Source of the DNA: Shigella phage ESh32 | Sequence record: ON528742 | Direction: 5' to 3' (one strand) | DNA length: 64,000 nt | In this document: positions 1 to 64,000 of the stretch, piece after piece | Numbering within the stretch: the first letter of the stretch is position 1 | Layout of the letters: each line of letters starts with the position of its first letter | Notes under the pieces: generated by a model | Database searches by the model: none | The model's input: the letters and a program-made list of their open reading frames with translations, nothing else | Told to the model about the DNA's origin: nothing | Made by a program: the position numbers and the translations under genes

Positions 1-456
1 TTTATCACTGAAGCAGCTATTAATTCTCAAATTATTGCTGAATCTTTTACTGATCTTTTGAAATTTAAAAAAGGTCAAAAAATTACTGCTGTATTGGATG
101 ATGGTACAGAAGTTGAGATGGATGTACAGGGATATAATTATGCAGTAGATGGAAAATTGTATAATAAATCTCATGCTAAATTTGATTCATTTGACGACTT
201 TGTTAATGCAGTTGAAGATGAAAAAACTCGTCGATCCATTGCAACTGGTGATGCTAAGGTTCTTATGGCACATGGTCATGAACGCATTCGCGCTAAACAG
301 AATAAAATGGGTGAAGATAATTTTGCATTAGTTGGTTATCAATCTGGTAAACAAACCTATGGTTATCAGCGTACTGCTACCATGTATAATAAAAATGGTA
401 AAATTGCCTTTGTGAATAGTAAGGGTTCTATTCAGTACGTTAAATCGTTCAAATAA
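1..456 (+). CDS. hypothetical protein, 5'-truncated by window edge
   Basis: frame open from position 1 to stop at 454-456; track ORF 58..456 starts at a TTG inside the same frame. Confidence 0.45.
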   Translation, partial: FITEAAINSQIIAESFTDLLKFKKGQKITAVLDDGTEVEMDVQGYNYAVDGKLYNKSHAKFDSFDDFVNAVEDEKTRRSIATGDAKVLMAHGHERIRAKQNKMGEDNFALVGYQSGKQTYGYQRTATMYNKNGKIAFVNSKGSIQYVKSFK

Positions 457-597
457 TATGGGAACAACCTGGACCTCATGATTCTGTGAGGGATTCCCGC
501 CAACCTGTAATAAGGTCGAGCCCAAGTGCGGTAATGGGTAAATACAGAAATGGACAATTCATGCGCCACGGAATGGCCCAAACTTAGAGAGAATAAA

Positions 598-1137
598 ATG
601 AGAACATTTTTAACTGGTCCTTATCTATCCCTGATGAATGCTTTTACACACCATTCTGATGCTAGAGTAGAAGAAATTTGTAAAAACGAATATATCCCGC
701 CATTTGAAGAATTACTTAAACAGTATTGCACACTTCGACTAGATGGTGGACGTCAATCCGGTAAATCAATTGCTGTGACTAACTTTGCTGCTAATTGGTT
801 GTATGATGGCGGAACAGTTATCGTTCTTTCTAATACTTCAGCTTACGCTAAAATTTCTGCAAATAACATTAAAAAGGAATTTTCGCGTTATTCTAATGAT
901 GATATACGTTTTCGTTTATTTACTGATTCTGTGCGCAGTTTTATTGGTAATAAAGGAAGCAAGTTCAGAGGTTTATCGCTTTCGCGAATTTTGTATATAA
1001 TTGATGAGCCTGTCAAATCTCCTGATATGGATAAGATTTATAGTGTCCATATTGAGACTGTACACTACTGCTGTAATAGTAAATGTTGTATTGGTGGTAT
1101 TACTCGTCCACAGTTTTTCGTAATCGGAATGCAATGA
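598..1137 (+). CDS. small P-loop NTPase-like protein
   Basis: Walker A-like GGRQSGKS and Walker B-like ILYIIDEP in ORF 550..1137; ATG at 598 (17th codon) chosen for spacing to purine-rich stretch. Confidence 0.5.
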   Translation: MRTFLTGPYLSLMNAFTHHSDARVEEICKNEYIPPFEELLKQYCTLRLDGGRQSGKSIAVTNFAANWLYDGGTVIVLSNTSAYAKISANNIKKEFSRYSNDDIRFRLFTDSVRSFIGNKGSKFRGLSLSRILYIIDEPVKSPDMDKIYSVHIETVHYCCNSKCCIGGITRPQFFVIGMQ

Positions 1138-1463
1138 TGACAGACACTCAGCTTTTCGAATATCTTTATTTTTCGCCAAAAACTATTAAAAATAAATTGG
1201 TGAATCATTTTGAAATTTTGGCAAATAACAACGTCTTGAGCGAATTTTATCCTAAGAAATACAAATTACAAAAAGGCGTATTCAAAGGATGCAGAGTTTT
1301 ATGTACTGCTCCTAATGCAAGATTAATGAATAAAATTCCATATTTTACCATGGAATTTATTGATGGACCTTTTAAAGGACTAATCACCCAAAGTTTAATG
1401 GCATATGATTCTGAGCCATTTTTAATTAAAGAACAATCTTGGATAAATTTATTTTCTAATTGA
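1134..1463 (+). CDS. hypothetical protein
   Basis: ORF 1083..1463; internal ATG at 1134 overlaps upstream stop (ATGATGA junction). Confidence 0.5.
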   Translation: MMTDTQLFEYLYFSPKTIKNKLVNHFEILANNNVLSEFYPKKYKLQKGVFKGCRVLCTAPNARLMNKIPYFTMEFIDGPFKGLITQSLMAYDSEPFLIKEQSWINLFSN

Positions 1464-1469
1464 GGTTAT

Positions 1470-1832
1470 ATGAAAGCATATCAAATTCTTGAAGGCACAC
1501 ATAAAGGTACTATTTATTTTGAAGATGGTATTCAAGCACGAATTATTGTTTCTAAAACCTTTAAAGAGGACTCTTTTGTAGACCCAGAAATTTTCTACGG
1601 TTTGCACACCCGTGAAATTGAAATTGAATCACAGCCTACAGTTAAAATTGAAGGTGGTCAACACCTGAACGTAAACGTTCTGCGTCGTGAAACTCTGGAA
1701 GATGCAGTTAAGCATCCGGAAAAATATCCGCAGCTGACCATCCGTGTATCCGGATATGCAGTTCGCTTTAACTCTCTGACTCCGGAACAGCAGCGCGACG
1801 TTATCGCTCGTACCTTTACTGAGAGTTTGTAA
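1470..1832 (+). CDS. grcA: autonomous glycyl radical cofactor GrcA (YfiD)-like protein
   Basis: C-terminus [60 protein letters not shown] with RVSGY glycyl-radical motif; GAGG RBS upstream. Confidence 0.75.
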
Positions 1833-2053
1833 TGGCAAAGATAATTATTGAAGGTTCTAAAGATGTGCTAAATGCTTTCGCCGAGTGGTTTAGTAATTCA
1901 GGCGAACAGCAATTTAACGAAGCCTGGAATATGGGTGATATTGATGGAATTTATCCTACGACAGAAATTTCTGTTCAAGGATATGGCATTCATGAACCTA
2001 TTCGTTTAGTTGAATATGATTTATGTACTGGTGAGGAAGTCAAATATGATTGA
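1832..2053 (+). CDS. hypothetical protein
   Basis: 73-codon ORF; ATG overlaps upstream stop (TAATG). Confidence 0.5.
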   Translation: MAKIIIEGSKDVLNAFAEWFSNSGEQQFNEAWNMGDIDGIYPTTEISVQGYGIHEPIRLVEYDLCTGEEVKYD

Positions 2054-2312
2054 AGACATTAAAGGTTATAAGCCGCATACTGAAGAGAAAATCGGTAAAG
2101 TGAATGCTATCAAAGACGCTGAAGTTCGTTTAGGACTTATCTTTGATGCTTTATACGATGAATTTTGGGAAGCATTTGATAGCTGTGAAGACTATGAACT
2201 CGCGAAGAATTATGCTGAAAGCCTCGATCAGTTAACTATTGCTAAAACGAAACTCAAAGAAGCCAGTATGTGGGCTTGTCGTGCAGTGTTCCAACCAGAG
2301 GAAAAATACTAA
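2046..2312 (+). CDS. hypothetical protein
   Basis: ORF 2010..2312; ATG at 2046 preceded by GAGG. Confidence 0.5.
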
Positions 2313-2590
2313 TGGCTCAATTAAGTGCAGGGTTTGGTTATGAGTATTATACTGCACCTCGTCGTGTATCTGCCGCTCCTAAGAAAATTCAAAGTCTTGA
2401 TGACTTCCAGGAAGTAGTCCGTAAAGCTTTTCAGGACTATGCACGTTATCTTAAAGAAGATTCACAGGACTGTCTCGAAGAAGATGAAATTGCTTACTAT
2501 GAGCAGCGTCTTGAACAGCTTAAAAACTTACATGAGGTTCGTGCAGAAGTTTCAAAGTCTATGAATAAATTGATTAGATTTAAAGAATAA
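2312..2590 (+). CDS. hypothetical protein
   Basis: ORF 2270..2590; ATG at 2312 overlaps upstream stop. Confidence 0.5.
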
Positions 2591-2592
2591 CT

Positions 2593-2622
2593 GTTTACTT
2601 TTCCTCTTGACTGTGGTATAAT
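2593..2622 (+). promoter_or_regulatory. T4-type early promoter (GTTTAC -35, TATAAT -10, 18-nt spacer)
   Basis: ctgtttac...ctgtggtataat immediately upstream of regB. Confidence 0.6.
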
Positions 2623-2649
2623 TTTTCTATCAGTTAAGAGGAGAACAAC

Positions 2650-3111
2650 ATGACTATCAATACAGAAGTTTTTATCCGTCGAAATAAGCTTCGTCGTCAC
2701 TTTGAGTCGGAGTTTCGTCAAATTAACAATGAGATTCGTGAAGCATCAAAAGCAGCAGGAGTCTCATCGTTTCATCTAAAATATTCTCAACATCTTCTTG
2801 ATCGTGCAATTCAACGGGAGATTGATGAGACATATGTTTTTGAATTATTCCATAAAATAAAAGACCATGTTTTAGAAGTTAATGAATTCCTGAGTATGCC
2901 TCCGCGTCCTGACATTGACGAGGATTTTATTGATGGGGTTGAATATCGTCCTGGACGTTTAGAAATCACAGATGGAAATCTTTGGCTTGGATTTACGGTT
3001 TGTAAACCTAATGAGAAGTTCAAAGACCCGTCACTTCAATGTAGGATGGCAATTATCAACAGTCGTCGTTTACCAGGAAAGGCTTCTAAAGCAGTAATTA
3101 AAACTCAATGA
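2650..3111 (+). CDS. regB: RegB site-specific endoribonuclease
   Basis: 153-aa ORF matches remembered T4 RegB (MTINTEVFIRRNKLRRHFESEFRQ...); AAGAGGAG RBS. Confidence 0.8.
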   Translation: MTINTEVFIRRNKLRRHFESEFRQINNEIREASKAAGVSSFHLKYSQHLLDRAIQREIDETYVFELFHKIKDHVLEVNEFLSMPPRPDIDEDFIDGVEYRPGRLEITDGNLWLGFTVCKPNEKFKDPSLQCRMAIINSRRLPGKASKAVIKTQ

Positions 3112-3118
3112 GGTAAGC

Positions 3119-3664
3119 ATGAGAAAAGCACTACTCGCTGGTCTATTGGCCATTTCAATGATGGCACATAGCTCCGAGCATACTTTCAGTAATGTCCAAC
3201 TCGATAACATGCGTTACGCGTATCAATTCGGGGAACAATTTTCTAAGGATGGAAAATATAAAACACACAAAAATATCCACAAGAGCGGATTAGGTCATAT
3301 AATGGCTGCTATTTTATGGCAAGAAAGCTCTGGCGGAGTTAATTTAAAATCTAAACCAAAGCATCACGCTTATGGAATGTTCCAAAATTATTTGCCTACT
3401 ATGCGAGCAAGAGTTAAGGAACTTGGTTATAATATGACCGATGCTGAAATAAAAAGAATGTTGAATAAACGGTCCAATTCAGCTTCCTGGGCGTACATTG
3501 AACTTTCTTATTGGTTAAATATACATAAGGGCGATATAAGAAAAGCAATATCCTCTTATAATTCGGGATGGAATGTTAAAGCTGGTTCTAAATATGCTTC
3601 TGAAGTCCTAGAAAAGGCTAATTACCTTAAAAATAATAAACTTTTGGAAATAGTAAATGACTAA
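3119..3664 (+). CDS. secreted lytic transglycosylase-like protein (SLT-like)
   Basis: N-terminal signal peptide MRKALLAGLLAISMMAHS; WQESSGG and YGMFQ motifs resembling SLT catalytic region. Confidence 0.55.
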   Translation: MRKALLAGLLAISMMAHSSEHTFSNVQLDNMRYAYQFGEQFSKDGKYKTHKNIHKSGLGHIMAAILWQESSGGVNLKSKPKHHAYGMFQNYLPTMRARVKELGYNMTDAEIKRMLNKRSNSASWAYIELSYWLNIHKGDIRKAISSYNSGWNVKAGSKYASEVLEKANYLKNNKLLEIVND

Positions 3665-3998
3665 AATTTTGGTTTTATGTATAGGATTAATTTCATTTTC
3701 TGCGTTAGCAGATACATCATATACTGAAATTAGAGAGTATGTAAACCGCACTGCGGCAGATTATTGTGGGAAAAATAAAGCATGCCAAGCTGAATTTGCA
3801 CAGAAATTAATATATGCATACAAAGACGGAGAAAGAGATAAATCAAGCAGATACAAAAACGATACATTATTAAAACGATATGCTAAAAAGTGGAATACCT
3901 TAGAATGTTCAGTTGCGGAGGAGAAAGATAAAGCCGCTTGTCATTCAATGGTTGACCGTTTGGTAGATTCTTATAATCGAGGATTGAGTACTAGATGA
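3657..3998 (+). CDS. hypothetical secreted protein
   Basis: 113-aa ORF with signal peptide MTKILVLCIGLISFSALA; ATG overlaps upstream stop. Confidence 0.5.
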   Translation: MTKILVLCIGLISFSALADTSYTEIREYVNRTAADYCGKNKACQAEFAQKLIYAYKDGERDKSSRYKNDTLLKRYAKKWNTLECSVAEEKDKAACHSMVDRLVDSYNRGLSTR

Positions 3999-4462
3999 TT
4001 GTAAAATATATCAAGGGCGATATTGTCGCCCTTTTCGCTGAAGGTAAAAATATTGCGCATGGATGCAATTGTTTTCATACGATGAAAGCAGGAGTCGCAG
4101 GTCAATTAACTAAAGCTTTTCCTAAAATTTTGGAAGCTGATAAATTACAGACTGAATGGGGTGATGTAACTAAACTTGGTTCTTATTCAGTTTATGAAAA
4201 ATACTTTAGGACTCATAAAGCTTACTGCTTTAATCTTTATACTCAATTTCAACCAGGGCCAAATTTTGAGTATTCCGCTTTAATGAATTGTATGTTAGAA
4301 TTAAATGAGTTTGGTGAAAATAAACTGATTAAACCTACAATCTATATGCCTAGGATTGGTGCAGGCATAGGTAAAGGGAACTGGGATATTATTGAGGGGA
4401 TTTTAGATACATATTCTTCTAAATTAGAAATTGTGATTGTTGATTGGGAACCATTATTATGA
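3995..4462 (+). CDS. macro-domain-like protein (possible ADP-ribose binding/hydrolase)
   Basis: IKGDIVALFAEGKNIAHGCNCFHTMKAGVAGQL and PRIGAGIGKGNW resemble macro-domain glycine-rich motifs. Confidence 0.5.
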   Translation: MIVKYIKGDIVALFAEGKNIAHGCNCFHTMKAGVAGQLTKAFPKILEADKLQTEWGDVTKLGSYSVYEKYFRTHKAYCFNLYTQFQPGPNFEYSALMNCMLELNEFGENKLIKPTIYMPRIGAGIGKGNWDIIEGILDTYSSKLEIVIVDWEPLL

Positions 4463-4671
4463 AAGTACATTATCCACATCCATATGACCCAAAGAATAAG
4501 GCAGTAATTATTCGTCAATGGGAACGCATTTGTCGTACTAAATGTCCAATTAATAGTCCACATGATGTAGATAAAGACTACATTGGAACATTCGTTGAAT
4601 ATACCTTTATTGATAAGAAAGGTCGTAAACAGCATGTAGAAGAATACTGCTTAAAGGTTACATGGTTATGA
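4459..4671 (+). CDS. hypothetical protein
   Basis: ORF 4444..4671; ATG at 4459 overlaps upstream TGA. Confidence 0.5.
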   Translation: MKVHYPHPYDPKNKAVIIRQWERICRTKCPINSPHDVDKDYIGTFVEYTFIDKKGRKQHVEEYCLKVTWL

Positions 4672-4874
4672 GCCAAACTAGTATTCTTAAAAATGCCCAC
4701 TGTGAAAAGTGTAAATGGCCGGTTGTTTTTGCTTTATGTAATGATGAAATGGCTTGTGGTTTCGATTATTGGTGCTATTGTTCTAATAAAGGATGCATCA
4801 ATCATAAAGGTGAAGGATTTTATTCGGGATTTTATCCTTATCCTGATTTCGTTAAAGAAGGTAAACCAAAATGA
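4662..4874 (+). CDS. cysteine-rich small protein
   Basis: 70-aa ORF with CxxC...C...CxC...C pattern. Confidence 0.5.
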   Translation: MVMSQTSILKNAHCEKCKWPVVFALCNDEMACGFDYWCYCSNKGCINHKGEGFYSGFYPYPDFVKEGKPK

Positions 4875-5044
4875 ATAGTTTTGAGTTACAATACGAAGTG
4901 TTACGTGAGCTTGATAATTTAATTGAACTCGCTGTTAATAAAGGTTTTGCCATTGGAATCGGTCAAAAAGATACTGGTCATTTAACTATGGAAATATTTA
5001 AGCAAAAGCGAATTATTTTAAAACTCCTGGAAATTAATATATGA
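4871..5044 (+). CDS. hypothetical small protein
   Basis: 57-codon ORF read from sequence (not in track); ATGA overlaps at both ends. Confidence 0.4.
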   Translation: MNSFELQYEVLRELDNLIELAVNKGFAIGIGQKDTGHLTMEIFKQKRIILKLLEINI

Positions 5045-5226
5045 GTCTGAGTAAAGAACAAAAAGATAAATTATTTGAGCTTATCCATGAACTTCTAGAT
5101 GAGCATACAGAAGCAAACACCTTTTATGATGAATACGGCCCGTTATCTCCCGAACAGCAGGAAGAATTTGCTGATCGGTTTGATAAGAAAGAAAATGAAT
5201 TAATAGCTTATGTGAATACGCTTTAA
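5041..5226 (+). CDS. hypothetical acidic small protein
   Basis: 61-aa ORF, ATG overlaps upstream stop. Confidence 0.5.
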   Translation: MSLSKEQKDKLFELIHELLDEHTEANTFYDEYGPLSPEQQEEFADRFDKKENELIAYVNTL

Positions 5227-5235
5227 GAAGGTGAT

Positions 5236-5817
5236 ATGGCGAGTTTAATTTTTACTTATGCAGCAATGAATGCTGGAAAATCTGCTTCTCTTTTGACTGC
5301 TGCGCATAATTATAAAGAGCGTGGAATGAGTGTATTAGTTCTTAAGCCTGCTATTGATACTCGCGATTCTGTCTGCGAAGTCGTTTCTCGCATTGGAATT
5401 AAACAGGAAGCGAATATTATTACAGATGATATGGATATTTTTGAGTTCTATAAATGGGCTGAAGCACAAAAAGATATTCATTGCGTATTTGTAGATGAAG
5501 CTCAGTTTTTAAAAACTGAACAGGTGCATCAATTAAGTCGAATTGTTGATACATATAATGTTCCTGTTATGGCTTATGGATTAAGGACTGATTTCGCTGG
5601 AAAATTATTTGAAGGTTCTAAAGAACTTTTAGCGATTGCAGATAAACTTATTGAACTAAAGGCAGTTTGTCATTGCGGCAAAAAAGCGATCATGACAGCT
5701 CGATTAATGGAAGATGGAACACCAGTTAAAGAAGGTAATCAAATCTGTATAGGTGATGAAATTTATGTTTCTTTGTGTAGAAAACATTGGAATGAATTAA
5801 CTAAAAAGCTCGGTTAG
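5236..5817 (+). CDS. tk: thymidine kinase
   Basis: P-loop MNAGKSASLL, 193 aa, C-terminal Cys cluster typical of type II TK; matches remembered T4 Tk. Confidence 0.9.
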   Translation: MASLIFTYAAMNAGKSASLLTAAHNYKERGMSVLVLKPAIDTRDSVCEVVSRIGIKQEANIITDDMDIFEFYKWAEAQKDIHCVFVDEAQFLKTEQVHQLSRIVDTYNVPVMAYGLRTDFAGKLFEGSKELLAIADKLIELKAVCHCGKKAIMTARLMEDGTPVKEGNQICIGDEIYVSLCRKHWNELTKKLG

Positions 5818-5826
5818 TGCAAAAGT

Positions 5827-5834
5827 TATAAATA
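5827..5834 (+). promoter_or_regulatory. possible late promoter (TATAAATA)
   Basis: exact TATAAATA about 25 nt upstream of ORF 5860. Confidence 0.35.
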
Positions 5835-5859
5835 GGTTTATCTAACTAAAGGGGTATAT

Positions 5860-6072
5860 ATGCTACAATTAACTGAAAAGCAACTTCGCAATCTTACTGT
5901 GCTTCAATTAGATGAAATTCGTAGGGAAGTTGGAAATATCATTTCAGCTTTGCGTCGAGAAGTATCACTCAACCAATCTCCGGCAGACTATACTAGATTG
6001 CGAAATTTTGAAAAATACCTTGATAAAGTTAAGGCCGTGCATCGGCATAAAGTAAATACAGGACAAAAATGA
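5860..6072 (+). CDS. hypothetical protein
   Basis: 70-aa ORF; AAAGGGG RBS. Confidence 0.5.
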
Positions 6073-6084
6073 TAGGAGGCCTTT

Positions 6085-6378
6085 ATGGCCTTAAAAGCAA
6101 CGGCACTATTTGCCATGCTAGGATTGTCATTTGCTTTATCTCCATCGATTGAAGCGAATGTCGATCCTCATTTTGATAAATTTATGGAATCTGGTATTAG
6201 ACATGTTTATATGCTTTTTGAAAATAAAAGCGTAGAATCATCTGAACAGTTCTATAGTTTTATGAGAACGACCTATAAAAATGACCCGTGCTCTTCTGAT
6301 TTTGAATGTATAGAACGAGGCGCGGAGATGGCACAATCATACGCTAGAATTATGAACATTAAATTGGAGACTGAATGA
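6085..6378 (+). CDS. rI: lysis-inhibition regulator RI
   Basis: 97-aa ORF MALKATALFAMLGLSFALSPSIEANVDPHF... with N-terminal signal-anchor; matches remembered T4 RI. Confidence 0.8.
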   Translation: MALKATALFAMLGLSFALSPSIEANVDPHFDKFMESGIRHVYMLFENKSVESSEQFYSFMRTTYKNDPCSSDFECIERGAEMAQSYARIMNIKLETE

Positions 6379-6761
6379 AATTCAGCGACTTTTCACAAAG
6401 TGGAAAACCTTCAAAGGCAGATGAATACTTAGGTTTATTAATGGCTGCACAAGCTTATTTTCATTCTGCACATTTTGAAACTAAAAGTTATGCTAGACAC
6501 AAAGCATACGATTTTATTTTCTCCGAGTTGCCAGATTTGATTGATAAATTTGGTGAGCAATATTTGGGGTATTCTGGTAGAAAATACACGCCTTCAATTC
6601 CAGATGCCAGTAAACTTCCTACCGACACAATTAAAATGATTGATCGCATACTAGACCAATCTAACAGCATTTACAAAGAAATGCCTCCAGCCATTCAAAG
6701 CACGATAGATGATATTACTGGAATGTTTTACCAGAGTAAATATCTTCTTTCCCTCGAATAA
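6375..6761 (+). CDS. hypothetical protein (rI-adjacent)
   Basis: 128-aa ORF; ATGA overlap with rI stop. Confidence 0.55.
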
Positions 6762-6765
6762 CGTT

Positions 6766-6788
6766 AGTCTCCTTCGGGAGACTTTTTT
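6766..6788 (+). terminator. intrinsic terminator (UUCG-loop hairpin + T-tract)
   Basis: agtctccttcgggagact followed by tttttt. Confidence 0.7.
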
Positions 6789-6798
6789 CATTTTACCG

Positions 6799-6829
6799 GT
6801 TTACTTTCCGTTTGAGCTGTGATACTATA
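6799..6829 (+). promoter_or_regulatory. T4-type early promoter
   Basis: ggtttactttcc ... gatactatac; part of a cassette repeated at 47679-47771. Confidence 0.5.
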
Positions 6830-6856
6830 CAACTATCGGATAAAGAGGAGAACATC

Positions 6857-7045
6857 ATGAAAATTGAAGCACTCAATCAAGAAGGAAATATCTACGTTAT
6901 CATTAATGGTGATTTTTTCGTCGACATGGATGAAGTTACTAGTGAAGAACTTGTAGAACTTCTTAAGAAACGTTATAATATGTGTGATGAAGTTGCAACT
7001 CACATGGCGTGTGCAATATTCTCTCTGTCATATGTGGTGGAATAA
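6857..7045 (+). CDS. hypothetical small protein
   Basis: ORF 6812..7045; ATG at 6857 preceded by AAGAGGAG. Confidence 0.5.
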
Positions 7046-7248
7046 TGATTAGTATAGAGCAAGCAGATAAAATCAAGGAATTAGTGGCTTCAATTCGTAA
7101 AGCAGATGAAGAGCTGATTGACTTTGCTTGGTATTCATCGGGTATTTCGAATAAAGGCATTAAAGACTTTGAAACTAAAGTGGATAATGCTTTAGAAGCG
7201 TTAGATATGTTTCTTGATGAAATTATCGATCATAATACGAGAGTTTAA
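7045..7248 (+). CDS. hypothetical small helical protein (tandem family member)
   Basis: ORF 7009..7248; ATG at 7045. Confidence 0.5.
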   Translation: MISIEQADKIKELVASIRKADEELIDFAWYSSGISNKGIKDFETKVDNALEALDMFLDEIIDHNTRV

Positions 7249-7250
7249 GT

Positions 7251-7445
7251 ATGCTAACACGTGAACAGTTTGAAAAAATCATTAAATTAGCACGTGATAT
7301 TGAAATAGATTCATACCAATTAGCAGTTGAGCATTGTGAAGGATATTCATACGACGGTATAGAAGCAGCTAAAAGAGATTTGGATAAATCCAAAGCTAAG
7401 TTAGTTCAATATCTTGAAATGATTAGGTGGAATAATGAAAACTGA
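7251..7445 (+). CDS. hypothetical small helical protein (tandem family member)
   Basis: 64-aa ORF MLTREQFEKIIKLARD... Confidence 0.5.
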   Translation: MLTREQFEKIIKLARDIEIDSYQLAVEHCEGYSYDGIEAAKRDLDKSKAKLVQYLEMIRWNNEN

Positions 7446-7608
7446 AAAGCAGATGTTTTTAATGAAGCTAATTGAAGAATATGCTAATGCAGTTTCTGAC
7501 TATGAGTATTCTGCTCGGGAAAGAGGTACGGCTTTCGCTAAAGAAGAATTGAAAATCATGGTTGATGCTCATACAAAGCTTCAGAATTTTATCGAAAACG
7601 TCATTTAA
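7435..7608 (+). CDS. hypothetical small helical protein (tandem family member)
   Basis: 57-codon ORF read from sequence: MKTEKQMFLMKLIEEYANAV... Confidence 0.4.
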   Translation: MKTEKQMFLMKLIEEYANAVSDYEYSARERGTAFAKEELKIMVDAHTKLQNFIENVI

Positions 7609-7610
7609 TG

Positions 7611-7640
7611 GTTTACAAGTTGGCAAGGTTATGGTATAGT
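7611..7640 (+). promoter_or_regulatory. T4-type early promoter
   Basis: gtttacaagttggcaaggttatggtatagt. Confidence 0.55.
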
Positions 7641-7668
7641 AATCTTGTCGACTGCCAAGGAGAAGAGA

Positions 7669-7773
7669 ATGAAAGTTTTGTTTGTTGTGTATGTGATGAT
7701 TCAATATAATTACCCAATGTTTACTTATAATTTGGTAAACAACATTATTGATATGATTCAGAGGAGTATGTAA
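7669..7773 (+). CDS. possible small hydrophobic peptide
   Basis: 34 codons with AAGGAG RBS after the promoter. Confidence 0.3.
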   Translation: MKVLFVVYVMIQYNYPMFTYNLVNNIIDMIQRSM

Positions 7774-7940
7774 TGACAAGTGAGCAGGCTTTTAAATTAA
7801 GAGAATTAATTGAGACGTATAGTAAAGCTGTTCATACATCAACAATTATTGATGAATCAGCTTTCTCCGGACATGCTAACAAGATTAAATACAAAACTCT
7901 TATGGAAGAAGCTAAAGTAAATCTTGATTCTTATATTTAA
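7773..7940 (+). CDS. hypothetical small helical protein (tandem family member)
   Basis: 55-codon ORF MTSEQAFKLRELIETYSKAV...; TAATG overlap. Confidence 0.4.
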   Translation: MTSEQAFKLRELIETYSKAVHTSTIIDESAFSGHANKIKYKTLMEEAKVNLDSYI

Positions 7941-7959
7941 ACTTTAATTGGTAAATAAT

Positions 7960-8502
7960 ATGAAAGCTGTAATTGAAACAACTGATTTGTTCGGTGACTT
8001 AGTTATCGAAAAACGCGGTAATGTATACGTTCTGACGCAGGAAGACGATAGTATTACTATTCTTCCTATGGAACTGGCTGCGATTTTATCTTATGCTCCC
8101 TCAGGAGTTACCGGTGTAACTAATATTACAGGTGACCTCCAAGTTCGTTTTTATCGTGGCCTTTACGGCGGTAATATTGAAACTGAATTTATGTGTCTTT
8201 CTATCAGCAATTGGGCAACATTCGTTGTCAAGGTGAAAGAATTCTTAGAATCTGAAACAGTCGAAACACCCGAAAAGGCTAAACTTCAATGGGCTAAAGA
8301 TCGCGGTGCTAACATTATTAATCCAGTAGCTGCAAATTATACTACGACTTTGGATGTCAAGACTTCTTATGAAGATGGCGATGTCGTACTTGTTCGCCAA
8401 AATGATGATTCTCGAGCACATATTGTCACATTTACCAAAGACGAAGCTATTGCGCTAAAGACTTATCTTGATTCTGTCATTCCAACTATGATTTCAAAGT
8501 GA
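7960..8502 (+). CDS. hypothetical protein (paralog of 8509..9030)
   Basis: ORF 7948..8502 (TTG at 7948); ATG at 7960; C-terminus ...EAIALKTYLDSVIPTMISK. Confidence 0.55.
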   Translation: MKAVIETTDLFGDLVIEKRGNVYVLTQEDDSITILPMELAAILSYAPSGVTGVTNITGDLQVRFYRGLYGGNIETEFMCLSISNWATFVVKVKEFLESETVETPEKAKLQWAKDRGANIINPVAANYTTTLDVKTSYEDGDVVLVRQNDDSRAHIVTFTKDEAIALKTYLDSVIPTMISK

Positions 8503-8508
8503 GGAAAT

Positions 8509-9030
8509 ATGTTTATTTCAAGTGGAAGTGGTTTAATTCGTGTTGAATTTAAAAATGATATTTTCCTTATTCAAGGAGATGATATTATTAAAATGAGTTA
8601 TGATGAAATCAAGAAAATTTGTCATACTCTTGAAAGCCGTGGAAACGTAAATGCTGTTATTGACATTGGTGATTTATGGGTAACGCTTTATGAAGTATCC
8701 GAAGGATTTAATATTGAAGATGAAAATAACATTTTAGCTATTGATAAAAGAACTGATTTGTTTGATGTATTAAAAGCCTATGAACAGTCAAATGGTGGAA
8801 GAAAAGCTGTATTGATTTATCAAAAACCACATTCATGCGGAACTGCTTCAATCATTTCAAATATTGAAGGCGAAGCTGATACTTATATGTGTGTTTTAAA
8901 AGCTGGTGGTGACCGTCATCCGGATTTTATTTCTATTCGTCAAAACAATGGAGAAATTTCATTATCAAAATCAGAAGCTGAAGCTATGATTAAGTATTTA
9001 ACAACTGTTACGCCTTCAATGAAAGGATAA
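8509..9030 (+). CDS. hypothetical protein (paralog of 7960..8502)
   Basis: 173 aa; C-terminus ...EAEAMIKYLTTVTPSMKG parallels upstream gene. Confidence 0.55.
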   Translation: MFISSGSGLIRVEFKNDIFLIQGDDIIKMSYDEIKKICHTLESRGNVNAVIDIGDLWVTLYEVSEGFNIEDENNILAIDKRTDLFDVLKAYEQSNGGRKAVLIYQKPHSCGTASIISNIEGEADTYMCVLKAGGDRHPDFISIRQNNGEISLSKSEAEAMIKYLTTVTPSMKG

Positions 9031-9032
9031 TT

Positions 9033-9494
9033 ATGATTATTAATGAAAATTCTTGGCATTATAAATTATTCAAATTGTTTAACGATGAATGGCAACGACC
9101 TAAGACACTATGCGCATATTTTTGGTCTATTGCCATTCCTACATTTTTCGTTTCTATTTTTGGATGTACTATACTCGTAGGGCTAACAATTATTTGTGCA
9201 GAAAGCCTACAACGTTGGCTTATTTTCGGTAGTTTATGGACTCTTCTTCCATCGGCATTTATATTTGCGCTTTTGGCTGTTTTACTTATTATTGGTTCAT
9301 TTGTTATTCCTGTACATTTGCGTGAAAAATATAAAGATTATAAATGGAAAAAGGATTATGCTTTACACGTAGAAAACATTGATAGGAAAAATAAAGGTTT
9401 ACCTCCTATTCAACCCAAGAAATCGATTATCGTTGAATTTTTAAAAGCTCGTAAAGCTAAAGTATGTCCTGTTATTGAATATAAGGCTGAATGA
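9033..9494 (+). CDS. integral membrane protein
   Basis: 153 aa with at least three hydrophobic helices. Confidence 0.55.
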   Translation: MIINENSWHYKLFKLFNDEWQRPKTLCAYFWSIAIPTFFVSIFGCTILVGLTIICAESLQRWLIFGSLWTLLPSAFIFALLAVLLIIGSFVIPVHLREKYKDYKWKKDYALHVENIDRKNKGLPPIQPKKSIIVEFLKARKAKVCPVIEYKAE

Positions 9495-10504
9495 TGAAAA
9501 CAGTAATGAAAAGCTATTTTGGTAGTCATCTTTATGGAACTTCTACTCCAGAATCGGATGTAGATTTTAAAGAAATTTTTGTTCCTCCTGCTCGTGATAT
9601 TCTTATCGGAAACGTTAAAGATCATATGAGCAAAAACACTAACAACACATCATCTAAAAACACTAAAGATGATATTGACCATGAACTATACAGTCTTAAA
9701 TATTTCTTTAAATTAGCAGCAGATGGTGAAACCGTAGCATTAGATATGCTCCACACTCCACCTGAACTAGTAGTTAAATCTGATTTGCCTGATGTGTGGA
9801 AGTTTATTCAAGACAACCGTTCTCGTTTTTATACGACTAACATGAAATCATATTTAGGATATGTCCGCAAGCAAGCTTCTAAATACGGTGTCAAAGGTTC
9901 TCGTTTGGCTGCATTACGTGATGTATTGAAAGTAGTTAATCAAATCCCTGAGCAGTGGATTGATTACCAAGAAGATGGTTCTATTAAGCAGCGTCGCACT
10001 AAAGTTGAAGATATTAAGCATCGTCTTCCAGAAAACGAATTCTGTGAATGGGTGTTCCATAATCATGAGAAAACAGGCCCACAAACGTTCTACACTGTGT
10101 TGGGTCGTAAATATCAGACAACGCTTTCTCTTATTGAGCTTAAGCAGTCACTGAACAGATTAGATGCTGAATATGGTGAACGTGCTCGTAAGGCCGAAGC
10201 CAATGAAGGCATTGACTGGAAAGCTTTGAGTCATGCTTGTCGTGGTGGACTTCAATTATTGGAAATTTACAAAACTGGTGACTTAGTATATCCACTCCAA
10301 GATGCTCCCTTTATTCTCGACGTGAAGTTGGGTAAGCATCCATTTAAAACGGTTCAAGAGTTTTTGGAAGATGTGGTCGATCAAGTAGAAGCAGCATCTA
10401 CTGAAGCTTCTAAGAACGGTATGCAGCAAAAAGTAGACATGAGTTTTTGGGATGACTTCCTTGAGAAGGTCTATCTTGAAAACCACCGAAGTTATTATAA
10501 ATGA
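9491..10504 (+). CDS. Pol-beta-superfamily nucleotidyltransferase-like protein
   Basis: FGSHLYGTSTPESDVDF fits the GS-x9-13-DxD nucleotidyltransferase motif; 337 aa. Confidence 0.55.
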   Translation: MMKTVMKSYFGSHLYGTSTPESDVDFKEIFVPPARDILIGNVKDHMSKNTNNTSSKNTKDDIDHELYSLKYFFKLAADGETVALDMLHTPPELVVKSDLPDVWKFIQDNRSRFYTTNMKSYLGYVRKQASKYGVKGSRLAALRDVLKVVNQIPEQWIDYQEDGSIKQRRTKVEDIKHRLPENEFCEWVFHNHEKTGPQTFYTVLGRKYQTTLSLIELKQSLNRLDAEYGERARKAEANEGIDWKALSHACRGGLQLLEIYKTGDLVYPLQDAPFILDVKLGKHPFKTVQEFLEDVVDQVEAASTEASKNGMQQKVDMSFWDDFLEKVYLENHRSYYK

Positions 10505-10505
10505 T

Positions 10506-10531
10506 AGGGAGCCTTCGGGCTCCCTTTTTTA
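10506..10531 (+). terminator. intrinsic terminator
   Basis: agggagccttcgggctccct + tttttt. Confidence 0.8.
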
Positions 10532-10554
10532 TTTCAAAAATTTTTCACAAAGTT

Positions 10555-10584
10555 GTTTACAAGCATAAAGCTTTATGGTACTAT
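10555..10584 (+). promoter_or_regulatory. T4-type early promoter with A/T-rich upstream element (cassette copy A)
   Basis: aaaaatttttcacaaagttgtttacaag ... atggtactat. Confidence 0.6.
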
Positions 10585-10618
10585 ACAACTATCAACTGAT
10601 ACGGATTTGGAGAATAAA

Positions 10619-11587
10619 ATGAAAACTGTAACTATCAATAAGGGTATCTACTTCGGTAAAGAAATCTCTGGAACTTTTGAGCTCTTAGGCGAATGGTTCC
10701 CAGATAATGCTCCGGTAGATGCACAAGGAGATGGTAAAGTTTTTGTTGAAATTGACGGTAAACGTCGCGGTGTTTGGGTTTACAAATCAGACATTTCATA
10801 TGATGGTGTAAAAGTTGAAGAAGTTAAAGAATCATATGAAGATATGAAAACCCGCATTAATAAAAGATTTAATGTTATGGGAATGATGACGAATGGTATT
10901 ATTAACGGAAACATTCGTTCATTAATTATCTCTGGTGCGGCGGGTATTGGTAAAACGTATTCTTTAGATAAAGCTTTAAATAAAGCAAATGATATTGGAT
11001 ACATTGAATATAAAAGCATTAACGGTAAAATCTCCGGTATCGGTCTTTATGAGCAGCTTTGGAATAATCGTGAAGAGAATTCTGTCCTTTTGATTGATGA
11101 TGTGGATGTTTTCTCTGATATGGACATTCTTAATCTTCTGAAAGCTGCTCTGGACACCGGAGAGACCCGTAAAGTCTGCTGGAGCACCGCATCTTCTTAC
11201 TTAGAAGAAAAAGGCATTGAGCGTGAGTTTGAATTTAAAGGAACGATTGTTTTTATCACAAACGTTGACATTGACCGCGAATTAGACCGTGGTACTAAAC
11301 TTGCTCCACATTTACAAGCATTAGTGTCCCGCTCAGTTTATTTGGATTTGGGTGTTCACACTAATGAAGAAATTATGGTCAGGGTTGAAGATGTTATTCT
11401 TTCAACTGACATGATGCAAAAGCGCGGTCTTTCTGATGAAGAAACTTATAAAGCATTATCATGGATGAAAGTCAATGTTAATCGTTTACGCAATGTTTCA
11501 CTGCGTACTGCTCTTTATCTTGCTGACTTTATTATGACCGACAAAAACGGTTGGGAAGAAATTGCTGAAACGGTATTATTAAAATGA
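10619..11587 (+). CDS. AAA+/P-loop ATPase
   Basis: Walker A GAAGIGKTY, Walker B VLLIDDVD; ATG at 10619 after GGAG in the conserved leader. Confidence 0.65.
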   Translation: MKTVTINKGIYFGKEISGTFELLGEWFPDNAPVDAQGDGKVFVEIDGKRRGVWVYKSDISYDGVKVEEVKESYEDMKTRINKRFNVMGMMTNGIINGNIRSLIISGAAGIGKTYSLDKALNKANDIGYIEYKSINGKISGIGLYEQLWNNREENSVLLIDDVDVFSDMDILNLLKAALDTGETRKVCWSTASSYLEEKGIEREFEFKGTIVFITNVDIDRELDRGTKLAPHLQALVSRSVYLDLGVHTNEEIMVRVEDVILSTDMMQKRGLSDEETYKALSWMKVNVNRLRNVSLRTALYLADFIMTDKNGWEEIAETVLLK

Positions 11588-12303
11588 AAAAATATTTTAC
11601 TATCTATAAAACTGAAATATTAAATTTAAAGACAGGTATTAAGAAATACTATTATGGTCGACATATAACTAATAACATCAATGATTCGTATGTTGGTAGT
11701 GGAAATTATATAGAACGTGTAAAAGTGTCAAATGACCATATATTATCAAAAACGGTTTTAGAAGTTTTTGATAATTATGATAAAATGGTACAAGCCGAAA
11801 TATTATATATCATGGCAGGTAAATTGAAATATGGAAAAAACTGCGTTAACCTGTCATATGGGGGTGAAGGAGGAAAGGTTGCAGATGAAACTAGGATAAA
11901 ATGTAAAAAGCATTCTATAAATTTATGGAAAAATCCTAATCATATAGAGCATATGAAGAAAAAGATGAAAGAGGTCACATCCACGCCGGAAGCTAAATTA
12001 AACACTTCAATAAAAACTTCACAACGATATAAGGACCCAGCTTTTGTTAGAAAAGTTAGTAATATTATTAAAAAGACACTAAGCAATCCTACAGTAAAAG
12101 AAAAGCACATTAATGGAATTAAAGCTGCAAAGCGTTCTCATTTAACTATATGGCAGTATGAAGATGAATTATTCGAGCTTTGGAAAGAAACTAAATACGG
12201 ATGGAGAAAATTTACAAAGGAAGCTATAAAACACGGTTATCCAAATGAACCTTATCGTAGTATGGTATCAACTTTTCAGAAAAGACATTTAGAAGAATCG
12301 TAA
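11584..12303 (+). CDS. GIY-YIG family homing endonuclease-like protein (seg-like)
   Basis: N-terminal FTIYKTEILNLKTGIKKYYYGRH (GIY..YIG-like spacing, following Arg); basic C-terminal region. Confidence 0.6.
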   Translation: MKKYFTIYKTEILNLKTGIKKYYYGRHITNNINDSYVGSGNYIERVKVSNDHILSKTVLEVFDNYDKMVQAEILYIMAGKLKYGKNCVNLSYGGEGGKVADETRIKCKKHSINLWKNPNHIEHMKKKMKEVTSTPEAKLNTSIKTSQRYKDPAFVRKVSNIIKKTLSNPTVKEKHINGIKAAKRSHLTIWQYEDELFELWKETKYGWRKFTKEAIKHGYPNEPYRSMVSTFQKRHLEES

Positions 12304-12385
12304 GACAAAAAGGCAGTTCAGAAATAGATTATATGGACTGCCATCAAAAAGATGACTAGAATTAAACTGGTAAATGGAGGTAATG

Positions 12386-12688
12386 ATGTTATACTCAAAG
12401 GCTCGTGAAATTTACGAAACTAAAATTAAAGAAGCAGTATTTCAGTTCGCAACAACAATGCGATGGACCAATGATTGGGAATATTCAAAAAATCATAAGA
12501 AGCCCCTGGTGACAAGAAAGGCTCATATGTTAGTGTTAATAGACCGTGAGCAGATTAAAGCCCGAGAAGCTCTCCAGAATCATAAAAAGGCTGCCTTTGA
12601 ATGGTTTATGGATAACACTGCTCCTGAGACTAAGAAAGCAGTGAGCGCGTGGTTCAGTGGAAAAAATTGTGAAAGAAGTTTCTTTTAG
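12386..12688 (+). CDS. hypothetical protein
   Basis: ORF 12374..12688; start at 12386 preferred for spacing from GGAGG, 12374 possible. Confidence 0.45.
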   Translation: MLYSKAREIYETKIKEAVFQFATTMRWTNDWEYSKNHKKPLVTRKAHMLVLIDREQIKAREALQNHKKAAFEWFMDNTAPETKKAVSAWFSGKNCERSFF

Positions 12689-12690
12689 TT

Positions 12691-12720
12691 GTTTACAAGA
12701 CCGTTCCTCTGTGGTACTAT
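12691..12720 (+). promoter_or_regulatory. T4-type early promoter (cassette copy B)
   Basis: gtttacaagaccgttcctctgtggtactat. Confidence 0.6.
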
Positions 12721-12748
12721 ACAACTATCAACTACGGAGGAACAGAAA

Positions 12749-13276
12749 ATGAATGCTAAAGATATTTTCAACCTGGTAAATTACAACGATGGTAAATTTA
12801 AATCAGAAGCACAAAGCAAGTTCTTTAATGACATCTCAATCGGAGGTGAAATCACGGTTGACGGAGGACAAATTTACAAATCCCGTTGGAATTGGATCGT
12901 TATTATTGACGAGATCGGTATTGTAGAAATTTACAAAAATACGAATAAAAATCGTACATTACACTGGTCTCGTGATACTAACGAACAGTACAAAAAGGAT
13001 AAAGCATCTAAATTATCTCGTGTAACTCAAGAAGATATTGAGTTCATCAAGAAAGATATTTTGATGTATGATAACTTAATTGCTGAAGAGCAAGCTGTTA
13101 TTGATAAATTTGACGAGATTAAAGCTTCTCGTGAAATTCCTGATTTTATGAAAGAATCAGTAAATGAACGATACACTCTCATTTCAGAGCGTATTGAAAC
13201 TTACAAAAAGCAAAGAGCTGAACGCCAGAATACTCTTCGGAAGTTTGAAGAACGGTTAAAGACGGTACTCGCATAA
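12749..13276 (+). CDS. hypothetical protein with C-terminal coiled coil
   Basis: ORF 12689..13276; ATG at 12749 after GGAGG; C-terminal heptad-like helix. Confidence 0.55.
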   Translation: MNAKDIFNLVNYNDGKFKSEAQSKFFNDISIGGEITVDGGQIYKSRWNWIVIIDEIGIVEIYKNTNKNRTLHWSRDTNEQYKKDKASKLSRVTQEDIEFIKKDILMYDNLIAEEQAVIDKFDEIKASREIPDFMKESVNERYTLISERIETYKKQRAERQNTLRKFEERLKTVLA

Positions 13277-13331
13277 CCGCTTTATACCAAGGATGGTATA
13301 ATGGTTCTAAGCCCTTTTAATTGAGATTATT

Positions 13332-13739
13332 ATGAAACAGTTGATAATTAAAAGATTGAATTTATTGATATGTTGTTTATGCGTAGTAGTTGCATATGGT
13401 TATTACGCAATTAATGATTATATGCATTATAAAGATTATGATGTTACTGTAGTTAATACCCTTACAGGAACTCAAGGAAAGGGGTCTAGTTTATCGTTTA
13501 TTGCCGTATATGAACTCAAAGACGGTTATAGATTTAGTGAATATATTTCACCGGAGATGTATTCTTCAATAGAAAAAGGTGATAATATTACTGTAAGTTT
13601 ACGTCCTTTCGACGTAAAACAGACATTGTTTGATAATATCGTTTGGTTCTTTGGAATGGTATTAGTTCAATCTGTGTGTGGTGCTTATATAGTCTGTTCC
13701 ATCATATTCTGCGTATTTAGTAAAATTGAAATTGAGTGA
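13332..13739 (+). CDS. membrane protein
   Basis: 135 aa, N- and C-terminal hydrophobic helices. Confidence 0.5.
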   Translation: MKQLIIKRLNLLICCLCVVVAYGYYAINDYMHYKDYDVTVVNTLTGTQGKGSSLSFIAVYELKDGYRFSEYISPEMYSSIEKGDNITVSLRPFDVKQTLFDNIVWFFGMVLVQSVCGAYIVCSIIFCVFSKIEIE

Positions 13740-13746
13740 GGAAAAT

Positions 13747-14634
13747 ATGTCAGTAGTAATTAATAATGTCAATGCAGTAATTAAATCTTTAGTTAATAAA
13801 AAATTGAATGAATGGACTGTACTTCGTCGTGGAGAGCCAGATAAATTTTTTCATAGATTTAACCCAACTTTGGATTTGAATGTTATTGACAGAGATGTTC
13901 ATGCTGAAATTTTAGATAAATTTAAAGTTGATATTGGGTTTGGATTAGATAAACATTTACAACGAACAAACGGGTCTGGAATGGGTTTATCTAATCGCAT
14001 CATGAAAGCCCTTAATAAAATTGGAGCGTTGTCTCGTATTAATGCAAGTGAAATTCTTCGCAATTATAATAAAGGCTATGATCTTTACGGTCGACTAATG
14101 CCGAAATTATCATTTGACCAAATGATCGCAGATTTGTGGGAAAATCAACGACGATTATTAGCATTAGGCGCTCGATTAGCTAAAGGTCTAGATAAACAAA
14201 TGATTTTTAAGACCAATAATACAGAAGACCTTAAATGCTTTAAATTTAGTATTCGCGGCGATGATTATTACGTCAGAGCTCGCTCTACAGATTATGTTAA
14301 TATGGGGCATCATCTCTGTTTAGCTTTTGAAGTTTTAAAAGAAGCCGGAACGTTAGAATATTCATCTGGTGCTAAATGCCCGATTGGTTCAAATTGCATT
14401 TTAATTTATCGCCCGGATGAATCCAGTTTAACTAAATTTCCTACAAAACCTGTACCAGTTCGTAGTAACGAAAAACATTCTGAACAAATTGATTATTTTA
14501 ATAAGCAAATTGAAGAGCTGAATATTTCTATTCAACAATATGACGATGAAATCTTTAGACTATCTGGATTGAGTAGTAAAGCTAAATCTGAGCGTGAAAA
14601 GTTAATTAAAATTGTTGATTTACTTAAATCTTAA
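13747..14634 (+). CDS. hypothetical protein with C-terminal coiled coil
   Basis: ORF 13726..14634 (TTG at 13726); ATG at 13747 after GAGGA. Confidence 0.55.
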   Translation: MSVVINNVNAVIKSLVNKKLNEWTVLRRGEPDKFFHRFNPTLDLNVIDRDVHAEILDKFKVDIGFGLDKHLQRTNGSGMGLSNRIMKALNKIGALSRINASEILRNYNKGYDLYGRLMPKLSFDQMIADLWENQRRLLALGARLAKGLDKQMIFKTNNTEDLKCFKFSIRGDDYYVRARSTDYVNMGHHLCLAFEVLKEAGTLEYSSGAKCPIGSNCILIYRPDESSLTKFPTKPVPVRSNEKHSEQIDYFNKQIEELNISIQQYDDEIFRLSGLSSKAKSEREKLIKIVDLLKS

Positions 14635-14642
14635 GGAACACT

Positions 14643-15662
14643 ATGAAAACTCGTTCTCAAATTGAAGATATGGTTCGTAATGCCAGCTATACTCGTGATG
14701 TTATGACATTTTTGTGCCAAAATAATTTAGACCCTGATAGAGTTAATAGTTCCATTCACTTTAAGTATATGAATAGCAGTGAATGGTTACGTCATTTTAG
14801 TAAAGCGGGATATATTACACAAATGACTGCTCGTGAGCAGCTCACCGATTTCTGTAAAACTATTGATTATAAAAATCCTCTATTTGTTCAAGGTGTTGGT
14901 CAGAGTAAGGTTGATTTATCATCTGGATTTTTCAATCCCAATCATTATCGTATTGAATGGAGATTTATTGCTCTATTCCGTAAACAGTTAAAGCAAATTT
15001 TGTCGACAGCTAGTCGATTAAAAGGTTCTGACATTAACTTAAAGAACCTGAAATTTGATGGTTATACTCTTCAGATGGAAGTAAGACCATTAAAAGAAAA
15101 TAATAGAACTGCACGAATTAGCTTTAAACCTAATACAAAAAATTCTCTTTCAATTTGTGAATGCCTTAAATCACAGTTGACAGAAGCATTTAAGTATATG
15201 GATGTTGTTGCCGCTGTTCAGTCTAAGATTTTACCTCGTTTTGAACGATTTAAGTTAGATACAACAACGTATGAACTTGATATGATCGTTTCATTTAAAT
15301 ACGATTTTTTGAGAAAGGACGAAGTCCCGCAAGAGAAAAAGCAGGAAGTACAAGATAACTTAAATTTATCCAATTACTTATCAAACGATCCTAAATTTTG
15401 GATGTATAGTTCAGGTAATAATGATGCATGGAAATTCAATAAAGTGAATTTTCTTCCTGTTGAAAATCCGAGTCTTAAACCTGTTGAAAAATGGCACGCG
15501 GATGCGATTGAGAAGTCTATCAAGGCAGTAGATGATGAACTCGTTAAAGCGACCAATGAAGTGCTAGAAGCTGAAAAGGCGTTAGAACAAGCTCAGTCAA
15601 GGGTTCAAAATCTGACAAAGCAACGTTCTAAACTGAACAATGCATTAAATGCACTGAACTAG
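14643..15662 (+). CDS. hypothetical protein with C-terminal coiled coil
   Basis: 339 aa; AAGGAA RBS. Confidence 0.6.
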   Translation: MKTRSQIEDMVRNASYTRDVMTFLCQNNLDPDRVNSSIHFKYMNSSEWLRHFSKAGYITQMTAREQLTDFCKTIDYKNPLFVQGVGQSKVDLSSGFFNPNHYRIEWRFIALFRKQLKQILSTASRLKGSDINLKNLKFDGYTLQMEVRPLKENNRTARISFKPNTKNSLSICECLKSQLTEAFKYMDVVAAVQSKILPRFERFKLDTTTYELDMIVSFKYDFLRKDEVPQEKKQEVQDNLNLSNYLSNDPKFWMYSSGNNDAWKFNKVNFLPVENPSLKPVEKWHADAIEKSIKAVDDELVKATNEVLEAEKALEQAQSRVQNLTKQRSKLNNALNALN

Positions 15663-15691
15663 TTTACTTTGCCACAAGGATGTGGTATAAT
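15662..15691 (+). promoter_or_regulatory. T4-type early promoter
   Basis: agtttactttgccacaaggatgtggtataat; near-duplicate of promoter at 60182. Confidence 0.6.
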
Positions 15692-15719
15692 GTTCTTACT
15701 TTCTACTGAGGAGATTAAT

Positions 15720-16721
15720 ATGACTCGTAACGAATATATCAAATCATTCAATAGGGTTATTGATGATAAAGTTAAACCCATGTCTAGTCAGAATGCTGTT
15801 CTTTCTATTATCAATCAATGGCTCAGCAGTATTGATGCAAGTATTGTTTCTTCCAGTAAATTTATTCATGAAGTTCGTGAAATTTCTAGCCGTGTAGATA
15901 AAGATGATATTAAGATAATCTTTAAAGGGTCTCGTCTTCTTTCATATTTAGTTAATCGGGATATTCTTGGTAATTTTGGGAAAGAAATTAAACGAACTAA
16001 AGGTGTAATAGGATACAATTGGTTCGGTGATGTTAATTCTTATCATCTTAATATCAAAGAAGACCCTAAGAATATTTTTACTCGTCGTTGGATTAGTAAT
16101 TTCAGACTTTTTAAAGGACAAATTCTAAAATCAGCTTCTAAATTATGTTATGGCGATTATCGTCAAATTCATCCTTTGGCTTCTGATATGATTATCGTAA
16201 AAGAATATGAGCTTGATAAAAATAAAGTAGCTATTTTTGTGAATTATGAATTTTTTACACCAGAAGCTAACCAAAAGAATATTAATAAATTTTTCTCAAT
16301 TGCTAGCACTATAACTCATCAATTAGAGACGGCTTTGGATTGTATGGAAACTGTAAAAAGTATTCATACATATCCTTTCAAAAATATTGGTGGTTGGGAA
16401 GGATATAAAATTGTAATTAGTCTTCGTGAAGTGAAATGTGCTTATTCACTAACTGATAAAGAAATTTACCAACAAAAATGCGAAGAAATTGTGAATACTC
16501 CTAAAGAAGAAACTACCCTTGAGGAACTAATGGATAATCTTGACGATTCACTTGAACCGGTAGAAATTCGTCCAGAAGTTGTTGCATTAGAAAAAGCTTA
16601 TAAAGAAGTTCTAGAAATTTCTAATAAAGCGCAGAAAGAATATGAGAAGGCTAAAAAGATTTGGGAAGAATCTGTTAATCGCTTGGATCGTCTTGAACAA
16701 GCTTTACAGTTAATTAAGTAA
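15720..16721 (+). CDS. hypothetical protein with C-terminal coiled coil
   Basis: ORF 15669..16721; ATG at 15720 after GAGGAG. Confidence 0.6.
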   Translation: MTRNEYIKSFNRVIDDKVKPMSSQNAVLSIINQWLSSIDASIVSSSKFIHEVREISSRVDKDDIKIIFKGSRLLSYLVNRDILGNFGKEIKRTKGVIGYNWFGDVNSYHLNIKEDPKNIFTRRWISNFRLFKGQILKSASKLCYGDYRQIHPLASDMIIVKEYELDKNKVAIFVNYEFFTPEANQKNINKFFSIASTITHQLETALDCMETVKSIHTYPFKNIGGWEGYKIVISLREVKCAYSLTDKEIYQQKCEEIVNTPKEETTLEELMDNLDDSLEPVEIRPEVVALEKAYKEVLEISNKAQKEYEKAKKIWEESVNRLDRLEQALQLIK

Positions 16722-16772
16722 TTTAAAGCCAAGGATGGCTCGGAGTATAAATCATTAACAAGTGAGAAGAAC

Positions 16773-17702
16773 ATGAAAACTCGTAAACATTATATTGATT
16801 ATTTTGACAGTCTTATTACTAAACATCGTAATTATCAGATCGGACACAGAGCAGTAATCAATAATATTCTTCGTGATTTCCTTCAATATGTTGGCCAGGA
16901 AAATCATATCTGTAAAGATACTCAAAACGCTTATTCTCATTCGTTAGGCAATTTGCTTGAATGGTTTAAACGTTCTCGTATGTTATCTTCTACTATAGCT
17001 CGTGATAACATTAAAAACTTTATGAAGCCGAGCTTCATTAAATCTGAGACATCTATAACCGATTTGGTTCAATTTACTATTGTTAACGATGTTAAAAAGA
17101 CCCATTTGGCTGATTGGTTATCTACCATTCCTGAAACTAAATTTGCTGATAAATTTGCTTGTCAATTCAATACCCAAGTGAATATGCTTTTTAAGCATGC
17201 TCGCAAACTGTTTACCGCGGGCGATGATCGTACAAATACAGTTCATGTTAAGGACTGGGTTATTGCTGATGAAGTAACACACAAGCCAGGTGGTTCATCA
17301 GTATTAATTAATATCCAGGTTCCTTATTATTACTCACGTAATCTCGGCACCATGACAGCTAAAGAAATTAATAAGCACAACAAAACTATTCGTTCGTTGT
17401 CTTATAAACTCCGCATGATGTTAAAAATTATGGACGTAGTGGAAATGTATGACGAAACCGAAGATAATGGTTCAATGTTATACAGTTCACGCATTCTAAT
17501 TAAACTGAAGAACCCTAATACATATAAGACAGTTGTAAAAGAGCCTAAAGTAGAAAAGGTTGATAATCTGGGTGAAGAACGTGAATATCTCAATGCCCGT
17601 TTGACTGAAGTTGAAAAACAAATTGAAGAGCATACTAAAGTTCTTAAGGCTTTAACCGCCAAAGCAAATGGTTTACGTAATGCTATTGAGGTATTGAAAT
17701 GA
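16773..17702 (+). CDS. hypothetical protein with C-terminal coiled coil
   Basis: 309 aa. Confidence 0.6.
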   Translation: MKTRKHYIDYFDSLITKHRNYQIGHRAVINNILRDFLQYVGQENHICKDTQNAYSHSLGNLLEWFKRSRMLSSTIARDNIKNFMKPSFIKSETSITDLVQFTIVNDVKKTHLADWLSTIPETKFADKFACQFNTQVNMLFKHARKLFTAGDDRTNTVHVKDWVIADEVTHKPGGSSVLINIQVPYYYSRNLGTMTAKEINKHNKTIRSLSYKLRMMLKIMDVVEMYDETEDNGSMLYSSRILIKLKNPNTYKTVVKEPKVEKVDNLGEEREYLNARLTEVEKQIEEHTKVLKALTAKANGLRNAIEVLK

Positions 17703-18088
17703 AAAAGCGTTTATTAGAAGACATTGCAGCTTCAAGTAATTCCAGTTTAATTAAAATTATTATGGCTGGTGAGGAAGATGATATGGAAATGCGTGGAAAG
17801 ATTCACGGCTGCGACGATTTAGATTTTAAACCTCCAGCATGGGATGCTATTATGGCTATGGTTGAACGACGTGAAAGAGCTTCTAAAAACGTTCCTAATT
17901 GCCCTGAATGCGGTACTGAACAAGTTCAGTTGATTAACTGGCGTAAACCAGAGCTTGAATATAAATGCCGTCAATGTAAACATAAATTCAGTAAGCATGC
18001 TCCGGAAATGGTTAAATTGCCTGACTCTACTGAGTTCTTTAAAGAACTTGTGAGTGTTCAACCAATGCCTAATAATATTTTGGATTAA
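17699..18088 (+). CDS. zinc-ribbon protein
   Basis: CPECGTEQ...CRQCKHKF four-Cys motif; ATGA overlap upstream. Confidence 0.55.
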
Positions 18089-18090
18089 AA

Positions 18091-18333
18091 ATGACCAAGC
18101 GTAAAGAATATATGGAGGCTGCTGAAAAGGCAGTCCGTGAATTAGCAATAGCTTATTATAATGAACATGGTAAATTTCCTGATAGATACAGCGTGCTTAA
18201 ATCTGCTTTAACTCGTTCATATAAAAATATGCTATCAGAAGTAAGTGATATTATATACAAACATAAAGAACAAACGGGCCAAAGTCTTGATTACGACGAG
18301 ACTTTTAAACAAGTACTAGGAATTAAGGAATAA
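18091..18333 (+). CDS. hypothetical protein
   Basis: 80-aa ORF. Confidence 0.5.
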
Positions 18334-18334
18334 T

Positions 18335-18598
18335 ATGTTTAAAGTATATGGTTATGATAGCAGCATCCATAAATGTGTGTATTGCGATAATGCAAAACGT
18401 CTTTTGACTGTAAAGAAACAGCCGTTTGAATTTATCAATATTATGCCGGAAAAAGGTGTTTTTGATGATGAGAAAATCGCTGAGCTTCTGACGAAACTAG
18501 GTCGTGATACTCAAATCGGCTTGACAATGCCACAAGTATTTGCTCCTGATGGAAGTCATATTGGTGGATTTGACCAACTGCGAGAATATTTTAAATGA
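18335..18598 (+). CDS. nrdC: glutaredoxin-type thioredoxin NrdC
   Basis: 87 aa, CVYC active site; matches remembered T4 NrdC. Confidence 0.9.
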   Translation: MFKVYGYDSSIHKCVYCDNAKRLLTVKKQPFEFINIMPEKGVFDDEKIAELLTKLGRDTQIGLTMPQVFAPDGSHIGGFDQLREYFK

Positions 18599-18810
18599 TG
18601 CTCGAAGGAACTGACTATATTCACGATTACCGCGGAAGCGCGGTATATGTAGGTGATGAAGTTGCAGTTTATTATGGGTATGGAACTTTGATGACAGCCA
18701 AGGTTATTCAAATTAAAAATAATCGTGCTAAACTCGAAGTTTATTATTCTAATGGCGAAAAGTCTATTTCTAAGTGGAAATACGGCGATTGCATGGTCAA
18801 ACTGGGGTAA
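18595..18810 (+). CDS. hypothetical protein
   Basis: 71-aa ORF, ATGA overlap. Confidence 0.5.
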   Translation: MMLEGTDYIHDYRGSAVYVGDEVAVYYGYGTLMTAKVIQIKNNRAKLEVYYSNGEKSISKWKYGDCMVKLG

Positions 18811-18812
18811 AT

Positions 18813-18983
18813 ATGATTTACGATATTAATGTAGCAAGAGCTCCGTCAATGGTTACTATTCCTGCTGAAGAACTAGATCGTCTTCAGAAAATTGAAGAAC
18901 TTCTTTGGGAAATTGAATGTGACCTGCCATCAGGACTAGAATCCTGGATTGATGATGAAGAACTTAATAAATTGCGAAATTAA
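18813..18983 (+). CDS. hypothetical acidic small protein
   Basis: ORF 18774..18983; ATG at 18813 just after upstream stop. Confidence 0.45.
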   Translation: MIYDINVARAPSMVTIPAEELDRLQKIEELLWEIECDLPSGLESWIDDEELNKLRN

Positions 18984-18993
18984 TTGGTGAAAA

Positions 18994-19314
18994 ATGACTA
19001 TTAAAAATAAATTAGATGTTGATGCAGTTCTGAGCGAAATCATTGAAGACCATGATGCATTTTCGGAAAACTATGATTTCGATTTTTCCGACTATCTTAA
19101 ACCTATCGAAATAGAAGACTGGGTGCAAGATGGTAAATGTCAATATCGTCAGTGTGTTTACTTTAGTCCAAAACATAATGTACATGTAGCGGTAAATGAA
19201 TCTCGGTCAGGTTCTTATCATTCTGACTGGTATTATGCAGTTCCGACTGTTGAACTAGTCGAGCCCCATGAACGTGTAGTAACTCAGACAGTACGAGAAT
19301 GGATTACGCTATAA
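18994..19314 (+). CDS. hypothetical protein
   Basis: 106-aa ORF. Confidence 0.5.
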   Translation: MTIKNKLDVDAVLSEIIEDHDAFSENYDFDFSDYLKPIEIEDWVQDGKCQYRQCVYFSPKHNVHVAVNESRSGSYHSDWYYAVPTVELVEPHERVVTQTVREWITL

Positions 19315-19437
19315 AACCTTGGTGGGCGGCTAGATGGGAAACTGTAGAGCCAGAGCCGGAAGAACCGGTTTACACTGATGAAGAAACAATATATAATGAA
19401 CCAACGATAAATGACTTAATTGATATGGAGATGGGAC

Positions 19438-19923
19438 ATGATTACAGTAGATAAGTGGTTTAGAATTAATCGTGCTGATACAGGGCTGTGTAATTACTGG
19501 CCGGAACTTAGTGCAGGTACTGTCTTTAAAGTTCGTGAACTTGCAAAAGAATGTGAAGATGATATAGAGCCTGATACTGGAATTATTGAAATTGAACTTT
19601 CTGATGGAAAGATTATTAACATCTACGATAAGCCAATTACGTATTGGTGCTTGTGGAATACTGAATCAGTCGAAAATGGCGAAATTGAAGAAGTTGTAGA
19701 GCGAACTAATCAAGTTGTTCAGAAGCCTAAAGCCGATTTTCAAGGTGAACGTATTTCATACGCATTAGCTAAATTAGCTGCACAAGAAAATAACGATGGT
19801 TATGAAGGAAATTTGATGCAAGCTGCGGCAGAATATATTGAATGGCTTGAAACCCAAATTTCTTTTTCTGACCAAAAGATTCGGCAATATAAGCGATTGA
19901 ATCAAATGTTTTACAATACTTGA
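19438..19923 (+). CDS. hypothetical protein (position and 161-aa length consistent with T4 pin, unverified)
   Basis: ORF 19420..19923; ATG at 19438. Confidence 0.45.
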   Translation: MITVDKWFRINRADTGLCNYWPELSAGTVFKVRELAKECEDDIEPDTGIIEIELSDGKIINIYDKPITYWCLWNTESVENGEIEEVVERTNQVVQKPKADFQGERISYALAKLAAQENNDGYEGNLMQAAAEYIEWLETQISFSDQKIRQYKRLNQMFYNT

Positions 19924-19934
19924 AAATAATAAAT

Positions 19935-19959
19935 ACCCTTATCTATTTAAGGTAAGGGT
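19935..19959 (+). promoter_or_regulatory. stem-loop sequestering the gene 49 ribosome-binding site
   Basis: accctta / taagggt 7-bp inverted repeat, 11-nt loop; 3' arm contains the AGGG Shine-Dalgarno 6 nt from the ATG. Confidence 0.55.
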
Positions 19960-19964
19960 TTATT

Positions 19965-20438
19965 ATGTTATTGACTGGCAAATTATATAAAGAAGAAAAA
20001 CAGAAATTTTATGATGCACAAAATGGTAAATGCTTAATTTGCCAACGAGAACTAAATCCTGATGTTCAAGCTAATCACCTCGACCATGACCATGAATTAA
20101 ATGGACCAAAAGCAGGAAAGGTACGTGGATTGCTTTGTAATCTCTGCAATGCCGCAGAAGGTCAAATGAAGCATAAATTTAATCGTTCTGGCTTAAAGGG
20201 ACAAGGTGTTGATTATCTTGAATGGTTAGAAAATTTACTTACTTATTTAAAATCCGATTACACCCAAAATAATATTCACCCTAACTTTGTTGGAGATAAA
20301 TCAAAGGAATTTTCTCGTTTAGGAAAAGAGGAAATGATGGCTGAGATGCTTCAAAGAGGATTTGAATATAATGAATCTGACACCAAAACACAATTAATAG
20401 CTTCATTCAAGAAGCAGCTTAGAAAGAGTTTAAAATGA
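19965..20438 (+). CDS. 49: endonuclease VII (Holliday-junction resolvase)
   Basis: 157 aa; matches remembered T4 gp49 (MLLTGKLYKEEKQKFYDAQNGKCLICQREL...). Confidence 0.9.
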   Translation: MLLTGKLYKEEKQKFYDAQNGKCLICQRELNPDVQANHLDHDHELNGPKAGKVRGLLCNLCNAAEGQMKHKFNRSGLKGQGVDYLEWLENLLTYLKSDYTQNNIHPNFVGDKSKEFSRLGKEEMMAEMLQRGFEYNESDTKTQLIASFKKQLRKSLK

Positions 20439-22252
20439 CAATTGAAAAAGAAATTGAAGGATTGATTCATAAAACTAATAAAGACCTTTTAAACGAGAAT
20501 GCTAATAAAGATTCTCGTGTTTTTCCAACTCAACGGGACCTTATGGCTGGTATTGTGTCTAAACACATTGCCAAAAATATGGTCCCGTCTTTTATTATGA
20601 AAGCGCATGAAAGCGGAATTATCCATTTCCATGATATTGATTATTCCCCTGCTCTTCCATTTACTAATTGCTGTTTAGTAGATTTAAAAGGAATGCTTGA
20701 AAACGGATTTAAGCTAGGTAATGCGCAGATTGAAACTCCTAAATCAATTGGCGTTGCTACTGCAATTATGGCACAAATTACTGCGCAAGTTGCTTCCCAT
20801 CAATATGGCGGAACGACTTTTGCGAATGTAGATAAAGTACTTTCTCCTTATGTTAAACGCACCTATGCAAAACATATTGAGGATGCAGAAAAATGGCAAA
20901 TCGCTGATGCGTTAAATTATGCTCAATCTAAAACAGAAAAAGATGTATACGATGCATTCCAAGCTTATGAATATGAAGTAAATACTCTCTTTAGTTCAAA
21001 CGGACAAACGCCTTTTGTAACAATTACATTTGGTACGGGAACTGACTGGACTGAACGAATGATTCAGAAAGCAATTCTGAAAAATCGTATTAAAGGTCTT
21101 GGTCGTGATGGGATAACTCCTATTTTCCCTAAGCTTGTTATGTTTGTTGAAGAAGGTGTTAATCTTTATAAAGATGATCCGAACTATGATATTAAACAGC
21201 TTGCTCTAGAGTGCGCAAGCAAAAGGATGTATCCTGATATTATTTCAGCTAAGAACAATAAAGCTATCACTGGTTCATCTGTTCCTGTTTCTCCGATGGG
21301 TTGCCGTAGTTTCTTGAGCGTATGGAAAGATTCGACTGGCAATGAAATTCTTGATGGACGTAATAATCTTGGTGTTGTAACACTGAATCTTCCTCGTATC
21401 GCATTAGATTCTTATATTGGAACACAGTTCAATGAACAGAAATTTATCGAATTGTTCAATGAACGAATGGATTTATGTTTTGAAGCTTTGATGTGTAGAA
21501 TTAGTTCCTTAAAAGGAGTTAAAGCGACTGTTGCTCCTATTCTTTACCAAGAAGGTGCATTCGGGGTTCGTCTTAAACCTGATGACGACATAATTGAGTT
21601 ATTTAAAAACGGTAGAAGTTCAGTGTCTTTAGGATACATTGGTATTCATGAATTGAATATTCTTGTCGGTCGTGATATTGGACAAGAAATTTTAACTAAA
21701 ATGAATGCTCGTCTTAAGCAGTGGACCGAAAGAACCGGTTTTGCTTTTAGCTTGTATTCTACTCCTGCTGAAAACCTTTGCTATCGCTTCTGTAAACTTG
21801 ATACTGAAAAATATGGAAGTGTAAAAGATGTTACTGATAAAGGCTGGTACACTAACAGTTTCCACGTTTCAGTAGAAGAAAATGTTACTCCGTTTGAAAA
21901 GATTTCTCGTGAAGCGCCATATCATTTCATTGCGACAGGTGGTCACATTTCTTATGTTGAACTTCCTGATATGAAAAATAACTTAAAAGGTCTTGAGGCT
22001 GTATGGGATTATGCCGCACAACATTTAGATTATTTTGGTGTTAATATGCCAGTGGATAAATGTTTTACATGTGGAAGTACCCATGAAATGACTCCTACTG
22101 AAAACGGATTTGTTTGTTCTATTTGTGGAGAAACTGATCCTAAAAAGATGAACACAATAAGAAGAACATGTGGTTATTTGGGAAATCCGAACGAACGCGG
22201 ATTTAATCTCGGTAAAAATAAAGAAATCATGCATAGGGTTAAACACCAATGA
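20435..22252 (+). CDS. nrdD: anaerobic ribonucleoside-triphosphate reductase, intronless
   Basis: 605 aa; C-terminal Zn ribbon CxxC...CxxC and glycyl-radical motif RRTCGY. Confidence 0.95.
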   Translation: MTIEKEIEGLIHKTNKDLLNENANKDSRVFPTQRDLMAGIVSKHIAKNMVPSFIMKAHESGIIHFHDIDYSPALPFTNCCLVDLKGMLENGFKLGNAQIETPKSIGVATAIMAQITAQVASHQYGGTTFANVDKVLSPYVKRTYAKHIEDAEKWQIADALNYAQSKTEKDVYDAFQAYEYEVNTLFSSNGQTPFVTITFGTGTDWTERMIQKAILKNRIKGLGRDGITPIFPKLVMFVEEGVNLYKDDPNYDIKQLALECASKRMYPDIISAKNNKAITGSSVPVSPMGCRSFLSVWKDSTGNEILDGRNNLGVVTLNLPRIALDSYIGTQFNEQKFIELFNERMDLCFEALMCRISSLKGVKATVAPILYQEGAFGVRLKPDDDIIELFKNGRSSVSLGYIGIHELNILVGRDIGQEILTKMNARLKQWTERTGFAFSLYSTPAENLCYRFCKLDTEKYGSVKDVTDKGWYTNSFHVSVEENVTPFEKISREAPYHFIATGGHISYVELPDMKNNLKGLEAVWDYAAQHLDYFGVNMPVDKCFTCGSTHEMTPTENGFVCSICGETDPKKMNTIRRTCGYLGNPNERGFNLGKNKEIMHRVKHQ

Positions 22253-22719
22253 ATTACGATAGATTTTATCCTTGCGATTTTGTTAATGGCCCTGGTTGCA
22301 GGGTCGTTCTTTTCGTTACAGGTTGTTTGCATAAATGCGAAGGGTGTTATAATAAATCAACATGGAATGCTAGAAATGGTATTCCATTCACTGGTGAAAC
22401 ACTAGAACAATTAATTGAATGTTTGAATAATGATTATATGGAAGGATTGACTATAACCGGAGGAGACCCTCTCTATCCTGATAACCGAGATGTTATTCAC
22501 TCTGTAGTTCAAACTATTAAAAATCTTTATCCCAATAAAAGCATTTGGTTGTGGACAGGATATAAGTTTGAAGATATTAAACAGCTAGAAATGCTTAAAT
22601 ATGTTGATGTTATTATTGATGGGAAGTATGAGAAAAATCTTCCGACCAAAAAGCTGTGGCGAGGATCAGATAATCAGCGACTTTGGTCAAATACCGATGG
22701 GGTGTGGACACATGATTAA
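22249..22719 (+). CDS. nrdG: anaerobic RNR activating enzyme (radical SAM)
   Basis: CLHKCEGC radical-SAM-type Cys cluster; ATGA overlap with nrdD. Confidence 0.9.
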   Translation: MNYDRFYPCDFVNGPGCRVVLFVTGCLHKCEGCYNKSTWNARNGIPFTGETLEQLIECLNNDYMEGLTITGGDPLYPDNRDVIHSVVQTIKNLYPNKSIWLWTGYKFEDIKQLEMLKYVDVIIDGKYEKNLPTKKLWRGSDNQRLWSNTDGVWTHD

Positions 22720-22833
22720 ATTGAATTACATTATGGATACTATAAATGATATGATTTTTCATTTTGGTCCAGAATTTTATTCGCAATATAGTTTAGTGCT
22801 TATCAATGCTTGGTTAATTAATTAAGGGTAAAT

Positions 22834-23049
22834 ATGTATAAATTTCGTAAAGGTTTAGCTGATTTTCTTACAACTGTAACATTCTTTCTGTTTATGGCAG
22901 TTGGAGCTATTTTCCTTATTCCTTTTATTGCTGTATTTTTTGTGATTAGTTTAATTTCTCCAGAAAAGGGCTTATCTTCTAGTGAGTTCAATGAGCGTCT
23001 GGATAAAATTACTAACAAGCTGAATGCGGTTCTTGATAAAAAGGATTAA
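22834..23049 (+). CDS. small membrane protein
   Basis: 71 aa with one long hydrophobic segment. Confidence 0.5.
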   Translation: MYKFRKGLADFLTTVTFFLFMAVGAIFLIPFIAVFFVISLISPEKGLSSSEFNERLDKITNKLNAVLDKKD

Positions 23050-23051
23050 TT

Positions 23052-23363
23052 ATGATTAGTTTTGAGCGGTATGTAGTAGAGAGTTGGAATGGTTTTGATA
23101 TGTTCGGTAATGACTATTATTTCTATGAATGTAGTCTGAACCCAAGCTTCTGGGCTGGACGTGAACAAGACCTCGAAGAAATCAACGCTCGTGCCGATTT
23201 GTTAGGTGAACTGCCTACGGTTTATTTTACCTTTGATGAATCCGGCTTCGTTATCCAGGTTTATTTTCCTGAAGAAAACTCTGGTGAGGATTCTGTTAAT
23301 CCTCCTTATTGGGCTTACCAAGGAATTATTTCTCGTGGAACAAAACTCGAACTTAAAGAATAA
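23052..23363 (+). CDS. hypothetical acidic protein
   Basis: 103-aa ORF. Confidence 0.55.
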   Translation: MISFERYVVESWNGFDMFGNDYYFYECSLNPSFWAGREQDLEEINARADLLGELPTVYFTFDESGFVIQVYFPEENSGEDSVNPPYWAYQGIISRGTKLELKE

Positions 23364-23364
23364 G

Positions 23365-23658
23365 ATTGAAGTCTATGGAATTCCAGATGAAGTAGGTCGT
23401 TGTCCTGGATGTCAATCAGTTACAAAACTTCTAAAGGAGCTCAATGCTCCTTTTACTTTTTATAAAGTTCTTACTAATAATGGTAAGATTGAGTATGATC
23501 GTCCACTGATTGTATCTCTTGCCAAACGCGCCGGATTCACATCTCTTAATATTCGGTATCCTGTCATTTTCATTAATGATTCTAGACAAAAGAACATTAA
23601 ACACTTCAAAGAAACTCTCATTTCACTTGGATATGATAGAGATATCATAGAAGATTAA
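23365..23658 (+). CDS. nrdH: glutaredoxin-like protein (NrdH-like); start codon uncertain (no in-frame ATG near domain start)
   Basis: KIEVYGIPDEVGRCPGCQSV with CPGC redox motif; frame from track ORF 23206..23658. Confidence 0.5.
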   Translation: MEVYGIPDEVGRCPGCQSVTKLLKELNAPFTFYKVLTNNGKIEYDRPLIVSLAKRAGFTSLNIRYPVIFINDSRQKNIKHFKETLISLGYDRDIIED

Positions 23659-23661
23659 GAC

Positions 23662-23684
23662 GGGCCCTCTGGGCCTTTCTTTCT
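23662..23684 (+). terminator. probable intrinsic terminator
   Basis: ggccc-tct-gggcc hairpin + T-rich tract. Confidence 0.5.
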
Positions 23685-23756
23685 CGCATTCTGTATATTA
23701 CCATTCTAAGCTATCGTTCCCTTCTTGTCATTCCCTAAAATATTTTTCACAAAGTT

Positions 23757-23786
23757 GTTTACAACAAGTTCAAACCGTGGTATTAT
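23757..23786 (+). promoter_or_regulatory. T4-type early promoter with upstream A/T element
   Basis: tatttttcacaaagttgtttacaac ... ccgtggtattat. Confidence 0.6.
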
Positions 23787-23816
23787 TAACATATGAATTG
23801 CCTTTGAGGATTTGAT

Positions 23817-23999
23817 ATGGTTGTGGTTGATAAAGAAATTAAAAAGGGACAGTATTATCTCATTAATGGTAATGCTGTTCGTGTTACTCATGTAAATAGT
23901 TTTGAAGTTTGCTATATTATACTCAAGTTACATAAACGCATGATTTGCGATCGTGCTGCATTTAGTTCAGTTGCTAAGGAAATTAAACTCCATGGGTAA
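23817..23999 (+). CDS. hypothetical protein
   Basis: 60-aa ORF with GAGGA RBS. Confidence 0.45.
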   Translation: MVVVDKEIKKGQYYLINGNAVRVTHVNSFEVCYIILKLHKRMICDRAAFSSVAKEIKLHG

Positions 24000-24285
24000 A
24001 ACGTATCGTCGTAAAGACTTAAAAGTGCGTGATTATGACTATTTTGGAAAGCGTAAAGCTCCAGACGGTGTAAGTCATAAAGATATGGTTGAAAACATTT
24101 TTCGCTCAGATAAATGGCGTAGAATGAAAGGTATTGATTCAGAAGTTAAAGATGAGCTAAATCGCCAATTACGTGGTGAAGTAAGAAAGTTGAAAAAATC
24201 AGTTTACATTGACGATGATTTTGATTATAATACTTCTCAACTAGTTGCTAAGCGTAAATCAAACGAGTGCTATCGTTACAGCTGA
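23992..24285 (+). CDS. hypothetical basic protein
   Basis: ORF 23953..24285; ATG at 23992. Confidence 0.5.
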   Translation: MGKTYRRKDLKVRDYDYFGKRKAPDGVSHKDMVENIFRSDKWRRMKGIDSEVKDELNRQLRGEVRKLKKSVYIDDDFDYNTSQLVAKRKSNECYRYS

Positions 24286-24292
24286 GGAAAAT

Positions 24293-24424
24293 ATGAATAT
24301 CAAACGAATGCTTTTTAAGCAAGGGCTATATACTTTAAATGTTACTCCAAAAGGCGATACAACTAAGTGGTCAGTAAATGACTGGATTAAATTTATTGAT
24401 GAAAACGGTAACTGGAAAATTTAA
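24293..24424 (+). CDS. possible small protein
   Basis: 43 codons read from sequence; GAGGAAAA RBS. Confidence 0.35.
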   Translation: MNIKRMLFKQGLYTLNVTPKGDTTKWSVNDWIKFIDENGNWKI

Positions 24425-24625
24425 ATGAATCCTGAATCTATGTTATCGCAAAAGCTTCGTGAAGAACGCGCCAAATTTTTCCAGAACATGAAACACAATG
24501 GTATTGAGGATGAAGTTTTTCTAAATTGGTTCTGGAATAATAAGTATGCAGCATGCGAAGGAGCTTTGTCATTGTCAGTCGCAATGATGTACGAAGGCTG
24601 GAAGGGTGCCAAACAGTTTAGCTAA
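24425..24625 (+). CDS. hypothetical protein
   Basis: 66-aa ORF. Confidence 0.5.
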   Translation: MNPESMLSQKLREERAKFFQNMKHNGIEDEVFLNWFWNNKYAACEGALSLSVAMMYEGWKGAKQFS

Positions 24626-24642
24626 GGGCTTCGGCCCTTTTT
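24624..24642 (+). terminator. intrinsic terminator (AAGGGCUUCGGCCCUU hairpin)
   Basis: aagggcttcggccctt + ttt. Confidence 0.7.
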
Positions 24643-24677
24643 GGATAATAAAATTTTAACGTAATTGAGGATAATGT

Positions 24678-25004
24678 ATGACTATTCAAATTAAAAACGC
24701 CATCAATTCTTACGCATATGATAAAGTAGTTTCTTTGCTAGAAAAAGGCGATATTGTAACTCCTCAAATTTTGGATAAATGGGAAAAAGAGCTTCATCAG
24801 ACGATGAAACAGAATGATCAGAAAATTGGACGCAATACTGTCCGTGAATTGTTGGTTCAATATATCTTGTCAGAATTTGATGTTAAAGCTTTTGGTGTAG
24901 AATCTAAAGCTTATCAAAAGCATGAAATTTCCGATAAAACTATTCGTCGTATGAAAAATCAACGCAAGAAAAAATTTGCAGACCTGAAAATTACTAAGGT
25001 ATAA
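24678..25004 (+). CDS. hypothetical protein
   Basis: 108 aa; GAGGA RBS. Confidence 0.55.
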   Translation: MTIQIKNAINSYAYDKVVSLLEKGDIVTPQILDKWEKELHQTMKQNDQKIGRNTVRELLVQYILSEFDVKAFGVESKAYQKHEISDKTIRRMKNQRKKKFADLKITKV

Positions 25005-25006
25005 TT

Positions 25007-25222
25007 ATGAACGAAGCTCTTATTAACGATTTACGTCTTGCTGGGTATGAAGTAAATACAAATGGCATTGGTTTAACTCAAATTGAAGGAAATGGATTTA
25101 TCCTTGAGTATGAATTTAGCCAATGGTGGTTATACGCTAATTACGGCAAACTGATTGAATATGTCGATCAATTTGATTCACTAGATGCAGCTCTCGAAGC
25201 GGCTAAGTTGATGAATGTATGA
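25007..25222 (+). CDS. hypothetical protein
   Basis: 71-aa ORF. Confidence 0.5.
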   Translation: MNEALINDLRLAGYEVNTNGIGLTQIEGNGFILEYEFSQWWLYANYGKLIEYVDQFDSLDAALEAAKLMNV

Positions 25223-25488
25223 AATTTATTAATATTTCTATTACTATTGAAAATTATGGCATTTTCTATGTTGACCAATACATGAAAATTTCATTTTTCC
25301 CAAATAAGACTGGTGTTGGATATTGGGAAAGCCATGTTTCTGAATTAAATGAAAGTGAATATGTTAGTACACATGAAAAGTTTTTAGACTTTTTATATCA
25401 TGCTGATCTAACTAGTCATTATATAGATATTCATGAATTTAAAAAGATGATGGAGAAAGTATTCCAAGCATACTGTTTACTTAGATAA
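25219..25488 (+). CDS. hypothetical protein
   Basis: 89-aa ORF. Confidence 0.5.
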   Translation: MKFINISITIENYGIFYVDQYMKISFFPNKTGVGYWESHVSELNESEYVSTHEKFLDFLYHADLTSHYIDIHEFKKMMEKVFQAYCLLR

Positions 25489-25566
25489 CTGATATCCTCT
25501 ATGCTTTAAGATAGATCTTCAAATATTATGATATAATAGATCTATGAATTGAGCTAAGAGGTGAAA

Positions 25567-26124
25567 ATGTCAGAAACTAAGCCTAAATATAATTACGTAA
25601 ACAATAAAGAGCTTTTACAAGCTATTATTGATTGGAAAACAGAATTAGCAAATAATAAAGACCCAAATAAAGTAGTTCGTCAGAATGATACTATCGGATT
25701 AGCCATTATGCTTATTGCAGAAGGCTTATCTAAACGTTTCAACTTTTCAGGATACACCCAGTCTTGGAAACAAGAAATGATTGCAGATGGTATAGAAGCT
25801 TCTATTAAGGGGCTTCATAATTTTGATGAAACGAAATATAAAAACCCACATGCATATATAACTCAAGCTTGTTTTAATGCATTCGTCCAACGTATTAAAA
25901 AAGAACGTAAGGAAGTTGCAAAGAAATATAGTTACTTCGTTCACAATGTCTATGACAGTCGTGACGACGATATGGTTGCGTTAGTAGATGAAACTTTTAT
26001 TCAAGACATCTACGATAAAATGACGCATTACGAAGAATCAACTTATAGAACACCGGGGGCTGAAAAGAAAAGTGTTGTAGACGATTCTCCTAGTTTGGAT
26101 TTTTTATATGAGGCTAACGATTAA
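25567..26124 (+). CDS. 55: late-transcription sigma factor gp55
   Basis: 185 aa from ATG at 25567 (track ORF starts at GTG 25561); matches remembered T4 gp55 [24 protein letters not shown]... Confidence 0.9.
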
Positions 26125-26326
26125 CCTCTCCGGATTCTTGGAAGAAATACCTGAAGTTGAAGCTATTCCCTATTTACTTAAAATGTATCTCAGGGAAGTT
26201 TTAGCTCTTGACATTGATATTGATCCAGAAAATCCGTATGATACCGCTTTTAAATCTAATGGTGTAGAATTAAACTATCGGTATCATTTAACAGATGATG
26301 ATTTTTATTTTATATTAGAGAAATAA
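26108..26326 (+). CDS. hypothetical protein
   Basis: 72-aa ORF overlapping the 3' end of gene 55 by 17 nt. Confidence 0.45.
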
Positions 26327-26327
26327 T

Positions 26328-26645
26328 ATGACTGATAAACCCGAAATTAATGATGAAGTGGAAAAGCTTATTTCTTCTATTGAAGAAAAGAACCGTCTTG
26401 AAGCAGAAAGAAAAGCAAATAAGTTATTGTCTAAAAACAAACGCGAACTGAATCGTCTTTATAAGCATGCTCAGATTGCGGCTGAAAATAATAATTTTGC
26501 TCAATACGAATATGCTATCAAGAAAAGTCGGGATATTCTAAAACAGCCATATAACGATGAACTTATCAGTATTCTTTGGAAGACTACTAGATCGCAGATT
26601 GAGGATATGATTGATGCTTACACACGTAAAATTCAAGCGTCTTAA
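26328..26645 (+). CDS. hypothetical coiled-coil protein
   Basis: 105-aa ORF. Confidence 0.55.
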   Translation: MTDKPEINDEVEKLISSIEEKNRLEAERKANKLLSKNKRELNRLYKHAQIAAENNNFAQYEYAIKKSRDILKQPYNDELISILWKTTRSQIEDMIDAYTRKIQAS

Positions 26646-26817
26646 AATTAATGCAGGATTTACTGAATCTTTGAATGGTCATCTTTGTGTGAAAATTTCT
26701 GAAAAAGAATACCATGATAGTTCAATTAAAGAAGTTAATCCTCCTATTGTAAGAGCAGACCCTAATATGAAAGTGTGGGTTGATTCCTATCAAGTCAAAA
26801 AATGGTGGCAACTATGA
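26611..26817 (+). CDS. possible protein overlapping upstream gene by about 35 nt
   Basis: 68-aa ORF; no alternative downstream start. Confidence 0.35.
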   Translation: MMLTHVKFKRLKINAGFTESLNGHLCVKISEKEYHDSSIKEVNPPIVRADPNMKVWVDSYQVKKWWQL

Positions 26818-27012
26818 AAGATGAACACCCAGACTTCTGAAATAGATTATAATAAAATTCGTTCCTCTAAAGAGGAAATGATGAGACGCTTTAAAGAGTC
26901 TCATGATAAAGCTAAAGCAGAAGGAACTATAACATATAAGCGTATAAAATTTAGAAGCTCTAATGAGCCTCTATACGGTGTATTATGCGGATAGGAGCTT
27001 CAGCTCCTATAT

Positions 27013-27036
27013 TGCTTTATAAATTTTTGGTAAAAT
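27013..27036 (+). promoter_or_regulatory. candidate MotA-dependent middle promoter
   Basis: TGCTTTA box, 11 nt, then TAAAAT, upstream of alpha-gt. Confidence 0.4.
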
Positions 27037-27060
27037 AAACCAAAACAAAGAGGATATTAA

Positions 27061-28263
27061 ATGAAAGTATGTATTTTTATGGCTCGAGGTCTTGAAGGTT
27101 GTGGTGTAACAAAATTCTCACTCGAGCAACGTGATTGGTTTATTAAAAATGGTCATGAAGTGACTTTGGTTTATGCTAAAGATAAATCATTTACTCGTAA
27201 TTGCGCGCATGATTATAAATCATTTTCAATTCCGGTTTTATTGGCAAAAGAATACGATAAAACACTTAAGCTGGTAAATGATTGTGATATTCTAATTATC
27301 AATTCAGTTCCTGCTACTTCGGTTGAAGAAGACACTATTAATAACTATAAAAAAATTATTGATAACATTAAACCTTCTGTTCGTGTTGTAGTTTATCAGC
27401 ATGACCATTCTTCTCTTTCTTTGCGTCGAAATTTGGGATTAGAAGAAACTGTTCGTCGAGCTGATGTTATTTTTAGCCATTCTGATAATGGTGATTTTAA
27501 TAAAGTTCTGATGAAAGAATGGTATCCTGAAACAGTTTCTCTGTTTGATGATATTGAAGAAGCACCGACCGTATATAACTTTCAGCCTCCTATGGATATT
27601 GCGAAAGTTCGATCAACCTATTGGAAAGATGTTTCTGAAATTAATATGAATATCAACCGTTGGATTGGTCGTACGACTACATGGAAAGGTTTTTATCAGA
27701 TGTTTGATTTTCACGAAAAACATCTTAAACCTGCAGGACTAAGTACTATTATGGAAGGTCTGGAACGTTCTCCAGCGTTCATTCCTATTAAAGAAAAAGG
27801 AATTCCATACGAGTATTATCGTCTTCATCAAGTAGACCAAATTAAAATTGCTCCTAATTTGCCAACGCAAATTCTTGACCGTTATGTAAATAGCGAAATG
27901 CTTGAACGTATGAGTAAATCCGGTTTTGGTTATCAGTTGAGTAAGTTGGATAAAAAATATCTACAGCGCTCTTTAGAATATACTCATCTCGAGCTTGGTG
28001 CATGTGGAACAATTCCGGTATTTTGGAAATCTACTGGCGAAAATTTAAAATTCCGTGTTGATAATACTCCTTTGACCTCGCATGATAGCGGTATCATTTG
28101 GTTTGATGAAAATGATATGGAATCAACATTTGAACGTATTAAAGAACTGTCATCTGACCGAGCTCTTTATGACCGTGAGCGAGAAAAAGCATATGAATTT
28201 TTGTATCAGCACCAAGATTCAAGCTTCTGCTTTAAAGAACAGTTTGACATTATTACAAAATAA
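27061..28263 (+). CDS. a-gt: DNA alpha-glucosyltransferase
   Basis: 400 aa; matches remembered T4 alpha-gt (CIFMARGLEGCGVTKFSLEQRDWFIKNGHEVTLVYAKDKSF...). Confidence 0.9.
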   Translation: MKVCIFMARGLEGCGVTKFSLEQRDWFIKNGHEVTLVYAKDKSFTRNCAHDYKSFSIPVLLAKEYDKTLKLVNDCDILIINSVPATSVEEDTINNYKKIIDNIKPSVRVVVYQHDHSSLSLRRNLGLEETVRRADVIFSHSDNGDFNKVLMKEWYPETVSLFDDIEEAPTVYNFQPPMDIAKVRSTYWKDVSEINMNINRWIGRTTTWKGFYQMFDFHEKHLKPAGLSTIMEGLERSPAFIPIKEKGIPYEYYRLHQVDQIKIAPNLPTQILDRYVNSEMLERMSKSGFGYQLSKLDKKYLQRSLEYTHLELGACGTIPVFWKSTGENLKFRVDNTPLTSHDSGIIWFDENDMESTFERIKELSSDRALYDREREKAYEFLYQHQDSSFCFKEQFDIITK

Positions 28264-28280
28264 AGGGCTTCGGCCCTTTA
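28263..28280 (+). terminator. UUCG-loop hairpin terminator
   Basis: aagggcttcggccctt directly after alpha-gt stop. Confidence 0.6.
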
Positions 28281-28302
28281 GCTTTATACGGAGTTTGATA
28301 TA

Positions 28303-28443
28303 ATGATATTTCTTGGATATGTGATACTTTTTCTTGCATTTTATCTATTCACTAGAGCATGTTGGATTGGGTTCTTTAGCACACCAGATGGGTTTATTTC
28401 AATAATTTTATTTTGCATTTCAATGACGGTTCTTGATATATGA
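28303..28443 (+). CDS. possible small membrane peptide
   Basis: 46 codons read from sequence, hydrophobic; ATGA overlap with gene 47 start. Confidence 0.35.
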   Translation: MIFLGYVILFLAFYLFTRACWIGFFSTPDGFISIILFCISMTVLDI

Positions 28444-29459
28444 AAATTTTAAATTTAGGTGATTGGCATTTAGGCGTTAAAGCTGATGATGAGTGGGTTC
28501 AATCCATTCAGTTGGATGGAATTAAACAAGCGATAGAATATTCTAAGAAAAATGGAATTACTACATGGATTCAATATGGTGATATTTTTGATGTGCGAAA
28601 AGCAATCACACATAAAACTATGGAGTTCGCTCGTGAAATAGTTCAAATGCTTGATGATGCTGGTATTACACTGCATACTGTTGTAGGAAACCATGATATG
28701 CACTTTAAAAATACTTTAACTCCAAATGCCTCTACTGAGCTTTTGGCTAAATATCCTAATGTTAAAGTATATGATAAGCCTACTACAGTAGATTTTGACG
28801 GATGTTTAATTGATTTGATTCCTTGGATGTGTGAAGAAAATACTGGTGAAATTCTCGAGCACATAAAAACTTCTTCTGCTTCTTTTTGTGTTGGTCACTG
28901 GGAACTGAATGGATTTTATTTTTATAAAGGAATGAAATCTCACGGTCTTGAACCCGATTTCCTTAAGACTTATAAAGAAGTGTGGTCTGGTCACTTCCAT
29001 ACTATTTCTGAGGCTGCAAACGTCAGATATATTGGGACACCATGGACACTAACTGCAGGTGACGAGAATGACCCTCGTGGGTTCTGGATGTTTGATACAG
29101 AAACAGAACGAATGGAATTTATTCCAAACAATACTACCTGGCATCGTAGAATTCATTATCCATTTAAAGGAAAAATTGACTATAAAGATTTTACAAATCT
29201 ATCAGTACGTGTTATAGTAACTGAAGTAGACAAAAATCTGACGAAGTTCGAATCTGAACTAGAAAAAGTTGTGCATTCATTACGAGTTGTGTCAAAAATT
29301 GATAACTCTGTCGAGTCAGATGACAGTGAAGAAGTTGAAGTTCAATCTCTTCAGACGTTAATGGAAGAATACATTAATGCAATTCCAGACATCACTGATT
29401 CTGACCGTGAAGCACTTATTCAATATGCGAATCAGCTATATGTAGAGGCAACACAATGA
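28440..29459 (+). CDS. 47: recombination endonuclease subunit gp47 (Mre11-like)
   Basis: N-terminal phosphoesterase motifs LNLGDWHLG, GDIFD, GNHD; 339 aa. Confidence 0.9.
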   Translation: MKILNLGDWHLGVKADDEWVQSIQLDGIKQAIEYSKKNGITTWIQYGDIFDVRKAITHKTMEFAREIVQMLDDAGITLHTVVGNHDMHFKNTLTPNASTELLAKYPNVKVYDKPTTVDFDGCLIDLIPWMCEENTGEILEHIKTSSASFCVGHWELNGFYFYKGMKSHGLEPDFLKTYKEVWSGHFHTISEAANVRYIGTPWTLTAGDENDPRGFWMFDTETERMEFIPNNTTWHRRIHYPFKGKIDYKDFTNLSVRVIVTEVDKNLTKFESELEKVVHSLRVVSKIDNSVESDDSEEVEVQSLQTLMEEYINAIPDITDSDREALIQYANQLYVEATQ

Positions 29460-29719
29460 CTTTTGATGAATTTAAAAATGTTATGATGAGTCAGCATTTT
29501 GAATGCGAAGTAAAAGATGATATTGGGCATAAAGAAATTATTGAATATTGGTTTGAACCACTAGAAGTTGAAGATAATTGTATTAAAAAAGTTACGGTCT
29601 GCACTGATTGGGCTGTATCTTTTAACTTCAACATTTTAGATAATGACACACCTAAATCATTACAAGATATGGCTGTATCTTGTATTAAGGATGCATACTG
29701 TGAAGTTTTCGACATTTGA
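29456..29719 (+). CDS. hypothetical protein
   Basis: 87-aa ORF, ATGA overlap. Confidence 0.5.
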   Translation: MTFDEFKNVMMSQHFECEVKDDIGHKEIIEYWFEPLEVEDNCIKKVTVCTDWAVSFNFNILDNDTPKSLQDMAVSCIKDAYCEVFDI

Positions 29720-29906
29720 CATTAATGATGAATTCATAGCAAATATTGATTATACCGAAGAAGATTCTAGATATGTTGGAATAATTTATATCACATCAAA
29801 AGCAGCACAAGGTGTTGTTTGCATGGCTGAATTTGATGAATACTTTTTAGATTATGATGATATGATAGAATGGTCTAAAAGATACATTAAAAGGAATCTT
29901 TTGTGA
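29691..29906 (+). CDS. hypothetical protein (start uncertain)
   Basis: ORF 29643..29906; ATG 29691 or GTG 29700. Confidence 0.4.
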   Translation: MHTVKFSTFDINDEFIANIDYTEEDSRYVGIIYITSKAAQGVVCMAEFDEYFLDYDDMIEWSKRYIKRNLL

Positions 29907-31585
29907 AGAATTTTAAACTAAACCGAGTTAGGTATCAAAATATAATGTCAGTAGGTGGAAATCCTATTGACATTCAACTAGATAAGGTTCAAAAAACTCT
30001 TATTACCGGGCGAAATGGTGGTGGTAAGTCTACTATGTTAGAAGCCATCACATTTGGGCTTTTTGGCAAGCCATTTCGTGATGTAAAGAAAGGTCAATTA
30101 ATAAACAGCACAAATAAGAAAGAACTTTTAGTTGAACTGTGGATGGAATATGATGAGAAAAAGTACTATATCAAAAGAGGACAAAAACCAAACGTTTTCG
30201 AAATCACCGTTAACGGTACACGTCTTAATGAATCTGCCAGCAGTAAAGATTTCCAAGCAGAATTTGAACAGCTTATCGGAATGTCATATGCCAGTTTCAA
30301 GCAGATTGTTGTCCTTGGTACAGCAGGGTATACCCCTTTCATGGGTTTGTCGACCCCTGCACGAAGAAAGCTTGTGGAAGACCTGCTTGAGGTAGGAACA
30401 TTAGCTGAAATGGATAAGCTTAATAAAGCGCTAATACGTGAATTAAATTCACAAAACCAAGTGCTTGATGTTAAAAAAGATAGTATTATCCAACAAATTA
30501 AAATATATAATGATAACGTTGAACGCCAGAAAAAATTGTCTGGTGACAATCTTACTCGTCTGCAGAATATGTACGATGATTTGGCAAAAGAAGCTAGAAC
30601 GCTAAAATCGGAAATAGAAGAAGCTAATGAAAGATTAGTTAATATTGTTTTAGACGAAGACCCGACTGATGCATTTAATAAAATCGGTCAAGAAGCAGTT
30701 TTAATTAAATCAAAAATTGACTCGTATAATAAAGTCATTAATATGTATCACGAAGGTGGATTATGTCCAACCTGCTTGTCACAATTAAGTTCCGGTGATA
30801 AAGTTGTTTCTAAAATTAAAGATAAAGTTTCTGAATGTACGCATTCGTTTGAACAGCTTTCAACGCACCGTGATAATTTAAAAGTTCTTGTTGATGAATA
30901 CCGAGATAATATTAAAACACAGCAGTCGTTGGCAAATGATATTCGCAATAAAAAGCAATCTCTAATCACGACGGTAGATAAAGCTAAAAAGGTTAAAGCA
31001 GCTATAGAAAAAGCATCTTCTGAGTTTATTGACCATGCTGATGAAATAGCACTGCTTCAAGAAGAACTTGATAAAATTGTTAAGACAAAAACTAATTTAG
31101 TAATGGAAAAATACCACCGAGGAATTTTGACTGATATGCTCAAAGATTCTGGTATTAAAGGTGCTATTATTAAAAAGTACATTCCATTATTTAATAAGCA
31201 GATTAACCATTATCTTAAAATAATGGAAGCGGATTATGTGTTTACATTAGATGAAGAATTTAATGAGACAATTAAATCCCGTGGTCGCGAAGATTTTAGT
31301 TATGCTTCATTTAGTGAAGGTGAAAAAGCAAGAATTGATATTGCTCTTTTATTTACTTGGCGTGATATTGCTTCTATTGTATCTGGTGTTAGTATTAGTA
31401 CATTAATACTCGATGAAGTGTTTGATGGGTCATTTGATGCCGAAGGTATTAAAGGTGTAGCTAATATTATAAATTCAATGAAAAACACTAATGTTTTTAT
31501 AATTTCGCATAAAGACCATGACCCGCAAGAATATGGTCAGCATCTTCAAATGAAGAAAGTTGGTCGATTTACTGTAATGGTTTAA
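29903..31585 (+). CDS. 46: recombination endonuclease subunit gp46 (Rad50/SbcC-like ATPase), GTG start
   Basis: Walker A GRNGGGKST; coiled-coil middle with CPTC zinc hook; 560 aa. Confidence 0.9.
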   Translation: MKNFKLNRVRYQNIMSVGGNPIDIQLDKVQKTLITGRNGGGKSTMLEAITFGLFGKPFRDVKKGQLINSTNKKELLVELWMEYDEKKYYIKRGQKPNVFEITVNGTRLNESASSKDFQAEFEQLIGMSYASFKQIVVLGTAGYTPFMGLSTPARRKLVEDLLEVGTLAEMDKLNKALIRELNSQNQVLDVKKDSIIQQIKIYNDNVERQKKLSGDNLTRLQNMYDDLAKEARTLKSEIEEANERLVNIVLDEDPTDAFNKIGQEAVLIKSKIDSYNKVINMYHEGGLCPTCLSQLSSGDKVVSKIKDKVSECTHSFEQLSTHRDNLKVLVDEYRDNIKTQQSLANDIRNKKQSLITTVDKAKKVKAAIEKASSEFIDHADEIALLQEELDKIVKTKTNLVMEKYHRGILTDMLKDSGIKGAIIKKYIPLFNKQINHYLKIMEADYVFTLDEEFNETIKSRGREDFSYASFSEGEKARIDIALLFTWRDIASIVSGVSISTLILDEVFDGSFDAEGIKGVANIINSMKNTNVFIISHKDHDPQEYGQHLQMKKVGRFTVMV

Positions 31586-31599
31586 TTTATAAGAGATTA

Positions 31600-31623
31600 T
31601 GCTTTAATTTATTAGAGTATAAT
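31600..31623 (+). promoter_or_regulatory. candidate MotA-dependent middle promoter inside a 9-bp inverted repeat
   Basis: TGCTTTA, 11 nt, TATAAT; flanked by agagattat / ataatctct. Confidence 0.5.
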
Positions 31624-31640
31624 CTCTATGGAGGAAAAAC

Positions 31641-31829
31641 ATGGAATATTCAACTGGACAGCATCTATTAACTATTCCTGAAATAAAACGATATATTCTG
31701 AGAAATAATTTTTCTAATGAAGAGCATATAGTTACTGAATCTATGCTTAGGAATGCATTTAAAGCAGAATATACAAAAATAATGTCCAATAGAAATGAAG
31801 CTTGGACTGTTACTGATTATTATGACTAA
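31641..31829 (+). CDS. hypothetical protein
   Basis: 62-aa ORF; GGAGGA RBS. Confidence 0.5.
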   Translation: MEYSTGQHLLTIPEIKRYILRNNFSNEEHIVTESMLRNAFKAEYTKIMSNRNEAWTVTDYYD

Positions 31830-31838
31830 AGGTGTATT

Positions 31839-32228
31839 ATGACTAAAATTACTGTGAATTATACTGTTGATGTAAAAGATATTCAGCCAAAACACGTGCG
31901 TTCTGAATCAAATCCACAAAACCAAAATAAAATTCGTCGAGCATGGGTTTTGTCTCTTTCTGATAACGCAATGGAAGTTATTCAGAACAAAATTAAATCT
32001 GCACCTGCTCGTCATGCGTATTATGAAGCTATCGATCGTGAAGTAAGTAATAAATGGATTGAACTAATGCGCAAACATACTGCAGAATCCCTAAACGCCG
32101 GTGCTAAATTTATTATGACTTCATGTGGTGAACGCCTTGAAGATGATTATTGCGGTAATGCAGATGAACGCCTAATTGTTGCTGCTCAAATTGTTGCGGA
32201 AACAATTGCGGCTGATTTTAATCGTTAA
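31839..32228 (+). CDS. rpbA: RNA polymerase-binding protein RpbA
   Basis: 129 aa; position between 46 and 45; matches remembered T4 RpbA. Confidence 0.75.
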
Positions 32229-32229
32229 T

Positions 32230-32254
32230 TGCTTTATTAAATTAGTTATAAAAT
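32230..32254 (+). promoter_or_regulatory. candidate MotA-dependent middle promoter for gene 45
   Basis: TGCTTTA box about 10 nt upstream of TATAAAAT. Confidence 0.45.
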
Positions 32255-32283
32255 TAAATCTCATTTGAATTGAAGGAAATTAC

Positions 32284-32970
32284 ATGAAACTGTCTAAAGA
32301 TACACTGAATATTTTGAAAAATTTCGCTACTATTAACTCCGGTATTATGCTTAAATCCGGTCAATTTATTATGACTCGCGCAGTTAATGGTACAACTTAT
32401 GCGGAAGCAAATATTTCTGACGTTATTGATTTTGATGTAGCAATTTACGATTTGAACGGTTTTCTCGGTATTCTGTCTCTAGTTAATGATGATGCAGAAA
32501 TTTCCCAGTCAGAAGATGGAAATATTAAAATTGCTGATGCTCGCTCAACAATTTTTTGGCCAGCAGCCGATCCGAGTACAGTAGTTGCTCCTAATAAACC
32601 AATTCCATTCCCGGTAGCATCTGTTGTTACTGAAATTAAAGCTGAAGACCTTCAACAGCTGTTGCGTGTATCTCGTGGTCTGCAAATTGATACAATTGCT
32701 ATCACGGTAAAAGAAGGTAAAATCGTAATTAACGGTTTTAATAAAGTAGAAGATTCTGCTTTGACTCGTGTTAAATATTCTTTGACTCTTGGTGATTATG
32801 ATGGTGAAAATACATTTAATTTCATTATCAATATGGCAAATATGAAAATGCAACCAGGAAATTATAAACTTCTGCTCTGGGCAAAAGGTAAACAAGGTGC
32901 TGCTAAATTTGAAGGTGAACACGCGAATTATGTAGTAGCTCTTGAAGCTGATTCTACCCACGATTTTTAA
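32284..32970 (+). CDS. 45: sliding clamp gp45
   Basis: 228 aa; matches remembered T4 gp45. Confidence 0.9.
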   Translation: MKLSKDTLNILKNFATINSGIMLKSGQFIMTRAVNGTTYAEANISDVIDFDVAIYDLNGFLGILSLVNDDAEISQSEDGNIKIADARSTIFWPAADPSTVVAPNKPIPFPVASVVTEIKAEDLQQLLRVSRGLQIDTIAITVKEGKIVINGFNKVEDSALTRVKYSLTLGDYDGENTFNFIINMANMKMQPGNYKLLLWAKGKQGAAKFEGEHANYVVALEADSTHDF

Positions 32971-32973
32971 TAG

Positions 32974-32990
32974 AGGGCTTCGGCCCTTTA
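32974..32990 (+). terminator. UUCG-loop hairpin (terminator or attenuator)
   Basis: agggcttcggccct followed by ttataattt. Confidence 0.5.
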
Positions 32991-33021
32991 TAATTTACAC
33001 TAAAACTTGAATGAGGAAATT

Positions 33022-33981
33022 ATGATTACCGTAAATGAAAAAGAACACATTCTTGAACAGAAATATCGTCCATCTACTATCGATGAATGTATTCTTCCCG
33101 CCTTTGATAAAGAAACCTTTAAATCTATTACAAGTAAAGGTAAGATTCCACATATTATTCTTCATTCTCCTTCTCCAGGAACAGGTAAAACAACTGTAGC
33201 AAAAGCATTGTGTCATGATGTAAATGCTGATATGATGTTTGTGAATGGATCAGATTGTAAAATTGATTTCGTTCGTGGTCCTTTGACTAATTTTGCCAGT
33301 GCAGCTTCATTTGATGGTCGTCAAAAAGTAATCGTTATTGATGAATTTGACCGCTCAGGTTTAGCAGAATCTCAGCGACATCTTCGTTCCTTTATGGAAG
33401 CTTATAGTTCAAACTGTAGTATTATTATTACTGCTAACAATATTGATGGTATTATTAAACCGCTTCAGTCACGCTGCCGAGTTATTACATTCGGTCAACC
33501 GACCGATGAAGATAAAATTGAAATGATGAAGCAGATGATTCGTCGATTGACTGAAATCTGCAAGCATGAAGGAATTGCTATAGCTGATATGAAAGTTGTA
33601 GCAGCTTTGGTTAAAAAGAATTTTCCTGATTTTCGTAAAACTATTGGCGAGCTCGATAGTTATTCATCTAAAGGTGTTTTGGATGCTGGTATTTTATCAC
33701 TGGTTACTAACGATCGTGGTGCTATTGATGATGTTCTTGAGTCTCTCAAAAATAAAGATGTTAAACAACTCAGAGCTTTAGCACCAAAATATGCAGCTGA
33801 TTATTCGTGGTTCGTGGGTAAACTTGCCGAAGAAATCTATTCACGTGTAACTCCACAAAGTATTATTCGTATGTACGAAATTGTTGGTGAAAATAATCAG
33901 TATCATGGTATTGCAGCTAACACTGAATTACATTTAGCTTATCTTTTCATTCAATTAGCATGTGAAATGCAGTGGAAGTGA
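33022..33981 (+). CDS. 44: clamp loader large subunit gp44 (AAA+)
   Basis: Walker A SPGTGKTT; 319 aa from ATG at 33022 (track ORF 33007..33981). Confidence 0.9.
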
Positions 33982-33982
33982 T

Positions 33983-34546
33983 ATGAGCTTATTTGAAGAT
34001 GATATTCAATTAAACGAGCATCAAATTGCTTGGTATTCAAAAGATTGGACAGCTGTCCAATCCGCTGCTGATTCTTTTAAAGAAAAAGCTGAAAATGAGT
34101 TTTTTGAAATAATTGGAGCTATTAATAATAAAACTAAATGCTCTATTGCTCAAAAAGATTATTCAAAATTCATGGTTGAAAATGCATTATCACAATTTCC
34201 AGAGTGCATGCCAGCTGTATATGCTATGAATTTAATTGGATCAGGCTTAAGTGATGAAGCTCATTTTAATTATCTAATGGCTGCAGTTCCTCGTGGTAAA
34301 AGATATGGTAAATGGGCAAAACTAGTTGAAGATTCCACCGAAGTATTGATTATTAAGTTACTTGCTAAGCGGTATCAAGTTAATACAAATGATGCAATTA
34401 ACTATAAATCAATTCTTACTAAAAATGGAAAACTACCTTTAGTATTAAAAGAACTTAAAGGATTAGTCACGGATGATTTTTTGAAAGAAGTGACTAAGAA
34501 CGTAAAAGAACAGAAACAACTCAAAAAACTAGCATTGGAATGGTAA
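33983..34546 (+). CDS. 62: clamp loader small subunit gp62
   Basis: ORF 33962..34546; ATG at 33983 right after gp44 stop. Confidence 0.85.
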
Positions 34547-34547
34547 A

Positions 34548-34916
34548 ATGATTGAAATTACTCTTAAAAAACCTGAAGATTTTCTGAAAGTAAAAGAAAC
34601 TTTGACTCGTATGGGAATTGCTAATAATAAAGATAAAGTTCTGTATCAGTCCTGTCATATTCTTCAGAAAAAAGGACTATACTATATCGTTCATTTTAAA
34701 GAAATGCTTCGTATGGATGGCCGTCAAGTTGAAATGACAGAAGAAGATGAAGTTCGTCGTGATTCAATTGCATGGCTATTAGAAGATTGGGGACTGATTG
34801 AAATCGTCCCTGGTCAAAGAACTTTTATGAAAGATTTAACTAATAACTTCCGAGTTATTTCTTTTAAACAAAAACATGAATGGAAACTCGTTCCTAAATA
34901 TACGATTGGTAATTAA
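34548..34916 (+). CDS. regA: translational repressor RegA
   Basis: 122 aa; matches remembered T4 RegA. Confidence 0.9.
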   Translation: MIEITLKKPEDFLKVKETLTRMGIANNKDKVLYQSCHILQKKGLYYIVHFKEMLRMDGRQVEMTEEDEVRRDSIAWLLEDWGLIEIVPGQRTFMKDLTNNFRVISFKQKHEWKLVPKYTIGN

Positions 34917-34926
34917 GGTAAATTAT

Positions 34927-35163
34927 ATGACACAATCAGAGATTCAGTTTACCGAAGCTTTTCTAATATTCGAAAATCTAAAACAAGCATATGGTCTGTC
35001 TTCTACTCAACTGGTTTTTGACCTCCCGGAAGATAAACAAATAGAATTCCAAAAAGAATTCCAACGATTAGTTTACCCACGCCAACGCGCATTTCATGCG
35101 ATTATCAAAACCACAAATAAAGATGGCAAGTCCGTTATATCGCGTCGTACAATAGAAATTTAA
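34927..35163 (+). CDS. hypothetical protein
   Basis: ORF 34876..35163; ATG at 34927. Confidence 0.5.
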   Translation: MTQSEIQFTEAFLIFENLKQAYGLSSTQLVFDLPEDKQIEFQKEFQRLVYPRQRAFHAIIKTTNKDGKSVISRRTIEI

Positions 35164-35168
35164 AGCAA

Positions 35169-35187
35169 AGGGGCTTCGGCCCCTTAT
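35169..35187 (+). terminator. UUCG-loop hairpin
   Basis: aggggcttcggcccct. Confidence 0.5.
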
Positions 35188-35204
35188 TTGGAGTATAATA
35201 TATC

Positions 35205-35243
35205 AAGAGCCTAATAACTCGGGCTATAAACTAAGGAATATCT
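35205..35243 (+). promoter_or_regulatory. gene 43 translational operator (hairpin + RBS)
   Basis: agccu-aauaacuc-gggcu hairpin (5-bp stem, 8-nt loop) then AAGGA RBS and ATG at 35244. Confidence 0.6.
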
Positions 35244-37940
35244 ATGAAAGAATTTTATATCTCTATCGAAACAGTCGGAAATAATATTGTTGAACGTTAT
35301 ATTGACGAAAATGGAAAGGAACGTACTCGCGAAGTAGAATATCTTCCGACTATGTTTAGACATTGTAAGGAAGAATCAAAATACAAAGACATTTACGGTA
35401 AAAACTGCGCTCCTCAAAAATTTCCATCAATGAAAGATGCACGAGATTGGATGAAGCGAATGGAAGACATCGGTCTCGAAGCCCTCGGTATGAACGATTT
35501 TAAACTCGCTTATATCAGTGATACATATGGTTCAGAAATTGTTTATGACCGAAAATTTGTTCGTGTAGCTAACTGTGACATTGAGGTTACTGGTGATAAA
35601 TTTCCTGACCCAATGAAAGCTGAATATGAAATTGATGCTATCACTCATTACGATTCAATTGATGATCGTTTTTATGTTTTCGACCTTTTGAATTCAATGT
35701 ATGGTTCAGTATCAAAATGGGATGCAAAGTTAGCTGCTAAGCTTGACTGTGAAGGTGGTGATGAAGTTCCTCAAGAAATTCTTGACCGAGTAATTTATAT
35801 GCCATTCGATAATGAGCGTGATATGCTCATGGAATATATCAATCTCTGGGAACAGAAACGACCTGCTATTTTTACTGGTTGGAATATTGAGGGATTTGAC
35901 GTTCCGTATATCATGAATCGCGTTAAAATGGTTCTCGGTGAACGTAGTATGAAACGCTTCTCTCCAATCGGTCGAGTAAAATCTAAACTTATCCAAAATA
36001 TGTACGGTAGCAAAGAAATTTATTCTATTGATGGCGTATCTATTCTTGATTATTTAGATTTGTATAAGAAATTCGCATTTACTAATTTGCCGTCATTCTC
36101 TTTGGAATCAGTTGCTCAGCATGAAACCAAAAAAGGTAAATTACCATACGACGGTCCTATTAATAAACTTCGTGAGACTAATCATCAACGATACATTAGT
36201 TATAACATCATTGACGTAGAATCAGTTCAAGCAATTGATAAAATTCGCGGGTTTATCGATCTAGTTTTAAGTATGTCTTATTACGCTAAAATGCCTTTTT
36301 CTGGTGTAATGAGTCCTATTAAAACCTGGGATGCTATTATTTTTAACTCATTGAAAGGTGAACACAAGGTTATTCCTCAACAAGGTTCGCATGTTAAACA
36401 GAGTTTTCCGGGTGCATTTGTATTTGAACCTAAACCAATTGCTCGTCGATATATTATGAGTTTTGACTTGACGTCTCTGTATCCGAGCATTATTCGTCAG
36501 GTTAACATTAGTCCTGAGACTATTCGTGGTCAGTTTAAAGTTCATCCAATTCATGAATATATCGCAGGAACAGCTCCTAAACCGAGTGATGAATATTCTT
36601 GTTCTCCGAATGGATGGATGTACGATAAGCATCAAGAAGGTATCATTCCAAAGGAAATCGCTAAAGTATTTTTCCAGCGTAAAGATTGGAAAAAGAAAAT
36701 GTTCGCTGAAGAAATGAATGCCGAAGCTATTAAAAAGATTATTATGAAAGGCTCAGGGTCTTGTTCAACTAAACCTGAAGTTGAACGATATGTTAAGTTC
36801 AGTGATGATTTCTTAAATGAACTATCGAATTATACTGAATCTGTTCTCAATAGTTTGATTGAAGAATGTGAAAAAGCGGCTACACTTGCTAATACAAATC
36901 AGCTGAACCGTAAAATTCTTATTAACAGTCTTTATGGTGCTCTTGGTAATATTCATTTCCGTTACTATGATTTGCGAAATGCTACTGCTATCACAATTTT
37001 CGGCCAAGTTGGTATTCAGTGGATTGCTCGTAAAATTAATGAATATCTGAATAAAGTATGCGGAACTAATGGCGAAGATTTCATTGCAGCAGGTGATACT
37101 GATTCGGTATATGTTTGTGTAGATAAAGTTATTGAAAAAGTTGGTCTTGACCGATTCAAAGAGCAGAACGATTTAGTTGAATTCATGAATCAGTTCGGTA
37201 AGAAAAAGATGGAACCTATGATTGATGTTGCATATCGTGAGTTATGTGATTATATGAATAACCGCGAGCATCTGATGCATATGGACCGTGAAGCTATTTC
37301 TTGCCCTCCACTTGGTTCAAAGGGCGTTGGTGGATTTTGGAAAGCGAAAAAGCGTTATGCTCTGAACGTATATGATATGGAAGATAAGCGTTTTGCTGAA
37401 CCGCATCTAAAAATCATGGGTATGGAAACTCAGCAAAGTTCAACGCCTAAAGCAGTTCAAGAAGCTCTTGAAGAAAGTATTCGTCGTATTCTTCAAGAAG
37501 GCGAAGAGTCTGTTCAAGAATATTATAAGAACTTTGAGAAAGAATATCGTCAACTTGACTATAAAGTTATTGCTGAAGTAAAAACTGCGAACGATATAGC
37601 GAAATATGATGATAAAGGTTGGCCAGGATTTAAATGCCCGTTCCATATTCGTGGGGTGCTAACTTATCGTCGAGCTGTTAACGGTTTAGGTGTAGCTCCA
37701 ATTTTGGATGGAAATAAGGTAATGGTTCTTCCATTACGTGAGGGAAATCCATTTGGTGACAAATGCATTGCTTGGCCGTCGGGTACAGAACTTCCAAAAG
37801 AAATTCGTTCTGACGTACTGTCTTGGATTGACTACTCAACTTTGTTCCAAAAATCGTTTGTTAAACCGCTTGCAGGCATGTGTGAATCGGCTGGTATGGA
37901 CTATGAAGAAAAAGCTTCGTTAGACTTCCTGTTTGGCTGA
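35244..37940 (+). CDS. 43: DNA polymerase gp43 (family B, with 3'-5' exonuclease)
   Basis: 898 aa; exo motif DIEV, polymerase motifs SLYPS and DTDS. Confidence 0.95.
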   Translation: MKEFYISIETVGNNIVERYIDENGKERTREVEYLPTMFRHCKEESKYKDIYGKNCAPQKFPSMKDARDWMKRMEDIGLEALGMNDFKLAYISDTYGSEIVYDRKFVRVANCDIEVTGDKFPDPMKAEYEIDAITHYDSIDDRFYVFDLLNSMYGSVSKWDAKLAAKLDCEGGDEVPQEILDRVIYMPFDNERDMLMEYINLWEQKRPAIFTGWNIEGFDVPYIMNRVKMVLGERSMKRFSPIGRVKSKLIQNMYGSKEIYSIDGVSILDYLDLYKKFAFTNLPSFSLESVAQHETKKGKLPYDGPINKLRETNHQRYISYNIIDVESVQAIDKIRGFIDLVLSMSYYAKMPFSGVMSPIKTWDAIIFNSLKGEHKVIPQQGSHVKQSFPGAFVFEPKPIARRYIMSFDLTSLYPSIIRQVNISPETIRGQFKVHPIHEYIAGTAPKPSDEYSCSPNGWMYDKHQEGIIPKEIAKVFFQRKDWKKKMFAEEMNAEAIKKIIMKGSGSCSTKPEVERYVKFSDDFLNELSNYTESVLNSLIEECEKAATLANTNQLNRKILINSLYGALGNIHFRYYDLRNATAITIFGQVGIQWIARKINEYLNKVCGTNGEDFIAAGDTDSVYVCVDKVIEKVGLDRFKEQNDLVEFMNQFGKKKMEPMIDVAYRELCDYMNNREHLMHMDREAISCPPLGSKGVGGFWKAKKRYALNVYDMEDKRFAEPHLKIMGMETQQSSTPKAVQEALEESIRRILQEGEESVQEYYKNFEKEYRQLDYKVIAEVKTANDIAKYDDKGWPGFKCPFHIRGVLTYRRAVNGLGVAPILDGNKVMVLPLREGNPFGDKCIAWPSGTELPKEIRSDVLSWIDYSTLFQKSFVKPLAGMCESAGMDYEEKASLDFLFG

Positions 37941-37952
37941 TAGAATAAATCT

Positions 37953-37975
37953 AGGGACCTCCGGGTCCCTTTTTC
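37953..37975 (+). terminator. intrinsic terminator
   Basis: agggacctccgggtccct + tttt. Confidence 0.75.
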
Positions 37976-38057
37976 ATACAAGTAATATAAATCTATACTT
38001 ATGAAAAACAGATGATTCTGGACCTTTAGAATTCATTAAAAATTTTTTCACAAAACT

Positions 38058-38088
38058 GTTTACAAGACTGTTCTTCCATGGTACTATA
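38058..38088 (+). promoter_or_regulatory. T4-type early promoter (cassette copy C)
   Basis: aattttttcacaaaactgtttacaag ... atggtactat. Confidence 0.6.
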
Positions 38089-38124
38089 TCAATATCAACT
38101 ACTGATACGGATTTGGAGAATGAA

Positions 38125-38505
38125 ATGAAAATCGCTATTTTGGTTATTGCATTAGGTCTTACTGGTTGTGTGGCTCAAGGACCGGTAGTAAATCAGTCTG
38201 ATGTAGGAAAAATTGTAAACTGTTCAAGCAAATTTTATAATCCTAATGTCAAGTGTTATAAAGAAGCTCCAAATCAAACAGTCGAACAAATGCAGGCGAA
38301 TTTTGACGAAGCTATTCGTCCAGATGAATCTGCTCAAGCATATCGTAATTCTGATGTAATTACACGCGAAGAAAAAATTGAAAACTACTGCGCCGAGCTT
38401 TGGGCTAATTGGGCTAATAATTACCAATGGCGTACTGGTAAAAATGCTCCGATGGAGTATGTAGTGAATTCTTATAATTCATGTGTAAAAAATTTGACTA
38501 AGTGA
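38125..38505 (+). CDS. lipoprotein
   Basis: signal peptide with lipobox LTGC; ATG at 38125 (track ORF starts at TTG 38113). Confidence 0.55.
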   Translation: MKIAILVIALGLTGCVAQGPVVNQSDVGKIVNCSSKFYNPNVKCYKEAPNQTVEQMQANFDEAIRPDESAQAYRNSDVITREEKIENYCAELWANWANNYQWRTGKNAPMEYVVNSYNSCVKNLTK

Positions 38506-38512
38506 GGAAAAC

Positions 38513-38764
38513 ATGGAAACTTTAGTAGCAGGTTCAATTTTTATGGTTTTAGTTTCAGGTGTGTTGGCTATTATTATATACATGCTTCCATGGTTCATTG
38601 CCTTGATGCGTGGGTCAAAATCGACAGTAGGAATCTTTTTCACATCTTTACTGTTTAACTGGTCAATTATTGGTTGGTTTATTACATTTATTTGGTCAAT
38701 TGCGGGTGAAACTAAAAAGTCTGCACAACCAAATCAGGTAATTATCATCAGAGAGAAGGAATGA
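38513..38764 (+). CDS. imm: superinfection immunity membrane protein Imm
   Basis: 83 aa, two TM segments, position between 43 and 42. Confidence 0.75.
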   Translation: METLVAGSIFMVLVSGVLAIIIYMLPWFIALMRGSKSTVGIFFTSLLFNWSIIGWFITFIWSIAGETKKSAQPNQVIIIREKE

Positions 38765-38910
38765 AAAGCAAAATTATAGCAGTGTTGCTTTTAATCTTGA
38801 TGATTATAATAAGTATATACTATAGTGTAACGGTTCCTCTTATGATTCCAACTATTATTTTAGGTTGGGGTTTATTACTGTTACAAGTTAAATATGAATG
38901 TATCAATTGA
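38761..38910 (+). CDS. possible small membrane protein
   Basis: 49 codons read from sequence; ATGA overlap with imm stop. Confidence 0.35.
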   Translation: MKSKIIAVLLLILMIIISIYYSVTVPLMIPTIILGWGLLLLQVKYECIN

Positions 38911-38917
38911 GGTTTAA

Positions 38918-39658
38918 ATGATTAGTGACTCTATGACAGTTGAAGAAATCCGTCTTCATTTGGGGCTTGCATTAAAAGAAAAAGATTTCGTAGTTGATAA
39001 AACTGGTGTTAAAACTATTGAAATTATTGGCGCATCATTTGTAGCAGATGAACCGTTTATTTTTGGCGCTCTTAATGATGAATACATTCAGCGTGAACTT
39101 GAATGGTATAAATCTAAGAGCTTGTTTGTTAAAGATATTCCAGGTGAAACACCAAAGATTTGGCAGCAGGTCGCATCTTCTAAAGGCGAAATTAATTCGA
39201 ATTACGGTTGGGCTATTTGGTCAGAAGATAACTACGCCCAGTATGATATGTGTTTAGCTGAACTTGGTCAAAACCCTGATTCTCGACGTGGTATTATGAT
39301 TTATACTCGTCCATCCATGCAATTTGACTACAATAAAGATGGTATGTCAGATTTCATGTGTACTAATACAGTACAGTACCTGATTCGTGATAAGAAAGTC
39401 AATGCAGTAGTAAGCATGCGCTCAAATGACGTGGTCTTCGGATTCCGTAATGATTATGCATGGCAAAAATACGTATTAGATAAATTAGTATTTGATTTGA
39501 ATGCCGGCGATTCAACTCGTCAGTATAAAGCAGGTTCTATTATATGGAATGTCGGAAGTCTTCATGTATATTCTCGTCATTTTTACTTGGTTGATCATTG
39601 GTGGAATACTGGCGAAACTCATATTGTGAAAAAAGACTATAAAGGTGAGTGGAAATGA
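38918..39658 (+). CDS. 42: dCMP hydroxymethylase gp42
   Basis: 246 aa; thymidylate-synthase-like fold; matches remembered T4 gp42. Confidence 0.9.
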   Translation: MISDSMTVEEIRLHLGLALKEKDFVVDKTGVKTIEIIGASFVADEPFIFGALNDEYIQRELEWYKSKSLFVKDIPGETPKIWQQVASSKGEINSNYGWAIWSEDNYAQYDMCLAELGQNPDSRRGIMIYTRPSMQFDYNKDGMSDFMCTNTVQYLIRDKKVNAVVSMRSNDVVFGFRNDYAWQKYVLDKLVFDLNAGDSTRQYKAGSIIWNVGSLHVYSRHFYLVDHWWNTGETHIVKKDYKGEWK

Positions 39659-40497
39659 TTCAATTCGTAATTCCAAGTTATCAGCGTGTCGGGGCAGTTT
39701 CTGCCCTTGATATGTTTCCGACTGATTATGAACCCCATATTGTAGTGCGTGAACATGAAGAAAAAGCTTATTATGATGCCTATGGGTCTAGAGCTAAAAT
39801 TATAACTATTCCTGATGATGTAAACGGAATTGCCGGTACTCGTAAAGCAATTACTGATATGTATGCAGGTCAACGAATCTGGATGATTGACGATGATACT
39901 ACTATTCGTATGAGTTCAATGCGAAAAAGAGATGACCGTCGTTGTGTGGATAAAGTCAATCAATTAACCCGTGAACAGTTCTATGAATTGATTCAATACG
40001 TCGAAGATGCCATGGATTGTGGGTATTATCACGGTCATGCTCGTCTACCTATTTTTAAAATTACTTCATCTTGGGGTAATTATCGTGAAAATTCATATGG
40101 ATTCACGAATACATGGTATGACCTCGGAAAACTTACTACAGAACAAATTGGGTATGGAAAAATTGATTTGTGCGAAGATATGTATGCATTTCTCAATTTA
40201 ATTAATCAAGGTTATCCGCATTTGGCCTTGTTCAAATATCTGGTTGTATCTGGAAAAGCACAAGCTCCTGGCGGGTGCAGTTCAATTCGTAGTAATTCTA
40301 AACATAATAGAGCGCTTGAGCAAATCAATAGAGAGTTTCCAGAGCAAGCTCGTTGGAAAACTTCTAATATTGAAAAACGAAAATCGTTGGGTGAAGAAGA
40401 CGAGCCATTAAAGGTTCTTCGCATGTGTGTTTCGCGCAAAGAAAAATCAGAAGCATTTCATAAGTTTAATGCTATTCATCCGATAGCAGTTGATTAA
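39649..40497 (+). CDS. GT-A fold glycosyltransferase at the beta-gt locus
   Basis: DxD motif WMIDDDT; unrelated to remembered T4 beta-gt sequence. Confidence 0.6.
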   Translation: MEMIQFVIPSYQRVGAVSALDMFPTDYEPHIVVREHEEKAYYDAYGSRAKIITIPDDVNGIAGTRKAITDMYAGQRIWMIDDDTTIRMSSMRKRDDRRCVDKVNQLTREQFYELIQYVEDAMDCGYYHGHARLPIFKITSSWGNYRENSYGFTNTWYDLGKLTTEQIGYGKIDLCEDMYAFLNLINQGYPHLALFKYLVVSGKAQAPGGCSSIRSNSKHNRALEQINREFPEQARWKTSNIEKRKSLGEEDEPLKVLRMCVSRKEKSEAFHKFNAIHPIAVD

Positions 40498-40521
40498 TGC
40501 CTAAATTTATTGTGTTATAAT
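40497..40521 (+). promoter_or_regulatory. weak candidate middle promoter upstream of uvsX
   Basis: TGCCTAA (imperfect MotA box), 12 nt, TATAAT. Confidence 0.3.
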
Positions 40522-40574
40522 TACTCTATCTTTAACCAGTGAGGAAAATATAATGATGCCTATGGAAAAAATGA

Positions 40575-41756
40575 ATGTCTATTGCAGATTTAAAATCCCG
40601 TTTGATTAAAGCTTCAACTTCTAAAATGACTGCTGAACTGACTACATCTAAATTCTTTAATGAAAAGGATGTAATCCGTACAAAAATCCCAATGCTTAAT
40701 ATTGCTATTTCTGGTGCGATTGATGGCGGCATGCAGTCTGGTTTAACTATTTTCGCAGGGCCTTCTAAACACTTTAAATCAAATATGTCTTTGACTATGG
40801 TTGCGGCATATTTGAACAAATATCCTGACGCGGTTTGTCTATTCTATGATAGCGAATTTGGTATCACTCCAGCTTATTTGCGATCTATGGGAGTTGACCC
40901 GGAACGAGTAATTCATACACCAATCCAGTCAGTTGAACAGCTGAAAATTGATATGGTGAACCAGCTTGAAGCTATTGAGCGTGGTGAAAAGGTTATTGTA
41001 TTCATCGACTCAATTGGTAATATGGCTTCTAAGAAAGAAACGGAAGATGCCTTGAATGAAAAATCTGTGGCAGATATGACTCGTGCTAAATCACTGAAGT
41101 CATTATTCCGTATTGTTACTCCTTACTTTAGCATTAAAAATATTCCATGTGTTGCGGTTAACCATACAATTGAAACAATTGAAATGTTTAGTAAAACCGT
41201 GATGACAGGCGGTACAGGCGTAATGTATTCGGCTGATACTGTATTCATTATCGGTAAACGTCAGATTAAAGATGGTTCTGATCTTCAGGGATATCAATTT
41301 GTTCTAAATGTAGAAAAATCTCGTACCGTTAAAGAAAAAAGTAAATTCTTTATTGATGTTAAATTTGACGGTGGTATCGATCCTTATTCTGGATTGTTAG
41401 ATATGGCTCTAGAATTAGGATTTGTAGTAAAACCTAAAAATGGCTGGTATGCTCGTGAATTTCTTGACGAAGAAACCGGTGAGATGATTCGCGAAGAAAA
41501 ATCTTGGCGTGCAAAAGATACCAACTGCACTACATTCTGGGGTCCTTTATTTAAGCATCAACCATTCCGAGATGCTATTAAACGTGCTTATCAGTTAGGT
41601 GCTATTGATAGTAATGAAATTGTTGAAGCTGAAGTTGATGAATTGATTAACTCAAAGGTTGAAAAATTTAAATCTCCAGAAAGTAAAAGTAAATCAGCAG
41701 CTGATTTAGAAACTGACCTCGAGCAGTTAAGTGATATGGAAGAATTTAATGAATAA
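40575..41756 (+). CDS. uvsX: RecA-like recombinase UvsX
   Basis: 393 aa; Walker A GPSKHFKS; matches remembered T4 UvsX. Confidence 0.95.
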   Translation: MSIADLKSRLIKASTSKMTAELTTSKFFNEKDVIRTKIPMLNIAISGAIDGGMQSGLTIFAGPSKHFKSNMSLTMVAAYLNKYPDAVCLFYDSEFGITPAYLRSMGVDPERVIHTPIQSVEQLKIDMVNQLEAIERGEKVIVFIDSIGNMASKKETEDALNEKSVADMTRAKSLKSLFRIVTPYFSIKNIPCVAVNHTIETIEMFSKTVMTGGTGVMYSADTVFIIGKRQIKDGSDLQGYQFVLNVEKSRTVKEKSKFFIDVKFDGGIDPYSGLLDMALELGFVVKPKNGWYAREFLDEETGEMIREEKSWRAKDTNCTTFWGPLFKHQPFRDAIKRAYQLGAIDSNEIVEAEVDELINSKVEKFKSPESKSKSAADLETDLEQLSDMEEFNE

Positions 41757-42093
41757 AGATGATTTAGACTTAGATCTAGAAATTATCGATGAATCCCCCT
41801 CTTCGGAGGGGGAAGAAGAAAGAAAAGAACGTCTTTTTAATGAGTCTCTTAAGATAATTAAATCCGCTATGGAAAATGTTATCCAGGAGATTGTCATTAA
41901 ACTAGAAGATGGTTCTACACACATTGTGTATGTGACAAAATTAGATTGGGTTAATGGAAAAGTCGTAATGGACTTTGCTGTTCTTGACCAAGAAAGAAAA
42001 GCTGAGTTAGCTCCTCATGTAGAAAAATGTATTACAATGCAACTACAAGATGCATTTAATAAAAGGTCAAAGAAAAAGTTTAAATTCTTTTAA
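41749..42093 (+). CDS. 40: head assembly protein gp40-like
   Basis: ORF 41731..42093; ATG at 41749; position between uvsX and 41. Confidence 0.65.
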   Translation: MNKDDLDLDLEIIDESPSSEGEEERKERLFNESLKIIKSAMENVIQEIVIKLEDGSTHIVYVTKLDWVNGKVVMDFAVLDQERKAELAPHVEKCITMQLQDAFNKRSKKKFKFF

Positions 42094-42102
42094 GGAGTAA
42101 GT

Positions 42103-43530
42103 GTGGTAGAAATTATTCTTTCTCATCTCATATTTGATCAAGCTTATTTTTCAAAAGTTTGGCCATATATGGATTCAGAATATTTTGAAAGTGGTCCAGC
42201 TAAAAATACATTCAAATTAATTAAATCTCATGTTAATGAGTACCATAGCGTTCCATCTATTAATGCGTTAAATGTTGCATTAGAAAATAGTTCATTTACT
42301 GAAACAGAATATTCTGGTGTAAAAACACTTATTTCAAAACTAGTTGATTCTCCAGAAGATCACAGTTGGTTAGTAAAAGAAACTGAAAAATATGTTCAGC
42401 AACGAGCAATGTTTAATGCTACGTCTAAAATAATCGAAATTCAAACTAATGCTGAGCTTCCTCCGGAAAAACGAAATAAGAAAATGCCGGATGTTGGTGC
42501 TATTCCTGACATCATGCGTCAAGCATTATCAATTTCATTTGATAGCTACGTTGGTCATGATTGGATGGATGACTACGAAGCACGTTGGCTATCTTATATG
42601 AATAAAGCTCGTAAGGTTCCATTTAAACTCAGAATTCTAAACAAAATTACTAAAGGCGGAGCTGAGACTGGAACACTGAACGTTTTAATGGCTGGTGTTA
42701 ACGTTGGTAAATCATTAGGACTTTGTTCATTAGCAGCAGATTATTTGCAGCTTGGTCATAACGTTCTTTATATCTCCATGGAAATGGCAGAAGAAGTCTG
42801 TGCTAAGCGTATTGATGCTAATATGCTTGATGTTTCTCTTGATGACATTGATGATGGGCATATTTCTTACGCTGAGTATAAAGGAAAAATGGAAAAATGG
42901 CGTGAGAAATCTACTCTCGGTCGTTTAATCGTTAAACAATATCCTACTGGTGGAGCAGACGCTAATACATTCAGGTCTCTCTTGAATGAATTGAAGCTCA
43001 AAAAGAATTTTGTTCCAACAATCATTATTGTCGACTATCTAGGTATTTGTAAATCTTGCCGCATTAGAGTTTATTCAGAAAATAGTTACACAACTGTTAA
43101 AGCTATTGCAGAGGAATTACGTGCTCTGGCTGTTGAAACCGAAACCGTTCTTTGGACTGCAGCACAGGTTGGTAAACAAGCTTGGGACTCTTCCGATGTT
43201 AACATGAGCGATATTGCAGAATCTGCTGGTCTTCCAGCAACAGCTGATTTTATGCTTGCGGTCATTGAAACCGAGGAGCTAGCAGCTGCTGAACAACAAC
43301 TCATTAAGCAAATCAAATCACGATATGGCGATAAGAATAAGTGGAATAAGTTTTTGATGGGTGTTCAAAAAGGAAATCAGAAATGGGTAGAAATTGAACA
43401 AGATTCTACTCCAACCGAAGTGAACGAAGTAGCAGGTTCACAACAGATTCAGGCTGAGCAGAATCGCTATCAAAGAAATGAATCAGCTCGAGCTCAGTTA
43501 GATGCTTTGGCGAATGAATTAAAATTTTAG
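42103..43530 (+). CDS. 41: replicative helicase gp41 (DnaB-like), GTG start
   Basis: 475 aa; Walker A GVNVGKS; no in-frame ATG near N-terminus. Confidence 0.9.
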   Translation: MVEIILSHLIFDQAYFSKVWPYMDSEYFESGPAKNTFKLIKSHVNEYHSVPSINALNVALENSSFTETEYSGVKTLISKLVDSPEDHSWLVKETEKYVQQRAMFNATSKIIEIQTNAELPPEKRNKKMPDVGAIPDIMRQALSISFDSYVGHDWMDDYEARWLSYMNKARKVPFKLRILNKITKGGAETGTLNVLMAGVNVGKSLGLCSLAADYLQLGHNVLYISMEMAEEVCAKRIDANMLDVSLDDIDDGHISYAEYKGKMEKWREKSTLGRLIVKQYPTGGADANTFRSLLNELKLKKNFVPTIIIVDYLGICKSCRIRVYSENSYTTVKAIAEELRALAVETETVLWTAAQVGKQAWDSSDVNMSDIAESAGLPATADFMLAVIETEELAAAEQQLIKQIKSRYGDKNKWNKFLMGVQKGNQKWVEIEQDSTPTEVNEVAGSQQIQAEQNRYQRNESARAQLDALANELKF

Positions 43531-43559
43531 TTTACAAGCTGACAAGACTATGGTATAGT
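43530..43559 (+). promoter_or_regulatory. T4-type early promoter
   Basis: gtttacaagctgacaagactatggtatagt. Confidence 0.6.
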
Positions 43560-43587
43560 AGTCTTGTTGGTTAATGAGGAGATTGTT

Positions 43588-43770
43588 ATGGAATTGGTAA
43601 AGGTAGTTTTTATGGGGTGGTTTAAGAATGAAAGCATGTTTACTAAAGAAACCACAATGATGAAAGATGACGTTCAATGGGCTACTACTCAGTATGCTGA
43701 AGTTAATAAAGCATTAGTTAAAGCTTTCATTGATGACAAGAAAGTATGTGAAGTGGATTGCCGAGGATAA
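43588..43770 (+). CDS. dmd: Dmd antitoxin (discriminator of mRNA degradation)
   Basis: 60 aa MELVKVVFMGWFKNESMF...; GAGGAG RBS; position next to gene 41. Confidence 0.7.
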   Translation: MELVKVVFMGWFKNESMFTKETTMMKDDVQWATTQYAEVNKALVKAFIDDKKVCEVDCRG

Positions 43771-43771
43771 T

Positions 43772-44029
43772 ATGCATATTGTTTTATTTAAACCTACTCC
43801 GTATAACGTCAGGAAAAATACACAATTTAAGGCACTTATTGCGGATACGTGGGAATTGGTGTTAGATATTCCAGCAGAAGAAAGTCCTCCATTTGGTCGA
43901 GTGGAATTTATTAAGTTTGCTGTACGTCCTACGAAGCGACAGATTCGTCAATGCAAAAGATACTTTCGTAAAATCGTCAAGTTAGAGAAACAGTTTGTAA
44001 CATGTGATTATGCAGAAGTTTTAAAATAA
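43772..44029 (+). CDS. hypothetical protein
   Basis: ORF 43730..44029; ATG at 43772. Confidence 0.5.
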   Translation: MHIVLFKPTPYNVRKNTQFKALIADTWELVLDIPAEESPPFGRVEFIKFAVRPTKRQIRQCKRYFRKIVKLEKQFVTCDYAEVLK

Positions 44030-44059
44030 CTGTTTACTTTTGTTGGAAATTGAGATACT
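44030..44059 (+). promoter_or_regulatory. T4-type early promoter
   Basis: gtttacttttgttggaaattgagatactat. Confidence 0.55.
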
Positions 44060-44089
44060 ATATAAACATAAACTACTGAGGAGATTATC

Positions 44090-44383
44090 ATGAAAAAATT
44101 TGTTTTTGCTGCAATTTTTGCTTTAGCTTCTTGTGCTGCTCAGCCTGCTATGGCAGGTTATGATAAAGATTTGTGTGAATGGTCTATGACTGCGGATCAG
44201 ACTGAAGTTGAAACTCAGATTGAAGCAGATATTATGAATATCGTTGAGCGTGATCGCCCTGAAATGAAAGCTGAAGTACAAAAACAGCTTAAGTCTGGTG
44301 GTGTAATGCAGTATAATTATGTTTTGTATTGCGATAAAAACTTTAATAACAAAAATATCGTAACTGAAATCACAGGTGAATAA
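44090..44383 (+). CDS. sp: spackle periplasmic protein Sp
   Basis: 97 aa with signal peptide; position between 41 and 61. Confidence 0.7.
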   Translation: MKKFVFAAIFALASCAAQPAMAGYDKDLCEWSMTADQTEVETQIEADIMNIVERDRPEMKAEVQKQLKSGGVMQYNYVLYCDKNFNNKNIVTEITGE

Positions 44384-44384
44384 T

Positions 44385-45017
44385 ATGATTTATTATATGC
44401 ACAAAAATCCACCGTTTAAATACGGTAAATTTCCTGATGCACAATGTTATAATATAACGCCTGATGAAAATAACCGTGGATATCTTATTGGCACAATTTT
44501 TGTAATTGTTAAAGATAACGAAATCGTTGCCTGGGCAGATTTTAAAGGTACAACACATGATGTTAATCCGGTGCCTTTCACATATTACAATATAATGGAT
44601 TTGGCATATGATTATAATTGGTTTAATCATGACACGTTGGCTCATATTGAAGGTGTAGGATTTGACATCTCTTATTCTAGCTACTCGTTGTGTCCTATGA
44701 GTCGGGCTCATAAAGAACCTGAATATTTTTCATTTAGGAAACGTGTAAACTTTAAACGCAACACAGAGTATGTCGGTGGAATCTTTGTTAAAGATAATCG
44801 AATTATTCGTATTAATTATCCTTTGAGCGTTAGTCAAAAAGATATTGATGTTGATTTAGATTTCACTGAAAATAATATTAATCATATTGCTTCTGTGTAT
44901 TTTGGTATCGATCACAAAATTGTAATATGTGGATATGAATTACCGTTTGAAGAACAGTCTAAAGTAAATGTTTCTATTGACGATCAAATTTTTAATGCTT
45001 TTATGAATAAAGGTTAA
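44385..45017 (+). CDS. hypothetical protein (shares C-terminal motif with next gene)
   Basis: ORF 44376..45017 (GTG 44376); ends ...SIDDQIFNAFMNKG. Confidence 0.55.
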   Translation: MIYYMHKNPPFKYGKFPDAQCYNITPDENNRGYLIGTIFVIVKDNEIVAWADFKGTTHDVNPVPFTYYNIMDLAYDYNWFNHDTLAHIEGVGFDISYSSYSLCPMSRAHKEPEYFSFRKRVNFKRNTEYVGGIFVKDNRIIRINYPLSVSQKDIDVDLDFTENNINHIASVYFGIDHKIVICGYELPFEEQSKVNVSIDDQIFNAFMNKG

Positions 45018-45018
45018 T

Positions 45019-45375
45019 ATGTATAGTTCTGAATTTTCATATTTAAAAATGGAAAAAATTTCATACGATTTTATAGATGAAAAGGTTTATTATAGTTTCC
45101 ATGAACCACGTTTTAATAGTGAGGTTGGGTTTATTGTAGTAAAAGACAATTTCATTTTAAAGATATATTCGGCATTAAAGGATTTTCACTACGAAAATAT
45201 TAACCTAAAATTTGATAAAGAAAACGTTCGTAATTGTGCAGTAACAATTACAGGAAATAAAGGTACGTGTGTTATGTTATCTGATGAAATTAATGATTTG
45301 CTAAATGATGCCGAAAAGGTTGCTATTCCATCTATTGATGACCAAATTTTTAATGCTTTTATGAATAGAGGTTAA
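45019..45375 (+). CDS. hypothetical protein (shares C-terminal motif with previous gene)
   Basis: 118 aa ending ...SIDDQIFNAFMNRG. Confidence 0.55.
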   Translation: MYSSEFSYLKMEKISYDFIDEKVYYSFHEPRFNSEVGFIVVKDNFILKIYSALKDFHYENINLKFDKENVRNCAVTITGNKGTCVMLSDEINDLLNDAEKVAIPSIDDQIFNAFMNRG

Positions 45376-45376
45376 T

Positions 45377-45541
45377 ATGAAAACATATAAAGAATTTATT
45401 AAAGAAGATATGGTAGCTGGAGATTCAGGTGGTAATCCTGAAAATATCTCTACTGGAACAACATCAGGTGCTGTAGTAAATAAAGGTCCTGAACAGATTC
45501 CTAAAAAGAAAAAAGAGGAATCTAAAGAAAAAGAAGAGTAA
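45377..45541 (+). CDS. possible lysine-rich small protein
   Basis: 54 codons read from sequence. Confidence 0.4.
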   Translation: MKTYKEFIKEDMVAGDSGGNPENISTGTTSGAVVNKGPEQIPKKKKEESKEKEE

Positions 45542-45543
45542 AA

Positions 45544-46572
45544 ATGTCATCAATACCTTGGATTGATAATGAGTTTGCATATCGTGCATTAGCTCATTTA
45601 CCTAAATTCACACAAGTAAATAATAGTTCAACTTTTAAATTACGGTTTAGATGCCCTGTTTGTGGAGATTCAAAAACCGATCAGAATAAAGCTCGTGGAT
45701 GGTATTATGGTGATAATAATGAAGGAAATATTCATTGTTATAACTGTAACTATCATGCACCAATCGGAATATATTTAAAGGAGTTTGAACCCGATTTATA
45801 TCGTGAGTATATCTTTGAAATAAGAAAAGAAAAAGGTAAAAGTCGTCCAGTAGAAAAACCTAAAGAACTTCCTAAACAACCTGAGAAGAAAATAATTAAA
45901 TCTCTTCCGTCATGTGTTAGATTAGATAAACTGGCGGAAGACCATCCAATTATAAAATATGTAAAAGCTCGTTGTATTCCAAAGGATAAATGGAAATATC
46001 TTTGGTTTACAACCGAATGGCCTAAATTAGTTAATAGCATAGCACCGGGAACATACAAAAAGGAAATTTCTGAGCCTCGTCTTGTTATTCCAATTTATAA
46101 TGCTAACGGAAAAGCTGAGTCTTTTCAAGGACGTGCATTAAAGAAAGATGCTCCTCAAAAATATATCACCATTAAAGCTTATCCTGAGGCAACAAAAATT
46201 TACGGTGTTGAACGAGTTAAAGATGGTGATGTATATGTTCTAGAAGGACCTATAGATTCACTTTTTATTGAAAATGGTATAGCTATTACAGGTGGTCAAT
46301 TAGACCTAGAAGTTGTTCCATTTAAAGATAGACGAGTGTGGGTTTTAGATAATGAACCTCGTCACCCTGACACTATCAAACGAATGACTAAATTAGTTGA
46401 TGCAGGAGAAAGGGTTATGTTTTGGGATAAATCTCCCTGGAAATCAAAAGATGTCAATGATATGATTAGAAAGGAAGGTGCAACCCCTGAACAAATTATG
46501 GAATATATGAAAAATAATATTGCCCAGGGGTTAATGGCTAAAATGCGGTTATCTAAATATGCTAAGATTTAA
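45544..46572 (+). CDS. 61: DNA primase gp61
   Basis: 342 aa; zinc ribbon CPVCGDS...HCYNC; TOPRIM-like acidic residues. Confidence 0.9.
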   Translation: MSSIPWIDNEFAYRALAHLPKFTQVNNSSTFKLRFRCPVCGDSKTDQNKARGWYYGDNNEGNIHCYNCNYHAPIGIYLKEFEPDLYREYIFEIRKEKGKSRPVEKPKELPKQPEKKIIKSLPSCVRLDKLAEDHPIIKYVKARCIPKDKWKYLWFTTEWPKLVNSIAPGTYKKEISEPRLVIPIYNANGKAESFQGRALKKDAPQKYITIKAYPEATKIYGVERVKDGDVYVLEGPIDSLFIENGIAITGGQLDLEVVPFKDRRVWVLDNEPRHPDTIKRMTKLVDAGERVMFWDKSPWKSKDVNDMIRKEGATPEQIMEYMKNNIAQGLMAKMRLSKYAKI

Positions 46573-46769
46573 ATCAACCCAACTAAAGCAAATGCTAAAT
46601 CTACAAATGTATCAAGAGTAACTACTGGAATATTAACACCATGCGCAATTGCAATTGGTGATAAAATAAAGTTCCAGAGTAAAATTCCTACCATAGCAGA
46701 AATAGTAAAAGCTATACGTTTCTTATTACCTTTTATGGCATTAACAAGTGCCATTAATTTTTGTACCAT
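46569..46769 (-). CDS. candidate small membrane protein on the opposite strand
   Basis: 66-aa ORF, two hydrophobic helices; AAGGAGG 4 nt upstream of ATG on the minus strand. Confidence 0.4.
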   Translation of the reverse strand: MVQKLMALVNAIKGNKKRIAFTISAMVGILLWNFILSPIAIAHGVNIPVVTLDTFVDLAFALVGLI

Positions 46770-46782
46770 ATGTCCTCCTTAT

Positions 46783-46806
46783 TGCTTTATATATTTATTG
46801 TATAAT
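46783..46806 (+). promoter_or_regulatory. candidate MotA-dependent middle promoter for gene 56
   Basis: TGCTTTA, 11 nt, TATAAT. Confidence 0.5.
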
Positions 46807-46840
46807 TAATCTACTAACCCATGAATTGAAAGGAAAAATA

Positions 46841-47359
46841 ATGGCTTACTTTAACGAATGTTCACAACTGATTGAAGGCGCTGATAAAGCTCAAAATGAA
46901 TATTGGGATATTCTCGGTGATGAAAAAGACCCGCTGCAGGTAATGCTCGATATGCAGAAATCTCTGCAAGTTCGTTTAGCTAAAGATAAACCTGAATATA
47001 ATCGTCATCCTGATGACTTGGCTACTGCAGGTGAAGTTGTTGATTGGTTGCGTAATCAGAAAGATTATATTGACGATGAATTCCGTGAACTTCTGACTTC
47101 TCTTGGTGGTATGAGCAATGGTGAAAAAGATGCATCTGCTGTATGGAAACCTTGGAAGTCGCAGCATGGTGAACGTCGTGAAACTCTGATTACTGATTTG
47201 TCTCCACAAGACCAATTGGAAATTAAATTTGAAATGATTGATATTCTCCATTTCGTTCTGAACATGTTCCAAGGTCTTGGTCTTACAGCAGAAGAAATCT
47301 TTAAACTTTATTATCTAAAAAATGCCGAAAACTTTGCTCGTCAAGACCGAGGTTATTAA
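46841..47359 (+). CDS. 56: dCTPase/dCDPase gp56 (MazG-like)
   Basis: ORF 46748..47359; ATG at 46841 gives 172 aa MAYFNECSQLIEGADKAQNEYWDILGDEKDPLQ... Confidence 0.85.
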   Translation: MAYFNECSQLIEGADKAQNEYWDILGDEKDPLQVMLDMQKSLQVRLAKDKPEYNRHPDDLATAGEVVDWLRNQKDYIDDEFRELLTSLGGMSNGEKDASAVWKPWKSQHGERRETLITDLSPQDQLEIKFEMIDILHFVLNMFQGLGLTAEEIFKLYYLKNAENFARQDRGY

Positions 47360-47389
47360 CAGCTCGTCTTAAAAGCCGCGAGAATTTAT

Positions 47390-47397
47390 TATAAATA
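47390..47397 (+). promoter_or_regulatory. late promoter TATAAATA upstream of soc
   Basis: exact TATAAATA about 30 nt upstream of soc ATG. Confidence 0.6.
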
Positions 47398-47427
47398 ATC
47401 ATGTAATTTAAATAAAAGGAGAATTAC

Positions 47428-47673
47428 ATGGCTAGTACTCGCGGTTATGTTAATATCAAAACATTTGAGCAGAAATTAGATGGAAATAAGAAAATTGAAG
47501 GAAAGGAAATTTCAGTAGCTTTCCCTCTTTATTCTGACGTTCACAAAATTTCTGGCGCTCATTACCAGACATTCCCTTCAGAAAAAGCAGCATATACTAC
47601 TGTATATGAAGAAAATCAACGTGCTGCATGGATTGCTGCAAATGAAGATTTGTGGAAAGTAACTGGTGAATAA
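47428..47673 (+). CDS. soc: small outer capsid protein Soc
   Basis: 81 codons MASTRGYVNIKTFEQKLDGNKKIEGKEISVAF...; matches remembered T4 Soc. Confidence 0.85.
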   Translation: MASTRGYVNIKTFEQKLDGNKKIEGKEISVAFPLYSDVHKISGAHYQTFPSEKAAYTTVYEENQRAAWIAANEDLWKVTGE

Positions 47674-47678
47674 ATTCA

Positions 47679-47704
47679 AGGACTCCTTCGGGAGTCCTTT
47701 TTTC
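47679..47704 (+). terminator. intrinsic terminator
   Basis: aggactccttcgggagtcct + tttttt. Confidence 0.8.
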
Positions 47705-47712
47705 ATTTTATG

Positions 47713-47742
47713 GTTTACTTTCCAAAATGAGTATGGTATAAT
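47713..47742 (+). promoter_or_regulatory. T4-type early promoter
   Basis: gtttactttccaaaatgagtatggtataat. Confidence 0.6.
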
Positions 47743-47768
47743 AAAAATATCTTATAGAGGAGAACACC

Positions 47769-47981
47769 ATGTTAAATCGTTGGATTAAACCAAATGAAGA
47801 CCTCCAGAAGGTTCTTGATAAAGCTATCTCTGATAAATGGGGTATGAAAAGCTGGGATTGTGATATCGTCACGCATTCATTCATGATGCATGCAGATGGT
47901 TCAGTCGAGTTCAATGCTGAAATGCGATACACTGACTGGGGTGGATTTCAAAGAGTCGAATTTCAAAGAGGCTTTTTGTAA
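47769..47981 (+). CDS. hypothetical protein
   Basis: 70 aa; AGAGGAG RBS. Confidence 0.5.
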   Translation: MLNRWIKPNEDLQKVLDKAISDKWGMKSWDCDIVTHSFMMHADGSVEFNAEMRYTDWGGFQRVEFQRGFL

Positions 47982-48313
47982 TGTTTATCTTTAATTGGTT
48001 TAAAAGTTTCTTTACGGATTTTTTCTCTACGACTCCTGGAGAAGGTGTAGTTCCTATTTCAAATGACTATCTTCCTTTAACTGTAGTTGAATATGTTTAT
48101 ATGGGAGATGGAACAGTAGAAGCAGTTACTATGACTTATGAAGAAGCCCAAGAATATTATAAAAATCCTTGGCGCTGGTCAGTACCTACTACATCATCTA
48201 ACGCGCAGTCTAGTTCTGATTCATATGACACTAATGTTCCTGTTCATGTATGGGCGGGTGATTCATGTGGAAGTTCTTGTGATTCTAGTTGTTCATCTAC
48301 ATCTTGCGATTGA
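47981..48313 (+). CDS. hypothetical protein with Cys/Ser-rich acidic C-terminal tail
   Basis: 110 aa ending [18 protein letters not shown]. Confidence 0.5.
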
Positions 48314-48321
48314 GGAAAATT

Positions 48322-48807
48322 ATGGAAGCAATTTTGTTTGAAATGTATATTAGCAGTAATAGTATGTCGTTTGCTAAAGACGTTCCAATTACCGTAGCAG
48401 TAATGATTGATAAGGGTTATTGTGACCCAATGTATCTCGTAGAAAATTTCGTTTCAATGCCAGTTCCAGAAGATGCTGAAATAAAACTTAAAAAGATCGG
48501 AATTATTGAAACTGTACCAAATATTCCATTTAGAGCAATTGAAGCATTTACTAAATCCGAATACATTAATGTTAGCGCAGAACAATATAATGATAAACCC
48601 TTATCTTTTTATTCGTACGATTCAATATATAACTGGAAAATAGATAAAGGAAACAAATTTATAATTGCGAGTGAAGATGCGTTATCATACTTTATTTCTT
48701 CTGTATGGAATAGTTTACATCCAAATTTGCTAAAAATTCATGAATTTGACGGTGTCCATACTATTGTTTTAGGTAAAATAAATGAAAGCTCTCAAGAAGA
48801 TTCTTGA
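48322..48807 (+). CDS. hypothetical protein (position and 161-aa length consistent with T4 mrh, unverified)
   Basis: ORF 48289..48807; ATG at 48322 after GAGGAAAA. Confidence 0.5.
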
Positions 48808-48985
48808 ATGGTTCAATAGACCAAACTCAATGTATATTGATGATGGTTGGGTTGAACAAGCAAATAAAGAAATGCAGAACGAGTCAGAAGAATGGATGAA
48901 ATCAATGATTAGTGCTGAGAAAGAAAAGAAATTAGAACGCTCAGTGCTTAAATTGATGAGAGACATCTATGGTGATAAATCATGA
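48782..48985 (+). CDS. hypothetical protein
   Basis: 67-aa ORF overlapping upstream gene by 26 nt. Confidence 0.4.
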
Positions 48986-49146
48986 CCAAAGATATGACGT
49001 TAGAAGAGGCAAAGGCTAAAGCAAATGAAGCTTTGGATTTGCTTCTTAAAATTGGTAGTAAAATGATGGAAGAAAATGAGAAATATATCCAGGAAAACAA
49101 AATTCCTGATGGTCCATTAGTAGGCAAGAGGAAATCACATGATTGA
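48982..49146 (+). CDS. possible small protein
   Basis: 54 codons read from sequence; ATGA overlap. Confidence 0.35.
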
Positions 49147-49609
49147 AGTAGCAAAACTGTATTCAATAGGATTTATGTCTAAAGAAGGTAAATCAGTAAA
49201 TACACTTGATAAAAAATGCTCGTTAATTATTCCTTTAGCAGAAAATCCGGATATTTTAATTAAAGATATAAAAGAAAGAAAATATCCAGAAAATGTTATT
49301 CTAATTATAAAGCATACTGAAGATATTTTGCAGAATACTGATTCACCGTTTTCTTCTTCCGAAGCTTTAACTATTAAAGGCTATAAAAGAGCTCATGAAT
49401 ATGGTCTTTTTGACATGTTTGAAGACGATAAAGTTAAATTAGCGAGTCAACCTTCTAAAAGTAAAACATTCATTATTGAAGATATTAAAGATATAAATGC
49501 ATTTGTTAAGATGGTCTGGGCTCATTTTGATGTTGGACTACGCTGGAGAATGTCCGAAGAAGAAAGAAAGATTATTGAAGCTAATCGTCAATTTGGTTTT
49601 TATCGCTAG
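49139..49609 (+). CDS. hypothetical protein
   Basis: 156 aa; AAGAGGAAA RBS. Confidence 0.5.
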
Positions 49610-49617
49610 GAATTAGT

Positions 49618-49800
49618 ATGGATTTATTTGAGATGTTAGAAGATAATCATTCTACGAATATCCAGAATGATTCTAGTGATTATAAGAAAGAATACCGTAT
49701 AGTATTACAGAATTATGGAATTGAAGCCCCAGATGCTCTTCTAGAAGAACTAGCTTCATACCATCTTGACCCTCCGCCTTGGGCTCCCTGGGCAAAATAA
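49618..49800 (+). CDS. hypothetical acidic small protein
   Basis: 60-aa ORF. Confidence 0.45.
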   Translation: MDLFEMLEDNHSTNIQNDSSDYKKEYRIVLQNYGIEAPDALLEELASYHLDPPPWAPWAK

Positions 49801-49811
49801 TTCAAAAAGTT

Positions 49812-49841
49812 GTTTACTTTCCTTTCTAACGATGATATGAT
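49812..49841 (+). promoter_or_regulatory. T4-type early promoter
   Basis: aaaaagttgtttactttcctttctaacgatgatatgat. Confidence 0.55.
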
Positions 49842-49867
49842 AGCTTCTGAAGTATACGGAGGCTATC

Positions 49868-50491
49868 ATGATTATTAATCCTGCAGATGTTGAACAGTTA
49901 TCTATAAAAGCTGAAAGCGTTGATTTTCAATATGATATGTATAAAAAAGTCTGTGAAAAATTTACTGACTTTGAGCAGTCTGTTCTTTGGCAATGTATGG
50001 AAGCCAAAAAGAATGAAGCTCTTCATCGGCAATTGAATAAAATCATTAAAAAGCATTTAACTAAATCACCTTATCAGTTATATCGCGGTATATCAAAATC
50101 GACAAAAGAACTTATTAAAGATTTACAAGTTGGAGAAGTGTTTTCAACGAACAGGGTAGATTCATTTACTACTAGTTTGCACACAGCATGTTCTTTTTCT
50201 TATGCTGAATATTTCACTGAAACAATACTTCGTTTAAAAACTGATAAAGCTTTTAATTACTCTGACCATATCAGCGATATTATACTTTCTTCTCCTAATA
50301 CTGAGTTTAAGTATACATATGAAGATACTGATGGGCTAGATTCAGAGCGTACTGATAACTTAATGATGATTGTGCATGAACAAGAATGGATGATTCCAAT
50401 TGGAAAGTATAGAATAACTTCTATTTCAAAAGAAAAATTACACGATTCATTTGGAACATTTAAAGTTTATGATATTGAGGTAGTTGAATGA
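49868..50491 (+). CDS. modB: ADP-ribosyltransferase ModB-like
   Basis: R-S-ExE ART triad (LYRG, TTS, EQEWMIP); 207 aa. Confidence 0.65.
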   Translation: MIINPADVEQLSIKAESVDFQYDMYKKVCEKFTDFEQSVLWQCMEAKKNEALHRQLNKIIKKHLTKSPYQLYRGISKSTKELIKDLQVGEVFSTNRVDSFTTSLHTACSFSYAEYFTETILRLKTDKAFNYSDHISDIILSSPNTEFKYTYEDTDGLDSERTDNLMMIVHEQEWMIPIGKYRITSISKEKLHDSFGTFKVYDIEVVE

Positions 50492-51090
50492 AATACTCAG
50501 TAATGCAACTAAAAGATTTTAAAATAAAATCAATGGATGCATCGGTGCGTGCTTCTATTCGTGAAGAATTACTTTTTGAAGGGTTTAATTTATCTGAAAT
50601 TGAACTTTTAATTCATTGTATTACTAATAAGCCAGATGACCATACTTGGTTAAATGAAATAATCAAATCTCGTTTGGTTCCAAACGATAAACCTCTTTGG
50701 AGAGGTGTTCCAGCTGAGACTAAGCAAGCGTTAAATCAAGGAATTGATATTATTACATTTGATAAAGTCGTATCAGCTTCATATGATAAAAATATAGCTC
50801 TACATTTTGCTTCCGGTTTAGAGTATAACACACAGGTTATTTTTGAATTCAAAGCTCCTATAATATTCAATTTCCAGGAGTATGCTATAAAAGCTCTACG
50901 CTGTAAAGAATACAATCCAAACTTTAAGTTTCCGGATAGCCATCGTTATCGTAATATGGAATTAGTTTCAGATGAACAAGAAGTAATGATACCAGCTGGA
51001 AGTGTATTTAGAATTGCAGATAGATATGAGTACAAAAAGTATTCAACATACACTATCTATACTCTTGATTTTGAAGGATTTAATCTATAA
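50488..51090 (+). CDS. modA: ADP-ribosyltransferase ModA-like
   Basis: LWRG, SAS, EQEVMIP; 200 aa; tandem paralog of upstream gene. Confidence 0.65.
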   Translation: MKYSVMQLKDFKIKSMDASVRASIREELLFEGFNLSEIELLIHCITNKPDDHTWLNEIIKSRLVPNDKPLWRGVPAETKQALNQGIDIITFDKVVSASYDKNIALHFASGLEYNTQVIFEFKAPIIFNFQEYAIKALRCKEYNPNFKFPDSHRYRNMELVSDEQEVMIPAGSVFRIADRYEYKKYSTYTIYTLDFEGFNL

Positions 51091-51146
51091 TGGAAGGACT
51101 TAGATTCATTATACCATGAAAGTTTTAAAGCATTTTTCATAAAGTT

Positions 51147-51176
51147 GTTTACAAGTTAAAGTAAAAATGTTATAGT
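51147..51176 (+). promoter_or_regulatory. T4-type early promoter with upstream A/T element
   Basis: catttttcataaagttgtttacaag ... gttatagtat. Confidence 0.6.
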
Positions 51177-51212
51177 ATAGTAGTCAAACCGTCCGTAAGA
51201 TGTGAGAAAAAT

Positions 51213-51959
51213 ATGAAACTGTCTAATAATCAAATTCGTAAAATTAAACGTCGTTTAGAGCATACTCAGGCATCTGCAAAAAGACGTTCTAAAGATTTTA
51301 ACTTAGACTTCAATTACATTAAGAACATTTTAGATCAGAAAGTTTGTGCTTACTCGGGAGAACCTTTTGATAATCGTATTGAAGGAGAGAAATTATCATT
51401 AGAACGTTTTGATAATAACGTTGGATACATTAAAGGGAATGTTATTGCAGTAAAGAAAAAGTATAATACATTTCGTTCTGATTATACTTTAGAGGAGTTA
51501 ATTGAAAAACGTGATTTGTTTGCTTTGCGAATTGGTCGTTCATCTGCGAAAAAAGTTCATAAACTAAATTTAGATGAAAAGAAATGGGCTAAAATCAAAA
51601 AGACTTATAATCAAATTAAAGCTATACAGAAAAAACGTGAAAACCGAATTGAACACATTTCTCAGCTTTCTAAATCAAAACAGACCTCTGACGTTAAGCT
51701 AACGATTATAGCGCTTAAAGCTCGTATTGATGGTTCTCGCATAGCAGAAGGCGCTGAAGTTGTTAAACTGAACGTTCTTCTTAAAGGCTCGGATTGGAAA
51801 ATTGTGAAAAAGTTATCAGAAGCAGAAATGCAATATGATATGTGTGATAAAATTATTCAAGGTGTAGAGCGGTATCAAAACTTGTCTTTTATTGATAAAC
51901 TTAAACTGAAAAGAGGATACCCGCTAAATTGTTCAATTTTTAAACTTATCCGAGGATAA
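51213..51959 (+). CDS. srd: Srd-like protein (position/length consistent with T4 srd)
   Basis: 248 aa basic protein between modA and dda. Confidence 0.55.
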   Translation: MKLSNNQIRKIKRRLEHTQASAKRRSKDFNLDFNYIKNILDQKVCAYSGEPFDNRIEGEKLSLERFDNNVGYIKGNVIAVKKKYNTFRSDYTLEELIEKRDLFALRIGRSSAKKVHKLNLDEKKWAKIKKTYNQIKAIQKKRENRIEHISQLSKSKQTSDVKLTIIALKARIDGSRIAEGAEVVKLNVLLKGSDWKIVKKLSEAEMQYDMCDKIIQGVERYQNLSFIDKLKLKRGYPLNCSIFKLIRG

Positions 51960-51960
51960 T

Positions 51961-52272
51961 ATGGTTTATGTATATGCGATAGTTTACCGAGACAAAGACG
52001 GATTTACTGCGCCAGTTCCGCTTGATGAACATCGTCCTGCTGTATTTTTTGAATGGAAGATTGCTGATAAAGTATTTACCACTCTTAAAGAGCAGTATCA
52101 ACTAGCTTTAGGTAAGGGAATTCCAAGATTAGTTGAGACTCCACGTAAATTTTGGTTTAATAAAATAGAAGTTAAACATGTTAAGCCTGACGTAGACACA
52201 CAAAGATTATATCAGCGAATTTTAGATACTGGGCGTATTGTTAGTATACCAATTGCAGGGAATTTACGATGA
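51961..52272 (+). CDS. hypothetical protein
   Basis: 103-aa ORF. Confidence 0.5.
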   Translation: MVYVYAIVYRDKDGFTAPVPLDEHRPAVFFEWKIADKVFTTLKEQYQLALGKGIPRLVETPRKFWFNKIEVKHVKPDVDTQRLYQRILDTGRIVSIPIAGNLR

Positions 52273-53588
52273 CATTTGATGATTTGACCGAAGGCCAGAA
52301 AAATGCCTTTAACATTGTTATGAGGGCTATTAAAGAAAAGAAACATCATGTAACTATTAATGGACCTGCTGGTACCGGTAAGACTACTCTTACTAAGTTC
52401 ATCATTGAAGCTTTAATATCTACGGGTGAAACTGGTATTATTTTAGCAGCTCCTACACATGCGGCTAAAAAGATTCTTTCAAAACTATCAGGGAAAGAAG
52501 CGAGTACTATTCATAGTATTCTTAAAATTAACCCGGTAACATATGAAGAAAATGTTCTTTTTGAACAAAAAGAAGTACCAGATTTAGCTAAATGCAGGGT
52601 ATTAATCTGCGACGAAGTGTCAATGTATGATAGAAAGCTATTTAAAATTCTGCTTTCAACTATTCCACCTTGGTGTACTATAATTGGAATAGGGGATAAT
52701 AAGCAAATCAGACCTGTTGACCCAGGAGAAAACACTGCTTATATCAGTCCATTCTTTACACATAAAGATTTTTATCAGTGTGAACTCACTGAAGTTAAAC
52801 GCAGTAATGCTCCTATTATTGATGTAGCTACTGACGTTCGTAACGGTAAGTGGATTTATGATAAAGTTGTTGACGGGCATGGAGTACGTGGATTTACTGG
52901 TGATACAGCTTTACGCGATTTTATGGTAAATTATTTTTCAATCGTCAAATCTCTAGATGATTTGTTTGAAAATCGCGTAATGGCATTTACGAATAAATCT
53001 GTTGACAAGTTAAATAGCATTATTCGTAAAAAGATTTTTGAAACTGATAAAGATTTTATTGTCGGTGAAATTATTGTAATGCAGGAACCATTAATTAAAA
53101 CATATAAAATTGATGGAAAGCCTGTGTCAGAAATTATTTTTAATAACGGACAATTAGTTCGTATTATAGAAGCAGAGTATACATCAACCTTTGTTAAAGC
53201 TCGTGGTGTTTCTGGGGAATATCTAATTCGTCATTGGGATTTAACAGTAGAAACTTACGGTGATGATGAATATTATCGTGAAAAGATTAAAATAATTTCA
53301 TCCGATGAAGAGCTATATAAGTTTAACCTATTTTTAGGTAAAACGGCAGAAACTTATAAAAATTGGAATAAAGGCGGAAAAGCTCCGTGGAGTGATTTTT
53401 GGGATGCTAAATCACAGTTTAGTAAAGTGAAAGCGCTTCCTGCATCAACATTCCATAAAGCTCAGGGTATGTCTGTAGACCGTGCTTTCATTTATACGCC
53501 TTGTATTCATTATGCAGATGCTGAACTAGCTCAGCAGCTTCTTTATGTTGGTGTAACACGTGGTCGTTATGATGTGTTTTATGTGTGA
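52269..53588 (+). CDS. dda: Dda DNA helicase (SF1)
   Basis: 439 aa; Walker A GPAGTGKTT, Walker B ICDEVSM; matches remembered T4 Dda. Confidence 0.9.
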   Translation: MTFDDLTEGQKNAFNIVMRAIKEKKHHVTINGPAGTGKTTLTKFIIEALISTGETGIILAAPTHAAKKILSKLSGKEASTIHSILKINPVTYEENVLFEQKEVPDLAKCRVLICDEVSMYDRKLFKILLSTIPPWCTIIGIGDNKQIRPVDPGENTAYISPFFTHKDFYQCELTEVKRSNAPIIDVATDVRNGKWIYDKVVDGHGVRGFTGDTALRDFMVNYFSIVKSLDDLFENRVMAFTNKSVDKLNSIIRKKIFETDKDFIVGEIIVMQEPLIKTYKIDGKPVSEIIFNNGQLVRIIEAEYTSTFVKARGVSGEYLIRHWDLTVETYGDDEYYREKIKIISSDEELYKFNLFLGKTAETYKNWNKGGKAPWSDFWDAKSQFSKVKALPASTFHKAQGMSVDRAFIYTPCIHYADAELAQQLLYVGVTRGRYDVFYV

Positions 53589-53594
53589 GGCTAT

Positions 53595-53855
53595 ATGATT
53601 AACATCAATTCAAAATATTTAAATCGTCTAATAGATGGTATAAGGAAGCATACTAATAAGCAAGATAATCTCGATGTTATGGTAACAGGAGCTGAGCTCC
53701 TTCATAAGCTTTATCTTATAAGTGATACTATATTAGCAATTAAACGAATTGAAAAACAATCATATCACAGTAATACAGATACGGTAATTACACTAGATGA
53801 AAGTGTCTGTAAATTACTAATTAAATTTGAGGAAGCTATTCGTGGAAATAACTAA
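53595..53855 (+). CDS. hypothetical protein (tandem family, divergent member)
   Basis: 86-aa ORF. Confidence 0.5.
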   Translation: MININSKYLNRLIDGIRKHTNKQDNLDVMVTGAELLHKLYLISDTILAIKRIEKQSYHSNTDTVITLDESVCKLLIKFEEAIRGNN

Positions 53856-54087
53856 AGATCAGTTTTATCTGCTTCAAGATAAAGTGAGCGAAATTTATGA
53901 AATAGCTTATAGTAAAAATCGTAGAAATGTAAAAATTGAATCTGGCAAGTTAATGCTTCAATTAGAAGAAATTGAACGAGATTTAATTGCGTTAGAATTC
54001 TTTTGTGGTGAAGTGAAAACTGTCACAATCAGTGATTATGTTTTAGGTGAAATTAGCCATCTTTATAAGGCGGTTATTAATGATTGA
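53842..54087 (+). CDS. hypothetical protein (tandem paralog), probable GTG start
   Basis: ORF 53827..54087 (TTG); GTG at 53842 is 5 nt after GAGGAAG. Confidence 0.45.
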   Translation: MEITKDQFYLLQDKVSEIYEIAYSKNRRNVKIESGKLMLQLEEIERDLIALEFFCGEVKTVTISDYVLGEISHLYKAVIND

Positions 54088-54322
54088 ATTAAGTTTGCAT
54101 CAGTTTAAATCTCTTATGACAAATGTTAAAGCTGTCATTGAGGAAAATTCTAGTCCTGAAAATATTACTATTCGCGAAAAAGCTTTAAAGATAGTATACA
54201 GTCTTGAAGAGATACAAAAAGATATTGAATCTATGGCAAAATTTATTGATGAGCCTATTAATAAAGTTTATATCCAAGATTATACTGTAGGTCAAATTCG
54301 CGATTTAGCAAGGAAAATTTAA
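54080..54322 (+). CDS. hypothetical protein (tandem paralog)
   Basis: ORF 54047..54322; ATG at 54080; ...VYIQDYTVGQIRDLARKI parallels ...VTISDYVLGEISHLYKAV upstream. Confidence 0.45.
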   Translation: MIELSLHQFKSLMTNVKAVIEENSSPENITIREKALKIVYSLEEIQKDIESMAKFIDEPINKVYIQDYTVGQIRDLARKI

Positions 54323-55005
54323 TGTTTGATTTTATTATAGATTTTGAAACAATGGGAAGCGGTGAAAAAGCAGCTGTTATTGATTTGGCTGTAATTGCTT
54401 TTGACCCTAATCCAGAAGTCGTTGAAACATTTGATGAATTAGTTTCACGTGGCATTAAAATCAAATTTGATTTAAAAAGCCAAAAAGGACATCGTCTTTT
54501 TACTAAAAGCACTATCGAATGGTGGAAGAATCAATCTCCTGAAGCTCGAAAAAATATTGCACCATCCGATGAAGATGTAAGCACTATCGATGGTATTGCA
54601 AAATTTAATGATTACATCAATGCACATAATATCGATCCTTGGAAATCTCAAGGCTGGTGCCGTGGAATGTCGTTTGATTTTCCAATTTTAGTCGATCTCA
54701 TTCGTGATATTCAACGTCTTAATGGTGTTTCTGAGAATGAGCTTGACACATTTAAGTTAGAACCATGTAAATTCTGGAATCAGCGTGATATTCGTACCAG
54801 AATTGAAGCACTTCTGCTTGTTCGTGATATGACAACATGTCCTCTTCCAAAGGGAACCTTAGATGGATTCGTTGCGCATGATTCTATTCATGACTGTGCG
54901 AAAGACATCCTGATGATGAAGTATGCTTTGCGATATGCTATGGGTCTTGAAGATGCTCCGTCAGAGGAAGAATGCGATCCTCTATCTCTTCCAACAAAAC
55001 GATAA
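54322..55005 (+). CDS. dexA: exonuclease A (DEDDh 3'-5' exonuclease)
   Basis: 227 aa; IIDFETMG exo motif; matches remembered T4 DexA. Confidence 0.85.
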   Translation: MFDFIIDFETMGSGEKAAVIDLAVIAFDPNPEVVETFDELVSRGIKIKFDLKSQKGHRLFTKSTIEWWKNQSPEARKNIAPSDEDVSTIDGIAKFNDYINAHNIDPWKSQGWCRGMSFDFPILVDLIRDIQRLNGVSENELDTFKLEPCKFWNQRDIRTRIEALLLVRDMTTCPLPKGTLDGFVAHDSIHDCAKDILMMKYALRYAMGLEDAPSEEECDPLSLPTKR

Positions 55006-55011
55006 AAAGTT

Positions 55012-55041
55012 GTTTACTTCCTCGGTTAGTTGTGGTATTAT
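55012..55041 (+). promoter_or_regulatory. T4-type early promoter
   Basis: aaaagttgtttacttcctcggttagttgtggtattat. Confidence 0.6.
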
Positions 55042-55068
55042 AACACCATAGCTACTGAGGATAATAAA

Positions 55069-55581
55069 ATGAAAATTTATCGTGTTGAATCATCGTTTAG
55101 CGCATTAAATGATGATAGTGGTATAATGAAAATTAGGCAAGAGTTATGCGTCCAATCGACTCCTTATCGTGGATTTGATTCTATGAAAACTCGAACTTGG
55201 TTAAAATTTTGTGGTATTAATTCATCATCATTTCATCATCATAGCGATAATTATGAAAGCCATGAAAGTATTCCTATTCCACACGATGATAAGTTATTAG
55301 TTGAAAATGCTAATGATGTTATTAAAACTAAATGGAATAAAGATTATTCACGAATTGAAAATTATATTCCATTGTGGTTTATTGCATTATATCATTTTGC
55401 TTTCGCTAGTGAATATGATATGATGAGATGGTTCACTCGAGAAGAGCGTGAAGACTTAAAAGAACGTGGAATGTACATTGCGATTTATGAAGTGCCAGAT
55501 GACCAAGTTATCATTGGCGGACATCAAGTAATGTTCCGCAAATCGCATGCCGAATTAAAAGGCTTTATTACCTTAGATTAA
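55069..55581 (+). CDS. hypothetical protein
   Basis: ORF 55030..55581; ATG at 55069 after GAGGA. Confidence 0.5.
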   Translation: MKIYRVESSFSALNDDSGIMKIRQELCVQSTPYRGFDSMKTRTWLKFCGINSSSFHHHSDNYESHESIPIPHDDKLLVENANDVIKTKWNKDYSRIENYIPLWFIALYHFAFASEYDMMRWFTREEREDLKERGMYIAIYEVPDDQVIIGGHQVMFRKSHAELKGFITLD

Positions 55582-55591
55582 AGAGAAAATT

Positions 55592-56095
55592 ATGATTAAA
55601 AATAATGCTGTTTATCAATTGAAAAAATTTGATGAAATTAAGAATTTTCCGGTACTGTCTAATACAGCTCATAATAAGTTTTGTGAACTTCTTGCTTTAA
55701 CTGGCGGATATCCTTTTACTGTTATTAGTGTTAATAGCGGAATTCTTATCGGCATGATGTATATTGAAATTAGAAACTATTATGGAATGGTGTCATCGCT
55801 TATTATTTATGAAAAAGATTTTAGTCTATTGACAGAAATTGAAAAAGAAGAACAGGAAAAATCCCATATTGATATGGATTTAGTTTCTATGTATGTGGCA
55901 CCAGTTGAAAAAATTGAAGACCCGACTGATTTGTTGTGTAAGGCAGTTTACATTCGTCGTCCATTCGCGAATCCGGTCGGCGGTTGGGTAACTGACCAGT
56001 GGATTGAAGATGGCGTTGAACTTCTTAATGTAGTTCATGCTGGAGAGTATTCTGTCGTTCCTCGCAGCGCAGTGATTAATGTTCGTGTAAGCTAG
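55592..56095 (+). CDS. hypothetical protein (paralog of 56169..56660)
   Basis: C-terminal ...GGWVTDQWIEDGVELLNVVHAGEYSVVPRS. Confidence 0.5.
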   Translation: MIKNNAVYQLKKFDEIKNFPVLSNTAHNKFCELLALTGGYPFTVISVNSGILIGMMYIEIRNYYGMVSSLIIYEKDFSLLTEIEKEEQEKSHIDMDLVSMYVAPVEKIEDPTDLLCKAVYIRRPFANPVGGWVTDQWIEDGVELLNVVHAGEYSVVPRSAVINVRVS

Positions 56096-56124
56096 TTTAC
56101 AAACTCTTGGGATCAGAGTATAAT
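56095..56124 (+). promoter_or_regulatory. T4-type early promoter
   Basis: gtttacaaactcttgggatcagagtataat. Confidence 0.6.
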
Positions 56125-56168
56125 GGTCCTGTGGAGTATAAAACCTTTTTAACAAGTGAGAGATAATT

Positions 56169-56660
56169 ATGAATATTAATATCGGCGAAATTGCTCGTGT
56201 ATCTGATAAATCCCGTTCTAAAGCAGCAGGAAAATTGGTCGAAGTTGTAAGCATTCAGCTTAAACACGGTGTTAAAGATGAAGATTCTGAAGTAAAAGTA
56301 CGTATCATTGCTAAAGATGGAATGTCTAAGCCCCAGTTTGGTTATGTTCGATGGAAATTTCTTGAGCCTGCGTTTTTGAAAGCTGTTCCTGCTAAAGGAA
56401 TTGAAACGATTGATACTTCGCATGTAGGTGTAGACTTTAAGTGGAAACTTGGTCAAGCTATCAAGTTCATTGCTCCTTATGAGTTTGAATTTACCGAAGG
56501 TGGACAACCACTTCCTCGGCGTACTCGCGCTATGTGTGCATACATTACTGATCAATGGGTAGAAGATGGCGTTAAGTTATACAACGCGGTATTTTTAGGA
56601 ACATACAAAGTCATTCCTGAAAGTTGGATTAAACACTATAGCAAAGCTCGCTATGCATAA
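56169..56660 (+). CDS. hypothetical protein (paralog of 55592..56095)
   Basis: C-terminal ...AYITDQWVEDGVKLYNAVFLGTYKVIPES. Confidence 0.5.
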   Translation: MNINIGEIARVSDKSRSKAAGKLVEVVSIQLKHGVKDEDSEVKVRIIAKDGMSKPQFGYVRWKFLEPAFLKAVPAKGIETIDTSHVGVDFKWKLGQAIKFIAPYEFEFTEGGQPLPRRTRAMCAYITDQWVEDGVKLYNAVFLGTYKVIPESWIKHYSKARYA

Positions 56661-56684
56661 AGTTTAAAATTTTTTCATAAAACT

Positions 56685-56714
56685 ATATACATCAGTAGTT
56701 GATTATGGTACTAT
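56685..56714 (+). promoter_or_regulatory. degenerate copy of the early promoter/leader cassette (copy D)
   Basis: ttttttcataaaactatatacatcag ... atggtactat, with -35 degenerated relative to copies A and C. Confidence 0.4.
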
Positions 56715-56832
56715 ATCAATATCAACTACTGATATAGAAAATAATTTGGAGAATAAAATGGAAAATTTGCCAAAGGTGCTGCTACTCTTCTGAAATGCAT
56801 CGCTCCAATGTTCAATTAACGAGGAAATTGTA

Positions 56833-57048
56833 ATGAAACGTAAAATTGTTCAGAACTGCACTAATGACGAATTTGAAGATGTGTTATTCGATCCAGATTT
56901 GGTAGTAGTTCAAAAGGAACACACTGCTAAGTTTACTCACTTGACTTCGGTTTATGTGTATGAAAAGGTTGGGGATAAACAACCAATTTACGGTGTATTT
57001 CGTGAAATCACTGAAGATGGTACAACTTACTGGAAGGAAATTTATTAA
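56833..57048 (+). CDS. hypothetical protein
   Basis: 71 aa; GAGGAAA RBS. Confidence 0.5.
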
Positions 57049-57473
57049 TGGCTATTAAATTTGAAGTTAATAAATGGTATCAATTTAAAAATAAACAAGC
57101 TCAAGAAGATTTTATCAAGGACCATACTGAAAACGGAATTTATGCACGACGTCTTGGTATGGAACCTTTTAGAGTTACAGATATTGACTATCTTGGTCGT
57201 CCTACTAAACTTGTGACATCTAGTGGAAAATTGGCGTTATCTTCTGGTAAAGATATTTTGGATGAAGATTTTATCTGGCTTTCAACGAGTGAAGCCGTGT
57301 TCTTTGATGAAGTGGAAAATCCATACCAGGCAGCTGAAGAGCAAGAGCAGGAAGAGAAAGAGCAAGAACAAATAGAAGATTTCACAGAATTCCCGGTCAT
57401 GAAAGTTACTATTGAAAATAATGAACAGGCATGGTCTTTGTATCAGATGTTGAAAGCACACTTTAAGGAATAA
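57048..57473 (+). CDS. hypothetical protein with acidic C-terminal segment
   Basis: 141 aa, [12 protein letters not shown] tract. Confidence 0.5.
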
Positions 57474-57475
57474 TT

Positions 57476-57652
57476 ATGCCAATGTATGATTATAAATGCC
57501 AATCCGAAGATTGCGGGCATGAATATGAAAAAATTAAAAAGATTTCTGAACGAGAAAATGATGTTTGCCCTAAATGTCATCGTTTGTCTACTCGTCGGCC
57601 TTCTGCTCCTAAGCATGTGAATGGCGGTTTTTACGATTTACTTAAAGGGTGA
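57476..57652 (+). CDS. small zinc-ribbon protein (FmdB-like)
   Basis: 58 codons read from sequence: YKCQSEDCGH...CPKCH (CxxC-x~20-CxxC). Confidence 0.45.
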   Translation: MPMYDYKCQSEDCGHEYEKIKKISERENDVCPKCHRLSTRRPSAPKHVNGGFYDLLKG

Positions 57653-57654
57653 TT

Positions 57655-58029
57655 ATGTTTAAAATCGGTAAGAAATATCGTGTTCGCGAAGGTGAAGAAA
57701 AGAAATATCTACTTTCTACTAGTAATAGGAGTGGTTCTATTAATGCCGTAATATCTACAAGCGAATTTATCGTTGAAGATATGAAAGGTCATAATGTTAC
57801 AATGATTAGTACAGCAACTAGCAGAAATGCTGGAAAAATTCTTCACAGTTTTCAGAGTAATGTTCTAATTTATGATGAAGAATTTGACTTCTTCGAAGAA
57901 GTTCCTGAAGATTTTGATTTTGAATGCACTATTACTATGAAATCTGGTGACCCTCTTTCTTTTACAGTTAAAGATGAAAGAAGCCGTTTGAGAATTATTA
58001 GTCTCCTTCAAGCCATTAAATTTAAGTGA
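57655..58029 (+). CDS. hypothetical protein
   Basis: ORF 57649..58029 (GTG); ATG at 57655. Confidence 0.5.
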   Translation: MFKIGKKYRVREGEEKKYLLSTSNRSGSINAVISTSEFIVEDMKGHNVTMISTATSRNAGKILHSFQSNVLIYDEEFDFFEEVPEDFDFECTITMKSGDPLSFTVKDERSRLRIISLLQAIKFK

Positions 58030-58034
58030 AAATT

Positions 58035-58295
58035 ATGAAATATGTTAATCGTTCTATCGCAGCATTAGTATTAGCAGTATCTTTAGTAGGATGTACTGAT
58101 GCTGATAATGCAACCAAAGTTTTATCTTCAAGTGGTTTTACTAATATTGAAATCACTGGATATAATTGGTTTGGTTGTTCTGAAAATGATTTCCAACATA
58201 CTGGATTTCGTGCTATTGGACCTACTGGGCAGAAAGTAGAAGGAACCGTGTGTTCTGGTCTATTCTTCAAGGATTCGACTATCCGTTTTAAATAA
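58035..58295 (+). CDS. lipoprotein
   Basis: ORF 58026..58295 (GTG); ATG at 58035; lipobox LVGC. Confidence 0.5.
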   Translation: MKYVNRSIAALVLAVSLVGCTDADNATKVLSSSGFTNIEITGYNWFGCSENDFQHTGFRAIGPTGQKVEGTVCSGLFFKDSTIRFK

Positions 58296-58296
58296 A

Positions 58297-58313
58297 AGGC
58301 CTTCGGGCCTTTA
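58297..58313 (+). terminator. UUCG-loop hairpin
   Basis: aggccttcgggcct followed by ttagcttta. Confidence 0.55.
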
Positions 58314-58364
58314 GCTTTATGATTGCCGGAGTATAATATTCCCGAAACCAAACGAGGATAAGTG

Positions 58365-60182
58365 ATGATTAAGAATGAAATTAAAATTCTGAGCGATATT
58401 GAACATATCAAAAAGCGTAGTGGCATGTATATTGGCTCTTCTGCTAATGAAATGCATGAGCGCTTTCTGTTTGGTAAATGGGAAAGTGTTCAGTATGTAC
58501 CTGGTCTTGTTAAGCTTATTGATGAAATTATCGATAACTCAGTAGATGAAGGTATTCGTACTAAGTTTAAATTCGCAAATAAAATTAATGTTACTATTAA
58601 AAACAATCAAGTAACAGTTGAAGATAACGGTCGCGGTATTCCACAGGCGATGGTTAAAACACCTACCGGTGAAGAAATTCCTGGTCCTGTTGCTGCATGG
58701 ACTATTCCAAAAGCAGGTGGTAACTTTGGTGATGATAAAGAACGTGTCACCGGTGGTATGAATGGTGTTGGTTCTAGTTTAACTAACATTTTTTCTGTGA
58801 TGTTTGTCGGTGAAACTGGCGATGGTCAAAATAATATTGTAGTTCGTTGTTCAAATGGCATGGAAAATAAATCCTGGGAAACTATTCCAGGAAAATGGAA
58901 AGGAACCCGTGTTACTTTCATTCCTGATTTTATGTCATTTGAAACTAATGAGCTGTCCCAAGTTTATCTTGACATTACACTAGATCGTCTCCAGACACTT
59001 GCTGTTGTTTATCCTGATATTCAATTTACTTTTAATGGTAAAAAGGTTCAGGGCAATTTTAAGAAATATGCACGACAGTATGATGAACATGCTATTGTTC
59101 AAGAACAAGAAAATTGTTCTATTGCGGTTGGTCGTTCACCGGATGGTTTTCGTCAATTAACTTACGTGAATAACATTCATACTAAGAATGGTGGCCATCA
59201 CATTGACTGTGTTATGGATGATATTTGCGAAGACCTTATTCCACAAATCAAACGTAAATTCAAAATTGATGTAACTAAAGCACGCGTTAAAGAATGTTTG
59301 ACTATCGTTATGTTTGTTCGTGATATGAAAAACATGCGATTTGATTCTCAAACTAAAGAGCGTTTGACTTCTCCATTTGGCGAAATTCGTAGTCATATTC
59401 AGCTTGATGCTAAAAAGATTTCACGCGCTATTCTAAATAATGAAGCAATTTTAATGCCGATTATTGAAGCTGCTTTAGCACGTAAATTGGCGGCAGAAAA
59501 AGCAGCAGAAACTAAAGCAGCTAAAAAGGCTTCTAAAGCTAAGGTTCATAAACATATCAAAGCGAATCTTTGTGGTAAAGATGCTGACACTACTCTTTTC
59601 TTGACTGAGGGTGATTCTGCTATCGGATATCTTATTGATGTTCGTGATAAAGAACTTCATGGTGGTTATCCATTGCGCGGTAAAGTTCTTAATAGTTGGG
59701 GTATGTCATATGCTGATATGCTTAAAAACAAAGAACTATTTGATATTTGCGCAATCACTGGATTAGTTCTTGGTGAAAAAGCTGAAAACTTGAATTATCA
59801 TAATATTGCTATTATGACCGATGCTGACCATGATGGTTTAGGAAGCATTTATCCTTCTCTGCTCGGATTTTTTAGTAATTGGCCAGAACTGTTTGAACAA
59901 GGAAGAATTCGCTTTGTCAAAACTCCTGTAATCATCGCTCAGGTCGGTAAAAAACAAGAATGGTTTTATACAGTCGCTGAATATGAGAGTGCCAAAGATG
60001 CTCTACCTAAACATAGCATCCGTTATATTAAGGGACTTGGCTCTTTGGAAAAATCTGAATATCGTGAGATGATTCAAAACCCAGTATATGATGTTGTTAA
60101 ACTTCCTGAGAACTGGAAAGAGCTTTTTGAAATGCTCATGGGAGATAATGCTGACCTTCGTAAAGAATGGATGAGCCAGTAG
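58365..60182 (+). CDS. 39: DNA topoisomerase II ATPase subunit gp39, unsplit (T4 gp39 + gp60 equivalent in one ORF)
   Basis: 605 aa from ATG at 58365 (track ORF starts GTG 58362); GHKL ATPase N-terminus; C-terminus continuous through MTDADHDGLGSI...RKEWMSQ. Confidence 0.9.
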   Translation: MIKNEIKILSDIEHIKKRSGMYIGSSANEMHERFLFGKWESVQYVPGLVKLIDEIIDNSVDEGIRTKFKFANKINVTIKNNQVTVEDNGRGIPQAMVKTPTGEEIPGPVAAWTIPKAGGNFGDDKERVTGGMNGVGSSLTNIFSVMFVGETGDGQNNIVVRCSNGMENKSWETIPGKWKGTRVTFIPDFMSFETNELSQVYLDITLDRLQTLAVVYPDIQFTFNGKKVQGNFKKYARQYDEHAIVQEQENCSIAVGRSPDGFRQLTYVNNIHTKNGGHHIDCVMDDICEDLIPQIKRKFKIDVTKARVKECLTIVMFVRDMKNMRFDSQTKERLTSPFGEIRSHIQLDAKKISRAILNNEAILMPIIEAALARKLAAEKAAETKAAKKASKAKVHKHIKANLCGKDADTTLFLTEGDSAIGYLIDVRDKELHGGYPLRGKVLNSWGMSYADMLKNKELFDICAITGLVLGEKAENLNYHNIAIMTDADHDGLGSIYPSLLGFFSNWPELFEQGRIRFVKTPVIIAQVGKKQEWFYTVAEYESAKDALPKHSIRYIKGLGSLEKSEYREMIQNPVYDVVKLPENWKELFEMLMGDNADLRKEWMSQ

Positions 60183-60211
60183 TTTACTTTACCACAAGGA
60201 TGTGGTATAAT
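60182..60211 (+). promoter_or_regulatory. T4-type early promoter
   Basis: agtttactttaccacaaggatgtggtataat. Confidence 0.6.
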
Positions 60212-60236
60212 TAATTGGGCAAATGAGGATATTGGA

Positions 60237-60440
60237 ATGAAATCATATAGAGTAAATTTAGAACTTTTTGATAAAGCAGTTCATCGAGAATATAGAATCA
60301 TTCAACGCTTTTTCGATATGGGAGAAGCCGAAGAATTTAAAAACCGCTTTAAAGATATTAGAGATAAAATTCAATCCGACACCGCAACTAAAGATGAACT
60401 ACTAGAAGTTGCTGAAGTTATTAAGCGTAATATGAATTAA
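60237..60440 (+). CDS. hypothetical protein
   Basis: 67-aa ORF upstream of rIIA. Confidence 0.5.
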
Positions 60441-60450
60441 TGAGGAAATT

Positions 60451-62628
60451 ATGATTATCACCACTGAAAAAGAAACAATTCTTGGTAATGGTTCTAAATC
60501 AAAAGCATTTAGCATCACAGCATCTCCTAAAGTATTTAAAATTCTGTCATCTGATTTGTATACAAACAAGATTCGTGCAGTAGTCCGTGAATTGATTACC
60601 AACATGATTGATGCCCATGCACTCAATGGAAATCCTGAAAAATTTATCATTCAAGTTCCTGGACGTTTAGATCCACGATTTGTTTGCCGAGATTTTGGTC
60701 CGGGTATGAGTGATTTTGATATTCAGGGTGATGATAATTCTCCTGGTCTGTATAATTCATACTTCAGTTCATCTAAGGCTGAATCTAACGATTTCATTGG
60801 CGGATTTGGTTTAGGTTCTAAATCTCCGTTTAGTTATACTGATACATTTAGTATTACTTCGTGTCATAAAGGTGAAATTCGTGGTTATGTAGCTTACATG
60901 GATGGCGATGGTCCACAAATTAAACCTACATTCGTGAAAGAAATGGGTCCAGATGATAAAACTGGTATTGAAATCGTAGTTCCAGTTGAAGAAAAAGACT
61001 TTAGAAACTTTGCTTATGAAGTTTCTTATATCATGCGACCGTTCAAAGATATGGCTATTATTAATGGTCTTGACCGTGAAATTGATTATTTTCCGGATTT
61101 TGATGATTATTACGGTGTAAATCCAGAAAGATACTGGCCTGATCGTGGTGGATTATATGCTATCTATGGCGGTATTGTTTATCCTATCGATGGTGTTATT
61201 AGAGACCGTAACTGGCTAAGCATTCGCAATGAAGTGAATTACATTAAGTTTCCAATGGGTTCACTTGATATTGCTCCATCACGTGAAGCTCTTTCATTGG
61301 ATGATCGTACTCGTAAAAATATTATTGAACGAGTTAAAGAGCTTAGTGAGAAAGCATTTAATGAAGATGTAAAACGATTTAAAGAATCTACATCTCCCCG
61401 TCACACATATCGTGAATTGATGAAGATGGGGTATTCTGCTCGAGATTATATGATTAGTAATTCAGTCAAATTCACGACTAAAAATCTGTCATATAAAAAG
61501 ATGCAGAGCATGTTTGAACCTGACAGTAAGTTATGTAATGCAGGCGTGGTGTATGAAGTAAATCTTGACCCTCGACTGAAACGCATTAAGCAAAGCCATG
61601 AAACTTCAGCCGTTGCATCAAGTTATCGTCTGTTTGGTATTAATACAACAAAAATTAATATCGTTATTGATAATATTAAAAATCGTGTTAATATTGTCCG
61701 TGGATTAGCACATGCGTTAGATGATAGTGAATTTAATAACACTTTAAATATTCATCACAATGAGCGTCTTCTGTTTATTAATCCGGAAGTAGAATCGCAG
61801 ATTGATTTACTACCTGATATTATGGCAATGTTTGAAAGTGATGAAGTTAACATTCATTATTTGTCAGAAATTGAAGCTTTAGTTAAAAGCTATATTCCAA
61901 AGGTAGTTAAAAGTAAAGCTCCTCGTCCTAAAGCTGCTACAGCATTTAAATTTGAAATTAAAGATGGACGATGGGAAAAAGAGGAACTATTTACGCTCAC
62001 ATCAGAAGCAGATGAAATTACTGGTTATGTAGCGTATATGCATCGTTCTGATATTTTCTCTATGGATGGTACTACATCGCTTTGTCATCCATCTATGAAT
62101 ATTTTGATTCGTATGGCTAATCTTATTGGCATTAATGAATTTTATGTTATTCGTCCGCTTTTACAGAAAAAGGTAAAAGAACTCGGTCAGTGCCAATGTA
62201 TTTTTGAAGCTTTGCGTGATTTATATGTAGATGCTTTTGATGATGTAGATTATGATAAGTATGTAGGTTATTCAAGTTCAGCTCAACGATATATTGATAA
62301 AATTATCAAGTATCCTGAGCTAGATTTTATGATGAAGTACTTCAGTACAGATGAAGTTTCTGAAGAATATACACGACTCGCTAATATAGTTAGTTCATTG
62401 CGCGGTGTATATTTTAATGGTGGAAAAGATACCATCGGTCATGATATCTGGACAGTAACTAATCTTTTTGATGTATTATCAAATAATGCTTCAAAAAACA
62501 GTGATAAAATGGTTGCTGAGTTTACCAAGAAATTCCGTATTGTTTCCGACTTCATCGGATATCGCAACTCTTTAAGTGATGATGAAGTTTCCCAAATCGC
62601 TAAAACTATGAAGGCCCTTGCGGCCTAA
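60451..62628 (+). CDS. rIIA: rIIA protein
   Basis: 725 aa; N-terminal GHKL-like ATPase motifs ([19 protein letters not shown]). Confidence 0.9.
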
Positions 62629-62639
62629 TAAGGAAAATT

Positions 62640-63578
62640 ATGTACAATATTAAATGCCTGACCAAAAACGAACAAGCTGAAATTGTTAAACTGTATTCAA
62701 GCGGTAATTATACTCAGCAGGAATTGGCTGATTGGCAAGGTGTATCGGTTGATACAATCCGTCGTGTTTTGAAAAATGCTGAAGAAGCTAAACGCTCTAA
62801 AGTTACTATTAGCGGTGATATTACAGTTAAAGTTAATAGCGATGCAGTTATTGCTCCAGTTACTAAATCTGACATTATTTGGAATGCATCTAAAAAATTC
62901 ATTTCGATTACTGTCGATGGTGTAACTTATAATGCAACACCTAATACTCATTCAAACTTCCAGGAAATTCTCAATCTGCTTGTAGCGGATAAGCTGGAAG
63001 AAGCGGCACAAAAAATTAATGTTCGTCGCGCTGTTGAAAAATATATTTCCGGCGATGTTCGAATTGAAGGTGGAAGCTTATTCTATCAAAATATTGAATT
63101 GCGGTCTGGTTTGGTTGATCGTATTCTTGATTCGATGGAAAAAGGCGAAAACTTTGAATTTTATTTTCCGTTCTTGGAAAATCTGCTGGAAAACCCAAGC
63201 CAGAAAGCGGTATCTCGACTTTTTGATTTCTTGGTAGCAAACGATATTGAAATTACAGAAGATGGTTACTTCTATGCTTGGAAAGTAGTTCGCAATAATT
63301 ACTTTGACTGTCACTCAAATACCTTTGATAACAGTCCTGGTAAAGTAGTTAAAATGCCGCGTACTCGTGTGAATGACGATGATACACAAACTTGTTCTCG
63401 TGGTCTGCATGTGTGTTCTAAATCTTATATTCGTCACTTCGGTGGTTCAACCAGCCGAGTTGTAAAAGTTAAAGTTCATCCTCGTGATGTAGTATCAATT
63501 CCGATTGATTACAACGACGCTAAAATGCGTACCTGCCAATACGAAGTAATTGAAGACGTTACTGAACAATTTAAATAA
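62640..63578 (+). CDS. rIIB: rIIB protein
   Basis: 312 aa immediately downstream of rIIA; matches remembered T4 rIIB. Confidence 0.9.
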   Translation: MYNIKCLTKNEQAEIVKLYSSGNYTQQELADWQGVSVDTIRRVLKNAEEAKRSKVTISGDITVKVNSDAVIAPVTKSDIIWNASKKFISITVDGVTYNATPNTHSNFQEILNLLVADKLEEAAQKINVRRAVEKYISGDVRIEGGSLFYQNIELRSGLVDRILDSMEKGENFEFYFPFLENLLENPSQKAVSRLFDFLVANDIEITEDGYFYAWKVVRNNYFDCHSNTFDNSPGKVVKMPRTRVNDDDTQTCSRGLHVCSKSYIRHFGGSTSRVVKVKVHPRDVVSIPIDYNDAKMRTCQYEVIEDVTEQFK

Positions 63579-63592
63579 GGGCTTCGGCCCTT
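63577..63592 (+). terminator. UUCG-loop hairpin (no clear T-tract)
   Basis: aagggcttcggccctt overlapping rIIB stop. Confidence 0.4.
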
Positions 63593-63606
63593 AACTAAGG
63601 AAAATT

Positions 63607-63801
63607 ATGTTAGGTTATCAAGCACGAGTAAAAGAAGAATACGATCAATTAATGCTCAAAATTAATGCACTGAGCAAATTTTTAGAAAGCGCAAAGTTTC
63701 TAACGGTTAGTGCAGTTGAGCAAGAACTGCTGCTTTCACAGTTCATCTCAATGAAATCTTATGCTGAGTGTCTAGAGAAAAGAATCGCACAATTCAAATA
63801 A
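63607..63801 (+). CDS. hypothetical protein
   Basis: 64-aa ORF. Confidence 0.5.
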   Translation: MLGYQARVKEEYDQLMLKINALSKFLESAKFLTVSAVEQELLLSQFISMKSYAECLEKRIAQFK

Positions 63802-63804
63802 AAT

Positions 63805-63827
63805 AAGGGCTTCGGCCCTTTTGTTTT
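63805..63827 (+). terminator. intrinsic terminator
   Basis: aagggcttcggccctt + ttgtttt. Confidence 0.7.
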
Positions 63828-63864
63828 AAGAGAAATTATGATTCCGACATAAAGGAAAGTCTAA

Positions 63865-64000
63865 ATGCAGAAAACGAATCCAGGTTTACAGAGACTATTT
63901 CAGATTCCGTCATTTACCCTATCGAACGGTGACTTGACCAATGAAATGAAGGTCAAAATTGCTGATACTGCAAGATACTCTTTAAAACAAAACCCGAACC
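63865..64000 (+). CDS. hypothetical protein, 3'-truncated by window edge
   Basis: ATG at 63865 after AAGGAAA; frame open to window end. Confidence 0.45.
   Translation, partial: MQKTNPGLQRLFQIPSFTLSNGDLTNEMKVKIADTARYSLKQNPN

Follow-up and report, generated by a model that had tools for sequence, protein, structure and literature searches.

Three consecutive small ORFs lie between the helicase gene dda and the exonuclease gene dexA in Shigella phage ESh32. This locus raises the question of whether the three proteins belong to one family, as the first-pass annotation proposed from the sequence, how such a family came to occupy this interval, and what its members might do. We analysed a stretch of 64,000 nucleotides (sequence record ON528742; hereafter the window), which is a segment of a Tequatrovirus (T4-like) genome. 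Over 1.4 kb around the locus, the identity to Shigella phage Sf24 is 99.4%, and 80% or more of this stretch is covered in 483 phage records. The three ORFs were found where that annotation had placed them, on the + strand between dda and dexA. The features of the locus are as follows.

51213-51959, + strand: srd
51961-52272, + strand: dda.1
52269-53588, + strand: dda (Dda helicase), the upstream anchor; 439-aa ORF, named dda or DNA helicase in matching records, with Pfam PIF1/AAA_30 on an identical arrangement
53587-53590, + strand: GAGG, Shine-Dalgarno-like element for ORF1, read from the sequence; overlaps the dda stop codon
53595-53855, + strand: ORF1, 86 aa, ATG start; the divergent family member
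53829-53835, + strand: GAGGAAG, Shine-Dalgarno of the dexA.2 GTG, read from the sequence; inside the 3' end of ORF1
53842-54087, + strand: ORF2, dexA.2 (T4 Y00H), 81 aa, GTG start; in the position of T4 dexA.2
54080-54322, + strand: ORF3, dexA.1 (T4 Y00G), 80 aa, ATG start; equivalent to T4 dexA.1
54322-55005, + strand: dexA (exonuclease A), the downstream anchor; 227-aa ORF, annotated dexA, with PF16473 on an identical arrangement

The mechanical ORF of the second gene opens at TTG 53827, and its 81 residues are counted from GTG 53842. The GTG start that had been suggested for this gene is borne out by the T4 annotation and by the GAGGAAG element 6 nt upstream, which is the same in T4, T2, and RB32, all of which lack ORF1. 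In the family alignment, this start also gives a consistent Met-to-Met register and brings the N-terminus in line with all homologs. The genes are translationally coupled, with each start overlapping or abutting the stop before it: ORF1 and ORF2 overlap by 14 nt, ORF2 and ORF3 by 8 nt, and ORF3 and dexA by 1 nt (TAATG, in which the ORF3 TAA lies over the dexA ATG). A scan for promoters and terminators inside the interval gave nothing that exceeded shuffled sequences, and the internal promoter-like sites were not above chance. In T4, a single transcription start site and one middle-phase transcript running from dda.1 to dexA.1 have been reported (bioRxiv 10.1101/2024.04.04.588121).

Another tandem paralog pair is present downstream of dexA. 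The adjacent ORFs at 55592-56095 and 56169-56660 (+ strand; 167 and 163 aa) have the C-terminal motif DQW(I/V)EDGV.L.N.V..G.Y.V(V/I)P in common, and both are labelled PF17613 (motB) in identical arrangements elsewhere.

As their position and length correspond, ORF2 is the T4 dexA.2 gene and ORF3 the T4 dexA.1 gene. The two proteins are clear paralogs, as had been claimed: they align end to end with 28% identity and 53% positives (BLASTP E 2e-8), well beyond chance. The shared motifs quoted in support were all found (QFYLLQDKV and QFKSLMTNV; LEEIERDL and LEEIQKDI; TISDYVLGEI and YIQDYTVGQI). The last of these pairs contains a (S/Q)DYxxGxI signature, SDYVLGEI in ORF2 and QDYTVGQI in ORF3, located at the β2/α3 junction. 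Both proteins belong to the same Pfam family, PF26837 ('Phage_T4_Y00H_G'), whose name derives from the UniProt names of T4 DexA.2 (Y00H) and DexA.1 (Y00G). This assignment is based on precomputed matches, which were found on every DexA.2/DexA.1 homolog and on the products of the identical arrangement; the Pfam-A copy that we searched directly was without the PF26837 model. As PF26837 already unites the two proteins, their paralogy is curated and not new. About 496 phage records contain DexA.2 at an identity of at least 80%.

In the PHROG collection, DexA.2 corresponds to positions 1-80 and DexA.1 to positions 80-159 of phrog_1700. In phage ime09 (L023, 1961-2440, minus strand), a 1-nt deletion (GTTATTAATG changed to GTTTTAATG) at a site equivalent to about 54070-54080 of the window joins the two genes into one ORF of 159 aa, and this fusion ORF accounts for the 160-position profile of phrog_1700. 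The fusion may be real or a sequencing error. We considered it as a 'Rosetta stone' sign of a heterodimer and rejected this reading, as the deletion is of one nucleotide, is present in one record, and may be an artefact of sequencing. A protein of 112 aa from a 618-bp ENA contig (P0105) has DexA.1 as its C-terminal 40 residues, preceded by an unrelated N-terminus of 72 residues; with so short a contig, it is likely to be a chimera of assembly or gene calling.

The membership of ORF1 was the more difficult point. BLASTP gave no alignment of ORF1 with ORF2, ORF3, or the Gaprivervirus homolog, hhalign against a Tequatrovirus-only DexA.1/DexA.2 profile gave nothing (0.3% probability), and the precomputed records held no Pfam match of any strength for the exact protein or its relatives. 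ORF1 is thus not assigned to PF26837 itself. A tblastn search of 50,697 phage records with ORF1 gave no match below 80% identity, and a word-indexed homolog search gave just four near-identical clusters. Since BLASTP and the Tequatrovirus-only profile gave nothing, intermediates were needed to establish the kinship of ORF1; these came from tblastn searches, of which the first used DexA.2 and the second a distant homolog as the query. They are single-copy genes of five other genera, encoding proteins of about 76-84 aa, located between dda and dexA.

With these intermediates, the description of ORF1 as a more divergent relative was supported by several kinds of comparison. The profile phrog_5263 matches ORF1, ORF2, and ORF3 (1.8e-5, 3.1e-8, and 5.7e-4, respectively), although ORF1 itself belongs to phrog_4967 (8e-59), which is separate from phrog_1700. 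An HMM built solely from six single-copy dda-dexA proteins of the five other genera was run against the stop-to-stop ORFs of the window that are 50 aa or longer, 383 in total. The best matches were DexA.1 (1.2e-16), DexA.2 (1.1e-14), and ORF1 (1.2e-5), and the next best ORF had an E value of 1.2. ORF1 scored 19.9 bits in an alignment that starts at Met1, and none of 2000 shuffled ORF1 sequences reached this score (best shuffle, 12.6 bits); against a mixed family HMM, 1 of 2000 shuffles outscored ORF1. When the ORF1 alignment was compared with the single-copy alignment by hhalign, the probability was 84% (E 7.5e-6) over residues 1-79, and BLASTP of ORF1 with the homolog from phage Moon gave an E value of 0.002. 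In the broad sense of the family (PF26837 plus phrog_5263), ORF1 is included by the significant match of the profile of syntenic single-copy homologs.

ORF1 differs from the other members in two respects. Where the family signature (S/Q)DYxxGxI is expected, ORF1 has LDESVCKL, and its pI is 7.9 (near neutral) versus 4.4-6.1 in the other members compared, most of which are acidic (4.4-5.4). The C-terminal signature and the acidic charge are lost in ORF1.

The predicted structures gave a consistent picture. AF2 models were made for ORF1 and DexA.1; they are predictions, not solved structures. The input for the ORF1 model consisted of its four near-identical relatives only, with nothing from the rest of the family, and that for the DexA.1 model consisted of DexA.1, DexA.2, and their homologs. 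The ORF1 model (pLDDT 85, pTM 0.75) has the elements E2-5, H6-21, H26-52, E64-67, and H69-84, and the DexA.1 model (pLDDT 94.7, pTM 0.82) has E2-5, H6-22, H26-53, E62-65, and H67-79. Both are single domains of about 80 aa with β-α-α-β-α topology, and their elements agree in order and boundaries. A Foldseek search of BFVD with the ORF1 model retrieved small proteins of T4-like phages, including a 77-aa protein of Erwinia phage Cronus (TM 0.76/0.84), an 80-aa protein of Enterobacter phage CC31, DexA.2 of phage BECP11 (TM 0.69/0.73, probability 1.00), and the fused DexA.2-DexA.1 ORF of ime09. Against the PDB, the best E values for the ORF1 and DexA.1 models were 0.8-1.1, with TM below 0.5 in the top ranks. 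The family is thus predicted to consist of single-domain phage proteins of about 80 residues with a β-α-α-β-α fold that is without a solved structural analogue.

From these results, we consider it very probable that all three ORFs form one family, of which ORF1 is the divergent member. The link between ORF1 (phrog_4967) and the DexA.1/DexA.2 family appears to be unrecorded before.

To follow the history of the interval, we compared the number of family genes between dda and dexA across the Tevenvirinae.

0 copies: RB69 (Mosigvirus; L017, 3939-5939), with dexA directly after dda, separated by a 9-nt gap
1 copy: Dhakavirus vB_EcoM_005
1 copy: Gaprivervirus VR20
1 copy: Moonvirus Moon
1 copy: Karamvirus fGh-Ecl04
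1 copy: Jiaodavirus 311F and KPV15
2 copies: T4, T2, and RB32, with DexA.2 and DexA.1 and without ORF1
2 copies: Erwinia phage Cronus (Roskildevirus; L024, 7148-7408, 86 aa, and 7405-7638, 77 aa, minus strand)
3 copies: the window and T6; about 60% of Tequatrovirus records

The window and eight other phages have their family genes in the dda-dexA interval, in the orientation of the flanking genes and with coupled starts and stops. The view that a family has been expanding in this interval is upheld by the comparative genomics, as the slot holds 0 to 3 copies in the Tevenvirinae, has expanded separately at least twice, and has seen members gained and lost repeatedly. As the copy number runs from 0 to 3, all members are dispensable. 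Of five single-copy proteins assigned to PHROGs (KPV15 was not among them), four belong to phrog_5263, and the Dhakavirus protein matches the DexA.1 half of phrog_1700. In Smith-Waterman comparisons, DexA.1 and DexA.2 are closest to the Dhakavirus protein (z 23.6 and 15.8, respectively). ORF1 is nearer to the copies of Gaprivervirus (8.0) and Moonvirus (5.6) than to its own neighbours (just 0.8 and 2.1); thus, an older or imported lineage is likelier than a fresh tandem duplicate, and ORF1 is probably not a recent local duplicate of DexA.2. The two Cronus copies have a mutual z of about 5.7, above their resemblance to DexA.1, DexA.2, or ORF1, and this therefore looks like a separate duplication in Roskildevirus.

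In T4, 21 nt separate dda from dexA.2, without ORF1. One identical junction (TTTTATGTATGATTAAATTTGAGGAAGC) is present in place of ORF1 in T4, T2, and RB32 (compare 53586-53855 of the window). It leaves a remnant ORF of 12 codons (MIKFEEAIRGNN) that overlaps the dda stop codon and keeps the dexA.2 Shine-Dalgarno and GTG. Judging from this common junction, the absence of ORF1 in the three phages is one shared event, either a deletion or an insertion. In RB14, an 8-bp tandem duplication (AAATATTT) frameshifts ORF1 at about codons 6-9, and the record annotates merely a 58-aa C-terminal piece (RB14ORF15). In the record of Shigella phage sb1, ORF1 is interrupted by an in-frame stop (E80*), dexA.2 is called in truncated form, and dda is annotated as two CDSs; the cause is probably poor assembly quality and not the presence of true pseudogenes.

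ORF1 was detected by tblastn in 308 phage records; in about 300 records, the gene is intact with conservation of 90% or more. In pairwise comparisons among four phages, pN/pS was 0.03-0.37 for ORF1, 0.02-0.48 for dexA.2, and 0.24-0.33 for dexA.1 (few substitutions). By these ratios, all three genes look constrained, as expected under purifying selection. T4 DexA.2, described as 'an uncharacterized 9.5 kDa protein', has been detected by mass spectrometry in infected cells (PMC10097602); the protein is therefore made. In the same study, the CBASS cGAS was conjugated to Lys5 of T4 DexA.2 in a Cap2-dependent manner (PMC10097602).

Searches for function gave no direct lead. The family showed nothing above noise or near the cutoff in the local Pfam-A (without PF26837) and NCBIfam, none of the three proteins contains a catalytic motif, and the matches of the family profile to PDB sequences were confined to the long helix and amounted to GCN4-type coiled-coil noise. 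In an exhaustive HMMER search of 1.84 billion representatives with the DexA.1/DexA.2 profile, there were 10 matches, none of which provided a functional lead; by this count, the family is narrow. A metagenomic protein of 352 aa with six tandem HTH_28 repeats (P0111) had six weak DYxxGxI matches to the family profile (summed E 1.8e-4). We rejected it as a relative and regard the match as chance, as only the short motif matches. In public records, DexA.2 and DexA.1 (window 53842-54322) are named 'dextranase', 'exonuclease', 'tail sheath stabilizer and completion protein', or 'tail assembly protein'. These names were rejected as name propagation, as no domain or fold supports any of them. Pfam-A and NCBIfam gave no nuclease or glycoside-hydrolase domain and the PDB gave no fold match, and the names exonuclease and dextranase appear to come from the gene symbol dexA.

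The explanation that we favour as a whole, with somewhat better than even confidence, is that the dda-dexA interval is a fixed position for one family, whose members act as modulators. The three small proteins would have no enzymatic activity and would instead bind and modulate a protein of the host or the phage during the pre-replicative phase. Through duplication and divergence, copies with different partners would arise, a pattern usual for accessory genes of host takeover or counter-defence. The modulator role is suggested by the small size, the lack of catalytic motifs, the pre-replicative expression, the dispensability, and the flux in copy number. For the mechanism of protein binding itself, which draws on size, charge, missing motifs, and the evolutionary pattern, our confidence is tentative and falls short of even.

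The main rival is an accessory role, in which the proteins would serve the Dda helicase, the DexA exonuclease, or both as subunits or regulators, and the coupling would fix their proportion to the enzymes. The strict synteny favours it: all of the examined genera that carry the family (Tequatro-, Dhaka-, Gapriver-, Moon-, Karam-, Jiaoda-, and Roskildevirus) have a member in the dda-dexA slot, tightly coupled and in the same orientation, and the T4 members are co-transcribed with dda on the transcript mentioned above. It is weakened by RB69, in which dda and dexA are adjacent without a family gene. Moreover, dda and dexA stay single while the copies vary from 0 to 3, both are retained in several Tequatroviruses in which ORF1 is deleted or frameshifted, and in Aeh1 dexA is not adjacent to dda, yet structurally similar small proteins are present. 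We regard an accessory role as unlikely. A role of these small proteins as regulators that bind DNA through a helix-turn-helix was rejected and is the least probable of those considered. The weak match to P0111 through DYxxGxI and a weak match of the Dhakavirus homolog to phrog_11451, 'CI-like repressor' (1.2e-4), point in that direction, but the motif lies at the extreme C-terminus, at the junction of a β-strand and the last helix, with no helix after it and no space for a recognition helix. Most members are acidic, and neither a Pfam HTH match nor a PDB fold match to HTH proteins was obtained.

Two other rivals concern ORF1 only. If ORF1 were an independent helical protein unrelated to DexA.1 and DexA.2, its profile matches would come from composition and helical periodicity. 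The empty comparisons with its neighbours, the Tequatrovirus profile, and Pfam are what would then be expected, as are its own PHROG and the missing signature. However, beyond DexA.1 and DexA.2, ORF1 was the sole ORF of the 383 to match the single-copy HMM, its score survived shuffling, and the full-length hhalign and the Moon BLASTP matches agree with this. The order and boundaries of its strands and helices are those of DexA.1, Foldseek gave a probability of 1.00 for DexA.2 and homologs, and the slot, size, and coupling are the same as those of the neighbours; an unrelated origin is thus very unlikely. Nor does ORF1 resemble a decaying or non-coding remnant, a reading to which we give only a marginal chance. 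Its loss from T4, T2, and RB32, the frameshift in RB14, and the stop in sb1 would be consistent with decay, but about 300 records have the gene intact, its pN/pS is like that of the neighbours, a Shine-Dalgarno site precedes it, and its fold is predicted with confidence; in the case of sb1, the fragmented dda indicates that the record is probably of low quality.

A broader reading, which we consider quite unlikely, extends the modulator explanation. The dda-dexA slot would be a small diversification hotspot in which members of one fold, itself without a solved relative, are repeatedly duplicated, imported, and discarded by the Tevenvirinae, the copies being specificity variants for counter-defence or host takeover. 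ORF1, portrayed as charge-reversed and without the signature motif, would have been neofunctionalised for another target, and the conjugation of cGAS to Lys5 of DexA.2 would be a real defence encounter and not a bystander event.

If the favoured explanation of one family in a fixed slot is correct, phrog_4967 is a third, previously unlinked member of the uncharacterised DexA.1/DexA.2 family. The understanding of T4 biology is unchanged, and the main paralogy is already in Pfam. For deletion or host-panel screens of T-even accessory genes, the family is a reasonable low-cost candidate, and the full gene set would be better studied in T6 or in a phage similar to ESh32 than in T4.

Three known systems come closest. 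One is PF26837 (T4 DexA.2, or Y00H, and DexA.1, or Y00G), of which ORF2 and ORF3 are orthologs with the same length, position, and coupling. ORF1 is like this family in predicted fold, size, and slot, but differs from it in having no match to the model and no (S/Q)DYxxGxI and in being near neutral rather than acidic. The single-copy proteins of about 77 aa in phrog_5263 (Gapriver-, Moon-, Karam-, and Jiaodavirus) occupy the same slot; this profile matches all three window ORFs, and the best pairwise similarities of ORF1 are to phrog_5263 proteins. The gene is single there, whereas the window proteins are split into phrog_4967 (ORF1) and phrog_1700 (DexA.2 and DexA.1). The tandem pair of Cronus (77 and 86 aa) differs from the genes described here in that its copies resemble each other more than DexA.1, DexA.2, or ORF1; its slot, strand, and size are as here, and both copies were retrieved by the family HMMs (4e-6 to 5e-4) and by Foldseek with the ORF1 model.

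What the first reader, a model, noticed from the sequence alone, without database searches (positions are those of the whole stretch)
55592..56660. Paralog pair with a shared C-terminal DQW(I/V)EDGV(E/K)L motif
ORFs 55592..56095 and 56169..56660 share a conserved C-terminal block (TDQWIEDGVELLNVVHAGEYSVVPRS versus TDQWVEDGVKLYNAVFLGTYKVIPES). They are separated by an early promoter, so each copy has its own transcription signal.
Basis: seen in the sequence. Interest (0 to 1): 0.4.

Follow-up and report, generated by a model that had tools for sequence, protein, structure and literature searches.

The report
MotB and MotB.1 share one domain
Two neighbouring early genes of this T4-like phage (motB.1 and motB) really do share a conserved C-terminal domain of about 55-70 residues, but this was published in 2021, so the finding is correct and ordinary.

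Summary
ORF 55592-56095 is motB.1 and ORF 56169-56660 is motB, in a Tequatrovirus 98% identical to Yersinia phage fPS-65. They share a block with 16/31 identities (BLASTP E 7e-10). Profile-profile comparison extends it to 52 aligned columns (MotB.1 113-165 vs MotB 92-157, E 4.7e-16), with a variable hairpin insert in MotB. The N-terminal halves are unrelated in sequence, so the paralogy is at domain level, not whole-gene level.

This is already published. Patterson-West et al., Viruses 2021;13:84 reported the shared C-terminal domain, the different N-terminal domains and a probable duplication.

- Structure models suggest the shared part is a five-strand SH3-like small barrel rather than the published OB fold.
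- The module is acidic throughout the MotB.1 family.
- The module occurs only in T4-like phages, always at this one locus. A KOW domain plus the module is probably the ancestral form.
- The 119-aa "13.8 kDa MotB.1" of the T4 reference record comes from one extra G inside the motif. That G is absent from every re-sequenced T4 genome.

The promoter before motB is real and conserved. motB.1 has no promoter of its own and follows motB.2.

The parts
55013..55041 (+). Promoter-like site before motB.2 (TTTACT, 17 nt, TATTAT, with TG). It probably drives motB.2 and motB.1.
   Evidence: 9 of 12 consensus positions, extended -10. Annotated 'predicted early promoter' at the equivalent place in fPS-65.
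55069..55581 (+). motB.2 homolog (170 aa). It lacks the shared module and is unrelated in sequence to MotB and MotB.1.
   Evidence: No Pfam family. phrog_1106, unknown function. Not hit by the module profile.
55592..56095 (+). motB.1 homolog, intact 167-aa form.
   Evidence: phrog_2333, E 5e-82 over the full length. 98% identical to P0001. The syntenic T4 gene is motB.1.
55592..55843 (+). MotB.1 N-terminal barrel (residues 1-84), GoF/39.1-like ('LSm-like').
   Evidence: AF2 model: strands 7-10, 42-49, 55-61, 67-73 and 80-83 plus helix 24-37, with pLDDT about 71-90. The domain profile hits window ORF 39.1 at E 1.8e-5. Published as LSm-like in PMC12152347.
55844..55918 (+). MotB.1 linker (residues 85-109). 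It includes a ~22-aa insert absent from the 143-145-aa forms, with an 'ID.D..S.Y..P' element.
   Evidence: Alignment A1. pLDDT below 50 for residues 88-107. The PHROG MotB profile aligns from residue 92. The element recurs in P0030, P0076, P0083 and P0027.
55919..56086 (+). Shared C-terminal module in MotB.1 (residues 110-165).
   Evidence: hhalign columns 113-165. Model strands 118-123, 126-139, 142-149 and 152-157, a 3-10 turn, then 161-163, with pLDDT about 86-91. Mean pairwise identity in the family is 79.7%, against 38.8% for the N-terminal domain.
56096..56124 (+). Early-type sigma-70 promoter of motB (TTTACA, 17 nt, TATAAT).
   Evidence: 11 of 12 positions. Annotated in fPS-65. Invariant core in the window, T4, VR25 and a metagenomic contig.
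56169..56660 (+). motB (163 aa).
   Evidence: Pfam PF17613, E 5.8e-94 over the full length. phrog_1671, E 3.9e-75.
56169..56372 (+). MotB N-terminal basic small barrel (residues 1-68), KOW-like.
   Evidence: Model strands 8-11, 23-30, 41-46, 56-61 and 65-67. pI 9.6, net charge +4. Distant module-bearing relatives P0242 and P0250 pass Pfam's KOW cut-off. Published as KOW-like in PMC7827196.
56430..56639 (+). Shared C-terminal module in MotB (residues 88-157). It includes a variable hairpin insert at residues 107-122 (56487-56534).
   Evidence: hhalign columns 92-157. Model strands 97-108, 117-132, 135-142 and 145-150, a 3-10 turn, then 154-157. Pairwise identity is 33.7% in the insert and 75.1% in the core.

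Best explanation
SHOWN. motB.1 and motB are adjacent early genes of a T4-like phage. They are homologous only in a C-terminal module: about 55 residues in MotB.1 and about 70 in MotB, which carries a variable hairpin insert between the first two strands. The module is the most conserved part of both families. It occurs only in T4-like phages, always at this locus between dexA and cef. It is joined by a disordered linker to interchangeable N-terminal small barrels: KOW-like in MotB, one or two GoF-like barrels in MotB.1-type proteins.

INFERRED, history. The ancestral gene was a single 'KOW barrel + module' gene, as still found alone in distant T4-like phages. It was duplicated in tandem, and the upstream copy had its N-terminal barrel replaced by a GoF/39.1-type barrel from the same gene neighbourhood. 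Cassette exchange, deletions and frameshifts at the locus have continued since.

INFERRED, fold. The module is a five-stranded SH3-like small barrel. The invariant G-[WYF]-[IV]-[TS]-D-Q-W-[IV]-E-[DEN]-G...L-x-N-x-V stretch forms the second strand, a tight turn and the third strand.

INFERRED, function (the weakest step, about 0.4 on its own). The module is consistently acidic in MotB.1-type proteins, and MotB's positive charge sits mainly in its N-terminal barrel. So the module is more likely a common interaction or self-association unit than the DNA-binding surface. It would tether different nucleic-acid-binding heads to one target: a DNA-binding head in MotB, and possibly an RNA-binding head in MotB.1.

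Transcription. motB has its own conserved early promoter. motB.1 is read together with motB.2 from an upstream promoter.
For: Homology: BLASTP E 7e-10; hhalign probability 98.7%, E 4.7e-16 over 52 columns; Pfam motB hits MotB.1 at residues 122-161 only; the PHROG MotB profile hits MotB.1 residues 92-163 at E 3.7e-15. Unrelated N-termini: hhalign probability 0.4%. Matching structure: the strands of two independent AF2 models coincide under the hhalign mapping, each with a 3-10 turn before the last strand. Fold neighbours of both models are tandem Tudor, Agenet, SAWADEE and KOW6-7 domains. Conservation: module 79.7% vs N-terminal domain 38.8% in the MotB.1 family; core 75.1% vs N-terminal domain 57.1% vs insert 33.7% in the MotB family. 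Architectures and synteny. Bridge protein P0083 aligns with MotB over its full length (E 9e-13) and with MotB.1 over the linker plus module (E 7e-30). Distribution: only 36 clusters among 1.84 billion representatives, of which about 25 look genuine, most with a KOW-like N-terminus. Old duplication: DNA identity of the block is 50/93, longest identical run 12 nt. Charge. Promoter. Prior publication of the shared C-terminal domain and the duplication idea: PMC7827196.
Against: All fold-search matches to solved structures are marginal (E at least 1.2e-3, TM at most 0.40). They come from whole two-domain models, so the SH3-like assignment of the module rests mainly on strand order. The published HHpred analysis assigned MotB residues 69-149 to an OB fold, and eIF5A does appear at rank 48. 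No experiment separates the two domains of MotB, so DNA binding by the module is not excluded. In some MotB-family members the module is basic (net charge up to +3). The direction of the domain swap is inferred from distribution only. Nothing here tests a common protein partner.
Confidence: 0.8

Rival explanations
1. The shared module is an OB-fold (cold-shock-like) nucleic-acid-binding domain, as published. Both proteins would bind DNA or RNA through it, and the N-terminal domains would modulate that binding.
For: HHpred hits to archaeal eIF5A for MotB residues 69-149, reported in PMC7827196. MotB binds DNA tightly and without sequence specificity. eIF5A is among the Foldseek hits for MotB (rank 48).
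Against: The models show five strands with a 3-10 turn between strands 4 and 5, and no helix between strands 3 and 4. That is the SH3-like order. The top fold neighbours are Tudor, Agenet, SAWADEE and KOW domains. The module is acidic in every MotB.1-type protein examined (net -1 to -5, pI 4.4-5.5), and MotB.1 as a whole has pI 4.95.
Confidence: 0.25
2. The two genes are whole-length paralogs, and their N-terminal barrels have simply diverged beyond sequence recognition. There was no domain replacement.
For: Both proteins have the same plan: small barrel, disordered linker, module. Both whole models resemble tandem Tudor or KOW pairs.
Against: The N-terminal domain profiles do not match each other (probability 0.4%). 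The MotB.1-type N-terminal domain does match 39.1 (E 1.8e-5; phrog links). Relatives carry one or two GoF-like barrels, or a KOW-like barrel, in front of a nearly identical module. N-terminal type and module tail subtype occur in mixed combinations.
Confidence: 0.1
3. The similarity is kept up by ongoing gene conversion between the neighbouring copies, or is a chance or compositional match.
For: The copies lie about 500 bp apart on the same strand.
Against: DNA identity of the block is 54%, with a longest identical run of 12 nt. The protein-level statistics are far beyond chance.
Confidence: 0.02

Closest known systems
T4 MotB / MotB.1 shared C-terminal domain (Patterson-West et al., Viruses 2021;13:84, PMC7827196)
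   Same: The same two genes, the same shared C-terminal domain with different N-terminal domains, the same duplication hypothesis, and the same classes of relatives. Their categories 1, 2 and 4 correspond to the MotB, MotB.1-type and other-N-terminus forms seen here. Their category 3 is a 29-aa remnant peptide.
   Different: They assign the C-terminal domain to an OB fold, whereas the models here look SH3-like. They did not note the acidity of the module, its restriction to one locus, the single-gene KOW + module forms in distant T4-like phages, or that the T4 reference MotB.1 is cut inside the motif.
Pfam PF17613 (motB, 'Modifier of transcription') and PHROG phrog_1671 / phrog_2333
   Same: MotB is a full-length member. 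MotB.1 passes the Pfam cut-off through the module alone.
   Different: The Pfam model spans both MotB domains. MotB.1 matches only profile positions 114-153 of 162, so it shares a domain, not the family architecture.
Tevenvirinae LSm-like fold family: GoF, MotB.1, Frd.2 (Kim et al., CSBJ 2025, PMC12152347)
   Same: The MotB.1 N-terminal domain (residues 1-84) is modelled here as the same kind of bent five-strand sheet. It is linked by sequence profiles to 39.1, and through phrog_622 to GoF.
   Different: That paper concerns the N-terminal domain, not the shared module. It lists T4 MotB.1 as 13.8 kDa, the truncated reference form. It does not mention 39.1.
Tandem SH3-like barrel proteins (53BP1 and UHRF1 tandem Tudor, Spt5 KOW6-KOW7, NusG)
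   Same: Two small five-strand barrels in one chain. These are the best structural neighbours of both models.
   Different: No sequence similarity. The matches are marginal (E at least 1.2e-3). Here the two barrels are joined by a disordered linker rather than packed together. This is a resemblance in fold class only.

Membership tests
Pfam PF17613 motB | Score above the gathering cut-off (25 bits) with a full-length match to the 162-position model | tested here: met
   MotB (56169-56660): 312.8 bits, model positions 1-162.
Pfam PF17613 motB | The same criterion applied to ORF 55592-56095 (MotB.1) | tested here: inconclusive
   33.3 bits, which is above the cut-off, but only model positions 114-153 are matched (residues 122-161). 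It shares the domain, not the architecture.
MotB.1 family (phrog_2333; category 2 of PMC7827196) | Full-length similarity to MotB.1 proteins and a position immediately upstream of motB | tested here: met
   phrog_2333, E 5.2e-82 over residues 1-166. 98% identity to P0001. Synteny with T4 motB.1.
OB fold (cold-shock DNA-binding-like), claimed for the shared C-terminal domain | Five-strand barrel with a helix between strands 3 and 4, and OB-fold proteins as nearest structural neighbours | tested here: not met
   There is no helix between strands 3 and 4, and a 3-10 turn lies between strands 4 and 5 in both models. The top neighbours are Tudor, Agenet, SAWADEE and KOW domains, and eIF5A appears only at rank 48. 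Caveat: these are predicted models and the E-values are marginal.
SH3-like small barrel (Tudor / KOW / Sm class) | Five antiparallel strands with a 3-10 turn before the last strand, and structural neighbours of that class | tested here: inconclusive
   The strand order fits and the neighbours are of that class. However, E is at least 1.2e-3, TM is at most 0.40, and the searches used whole two-domain models.
KOW motif (Pfam PF00467) for the MotB N-terminal domain | Pfam KOW match above the cut-off of 22.3 bits | tested here: not met
   No KOW hit for the window's MotB at E up to 1. Distant module-bearing relatives do pass: P0242 at 24.8 bits and P0250 at 22.9 bits. The architecture is therefore KOW-like by relatedness, not by direct match.
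LSm-like fold family of Tevenvirinae (GoF / MotB.1 / Frd.2) | N-terminal bent five-strand antiparallel sheet, and a relationship to GoF-family proteins | tested here: met
   Five strands in residues 7-83 of the model. The N-terminal profile hits 39.1 at E 1.8e-5. 39.1 and GoF share phrog_622. GoF is among the BFVD neighbours (rank 23). The direct HMM hit to GoF is not significant (E 8.4).
T4 early (sigma-70 type) promoter | Near-consensus -35 and -10 hexamers at 17-nt spacing, conserved among relatives, in front of an early gene | tested here: met
   11 of 12 consensus positions at 56096-56124. Annotated in fPS-65. Invariant core in four loci. Actual transcription was not tested.

The most novel reading that the evidence does not exclude
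The shared module may be an acidic SH3-like adaptor that brings different nucleic-acid-binding heads to one common target during host takeover: a DNA-binding KOW barrel in MotB and RNA-type GoF-like barrels in MotB.1 forms. One candidate target is the H-NS/StpA-DNA complexes with which MotB co-purifies. Another is the partner paralog, through module-module pairing. The dexA-cef locus would then act as a cassette-exchange site where heads are swapped on a fixed adaptor. If the published MotB.1 constructs followed the reference record, which cuts the protein inside the module, intact MotB.1 has not yet been tested functionally.
Probability: 0.2. Interest if true: 0.45.

Novelty: already known. 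Interest (0 to 1): 0.15.

Why it matters
The finding itself adds nothing to Viruses 2021;13:84. Three side results are of practical use to people working on T4 early genes.

1. The '13.8 kDa MotB.1' of the T4 reference record is truncated inside the conserved module by a single extra G that no re-sequenced T4 genome has. Constructs designed from NC_000866.4 therefore lack most of the domain MotB.1 shares with MotB. This may bear on the lack of phenotype reported for MotB.1.
2. The shared domain looks SH3-like and is acidic in MotB.1-type proteins. This points to MotB's basic N-terminal barrel as the place to look for its DNA binding.
3. A KOW domain plus the module, as a single gene, is the widespread and probably ancestral form. 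That gives a simpler protein for structural and functional work.

Tried and rejected
- Sequence searches of the Protein Data Bank with profiles of MotB.1, MotB and the module alone gave nothing meaningful (best E 0.72, 1.6 and none).
- I tested whether the module is a diverged copy of either N-terminal barrel, or whether the two N-terminal barrels are related. All hhalign probabilities were below 2%, so this was rejected.
- I looked for further copies of the module in the 64-kb window and found none.
- Large repeat proteins hit by the module profile (P0244 and others, 600-2759 aa, 4-7 short stretches each) were rejected as motif-level matches to Ig-like 'GYQWQKNGVSLTN' repeats.
- Gene conversion between the two copies was rejected on DNA identity.
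- MotB.2, annotated 'transcriptional regulator' in several records, has no similarity to MotB or MotB.1. That name seems to be inherited from its neighbour.
- I could not run Foldseek on the isolated module.

Full report
**Identity of the region.** The window is a T4-like phage (Tequatrovirus). Region 55000-57100 is 98.3% identical to Yersinia phage fPS-65 and matches 530 phage records. The gene order is dda, dda.1, dexA.2, dexA.1, dexA, motB.2, motB.1, motB, cef, goF, 39.2, 39.1, 39, as in T4. ORF 55592-56095 (167 aa) is the motB.1 homolog (phrog_2333, E 5e-82). ORF 56169-56660 (163 aa) is motB (Pfam PF17613, E 5.8e-94 over the full length).

**The observation.** Both quoted peptides are present. 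BLASTP aligns MotB.1 131-161 with MotB 124-154: 16/31 identical, E 7e-10. Against all 383 ORFs of 50 aa or more in the window, the pair scores E 1.8e-7 and is the third best of about eight paralog matches. A profile built from MotB.1-type C-termini finds exactly these two ORFs in the six-frame translation (E 3.8e-40 and 2e-11; next 0.58).

**Extent of the homology.**
- Family alignments were built for MotB.1 (A1, 51 sequences) and MotB (A2, 58 sequences).
- They match by hhalign with probability 98.7% and E 4.7e-16 over 52 columns: MotB.1 113-165 against MotB 92-157, with a ~13-residue insertion in MotB.
- The first strand supports this. Many MotB proteins read FKW.LCKGVEF, against TDLLCKAVSI in MotB.1.
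- The PHROG MotB profile reaches back to MotB.1 residue 92 (E 3.7e-15). That stretch includes a short 'ID.D..S.Y..P' element, which lies in a ~22-aa insert peculiar to the 164-169-aa forms.
- The N-terminal halves do not match (hhalign probability 0.4%), and the module matches neither N-terminal barrel (below 2%).
- The paralogy is therefore at domain level.

**Structure.** AlphaFold2 models of both proteins (mean pLDDT 78.5 and 77.9) show the same plan: an N-terminal small barrel, a disordered linker, and a confident C-terminal unit of five strands with a 3-10 turn before the last strand.

| Element | MotB.1 | MotB |
|---|---|---|
| Disordered linker | 88-107 | 70-86 |
| Strand 1 | 118-123 | 97-108 |
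| Strand 2 | 126-139 | 117-132 |
| Strand 3 | 142-149 | 135-142 |
| Strand 4 | 152-157 | 145-150 |
| Strand 5 | 161-163 | 154-157 |

Under the hhalign mapping the strands of the two modules coincide. The MotB insertion lengthens the hairpin formed by strands 1 and 2.

Foldseek against the PDB returns tandem SH3-like barrels for both models: 53BP1, Crb2 and UHRF1 tandem Tudor, Agenet, SAWADEE, Spt5 KOW6-7 and NusG. All E-values are at least 1.2e-3 and TM-scores at most 0.40. eIF5A, the basis of the published OB-fold assignment, appears only at rank 48 for MotB. BFVD returns MotB.1 and MotB relatives, KOW-domain phage proteins and GoF. I read the module as an SH3-like small barrel, with moderate confidence. 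The OB-fold assignment is not specifically supported.

**Conservation and charge.**

| Family | Region | Mean pairwise identity |
|---|---|---|
| MotB.1 | module | 79.7% |
| MotB.1 | N-terminal domain | 38.8% |
| MotB | module core | 75.1% |
| MotB | N-terminal domain | 57.1% |
| MotB | hairpin insert | 33.7% |

The module is the most conserved part of both families. Invariant across both families are L, D..W.E, L.N.V and V. MotB.1 is acidic (pI 4.95, net -7), and its module is acidic in all 16 MotB.1-type sequences examined (net -1 to -5). MotB is basic (pI 9.4), with the charge concentrated in the N-terminal barrel (net +4, pI 9.6). Module charge varies from -4 to +3 across the MotB family. 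This argues, by inference only, that the conserved module is not the generic DNA-binding surface.

**Distribution and history.**
- A profile of the module, scored against 1.84 billion representative proteins, found 36 clusters at E up to 0.001. About 25 are small proteins. The large hits are spurious matches to Ig-like repeats.
- Nearly all divergent members have a MotB-like or KOW-like N-terminus. P0242 and P0250 pass Pfam's KOW cut-off.
- Those examined lie in T4-like contigs at the same place, between dexA and cef/39, as a single gene.
- In Tequatrovirus-like and related phages, the gene upstream of motB carries the module behind a MotB.1-type barrel, behind an 'IGKTY' GoF-like barrel (180 aa), or behind two such barrels (about 250 aa).
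- P0083, the only such gene in Klebsiella phage pzk-kv8, aligns with MotB over its full length (E 9e-13) and with MotB.1 over the linker plus module (55% identity, E 7e-30). It bridges the two families.
- N-terminal type and module tail subtype occur in mixed combinations, and a 43-aa remnant fuses the MotB.2 start to the module tail (P0243). The locus is evidently mosaic.
- Within the window the block is only 54% identical in DNA, with a longest identical run of 12 nt. The duplication is therefore old and is not maintained by gene conversion.

**Transcription.** TTTACA, 17 nt, TATAAT at 56096-56124 is the best promoter-like site in the region, matching 11 of 12 positions. It is annotated as an early promoter in fPS-65. 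Its core is invariant in the window, T4, VR25 and a metagenomic contig, while the end of the upstream gene diverges. motB.1 begins 10 nt after the motB.2 stop with no promoter-like site of its own. The nearest is 55013-55041, before motB.2. No + strand terminator-like site lies between the genes.

**What is known.** Patterson-West et al. (Viruses 2021;13:84, PMC7827196) state that T4 MotB and MotB.1 share a conserved C-terminal domain but have different N-terminal domains, and that one gene may have arisen by duplication of the other. They also describe categories of relatives with other N-terminal domains and a 29-aa remnant. MotB binds DNA tightly and nonspecifically, co-purifies with H-NS and StpA, is toxic to E. 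coli and doubles burst size. Kim et al. (CSBJ 2025, PMC12152347) describe the MotB.1 N-terminal domain as LSm-like, together with GoF and Frd.2. They found no phenotype for MotB.1. The finding is therefore already known.

**A side result that bears on the finding.** The T4 reference record (NC_000866.4 / AF158101.6) annotates MotB.1 as 119 aa, ending ...DQWIGRWR. An alignment shows one extra G (GGATTGGAAGATGG against GGATT-GAAGATGG, next to window position 56006) inside the DQWI|EDGV motif. The downstream DNA stays conserved in the other reading frame. Only those two records have the extra G. All re-sequenced T4 genomes lack it, and MT984581 annotates an intact 143-aa MotB.1. The 2025 paper lists MotB.1 as 13.8 kDa and used synthesised genes. 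Whether those constructs encode the truncated form is my inference, not something I could verify.

Noticed in passing
window 56005-56007 (equivalent to NC_000866.4 around 7300; locus L002): The T4 reference record has one extra G inside the DQWI|EDGV motif. This truncates MotB.1 to 119 aa ('13.8 kDa'). All re-sequenced T4 genomes and this window lack the extra G and encode an intact module.
   Followed up: yes
window 57649-58029 (39.1) and 57048-57473 (goF): 39.1 (126 aa here, annotated as only 65 aa in the T4 reference) and GoF both fall in phrog_622 (E 7e-29 and 5e-40). 39.1 also matches the MotB.1-type N-terminal barrel profile (E 1.8e-5). It therefore looks like a further member of the 'LSm-like' GoF/MotB.1/Frd.2 family, and the 2025 paper does not mention it.
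   Followed up: partly
window 56690-56736 (motB-cef spacer): A very stable hairpin: a 13-bp perfect stem plus an inner 5-bp stem, RNA MFE -24.2 kcal/mol, z = -5.0. It is identical in T4 and absent from VR25 and pzk-kv8. A promoter-like TG-n-TACTAT lies in its loop region. Its function is unknown.
   Followed up: partly
window 55865-55918 (MotB.1 residues 92-109); also P0030, P0076, P0083, P0027: A short 'ID.D..S.Y..P..P' element recurs in front of barrels or in front of the module in many relatives. It lies in a low-confidence linker in the model and seems to correspond to MotB's 'ETIDTSHVGVDFKW'.
   Followed up: partly
window 49844-50488 / 50488-51087; 44364-45014 / 45007-45372; 38005-38502 / 10508-11584; 7948-8499 / 8503-9027: Other intra-window paralog pairs from the all-against-all BLASTP (E 1e-12, 2e-8, 2e-7 and 6e-6). 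Three of the four are adjacent gene pairs. None was examined further.
   Followed up: no
window 55069-55581 (motB.2): Several records annotate this gene as 'transcriptional regulator', but it has no similarity to MotB or MotB.1 and no Pfam family. The name appears to be inherited from its neighbour.
   Followed up: yes
P0243 (43 aa, metagenomic): A deletion remnant that fuses the first 11 residues of MotB.2 to the last ~28 residues of the module. It is analogous to the 29-aa RB69 peptide reported in 2021 and shows how often this locus is rearranged.
   Followed up: no

Follow-up and report, generated by a model that had tools for sequence, protein, structure and literature searches.

Remains of a small gene lost by internal deletion, very probably behind its own early promoter cassette, between motB and cef of a T4-like phage

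We analysed a 64,000-nucleotide stretch of the Shigella phage ESh32 genome (record ON528742; the whole stretch is referred to here as the window). The 168-nt region at 56665-56832, between motB and cef, is very probably the cassette (early promoter, stem-loop and leader) that originally belonged to an 89-codon gene, together with what was left of that gene after a 208-bp deletion. The long "intergenic" spacer between motB and cef of T4 is thus a broken gene; T2 and about half of the sequenced Tequatroviruses still have it intact. This bears on comparisons of T4 with T2 and on the search for the function of PHROG 3720, and is of value for annotation, as several records call spurious ORFs over the remnant. 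The locus also provides a natural series at one site, from intact gene through nonsense allele and internal short-repeat deletion to complete excision, and the series shows accessory-gene loss behind early-promoter cassettes while the cassette is kept. The cassette type is already known, and no new kind of element is revealed.

The motB-cef spacer and the intact gene of related phages

The window derives from a T4-like phage (Tequatrovirus); a 1.4-kb query from the locus matched 542 phage records, almost all of them Tequatrovirus at 90-98% identity. The window is oriented opposite to GenBank T4, and its local gene order is dexA (54322-55005), two small ORFs, motB (56169-56660, plus strand; ORF call, Pfam motB, E=6e-94), cef (56821-57048, plus strand, including its own RBS GAGG at 56821-56824, with ATG at 56833; Pfam T4_Cef, E=3e-35), goF (57048-57473), 39.2 and the topoisomerase gene 39. 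The feature under study sits in the 172-nt spacer that separates its upstream neighbour motB from cef. This region belongs to a dispensable block of T4 that can be deleted without killing the phage (PMC6070864, PMC1702504). No promoter or small gene is annotated at the site in the T4 records NC_000866, AF158101 and M89919, a keyword search of the literature returned no paper on a cef promoter or on the remnant, and the reviews of T4 transcription and post-transcription do not mention cef.

A preliminary description of the window had noted that an ATG at 56758 opens only an 11-codon ORF and that the real gene, identified here as cef, begins with its own RBS 40 nt later, and the sequence bears out both points. 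Read directly on the plus strand (56758-56793), the codons are ATG (56758-56760), GAA AAT TTG CCA AAG GTG CTG CTA CTC TTC and TGA (56791-56793), giving MENLPKVLLLF-stop. The same description proposed aligning related phages to see which gene follows the cassette there, and that alignment returned an intact 89-codon gene at the same ATG. In wV7, AR1 and T2, a 270-nt gene annotated as "hypothetical protein" lies between motB and cef and starts at the exact cassette ATG, and in RB9 and others the gene is likewise intact behind the same promoter, leader and ATG. Of 506 records matching a 501-nt wV7 query that spans the end of motB, the intact gene and the start of cef, 261 carry the gene at full length (at least 95% identity). 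The encoded protein matches phrog_3720 (E=3e-46), a PHROG of unknown function, and has no match in Pfam, NCBIfam, PADLOC or PDB sequences.

The variable sites of the 89-codon gene are distributed over the three codon positions as 4/1/16, a pattern that shows the ORF to be under purifying selection. By tblastn, about 140 homologues of about 41% identity were found in T4-like phages of Klebsiella. In the Klebsiella Jiaodavirus K65PH164 (locus L040, 1420-1779), a homologue of 41% identity follows a TATACA-N17-TATTAT promoter and an identical GGAGAATAAAATG; since this homologue has the same promoter type, TATACA and RBS, these belong natively to the 89-codon gene. In K65PH164 this homologue is flanked by small genes of unknown function instead of motB and cef. 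The gene that was lost was evidently a real gene.

Two further allele types occur among the relatives. Shigella phage Sf22 (L026, 401-670) has a full-length copy in which codon 59 is changed from CGA to TGA and which is annotated as a 58-codon protein; this nonsense change is an independent inactivation of the gene. A third type, found in only four records (ES26, at about 608-660 of L022, ES12, PYps14T and PYps15T), has neither the ORF nor its remnant, and the cassette RBS is fused to the cef ATG (CTTGGAGAATGTAATGAAAC); this is likewise an independent loss of the gene and resembles an exchange at the 3' end of the cassette, as in the promoter-early stem-loop (PeSL) cassettes discussed below.

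A deletion between short direct repeats

In the window, as in VEc20 and T4, only the two ends of the gene can be aligned, its first 11 nt and its last 51 nt, and the 208 nt between them are missing; reference T4 carries the same junction as the window. The junction is held by ATG(G/T)AAAA(T/C)T(T/C) (56758-56768, plus strand), a hybrid direct-repeat copy that corresponds in the alignments to the first 11 nt of the gene. It is followed at 56769-56819, also on the plus strand, by the last 51 nt, identified from the alignments and from a simulated deletion. These 51 nt retain the codons for AKGAATLLK.IAP.FN and the original TAA (56817-56819), now in the wrong frame. The loss of 208 nt, a number not divisible by three, puts the 3' fragment out of the frame set by the start codon, and a stop follows after 11 codons; a ribosome starting there would read four original codons' worth and then enter the last 51 nt of the gene out of frame. 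The 11-codon peptide is an accidental out-of-frame fusion made by the deletion, and it is decaying. The deletion left cef untouched.

In the intact gene the deleted segment is bounded by imperfect direct repeats, ATGGAAAA(T/C)TT at the start codon and ATGTAAAATT(C/T) at gene position 209. The repeats stand at gene positions 1 and 209, 208 nt apart, in all eight full-length alleles examined; they are identical at 9-10 of 11 positions, and the deleted form retains a single hybrid copy. Deleting in silico between the repeats of phage P8 yields the 62-nt remnant of OES_C-3 with no mismatches and that of the window with two, and the same operation on T2 yields the T4 remnant with two mismatches. 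The 208 bp were probably lost by replication slippage or by short-homology recombination between the 11-nt repeats. Deletion between short direct repeats is a mechanism long known in T4 and E. coli, and the T4 rII deletion studies are classic examples. Compared with the spontaneous deletions between short direct repeats described by Albertini et al. (1982, as cited in PMC4122927), the missing segment is here likewise flanked by 11-nt repeats with a hybrid copy kept, and nothing essential differs.

The preliminary description had read the site as a scar where the original cargo gene of the cassette was deleted or replaced. Deletion is upheld by the intact gene at the same ATG in relatives and replacement is not, and the deletion proves to be internal to the gene, between short direct repeats, rather than at the borders of the cassette. 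The opposite polarity, with the short form ancestral and 208 nt gained by insertion in T2, wV7 and others, might be entertained, as a two-state alignment alone gives no direction to an indel and the short form is found in about half of the records. Such an insert would, however, need to create an in-frame 89-codon ORF that is under purifying selection, and full-length homologues with a similar promoter and an identical RBS exist in another genus. Moreover, a hybrid repeat copy in the short form and repeats flanking the segment in the long form are the signature of a deletion, and it is the short form that accumulates frameshifts. We therefore regard a gain by insertion as extremely unlikely. 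There is practically no chance that the junction is a sequencing or assembly artefact of the window, as junction-specific queries found it in at least 86 independent records (64 of the window type and 22 of the T4 type), among them the Sanger-era T4 entries M89919 and AF158101.

The haplotypes next to the junction differ between phages, being TTTGCC / AAAATTTGCC in the window, TTCGCT / AAAATTCGCT in T4 and AAAACTCGCC in sb4, and they match different intact alleles and crossover points. This hints that the deletion may have recurred at this site rather than having a single origin.

Decay of the remnant and conservation of the cassette

An exact-pattern scan of IMG/VR gave only 4 relevant loci out of 11, and alleles were instead sampled from GenBank phage records. 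The sample (loci L001-L039) comprises 21 deletion alleles, 8 full-length alleles and one of the third type; the 29 alleles come from ranked hit lists and are related by descent, and the Fisher tests below overstate their independence. All 21 deletion alleles share the same junction site. Across them, 17 of 59 sites of the remnant are substituted, about five types of indel occur, and reading from the start codon gives 13 distinct "peptides" of 4, 7, 8, 11, 12 or 20 codons. The flanks of the remnant are homologous to the intact gene at the locus, the frame is destroyed and constraint on the remnant is relaxed, as is typical of a pseudogene. The remnant is an ordinary decaying gene fragment and not a conserved upstream ORF.

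The alternative offered by the preliminary description was a regulatory upstream ORF; cef and goF would then be controlled through translation of the short frame or by its peptide product. Like regulatory upstream ORFs, the frame is short and translatable and lies in the 5' leader of downstream genes, with a strong GGAG six nt upstream of its AUG; we infer that the 11 codons are probably translated. The 11-codon length recurs in 12 of the 21 sampled deletion alleles, including T4, in which the ORF reads MENSLKVLILF, and between GGAG and ATG the deletion alleles have substitutions at 1 of 14 sites, compared with 17 of 59 in the remnant. The better preservation of the RBS and ATG leaves room for some residual function in cis. 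Against regulation by the short ORF, neither the sequence nor the length of the peptide is conserved, and GGAG is replaced by GAAG in the deletion alleles S2_01 and YUEEL01; the 13 peptide versions and the lost GGAGs rule out a conserved leader peptide. In further contrast to regulatory upstream ORFs, the position of the stop is not conserved, and the stop lies 40 nt ahead of the start of cef, which has its own GAGG, so that there is neither overlap nor coupling. About half of the relatives have the full gene instead and four records have no ORF there, while the frame, whose origin is a frameshifted gene fragment, is fully explained by the 208-nt deletion. The preliminary description had named, as contradicting its reading, the same arrangement in relatives together with a conserved upstream peptide; the arrangement is indeed common and includes T4, but conservation of the peptide is absent. 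A regulatory upstream ORF is accordingly very unlikely.

The cassette behaves differently from the remnant of its gene. In the cassette core from the -35 through the stem (56675-56733), one site of 59 varies among the 21 related deletion alleles, compared with 17 of 59 for the remnant (Fisher p=4e-5). A second comparison, of 22 related alleles, gives 2 variable sites of 63 in the core and 32 of 72 at the third codon positions of cef (p=7e-9). These p-values are generous given the relatedness of the alleles, yet the contrast is large. TATACA is invariant in the 22 alleles, and both TATACA and the inverted repeat that follows it are identical in phages with the intact gene. The -35 had been described as degenerate. 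As a description this is accurate, since the hexamer is TATACA rather than TTTACA and a promoter scan makes no call, but the unusual -35 and the stem precede the intact gene, and TATACA precedes the Klebsiella-phage homologue, and they are therefore older than the deletion and not part of a scar. The cassette itself is not decaying.

Several records annotate spurious "hypothetical protein" ORFs across the hairpin and remnant (L019, 408-536; L033 and L035, 557-670; L039, 555-662 on the minus strand; and g007c of fPS-2).

Architecture of the cassette

The preliminary description had recognised the cassette as repeated, and repeat families and a six-way alignment within the window confirm the copies. 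Copies at about 10532-10625, 38035-38131 and 56663-56764 (the last being copy D, the one under study) share an A/T-rich tract, TGGTACTATA, the leader CAA.ATCAACT and TTGGAGAAT(A/G)AAATG, and a copy at 12668 shares the promoter part only. Copies C and D do not differ at all in a stretch of about 30 nt that runs from the -10 into the leader. All elements of copy D lie on the plus strand. The upstream A/T-rich tract TTTAAAATTTTTTCATAAAACTA (56663-56685) is UP-element-like, aligns with the other early-promoter copies and varies among phages in the length of its T-run. It is followed by the -35-like hexamer TATACA (56686-56691), which is TTTACA in the other copies and TTTACW in the PST/T4 PeSL consensus. 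A perfect inverted repeat of 13 bp, defined by fold prediction, has its left arm ATCAGTAGTTGAT (56691-56703) within the promoter spacer and its right arm ATCAACTACTGAT at 56721-56733. TATACA and the left arm are unique to copy D within the window, which makes gene conversion from another copy an unlikely source of the invariance of the core. Between the arms, in the loop of the hairpin and 17 nt from the -35, stand TGn and the -10 (TGG TACTAT, 56706-56714), which fits the TAYWAT of the PST/T4 PeSL consensus (PMC4122927). The promoter of copy D is thus TATACA-N17-TACTAT with TGn and one deviation from the -35 consensus, and a simple sigma-70 scan did not call it.

The hairpin of copy D, with the -10 in its loop, has a predicted energy of -20.2 kcal/mol (z=-5.5), and none of 200 shuffled sequences was as stable. 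From the position of the -10, transcription is predicted to start about 7 nt past it, at the first bases of the right arm, and RNA initiated at this promoter would therefore be without the left arm. The simple sigma-70 scan places a promoter of motB itself at 56096 (TTTACA-17-TATAAT), from which the whole cassette would be transcribed by read-through, and the hairpin would form only in this read-through RNA. A reading of the hairpin as an intrinsic terminator was rejected, as no T-run follows it and the scan called no terminator. The SA20RB record annotates it as a rho-independent terminator, though no T-run follows. A scan of 56400-57100 against Rfam gave only two chance-level matches, far below threshold.

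These features correspond to the PeSL cassettes of T4-type phages (Arbiol et al. 2010, PMC2839356; Comeau et al. 2014, PMC4122927). In these, an AT-rich tract, a sigma-70-like promoter (TTTACW-N17-TAYWAT in T4/PST) and a stem-loop, which mostly lies between the -35 and -10 or overlaps the -10, are followed by the Shine-Dalgarno sequence and ATG of a small gene (PMC2839356, PMC4122927). The tested PeSLs of RB49 and phi1 had active promoters, and a stem-loop acted as a terminator or attenuator (PMC2839356, PMC4122927). Copy D corresponds to this plan component by component, with the AT-rich tract, sigma-70-like boxes 17 nt apart (of which the -10, the spacing and TGn fit the consensus), a stable stem-loop overlapping the -10, and GGAG (56748-56751) with ATG (56758) of a small non-essential gene. 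It also lies in a plastic, dispensable region, and ORF gain and loss cluster around such cassettes. It differs from the PeSL consensus in its -35, TATACA instead of TTTACW, and its stem is A/T-rich (ATCAGTAGTTGAT), whereas the stems of RB49 and phi1 are formed by a G-tract and a C-tract and those of PST by AGNA...TCNT. Copy D matches a PeSL-type cassette, with putative promoter and attenuator activity. The 208-bp deletion took place between short repeats inside the cargo ORF and not between two cassettes, and so was not PeSL-mediated.

Other phages combine parts of the cassette with different genes. In EC.W5-4 (L021, 700-1052), the same leader (CTACTGATACAGAAAACAACTTGGAGAATGAAATG) stands behind a canonical TTTACA -35 (TGTTTACA) and before an 87-codon gene that on inspection has no evident similarity to the 89-codon gene; the same leader before unrelated cargo means that the cassette is modular. 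In a Tequatrovirus subgroup consisting of RB5, RB27, ime09, Ac3, CrRp10, GiZh and RB9 (L024 and L031 among the loci), similarity to the query begins only past the end of motB, and the upstream gene is a different, shorter "motB-like" or hypothetical gene, so that the motB side of the cassette is also a swap point.

By analogy with characterised cassettes, the retained cassette probably serves as a weak early promoter that now feeds cef and goF, and its hairpin probably as an attenuator or stabiliser of read-through from motB. A more elaborate proposal, which we consider rather unlikely, is that the cassette is a working regulatory node. In such a node the -10 hairpin would attenuate or stabilise motB read-through, the weak TATACA promoter and a RegB site would set the level and lifetime of cef-goF mRNA, any translation of the short ORF would shield the leader from Rho-dependent polarity or decay, and the ATG.AAAATT repeats would make the gene a deletion hotspot, with more than one loss in the evolution of Tequatrovirus.

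A candidate RegB site in the leader

The Shine-Dalgarno region of the lost gene, GGAGAATAAAA (56748-56758, plus strand), agrees at every position with the 11-nt consensus for RegB/S1 cleavage in T4 early mRNAs, GGAGAAUAAAA (GGAGRAYARAA), as given by Durand et al. (2006, PMC1702504), whose text documents no cleavage at this particular site. The window contains two exact matches to the consensus, where 0.13 are expected. The other exact GGAGAATAAAA, at 10609-10619, is the RBS of cassette copy A before the gene at 10619, and copy C has GGAGAATGAAA. The site in copy D is intergenic, lies in an early region, early transcription being deduced from context, and is unpaired in the minimum-energy folds. 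The GGAG of copy D is probably still a RegB cleavage site, and the two deletion alleles with GAAG indicate that the site is dispensable at least in those phages.

Hairpins at other early promoters and further repeats of the window

Hairpins of the copy D kind are found at 7 of the 16 early promoters of the window, those with -35 starts at 2594, 7612, 12692, 43531, 55013, 56096 and 56686, each formed by pairing of the spacer (left arm) with the leader (right arm) around a loop that holds the -10. Duplexes between a promoter's own spacer and leader have energies of -15 to -23 kcal/mol, against a mean of -7.4 for cross-pairs (permutation p<1e-5). Spacer-leader complementarity was considered as a new general feature and dropped, as stem-loops that overlap the -10 are described as typical of PeSLs by Arbiol et al. 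(2010, PMC2839356). At 2594, 12692 and 55013 the right arm covers the GAGG of the downstream gene, and there read-through RNA would mask the RBS while promoter-initiated RNA would not.

Hairpins of another kind, rich in G+C and with a TTCG loop ((A/G)GGGCTTCGGCCC(T/C)), lie at gene ends at 28257-28287, 32967-32997, 58290-58320 and 63799-63829, and also at 24612-24656 and 63565-63592; they resemble the stable terminators or stabilisers with a UUCG loop that are typical of T4. A 49-nt stretch ending in AGGTTAATATG occurs twice, at 44973-45021 and 45331-45379, 358 nt apart and at 94% identity, which points to a tandem pair of small paralogous genes that share their 3' end and junction. Finally, the gene starts at 33010-33055 and 60439-60484, 27 kb apart, are 83% identical over 46 nt (AATGAGGAAATTATGATTA...GAAAAAGAA..ATTCTTG) and may represent paralogous N-termini or a common translation-initiation module.

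Follow-up and report, generated by a model that had tools for sequence, protein, structure and literature searches.

A one-piece topoisomerase gene 39 with an unoccupied MobA site in Shigella phage ESh32

In bacteriophage T4 (NC_000866, our T4 reference throughout) the large subunit of the phage type IIA DNA topoisomerase is spread over two genes. At positions 2458-5328 of that genome, gene 39 (516 aa) is separated by a mobA remnant and 60.1 from gene 60 (160 aa), which is itself joined across an annotated 50-nt bypass region. The corresponding locus of Shigella phage ESh32 (record ON528742) raises the question of whether the same subunit is encoded there in one piece and, if so, whether this is the original condition or the result of a later loss. 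We analysed a stretch of 64,000 nt from this phage, hereafter the window. For T2 and T6 a one-piece gene 39 has been known ever since the T4 gene 60 bypass was discovered. What the window carries is almost certainly gene 39 in the form usual for a T2/T6-like Tequatrovirus, that is, a GyrB-like subunit in one polypeptide with an empty MobA site.

The gene occupies positions 58365-60182 on the forward strand. It is one ORF, read from an ATG at 58365 to a TAG at 60180-60182, with 605 sense codons and no internal stop in its translation, as the original prediction of a single 605-codon ORF had it. The two peptides quoted in that prediction, IAIMTDADHDGLGSIYPSLLGFF and RKEWMSQ, were both found exactly in the translation. 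At the base composition of the window (34% A, 32% T), a run of 605 codons free of stops would arise by chance with a probability of about 4e-22. The sole alternative start is an in-frame GTG at 58362, one codon upstream of the ATG.

Regarding the signals in front of the gene, a putative Shine-Dalgarno sequence, GAGGA, can be read from the sequence at 58354-58358 (+), 6 nt 5' of the ATG. A candidate T4-type middle promoter may be present at 58312-58337 (+), composed of a MotA-box-like tAGCTTTA, a 12-nt spacer and TATAAT, if measured against the MotA-box consensus. This candidate is absent from the output of the sigma-70 scan. In the consensus scan of 57400-60600, promoter-like sites were no more frequent than in shuffled sequence, and terminators were not found. 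A UUCG-tetraloop hairpin with a perfect 7-bp stem (AAAGGCC-TTCG-GGCCTTT) was observed at 58295-58312 (+); its first base is also the final nucleotide of the stop codon of 39.1, and the candidate middle promoter comes next to it. This hairpin was not called by the terminator scan because its T-run is short. Neither RNA families (Rfam) nor tRNAs were found anywhere in the 64-kb window, and therefore no group I intron or other structured element lies in or near gene 39.

The domain content of the protein is that of an unsplit, full-length large subunit, an assignment based on the ORF, on Pfam and on the identity with T6 gp39. Pfam places HATPase_c at aa 47-149 (E 1.9e-9), DNA_gyraseB at aa 250-384 (E 1.5e-13) and TOPRIM_C at aa 519-604. 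The GHKL motif set is complete with N-box, DxGxG and glycine-rich lid, represented by EIIDNSVDE (aa 54-62), DNGRGIP (aa 87-93) and GGMNGVGSS (aa 130-138) within 58524-58778 (+). The QTK loop of the transducer domain spans aa 329-334 (59349-59366, +), with QTK itself at aa 329-331. Further downstream, the EGDSA motif of the Toprim domain (aa 415-419; 59607-59621, +) is followed by the DxDxD motif DADHDG (aa 486-491; 59820-59837, +). As the conserved Glu and the DxDxD motif are located in one ORF, the Toprim domain is complete in a single polypeptide. The ATPase-transducer-Toprim architecture is common to the gene 39 protein, bacterial GyrB/ParE and the N-terminal half of eukaryotic topoisomerase II, although these bacterial and eukaryotic proteins are distant from it in sequence.

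A search of the PDB adds the view across the site at which T4 is split. T6 gp39 (8YLU chain C and five further entries) is identical in 604 of the 605 residues. Human TOP2A/B and bacterial ParE align in a single stretch across the site (aa 10-603 and aa 6-603, respectively), and the artificially fused T4 gp39-gp60 construct aligns in two stretches. We further report a difference at aa 326-328, directly before the conserved QTK loop: the T4 reference reads RLIRQTK and the window RFDSQTK, with T6 and T2 agreeing with the window against the T4 reference. The T4 reading could be a variant peculiar to T4 or an error from early sequencing of the reference.

The T4 locus encodes the same enzyme subunit among the same neighbouring genes, and both T4 proteins map end to end onto the ESh32 protein in BLASTP, which agrees with the prediction that one ORF spans the gp39 and gp60 segments. 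Residues 1-473 correspond to T4 gp39 1-473 (465/473 identical, 98%) and residues 472-605 to T4 gp60 27-160 (128/134 identical, 96%), while T4 gp39 aa 474-516 and gp60 aa 1-26 are without counterpart in the window protein. On the nucleotide level (BLASTN), window 58033-59782 matches T4 5661-3911 and window 59834-62639 matches T4 2806-1; between the two matching blocks there are 1104 nt in T4 compared to 51 nt in the window. If the break points of this alignment are inspected base by base, a native segment of 64 nt is delimited at 59783-59846 (+; codons 473-494, AENLNYHNIAIMTDADHDGLGS). Its replacement in T4 is the mobA/bypass cassette of approximately 1.1 kb, which comprises the C-terminal tail of gp39, the mobA remnant with 60.1, the N-terminus of gp60, the bypass gap and homR, a diverged copy of the replaced native region. 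The nucleotide identity between T4 homR and the native segment of the window is 70.2%, compared to 96.2% in the 5' part and 99.1% in the 3' part of the flanks.

These boundaries agree with the published mapping of the MobA element, according to which insertion occurred at nt 1399-1419 of the parental gene together with a 64-nt deletion (Manning and Atkins, bioRxiv 10.1101/2022.08.31.505936). The same authors give 67-81% identity between the cassette-borne homR and the parental sequence, a range that includes our value, and describe 9 extra nt of homR past the landing codon for the clade of E. coli phages (clade 1).

At the junction itself the window is uninterrupted and reads GAC CAT GAT GGT TTA GGA AGC ATT, where T4 has GAT CAC GAT GGA TAG-(50-nt gap)-GGA TTA GGT TCT ATT. 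Gly491 of the window is encoded by GGT and followed by TTA GGA AGC; in T4 this place is taken by the take-off GGA, the 50-nt gap and the landing GGA. Gene 39 of the window lacks the 50-nt coding gap, the matched pair of GGA codons for take-off and landing and the stop that follows take-off, and its frame is continuous through DADHDG-LGS. In T4 the cassette lengthens gp39 by 43 aa and gp60 by about 30 aa, and neither of these extensions, the C-terminal one of ORF1 and the N-terminal one of ORF2, is present in the window protein. Remnants of the cassette were searched for by blastn (word size 7), tblastx and tblastn with 60.1 and the fragment of the HNH endonuclease gene mobA as queries, and none of the three gave a match anywhere in the 64-kb window. 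When the T4 cassette is compared to the whole window, the sole similarity is a 46-nt homR stretch in gene 39 with 76% identity. The predicted absence of both an inserted homing-endonuclease gene and a 50-nt bypass element was thus confirmed, and the alignment to T4 genes 39 and 60 reveals no internal untranslated gap or stop in the coding sequence of the window.

T2 and T6 each annotate a gene 39 of 1818 nt at the syntenic position, and the alignment proposed with the original prediction shows the ESh32 gene to be gaplessly colinear with both over these 1818 nt. Compared to T6, whose gp39 (YP_010067157.1) likewise has 605 aa and the same flanking genes, the nucleotide identity is 97.1%; 51 of the 52 substitutions are synonymous and Q526H is the sole difference in the protein. 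The T2 gene (AP018813.1 2447-4264; 605 aa) is 96.9% identical, with 57 nucleotide and two amino acid differences. This disproportion between nucleotide changes (52 and 57) and amino acid changes (one and two) indicates that the one-piece protein is under strong purifying selection over its whole length. In type, the 64-nt site is native, with 94-97% identity to T6/T2. The T2 region is 96.9% identical to that of the window and differs by two synonymous changes, ACC in the window versus ACT in T2 and TTA versus CTA.

Structures of T6 gp39 are available from cryo-EM (PDB 8YLU, 8YO1, 8YO5, 8YO7, 8YOD, 8YON, 9IMJ). The topoisomerase II of T2 and T6 consists of two subunits, gp39 and gp52, and three subunits occur in T4 alone, where an inserted stretch of about 70 aa, specific to T4, lies outside the Toprim domain (PMC11461880). 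A one-piece gene 39 is already known from the two-subunit enzyme of T2/T6, from the "parental" genomes with an empty MobA site (Manning and Atkins 2022) and from Bonocora et al. 2011.

The locus occurs in two states in the phage collection. With a 201-nt query centred on the junction, 498 records were matched, and the junction is continuous in 454 of them; the remaining records (e.g. T4T, pSe_SNUABM_01) have a single one-sided match. The T4 cassette (T4 2803-3910) was found in 43 records of the collection. For a wider count the 116 residues around the site were used in tblastn, which matched 1970 phage records. The junction region is in one piece in 1889 of these, at identities from 100% to approximately 32%, and the phages include those of Klebsiella, Acinetobacter, Aeromonas, Vibrio and Agrobacterium, Vi1-like Salmonella phages (Ackermannviridae-type) and jumbo phages. 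Among the single-piece matches listed, the 116-aa junction spans exactly 348 nt down to about 72% identity, a group that consists, among the matches listed, of Tequatrovirus together with Klebsiella, Raoultella and Enterobacter phages. More distant relatives deviate by only 3-12 nt. Accordingly, no "hit-and-run" insertion of about 70 aa is hidden at the site.

The one-piece gene is the state of both the majority and the outgroup, and is therefore ancestral by parsimony. A further argument comes from the divergence pattern of T4. Its flanks resemble the window to the same degree as the unsplit T2 and T6 resemble each other, but its homR reaches only 70%, which identifies the T4 segment as the foreign piece. 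The cellular and eukaryotic type IIA enzymes, which align in one stretch across the site, also support the ancestry. From the two counts, the absence of any remnant of the cassette extensions (about 70 aa) and the divergence of homR, the ancestral status that the prediction had assigned to the unsplit gene is well supported.

A different history would be that a forerunner of ESh32 bore the cassette, which was later removed through precise excision or through homologous recombination with a relative of the unsplit type; the one-piece state would then be restored and not primitive. In favour of this, recombination among T-even phages is free, the window has a mosaic make-up, and a "hit-and-run" loss of the cassette is on record for Aeromonas phages (clade 7; Manning and Atkins, 10.1101/2022.08.31.505936). 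We nevertheless regard such a reversion as very unlikely. In the recorded hit-and-run cases the C- and N-terminal extensions of the cassette stay within the fused ORF (Manning and Atkins, 10.1101/2022.08.31.505936), whereas the ESh32 protein has no extra residues compared to T2/T6. The span of the junction is the 348 nt that the listed relatives share or nearly share, and the 64-nt site resembles T6/T2 and not T4 homR (about 70%). Replacement by an unsplit donor would leave no scar, yet it is uncalled for with about 91% of the relatives unsplit. An origin by hit-and-run, giving a re-fused Topo2L, was rejected as the extra sequence at the site is absent and the length equals that of T2/T6.

Of similarly slight probability is the reading that the site is empty but not naive, either after a scarless loss of the cassette or since its two synonymous differences from T2 (ACC at 59814-59816, TTA at 59838-59840) alter nicking by MobA. 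If nicking were altered, the locus would represent an "empty" allele that resists the homing endonuclease in a continuing arms race. That the continuous ORF is an artefact of assembly or annotation, or a decaying gene in a phage with another topoisomerase arrangement, is hardly credible, as the junction is gaplessly colinear with at least 454 independent phage genomes, only one or two residues changed against 52-57 nucleotides relative to T6/T2, every catalytic motif is intact and we found no evidence in favour of this reading.

Taking the gene as a standard one-piece gene 39, a mechanistic picture can be proposed from homology and the literature. The polypeptide begins with a GHKL ATPase at its N-terminus, followed by a transducer domain and a complete Toprim domain. 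If it behaves like its T6 homologue, a pair of these chains would join a pair of gp52 chains, gp52 being the GyrA-like subunit with the catalytic tyrosine, to form a heterotetramer. In the canonical type IIA strand-passage cycle, such a heterotetramer would open one DNA duplex by a transient double-strand break and pass a second duplex through it, using ATP. The acidic residues E415 and D486/D488/D490 of the Toprim domain would bind the Mg2+ for cleavage and religation. For T6 the gp39-gp52 heterotetramer is active and relaxes DNA, and ATP-dependent relaxation was also reported for T6 gp39 combined with T4 gp52 (PMC11461880). The activity of the phage enzyme is relaxation and not supercoiling (PMC11461880). 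The window ends 422 nt past rIIB. Gene 52 lies outside the window; on the T4 gene map its place is beyond rIIB.

As the MobA cassette is not inserted, translation of gene 39 would be conventional, with one start, one stop and neither re-initiation nor bypass. The 64-nt stretch at 59783-59846 represents the unoccupied homing site of MobA. T2 gene 39 was the substrate of demonstrated MobA homing (Bonocora et al. 2011, as cited by Manning and Atkins 2022). In a mixed infection with a phage carrying active MobA it is predicted that the site of ESh32 would be nicked and gene 39 converted to the split form.

The window as a whole is a Tequatrovirus segment, syntenic with T4 from about 65 kb to 1 and then into rIIB, and its best database relatives are about 96% identical over 25 kb. 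Upstream of gene 39 lie homologues of goF and 39.2, a 126-aa ORF and a 39.1 homologue, of which goF, 39.2 and 39.1 are syntenic with T4. Downstream follow rIIA.1 (Pfam T4_RIIA1), rIIA and rIIB, again syntenic with T4. The 126-aa ORF at 57649-58029 (+), between the 39.2 and 39.1 homologues, belongs to PHROG 622 of unknown function and is weakly similar to a goF family; 375 nt of this region are missing in T4, and T6 and T2 annotate a gene at the same place. The 39.1 homologue at 58035-58295 (+) begins with a lipoprotein-type signal peptide and a lipobox, MKYVNRSIAALVLAVSLVG|C. The matching N-terminal part of the T4 39.1 region (5398-5670, −) is out of frame and contains stops, and therefore the annotated 65-aa gp39.1 is without the signal. 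In the T6 and T2 records 39.1 bears the label "XRE family transcriptional regulator", apparently in error.

Relative to T4, gene 39 is one among several empty sites in the window. Other T4 elements that are absent are the nrdD group I intron with I-TevII, mobC, mobB, segA, segF and mobD; the window positions concerned are 20435-22252 (junction 20970/20973), 22249-22269, 27045-27070, 39641-40586, 47359-47390 and 8528-9489. The nrdD gene of the window is one ORF of 605 aa without an Rfam intron match, and the I-TevII, mobC, mobB, segA, segF and mobD proteins of T4 gave no convincing tblastn match in the window. At 11567-12300, between the nrdC.10 and nrdC.9 homologues, the window has an insertion of 734 nt compared to T4. 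An ORF at 11584-12303 (+; 239 aa) falls into PHROG 314 "homing endonuclease" (E 4e-30) and its protein is 25-27% identical to T4 SegA/SegF, with no Pfam match. It is thus a likely free-standing endonuclease of the Seg type, placed where T4 has an empty site.

Two further differences from T4 were noted. T4 has a dam methyltransferase gene (899 nt there) between its genes 61 and 56; the window lacks it at 46780-46801, and a tblastn search of the whole window with T4 Dam gave no match. The gene 56 allele next to this dam-less site is unusually diverged from T4 (about 75% nucleotide and 73% amino acid identity). The place of the T4 beta-glucosyltransferase is occupied by a 282-aa beta-glucosyl-HMC-alpha-glucosyltransferase at 39649-40497 (+; PHROG 842, E 2e-89; Pfam TAGT), the DNA glucosylation enzyme of the T2/T6 type.

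In itself the gene 39 of ESh32 is of little significance, since the one-piece form is the usual condition in T4-like phages. Its practical use is limited to that of a further "parental" allele against which the boundaries of the MobA/bypass cassette can be mapped. At the gene 39 locus it is T4, the textbook phage, that is the atypical one.
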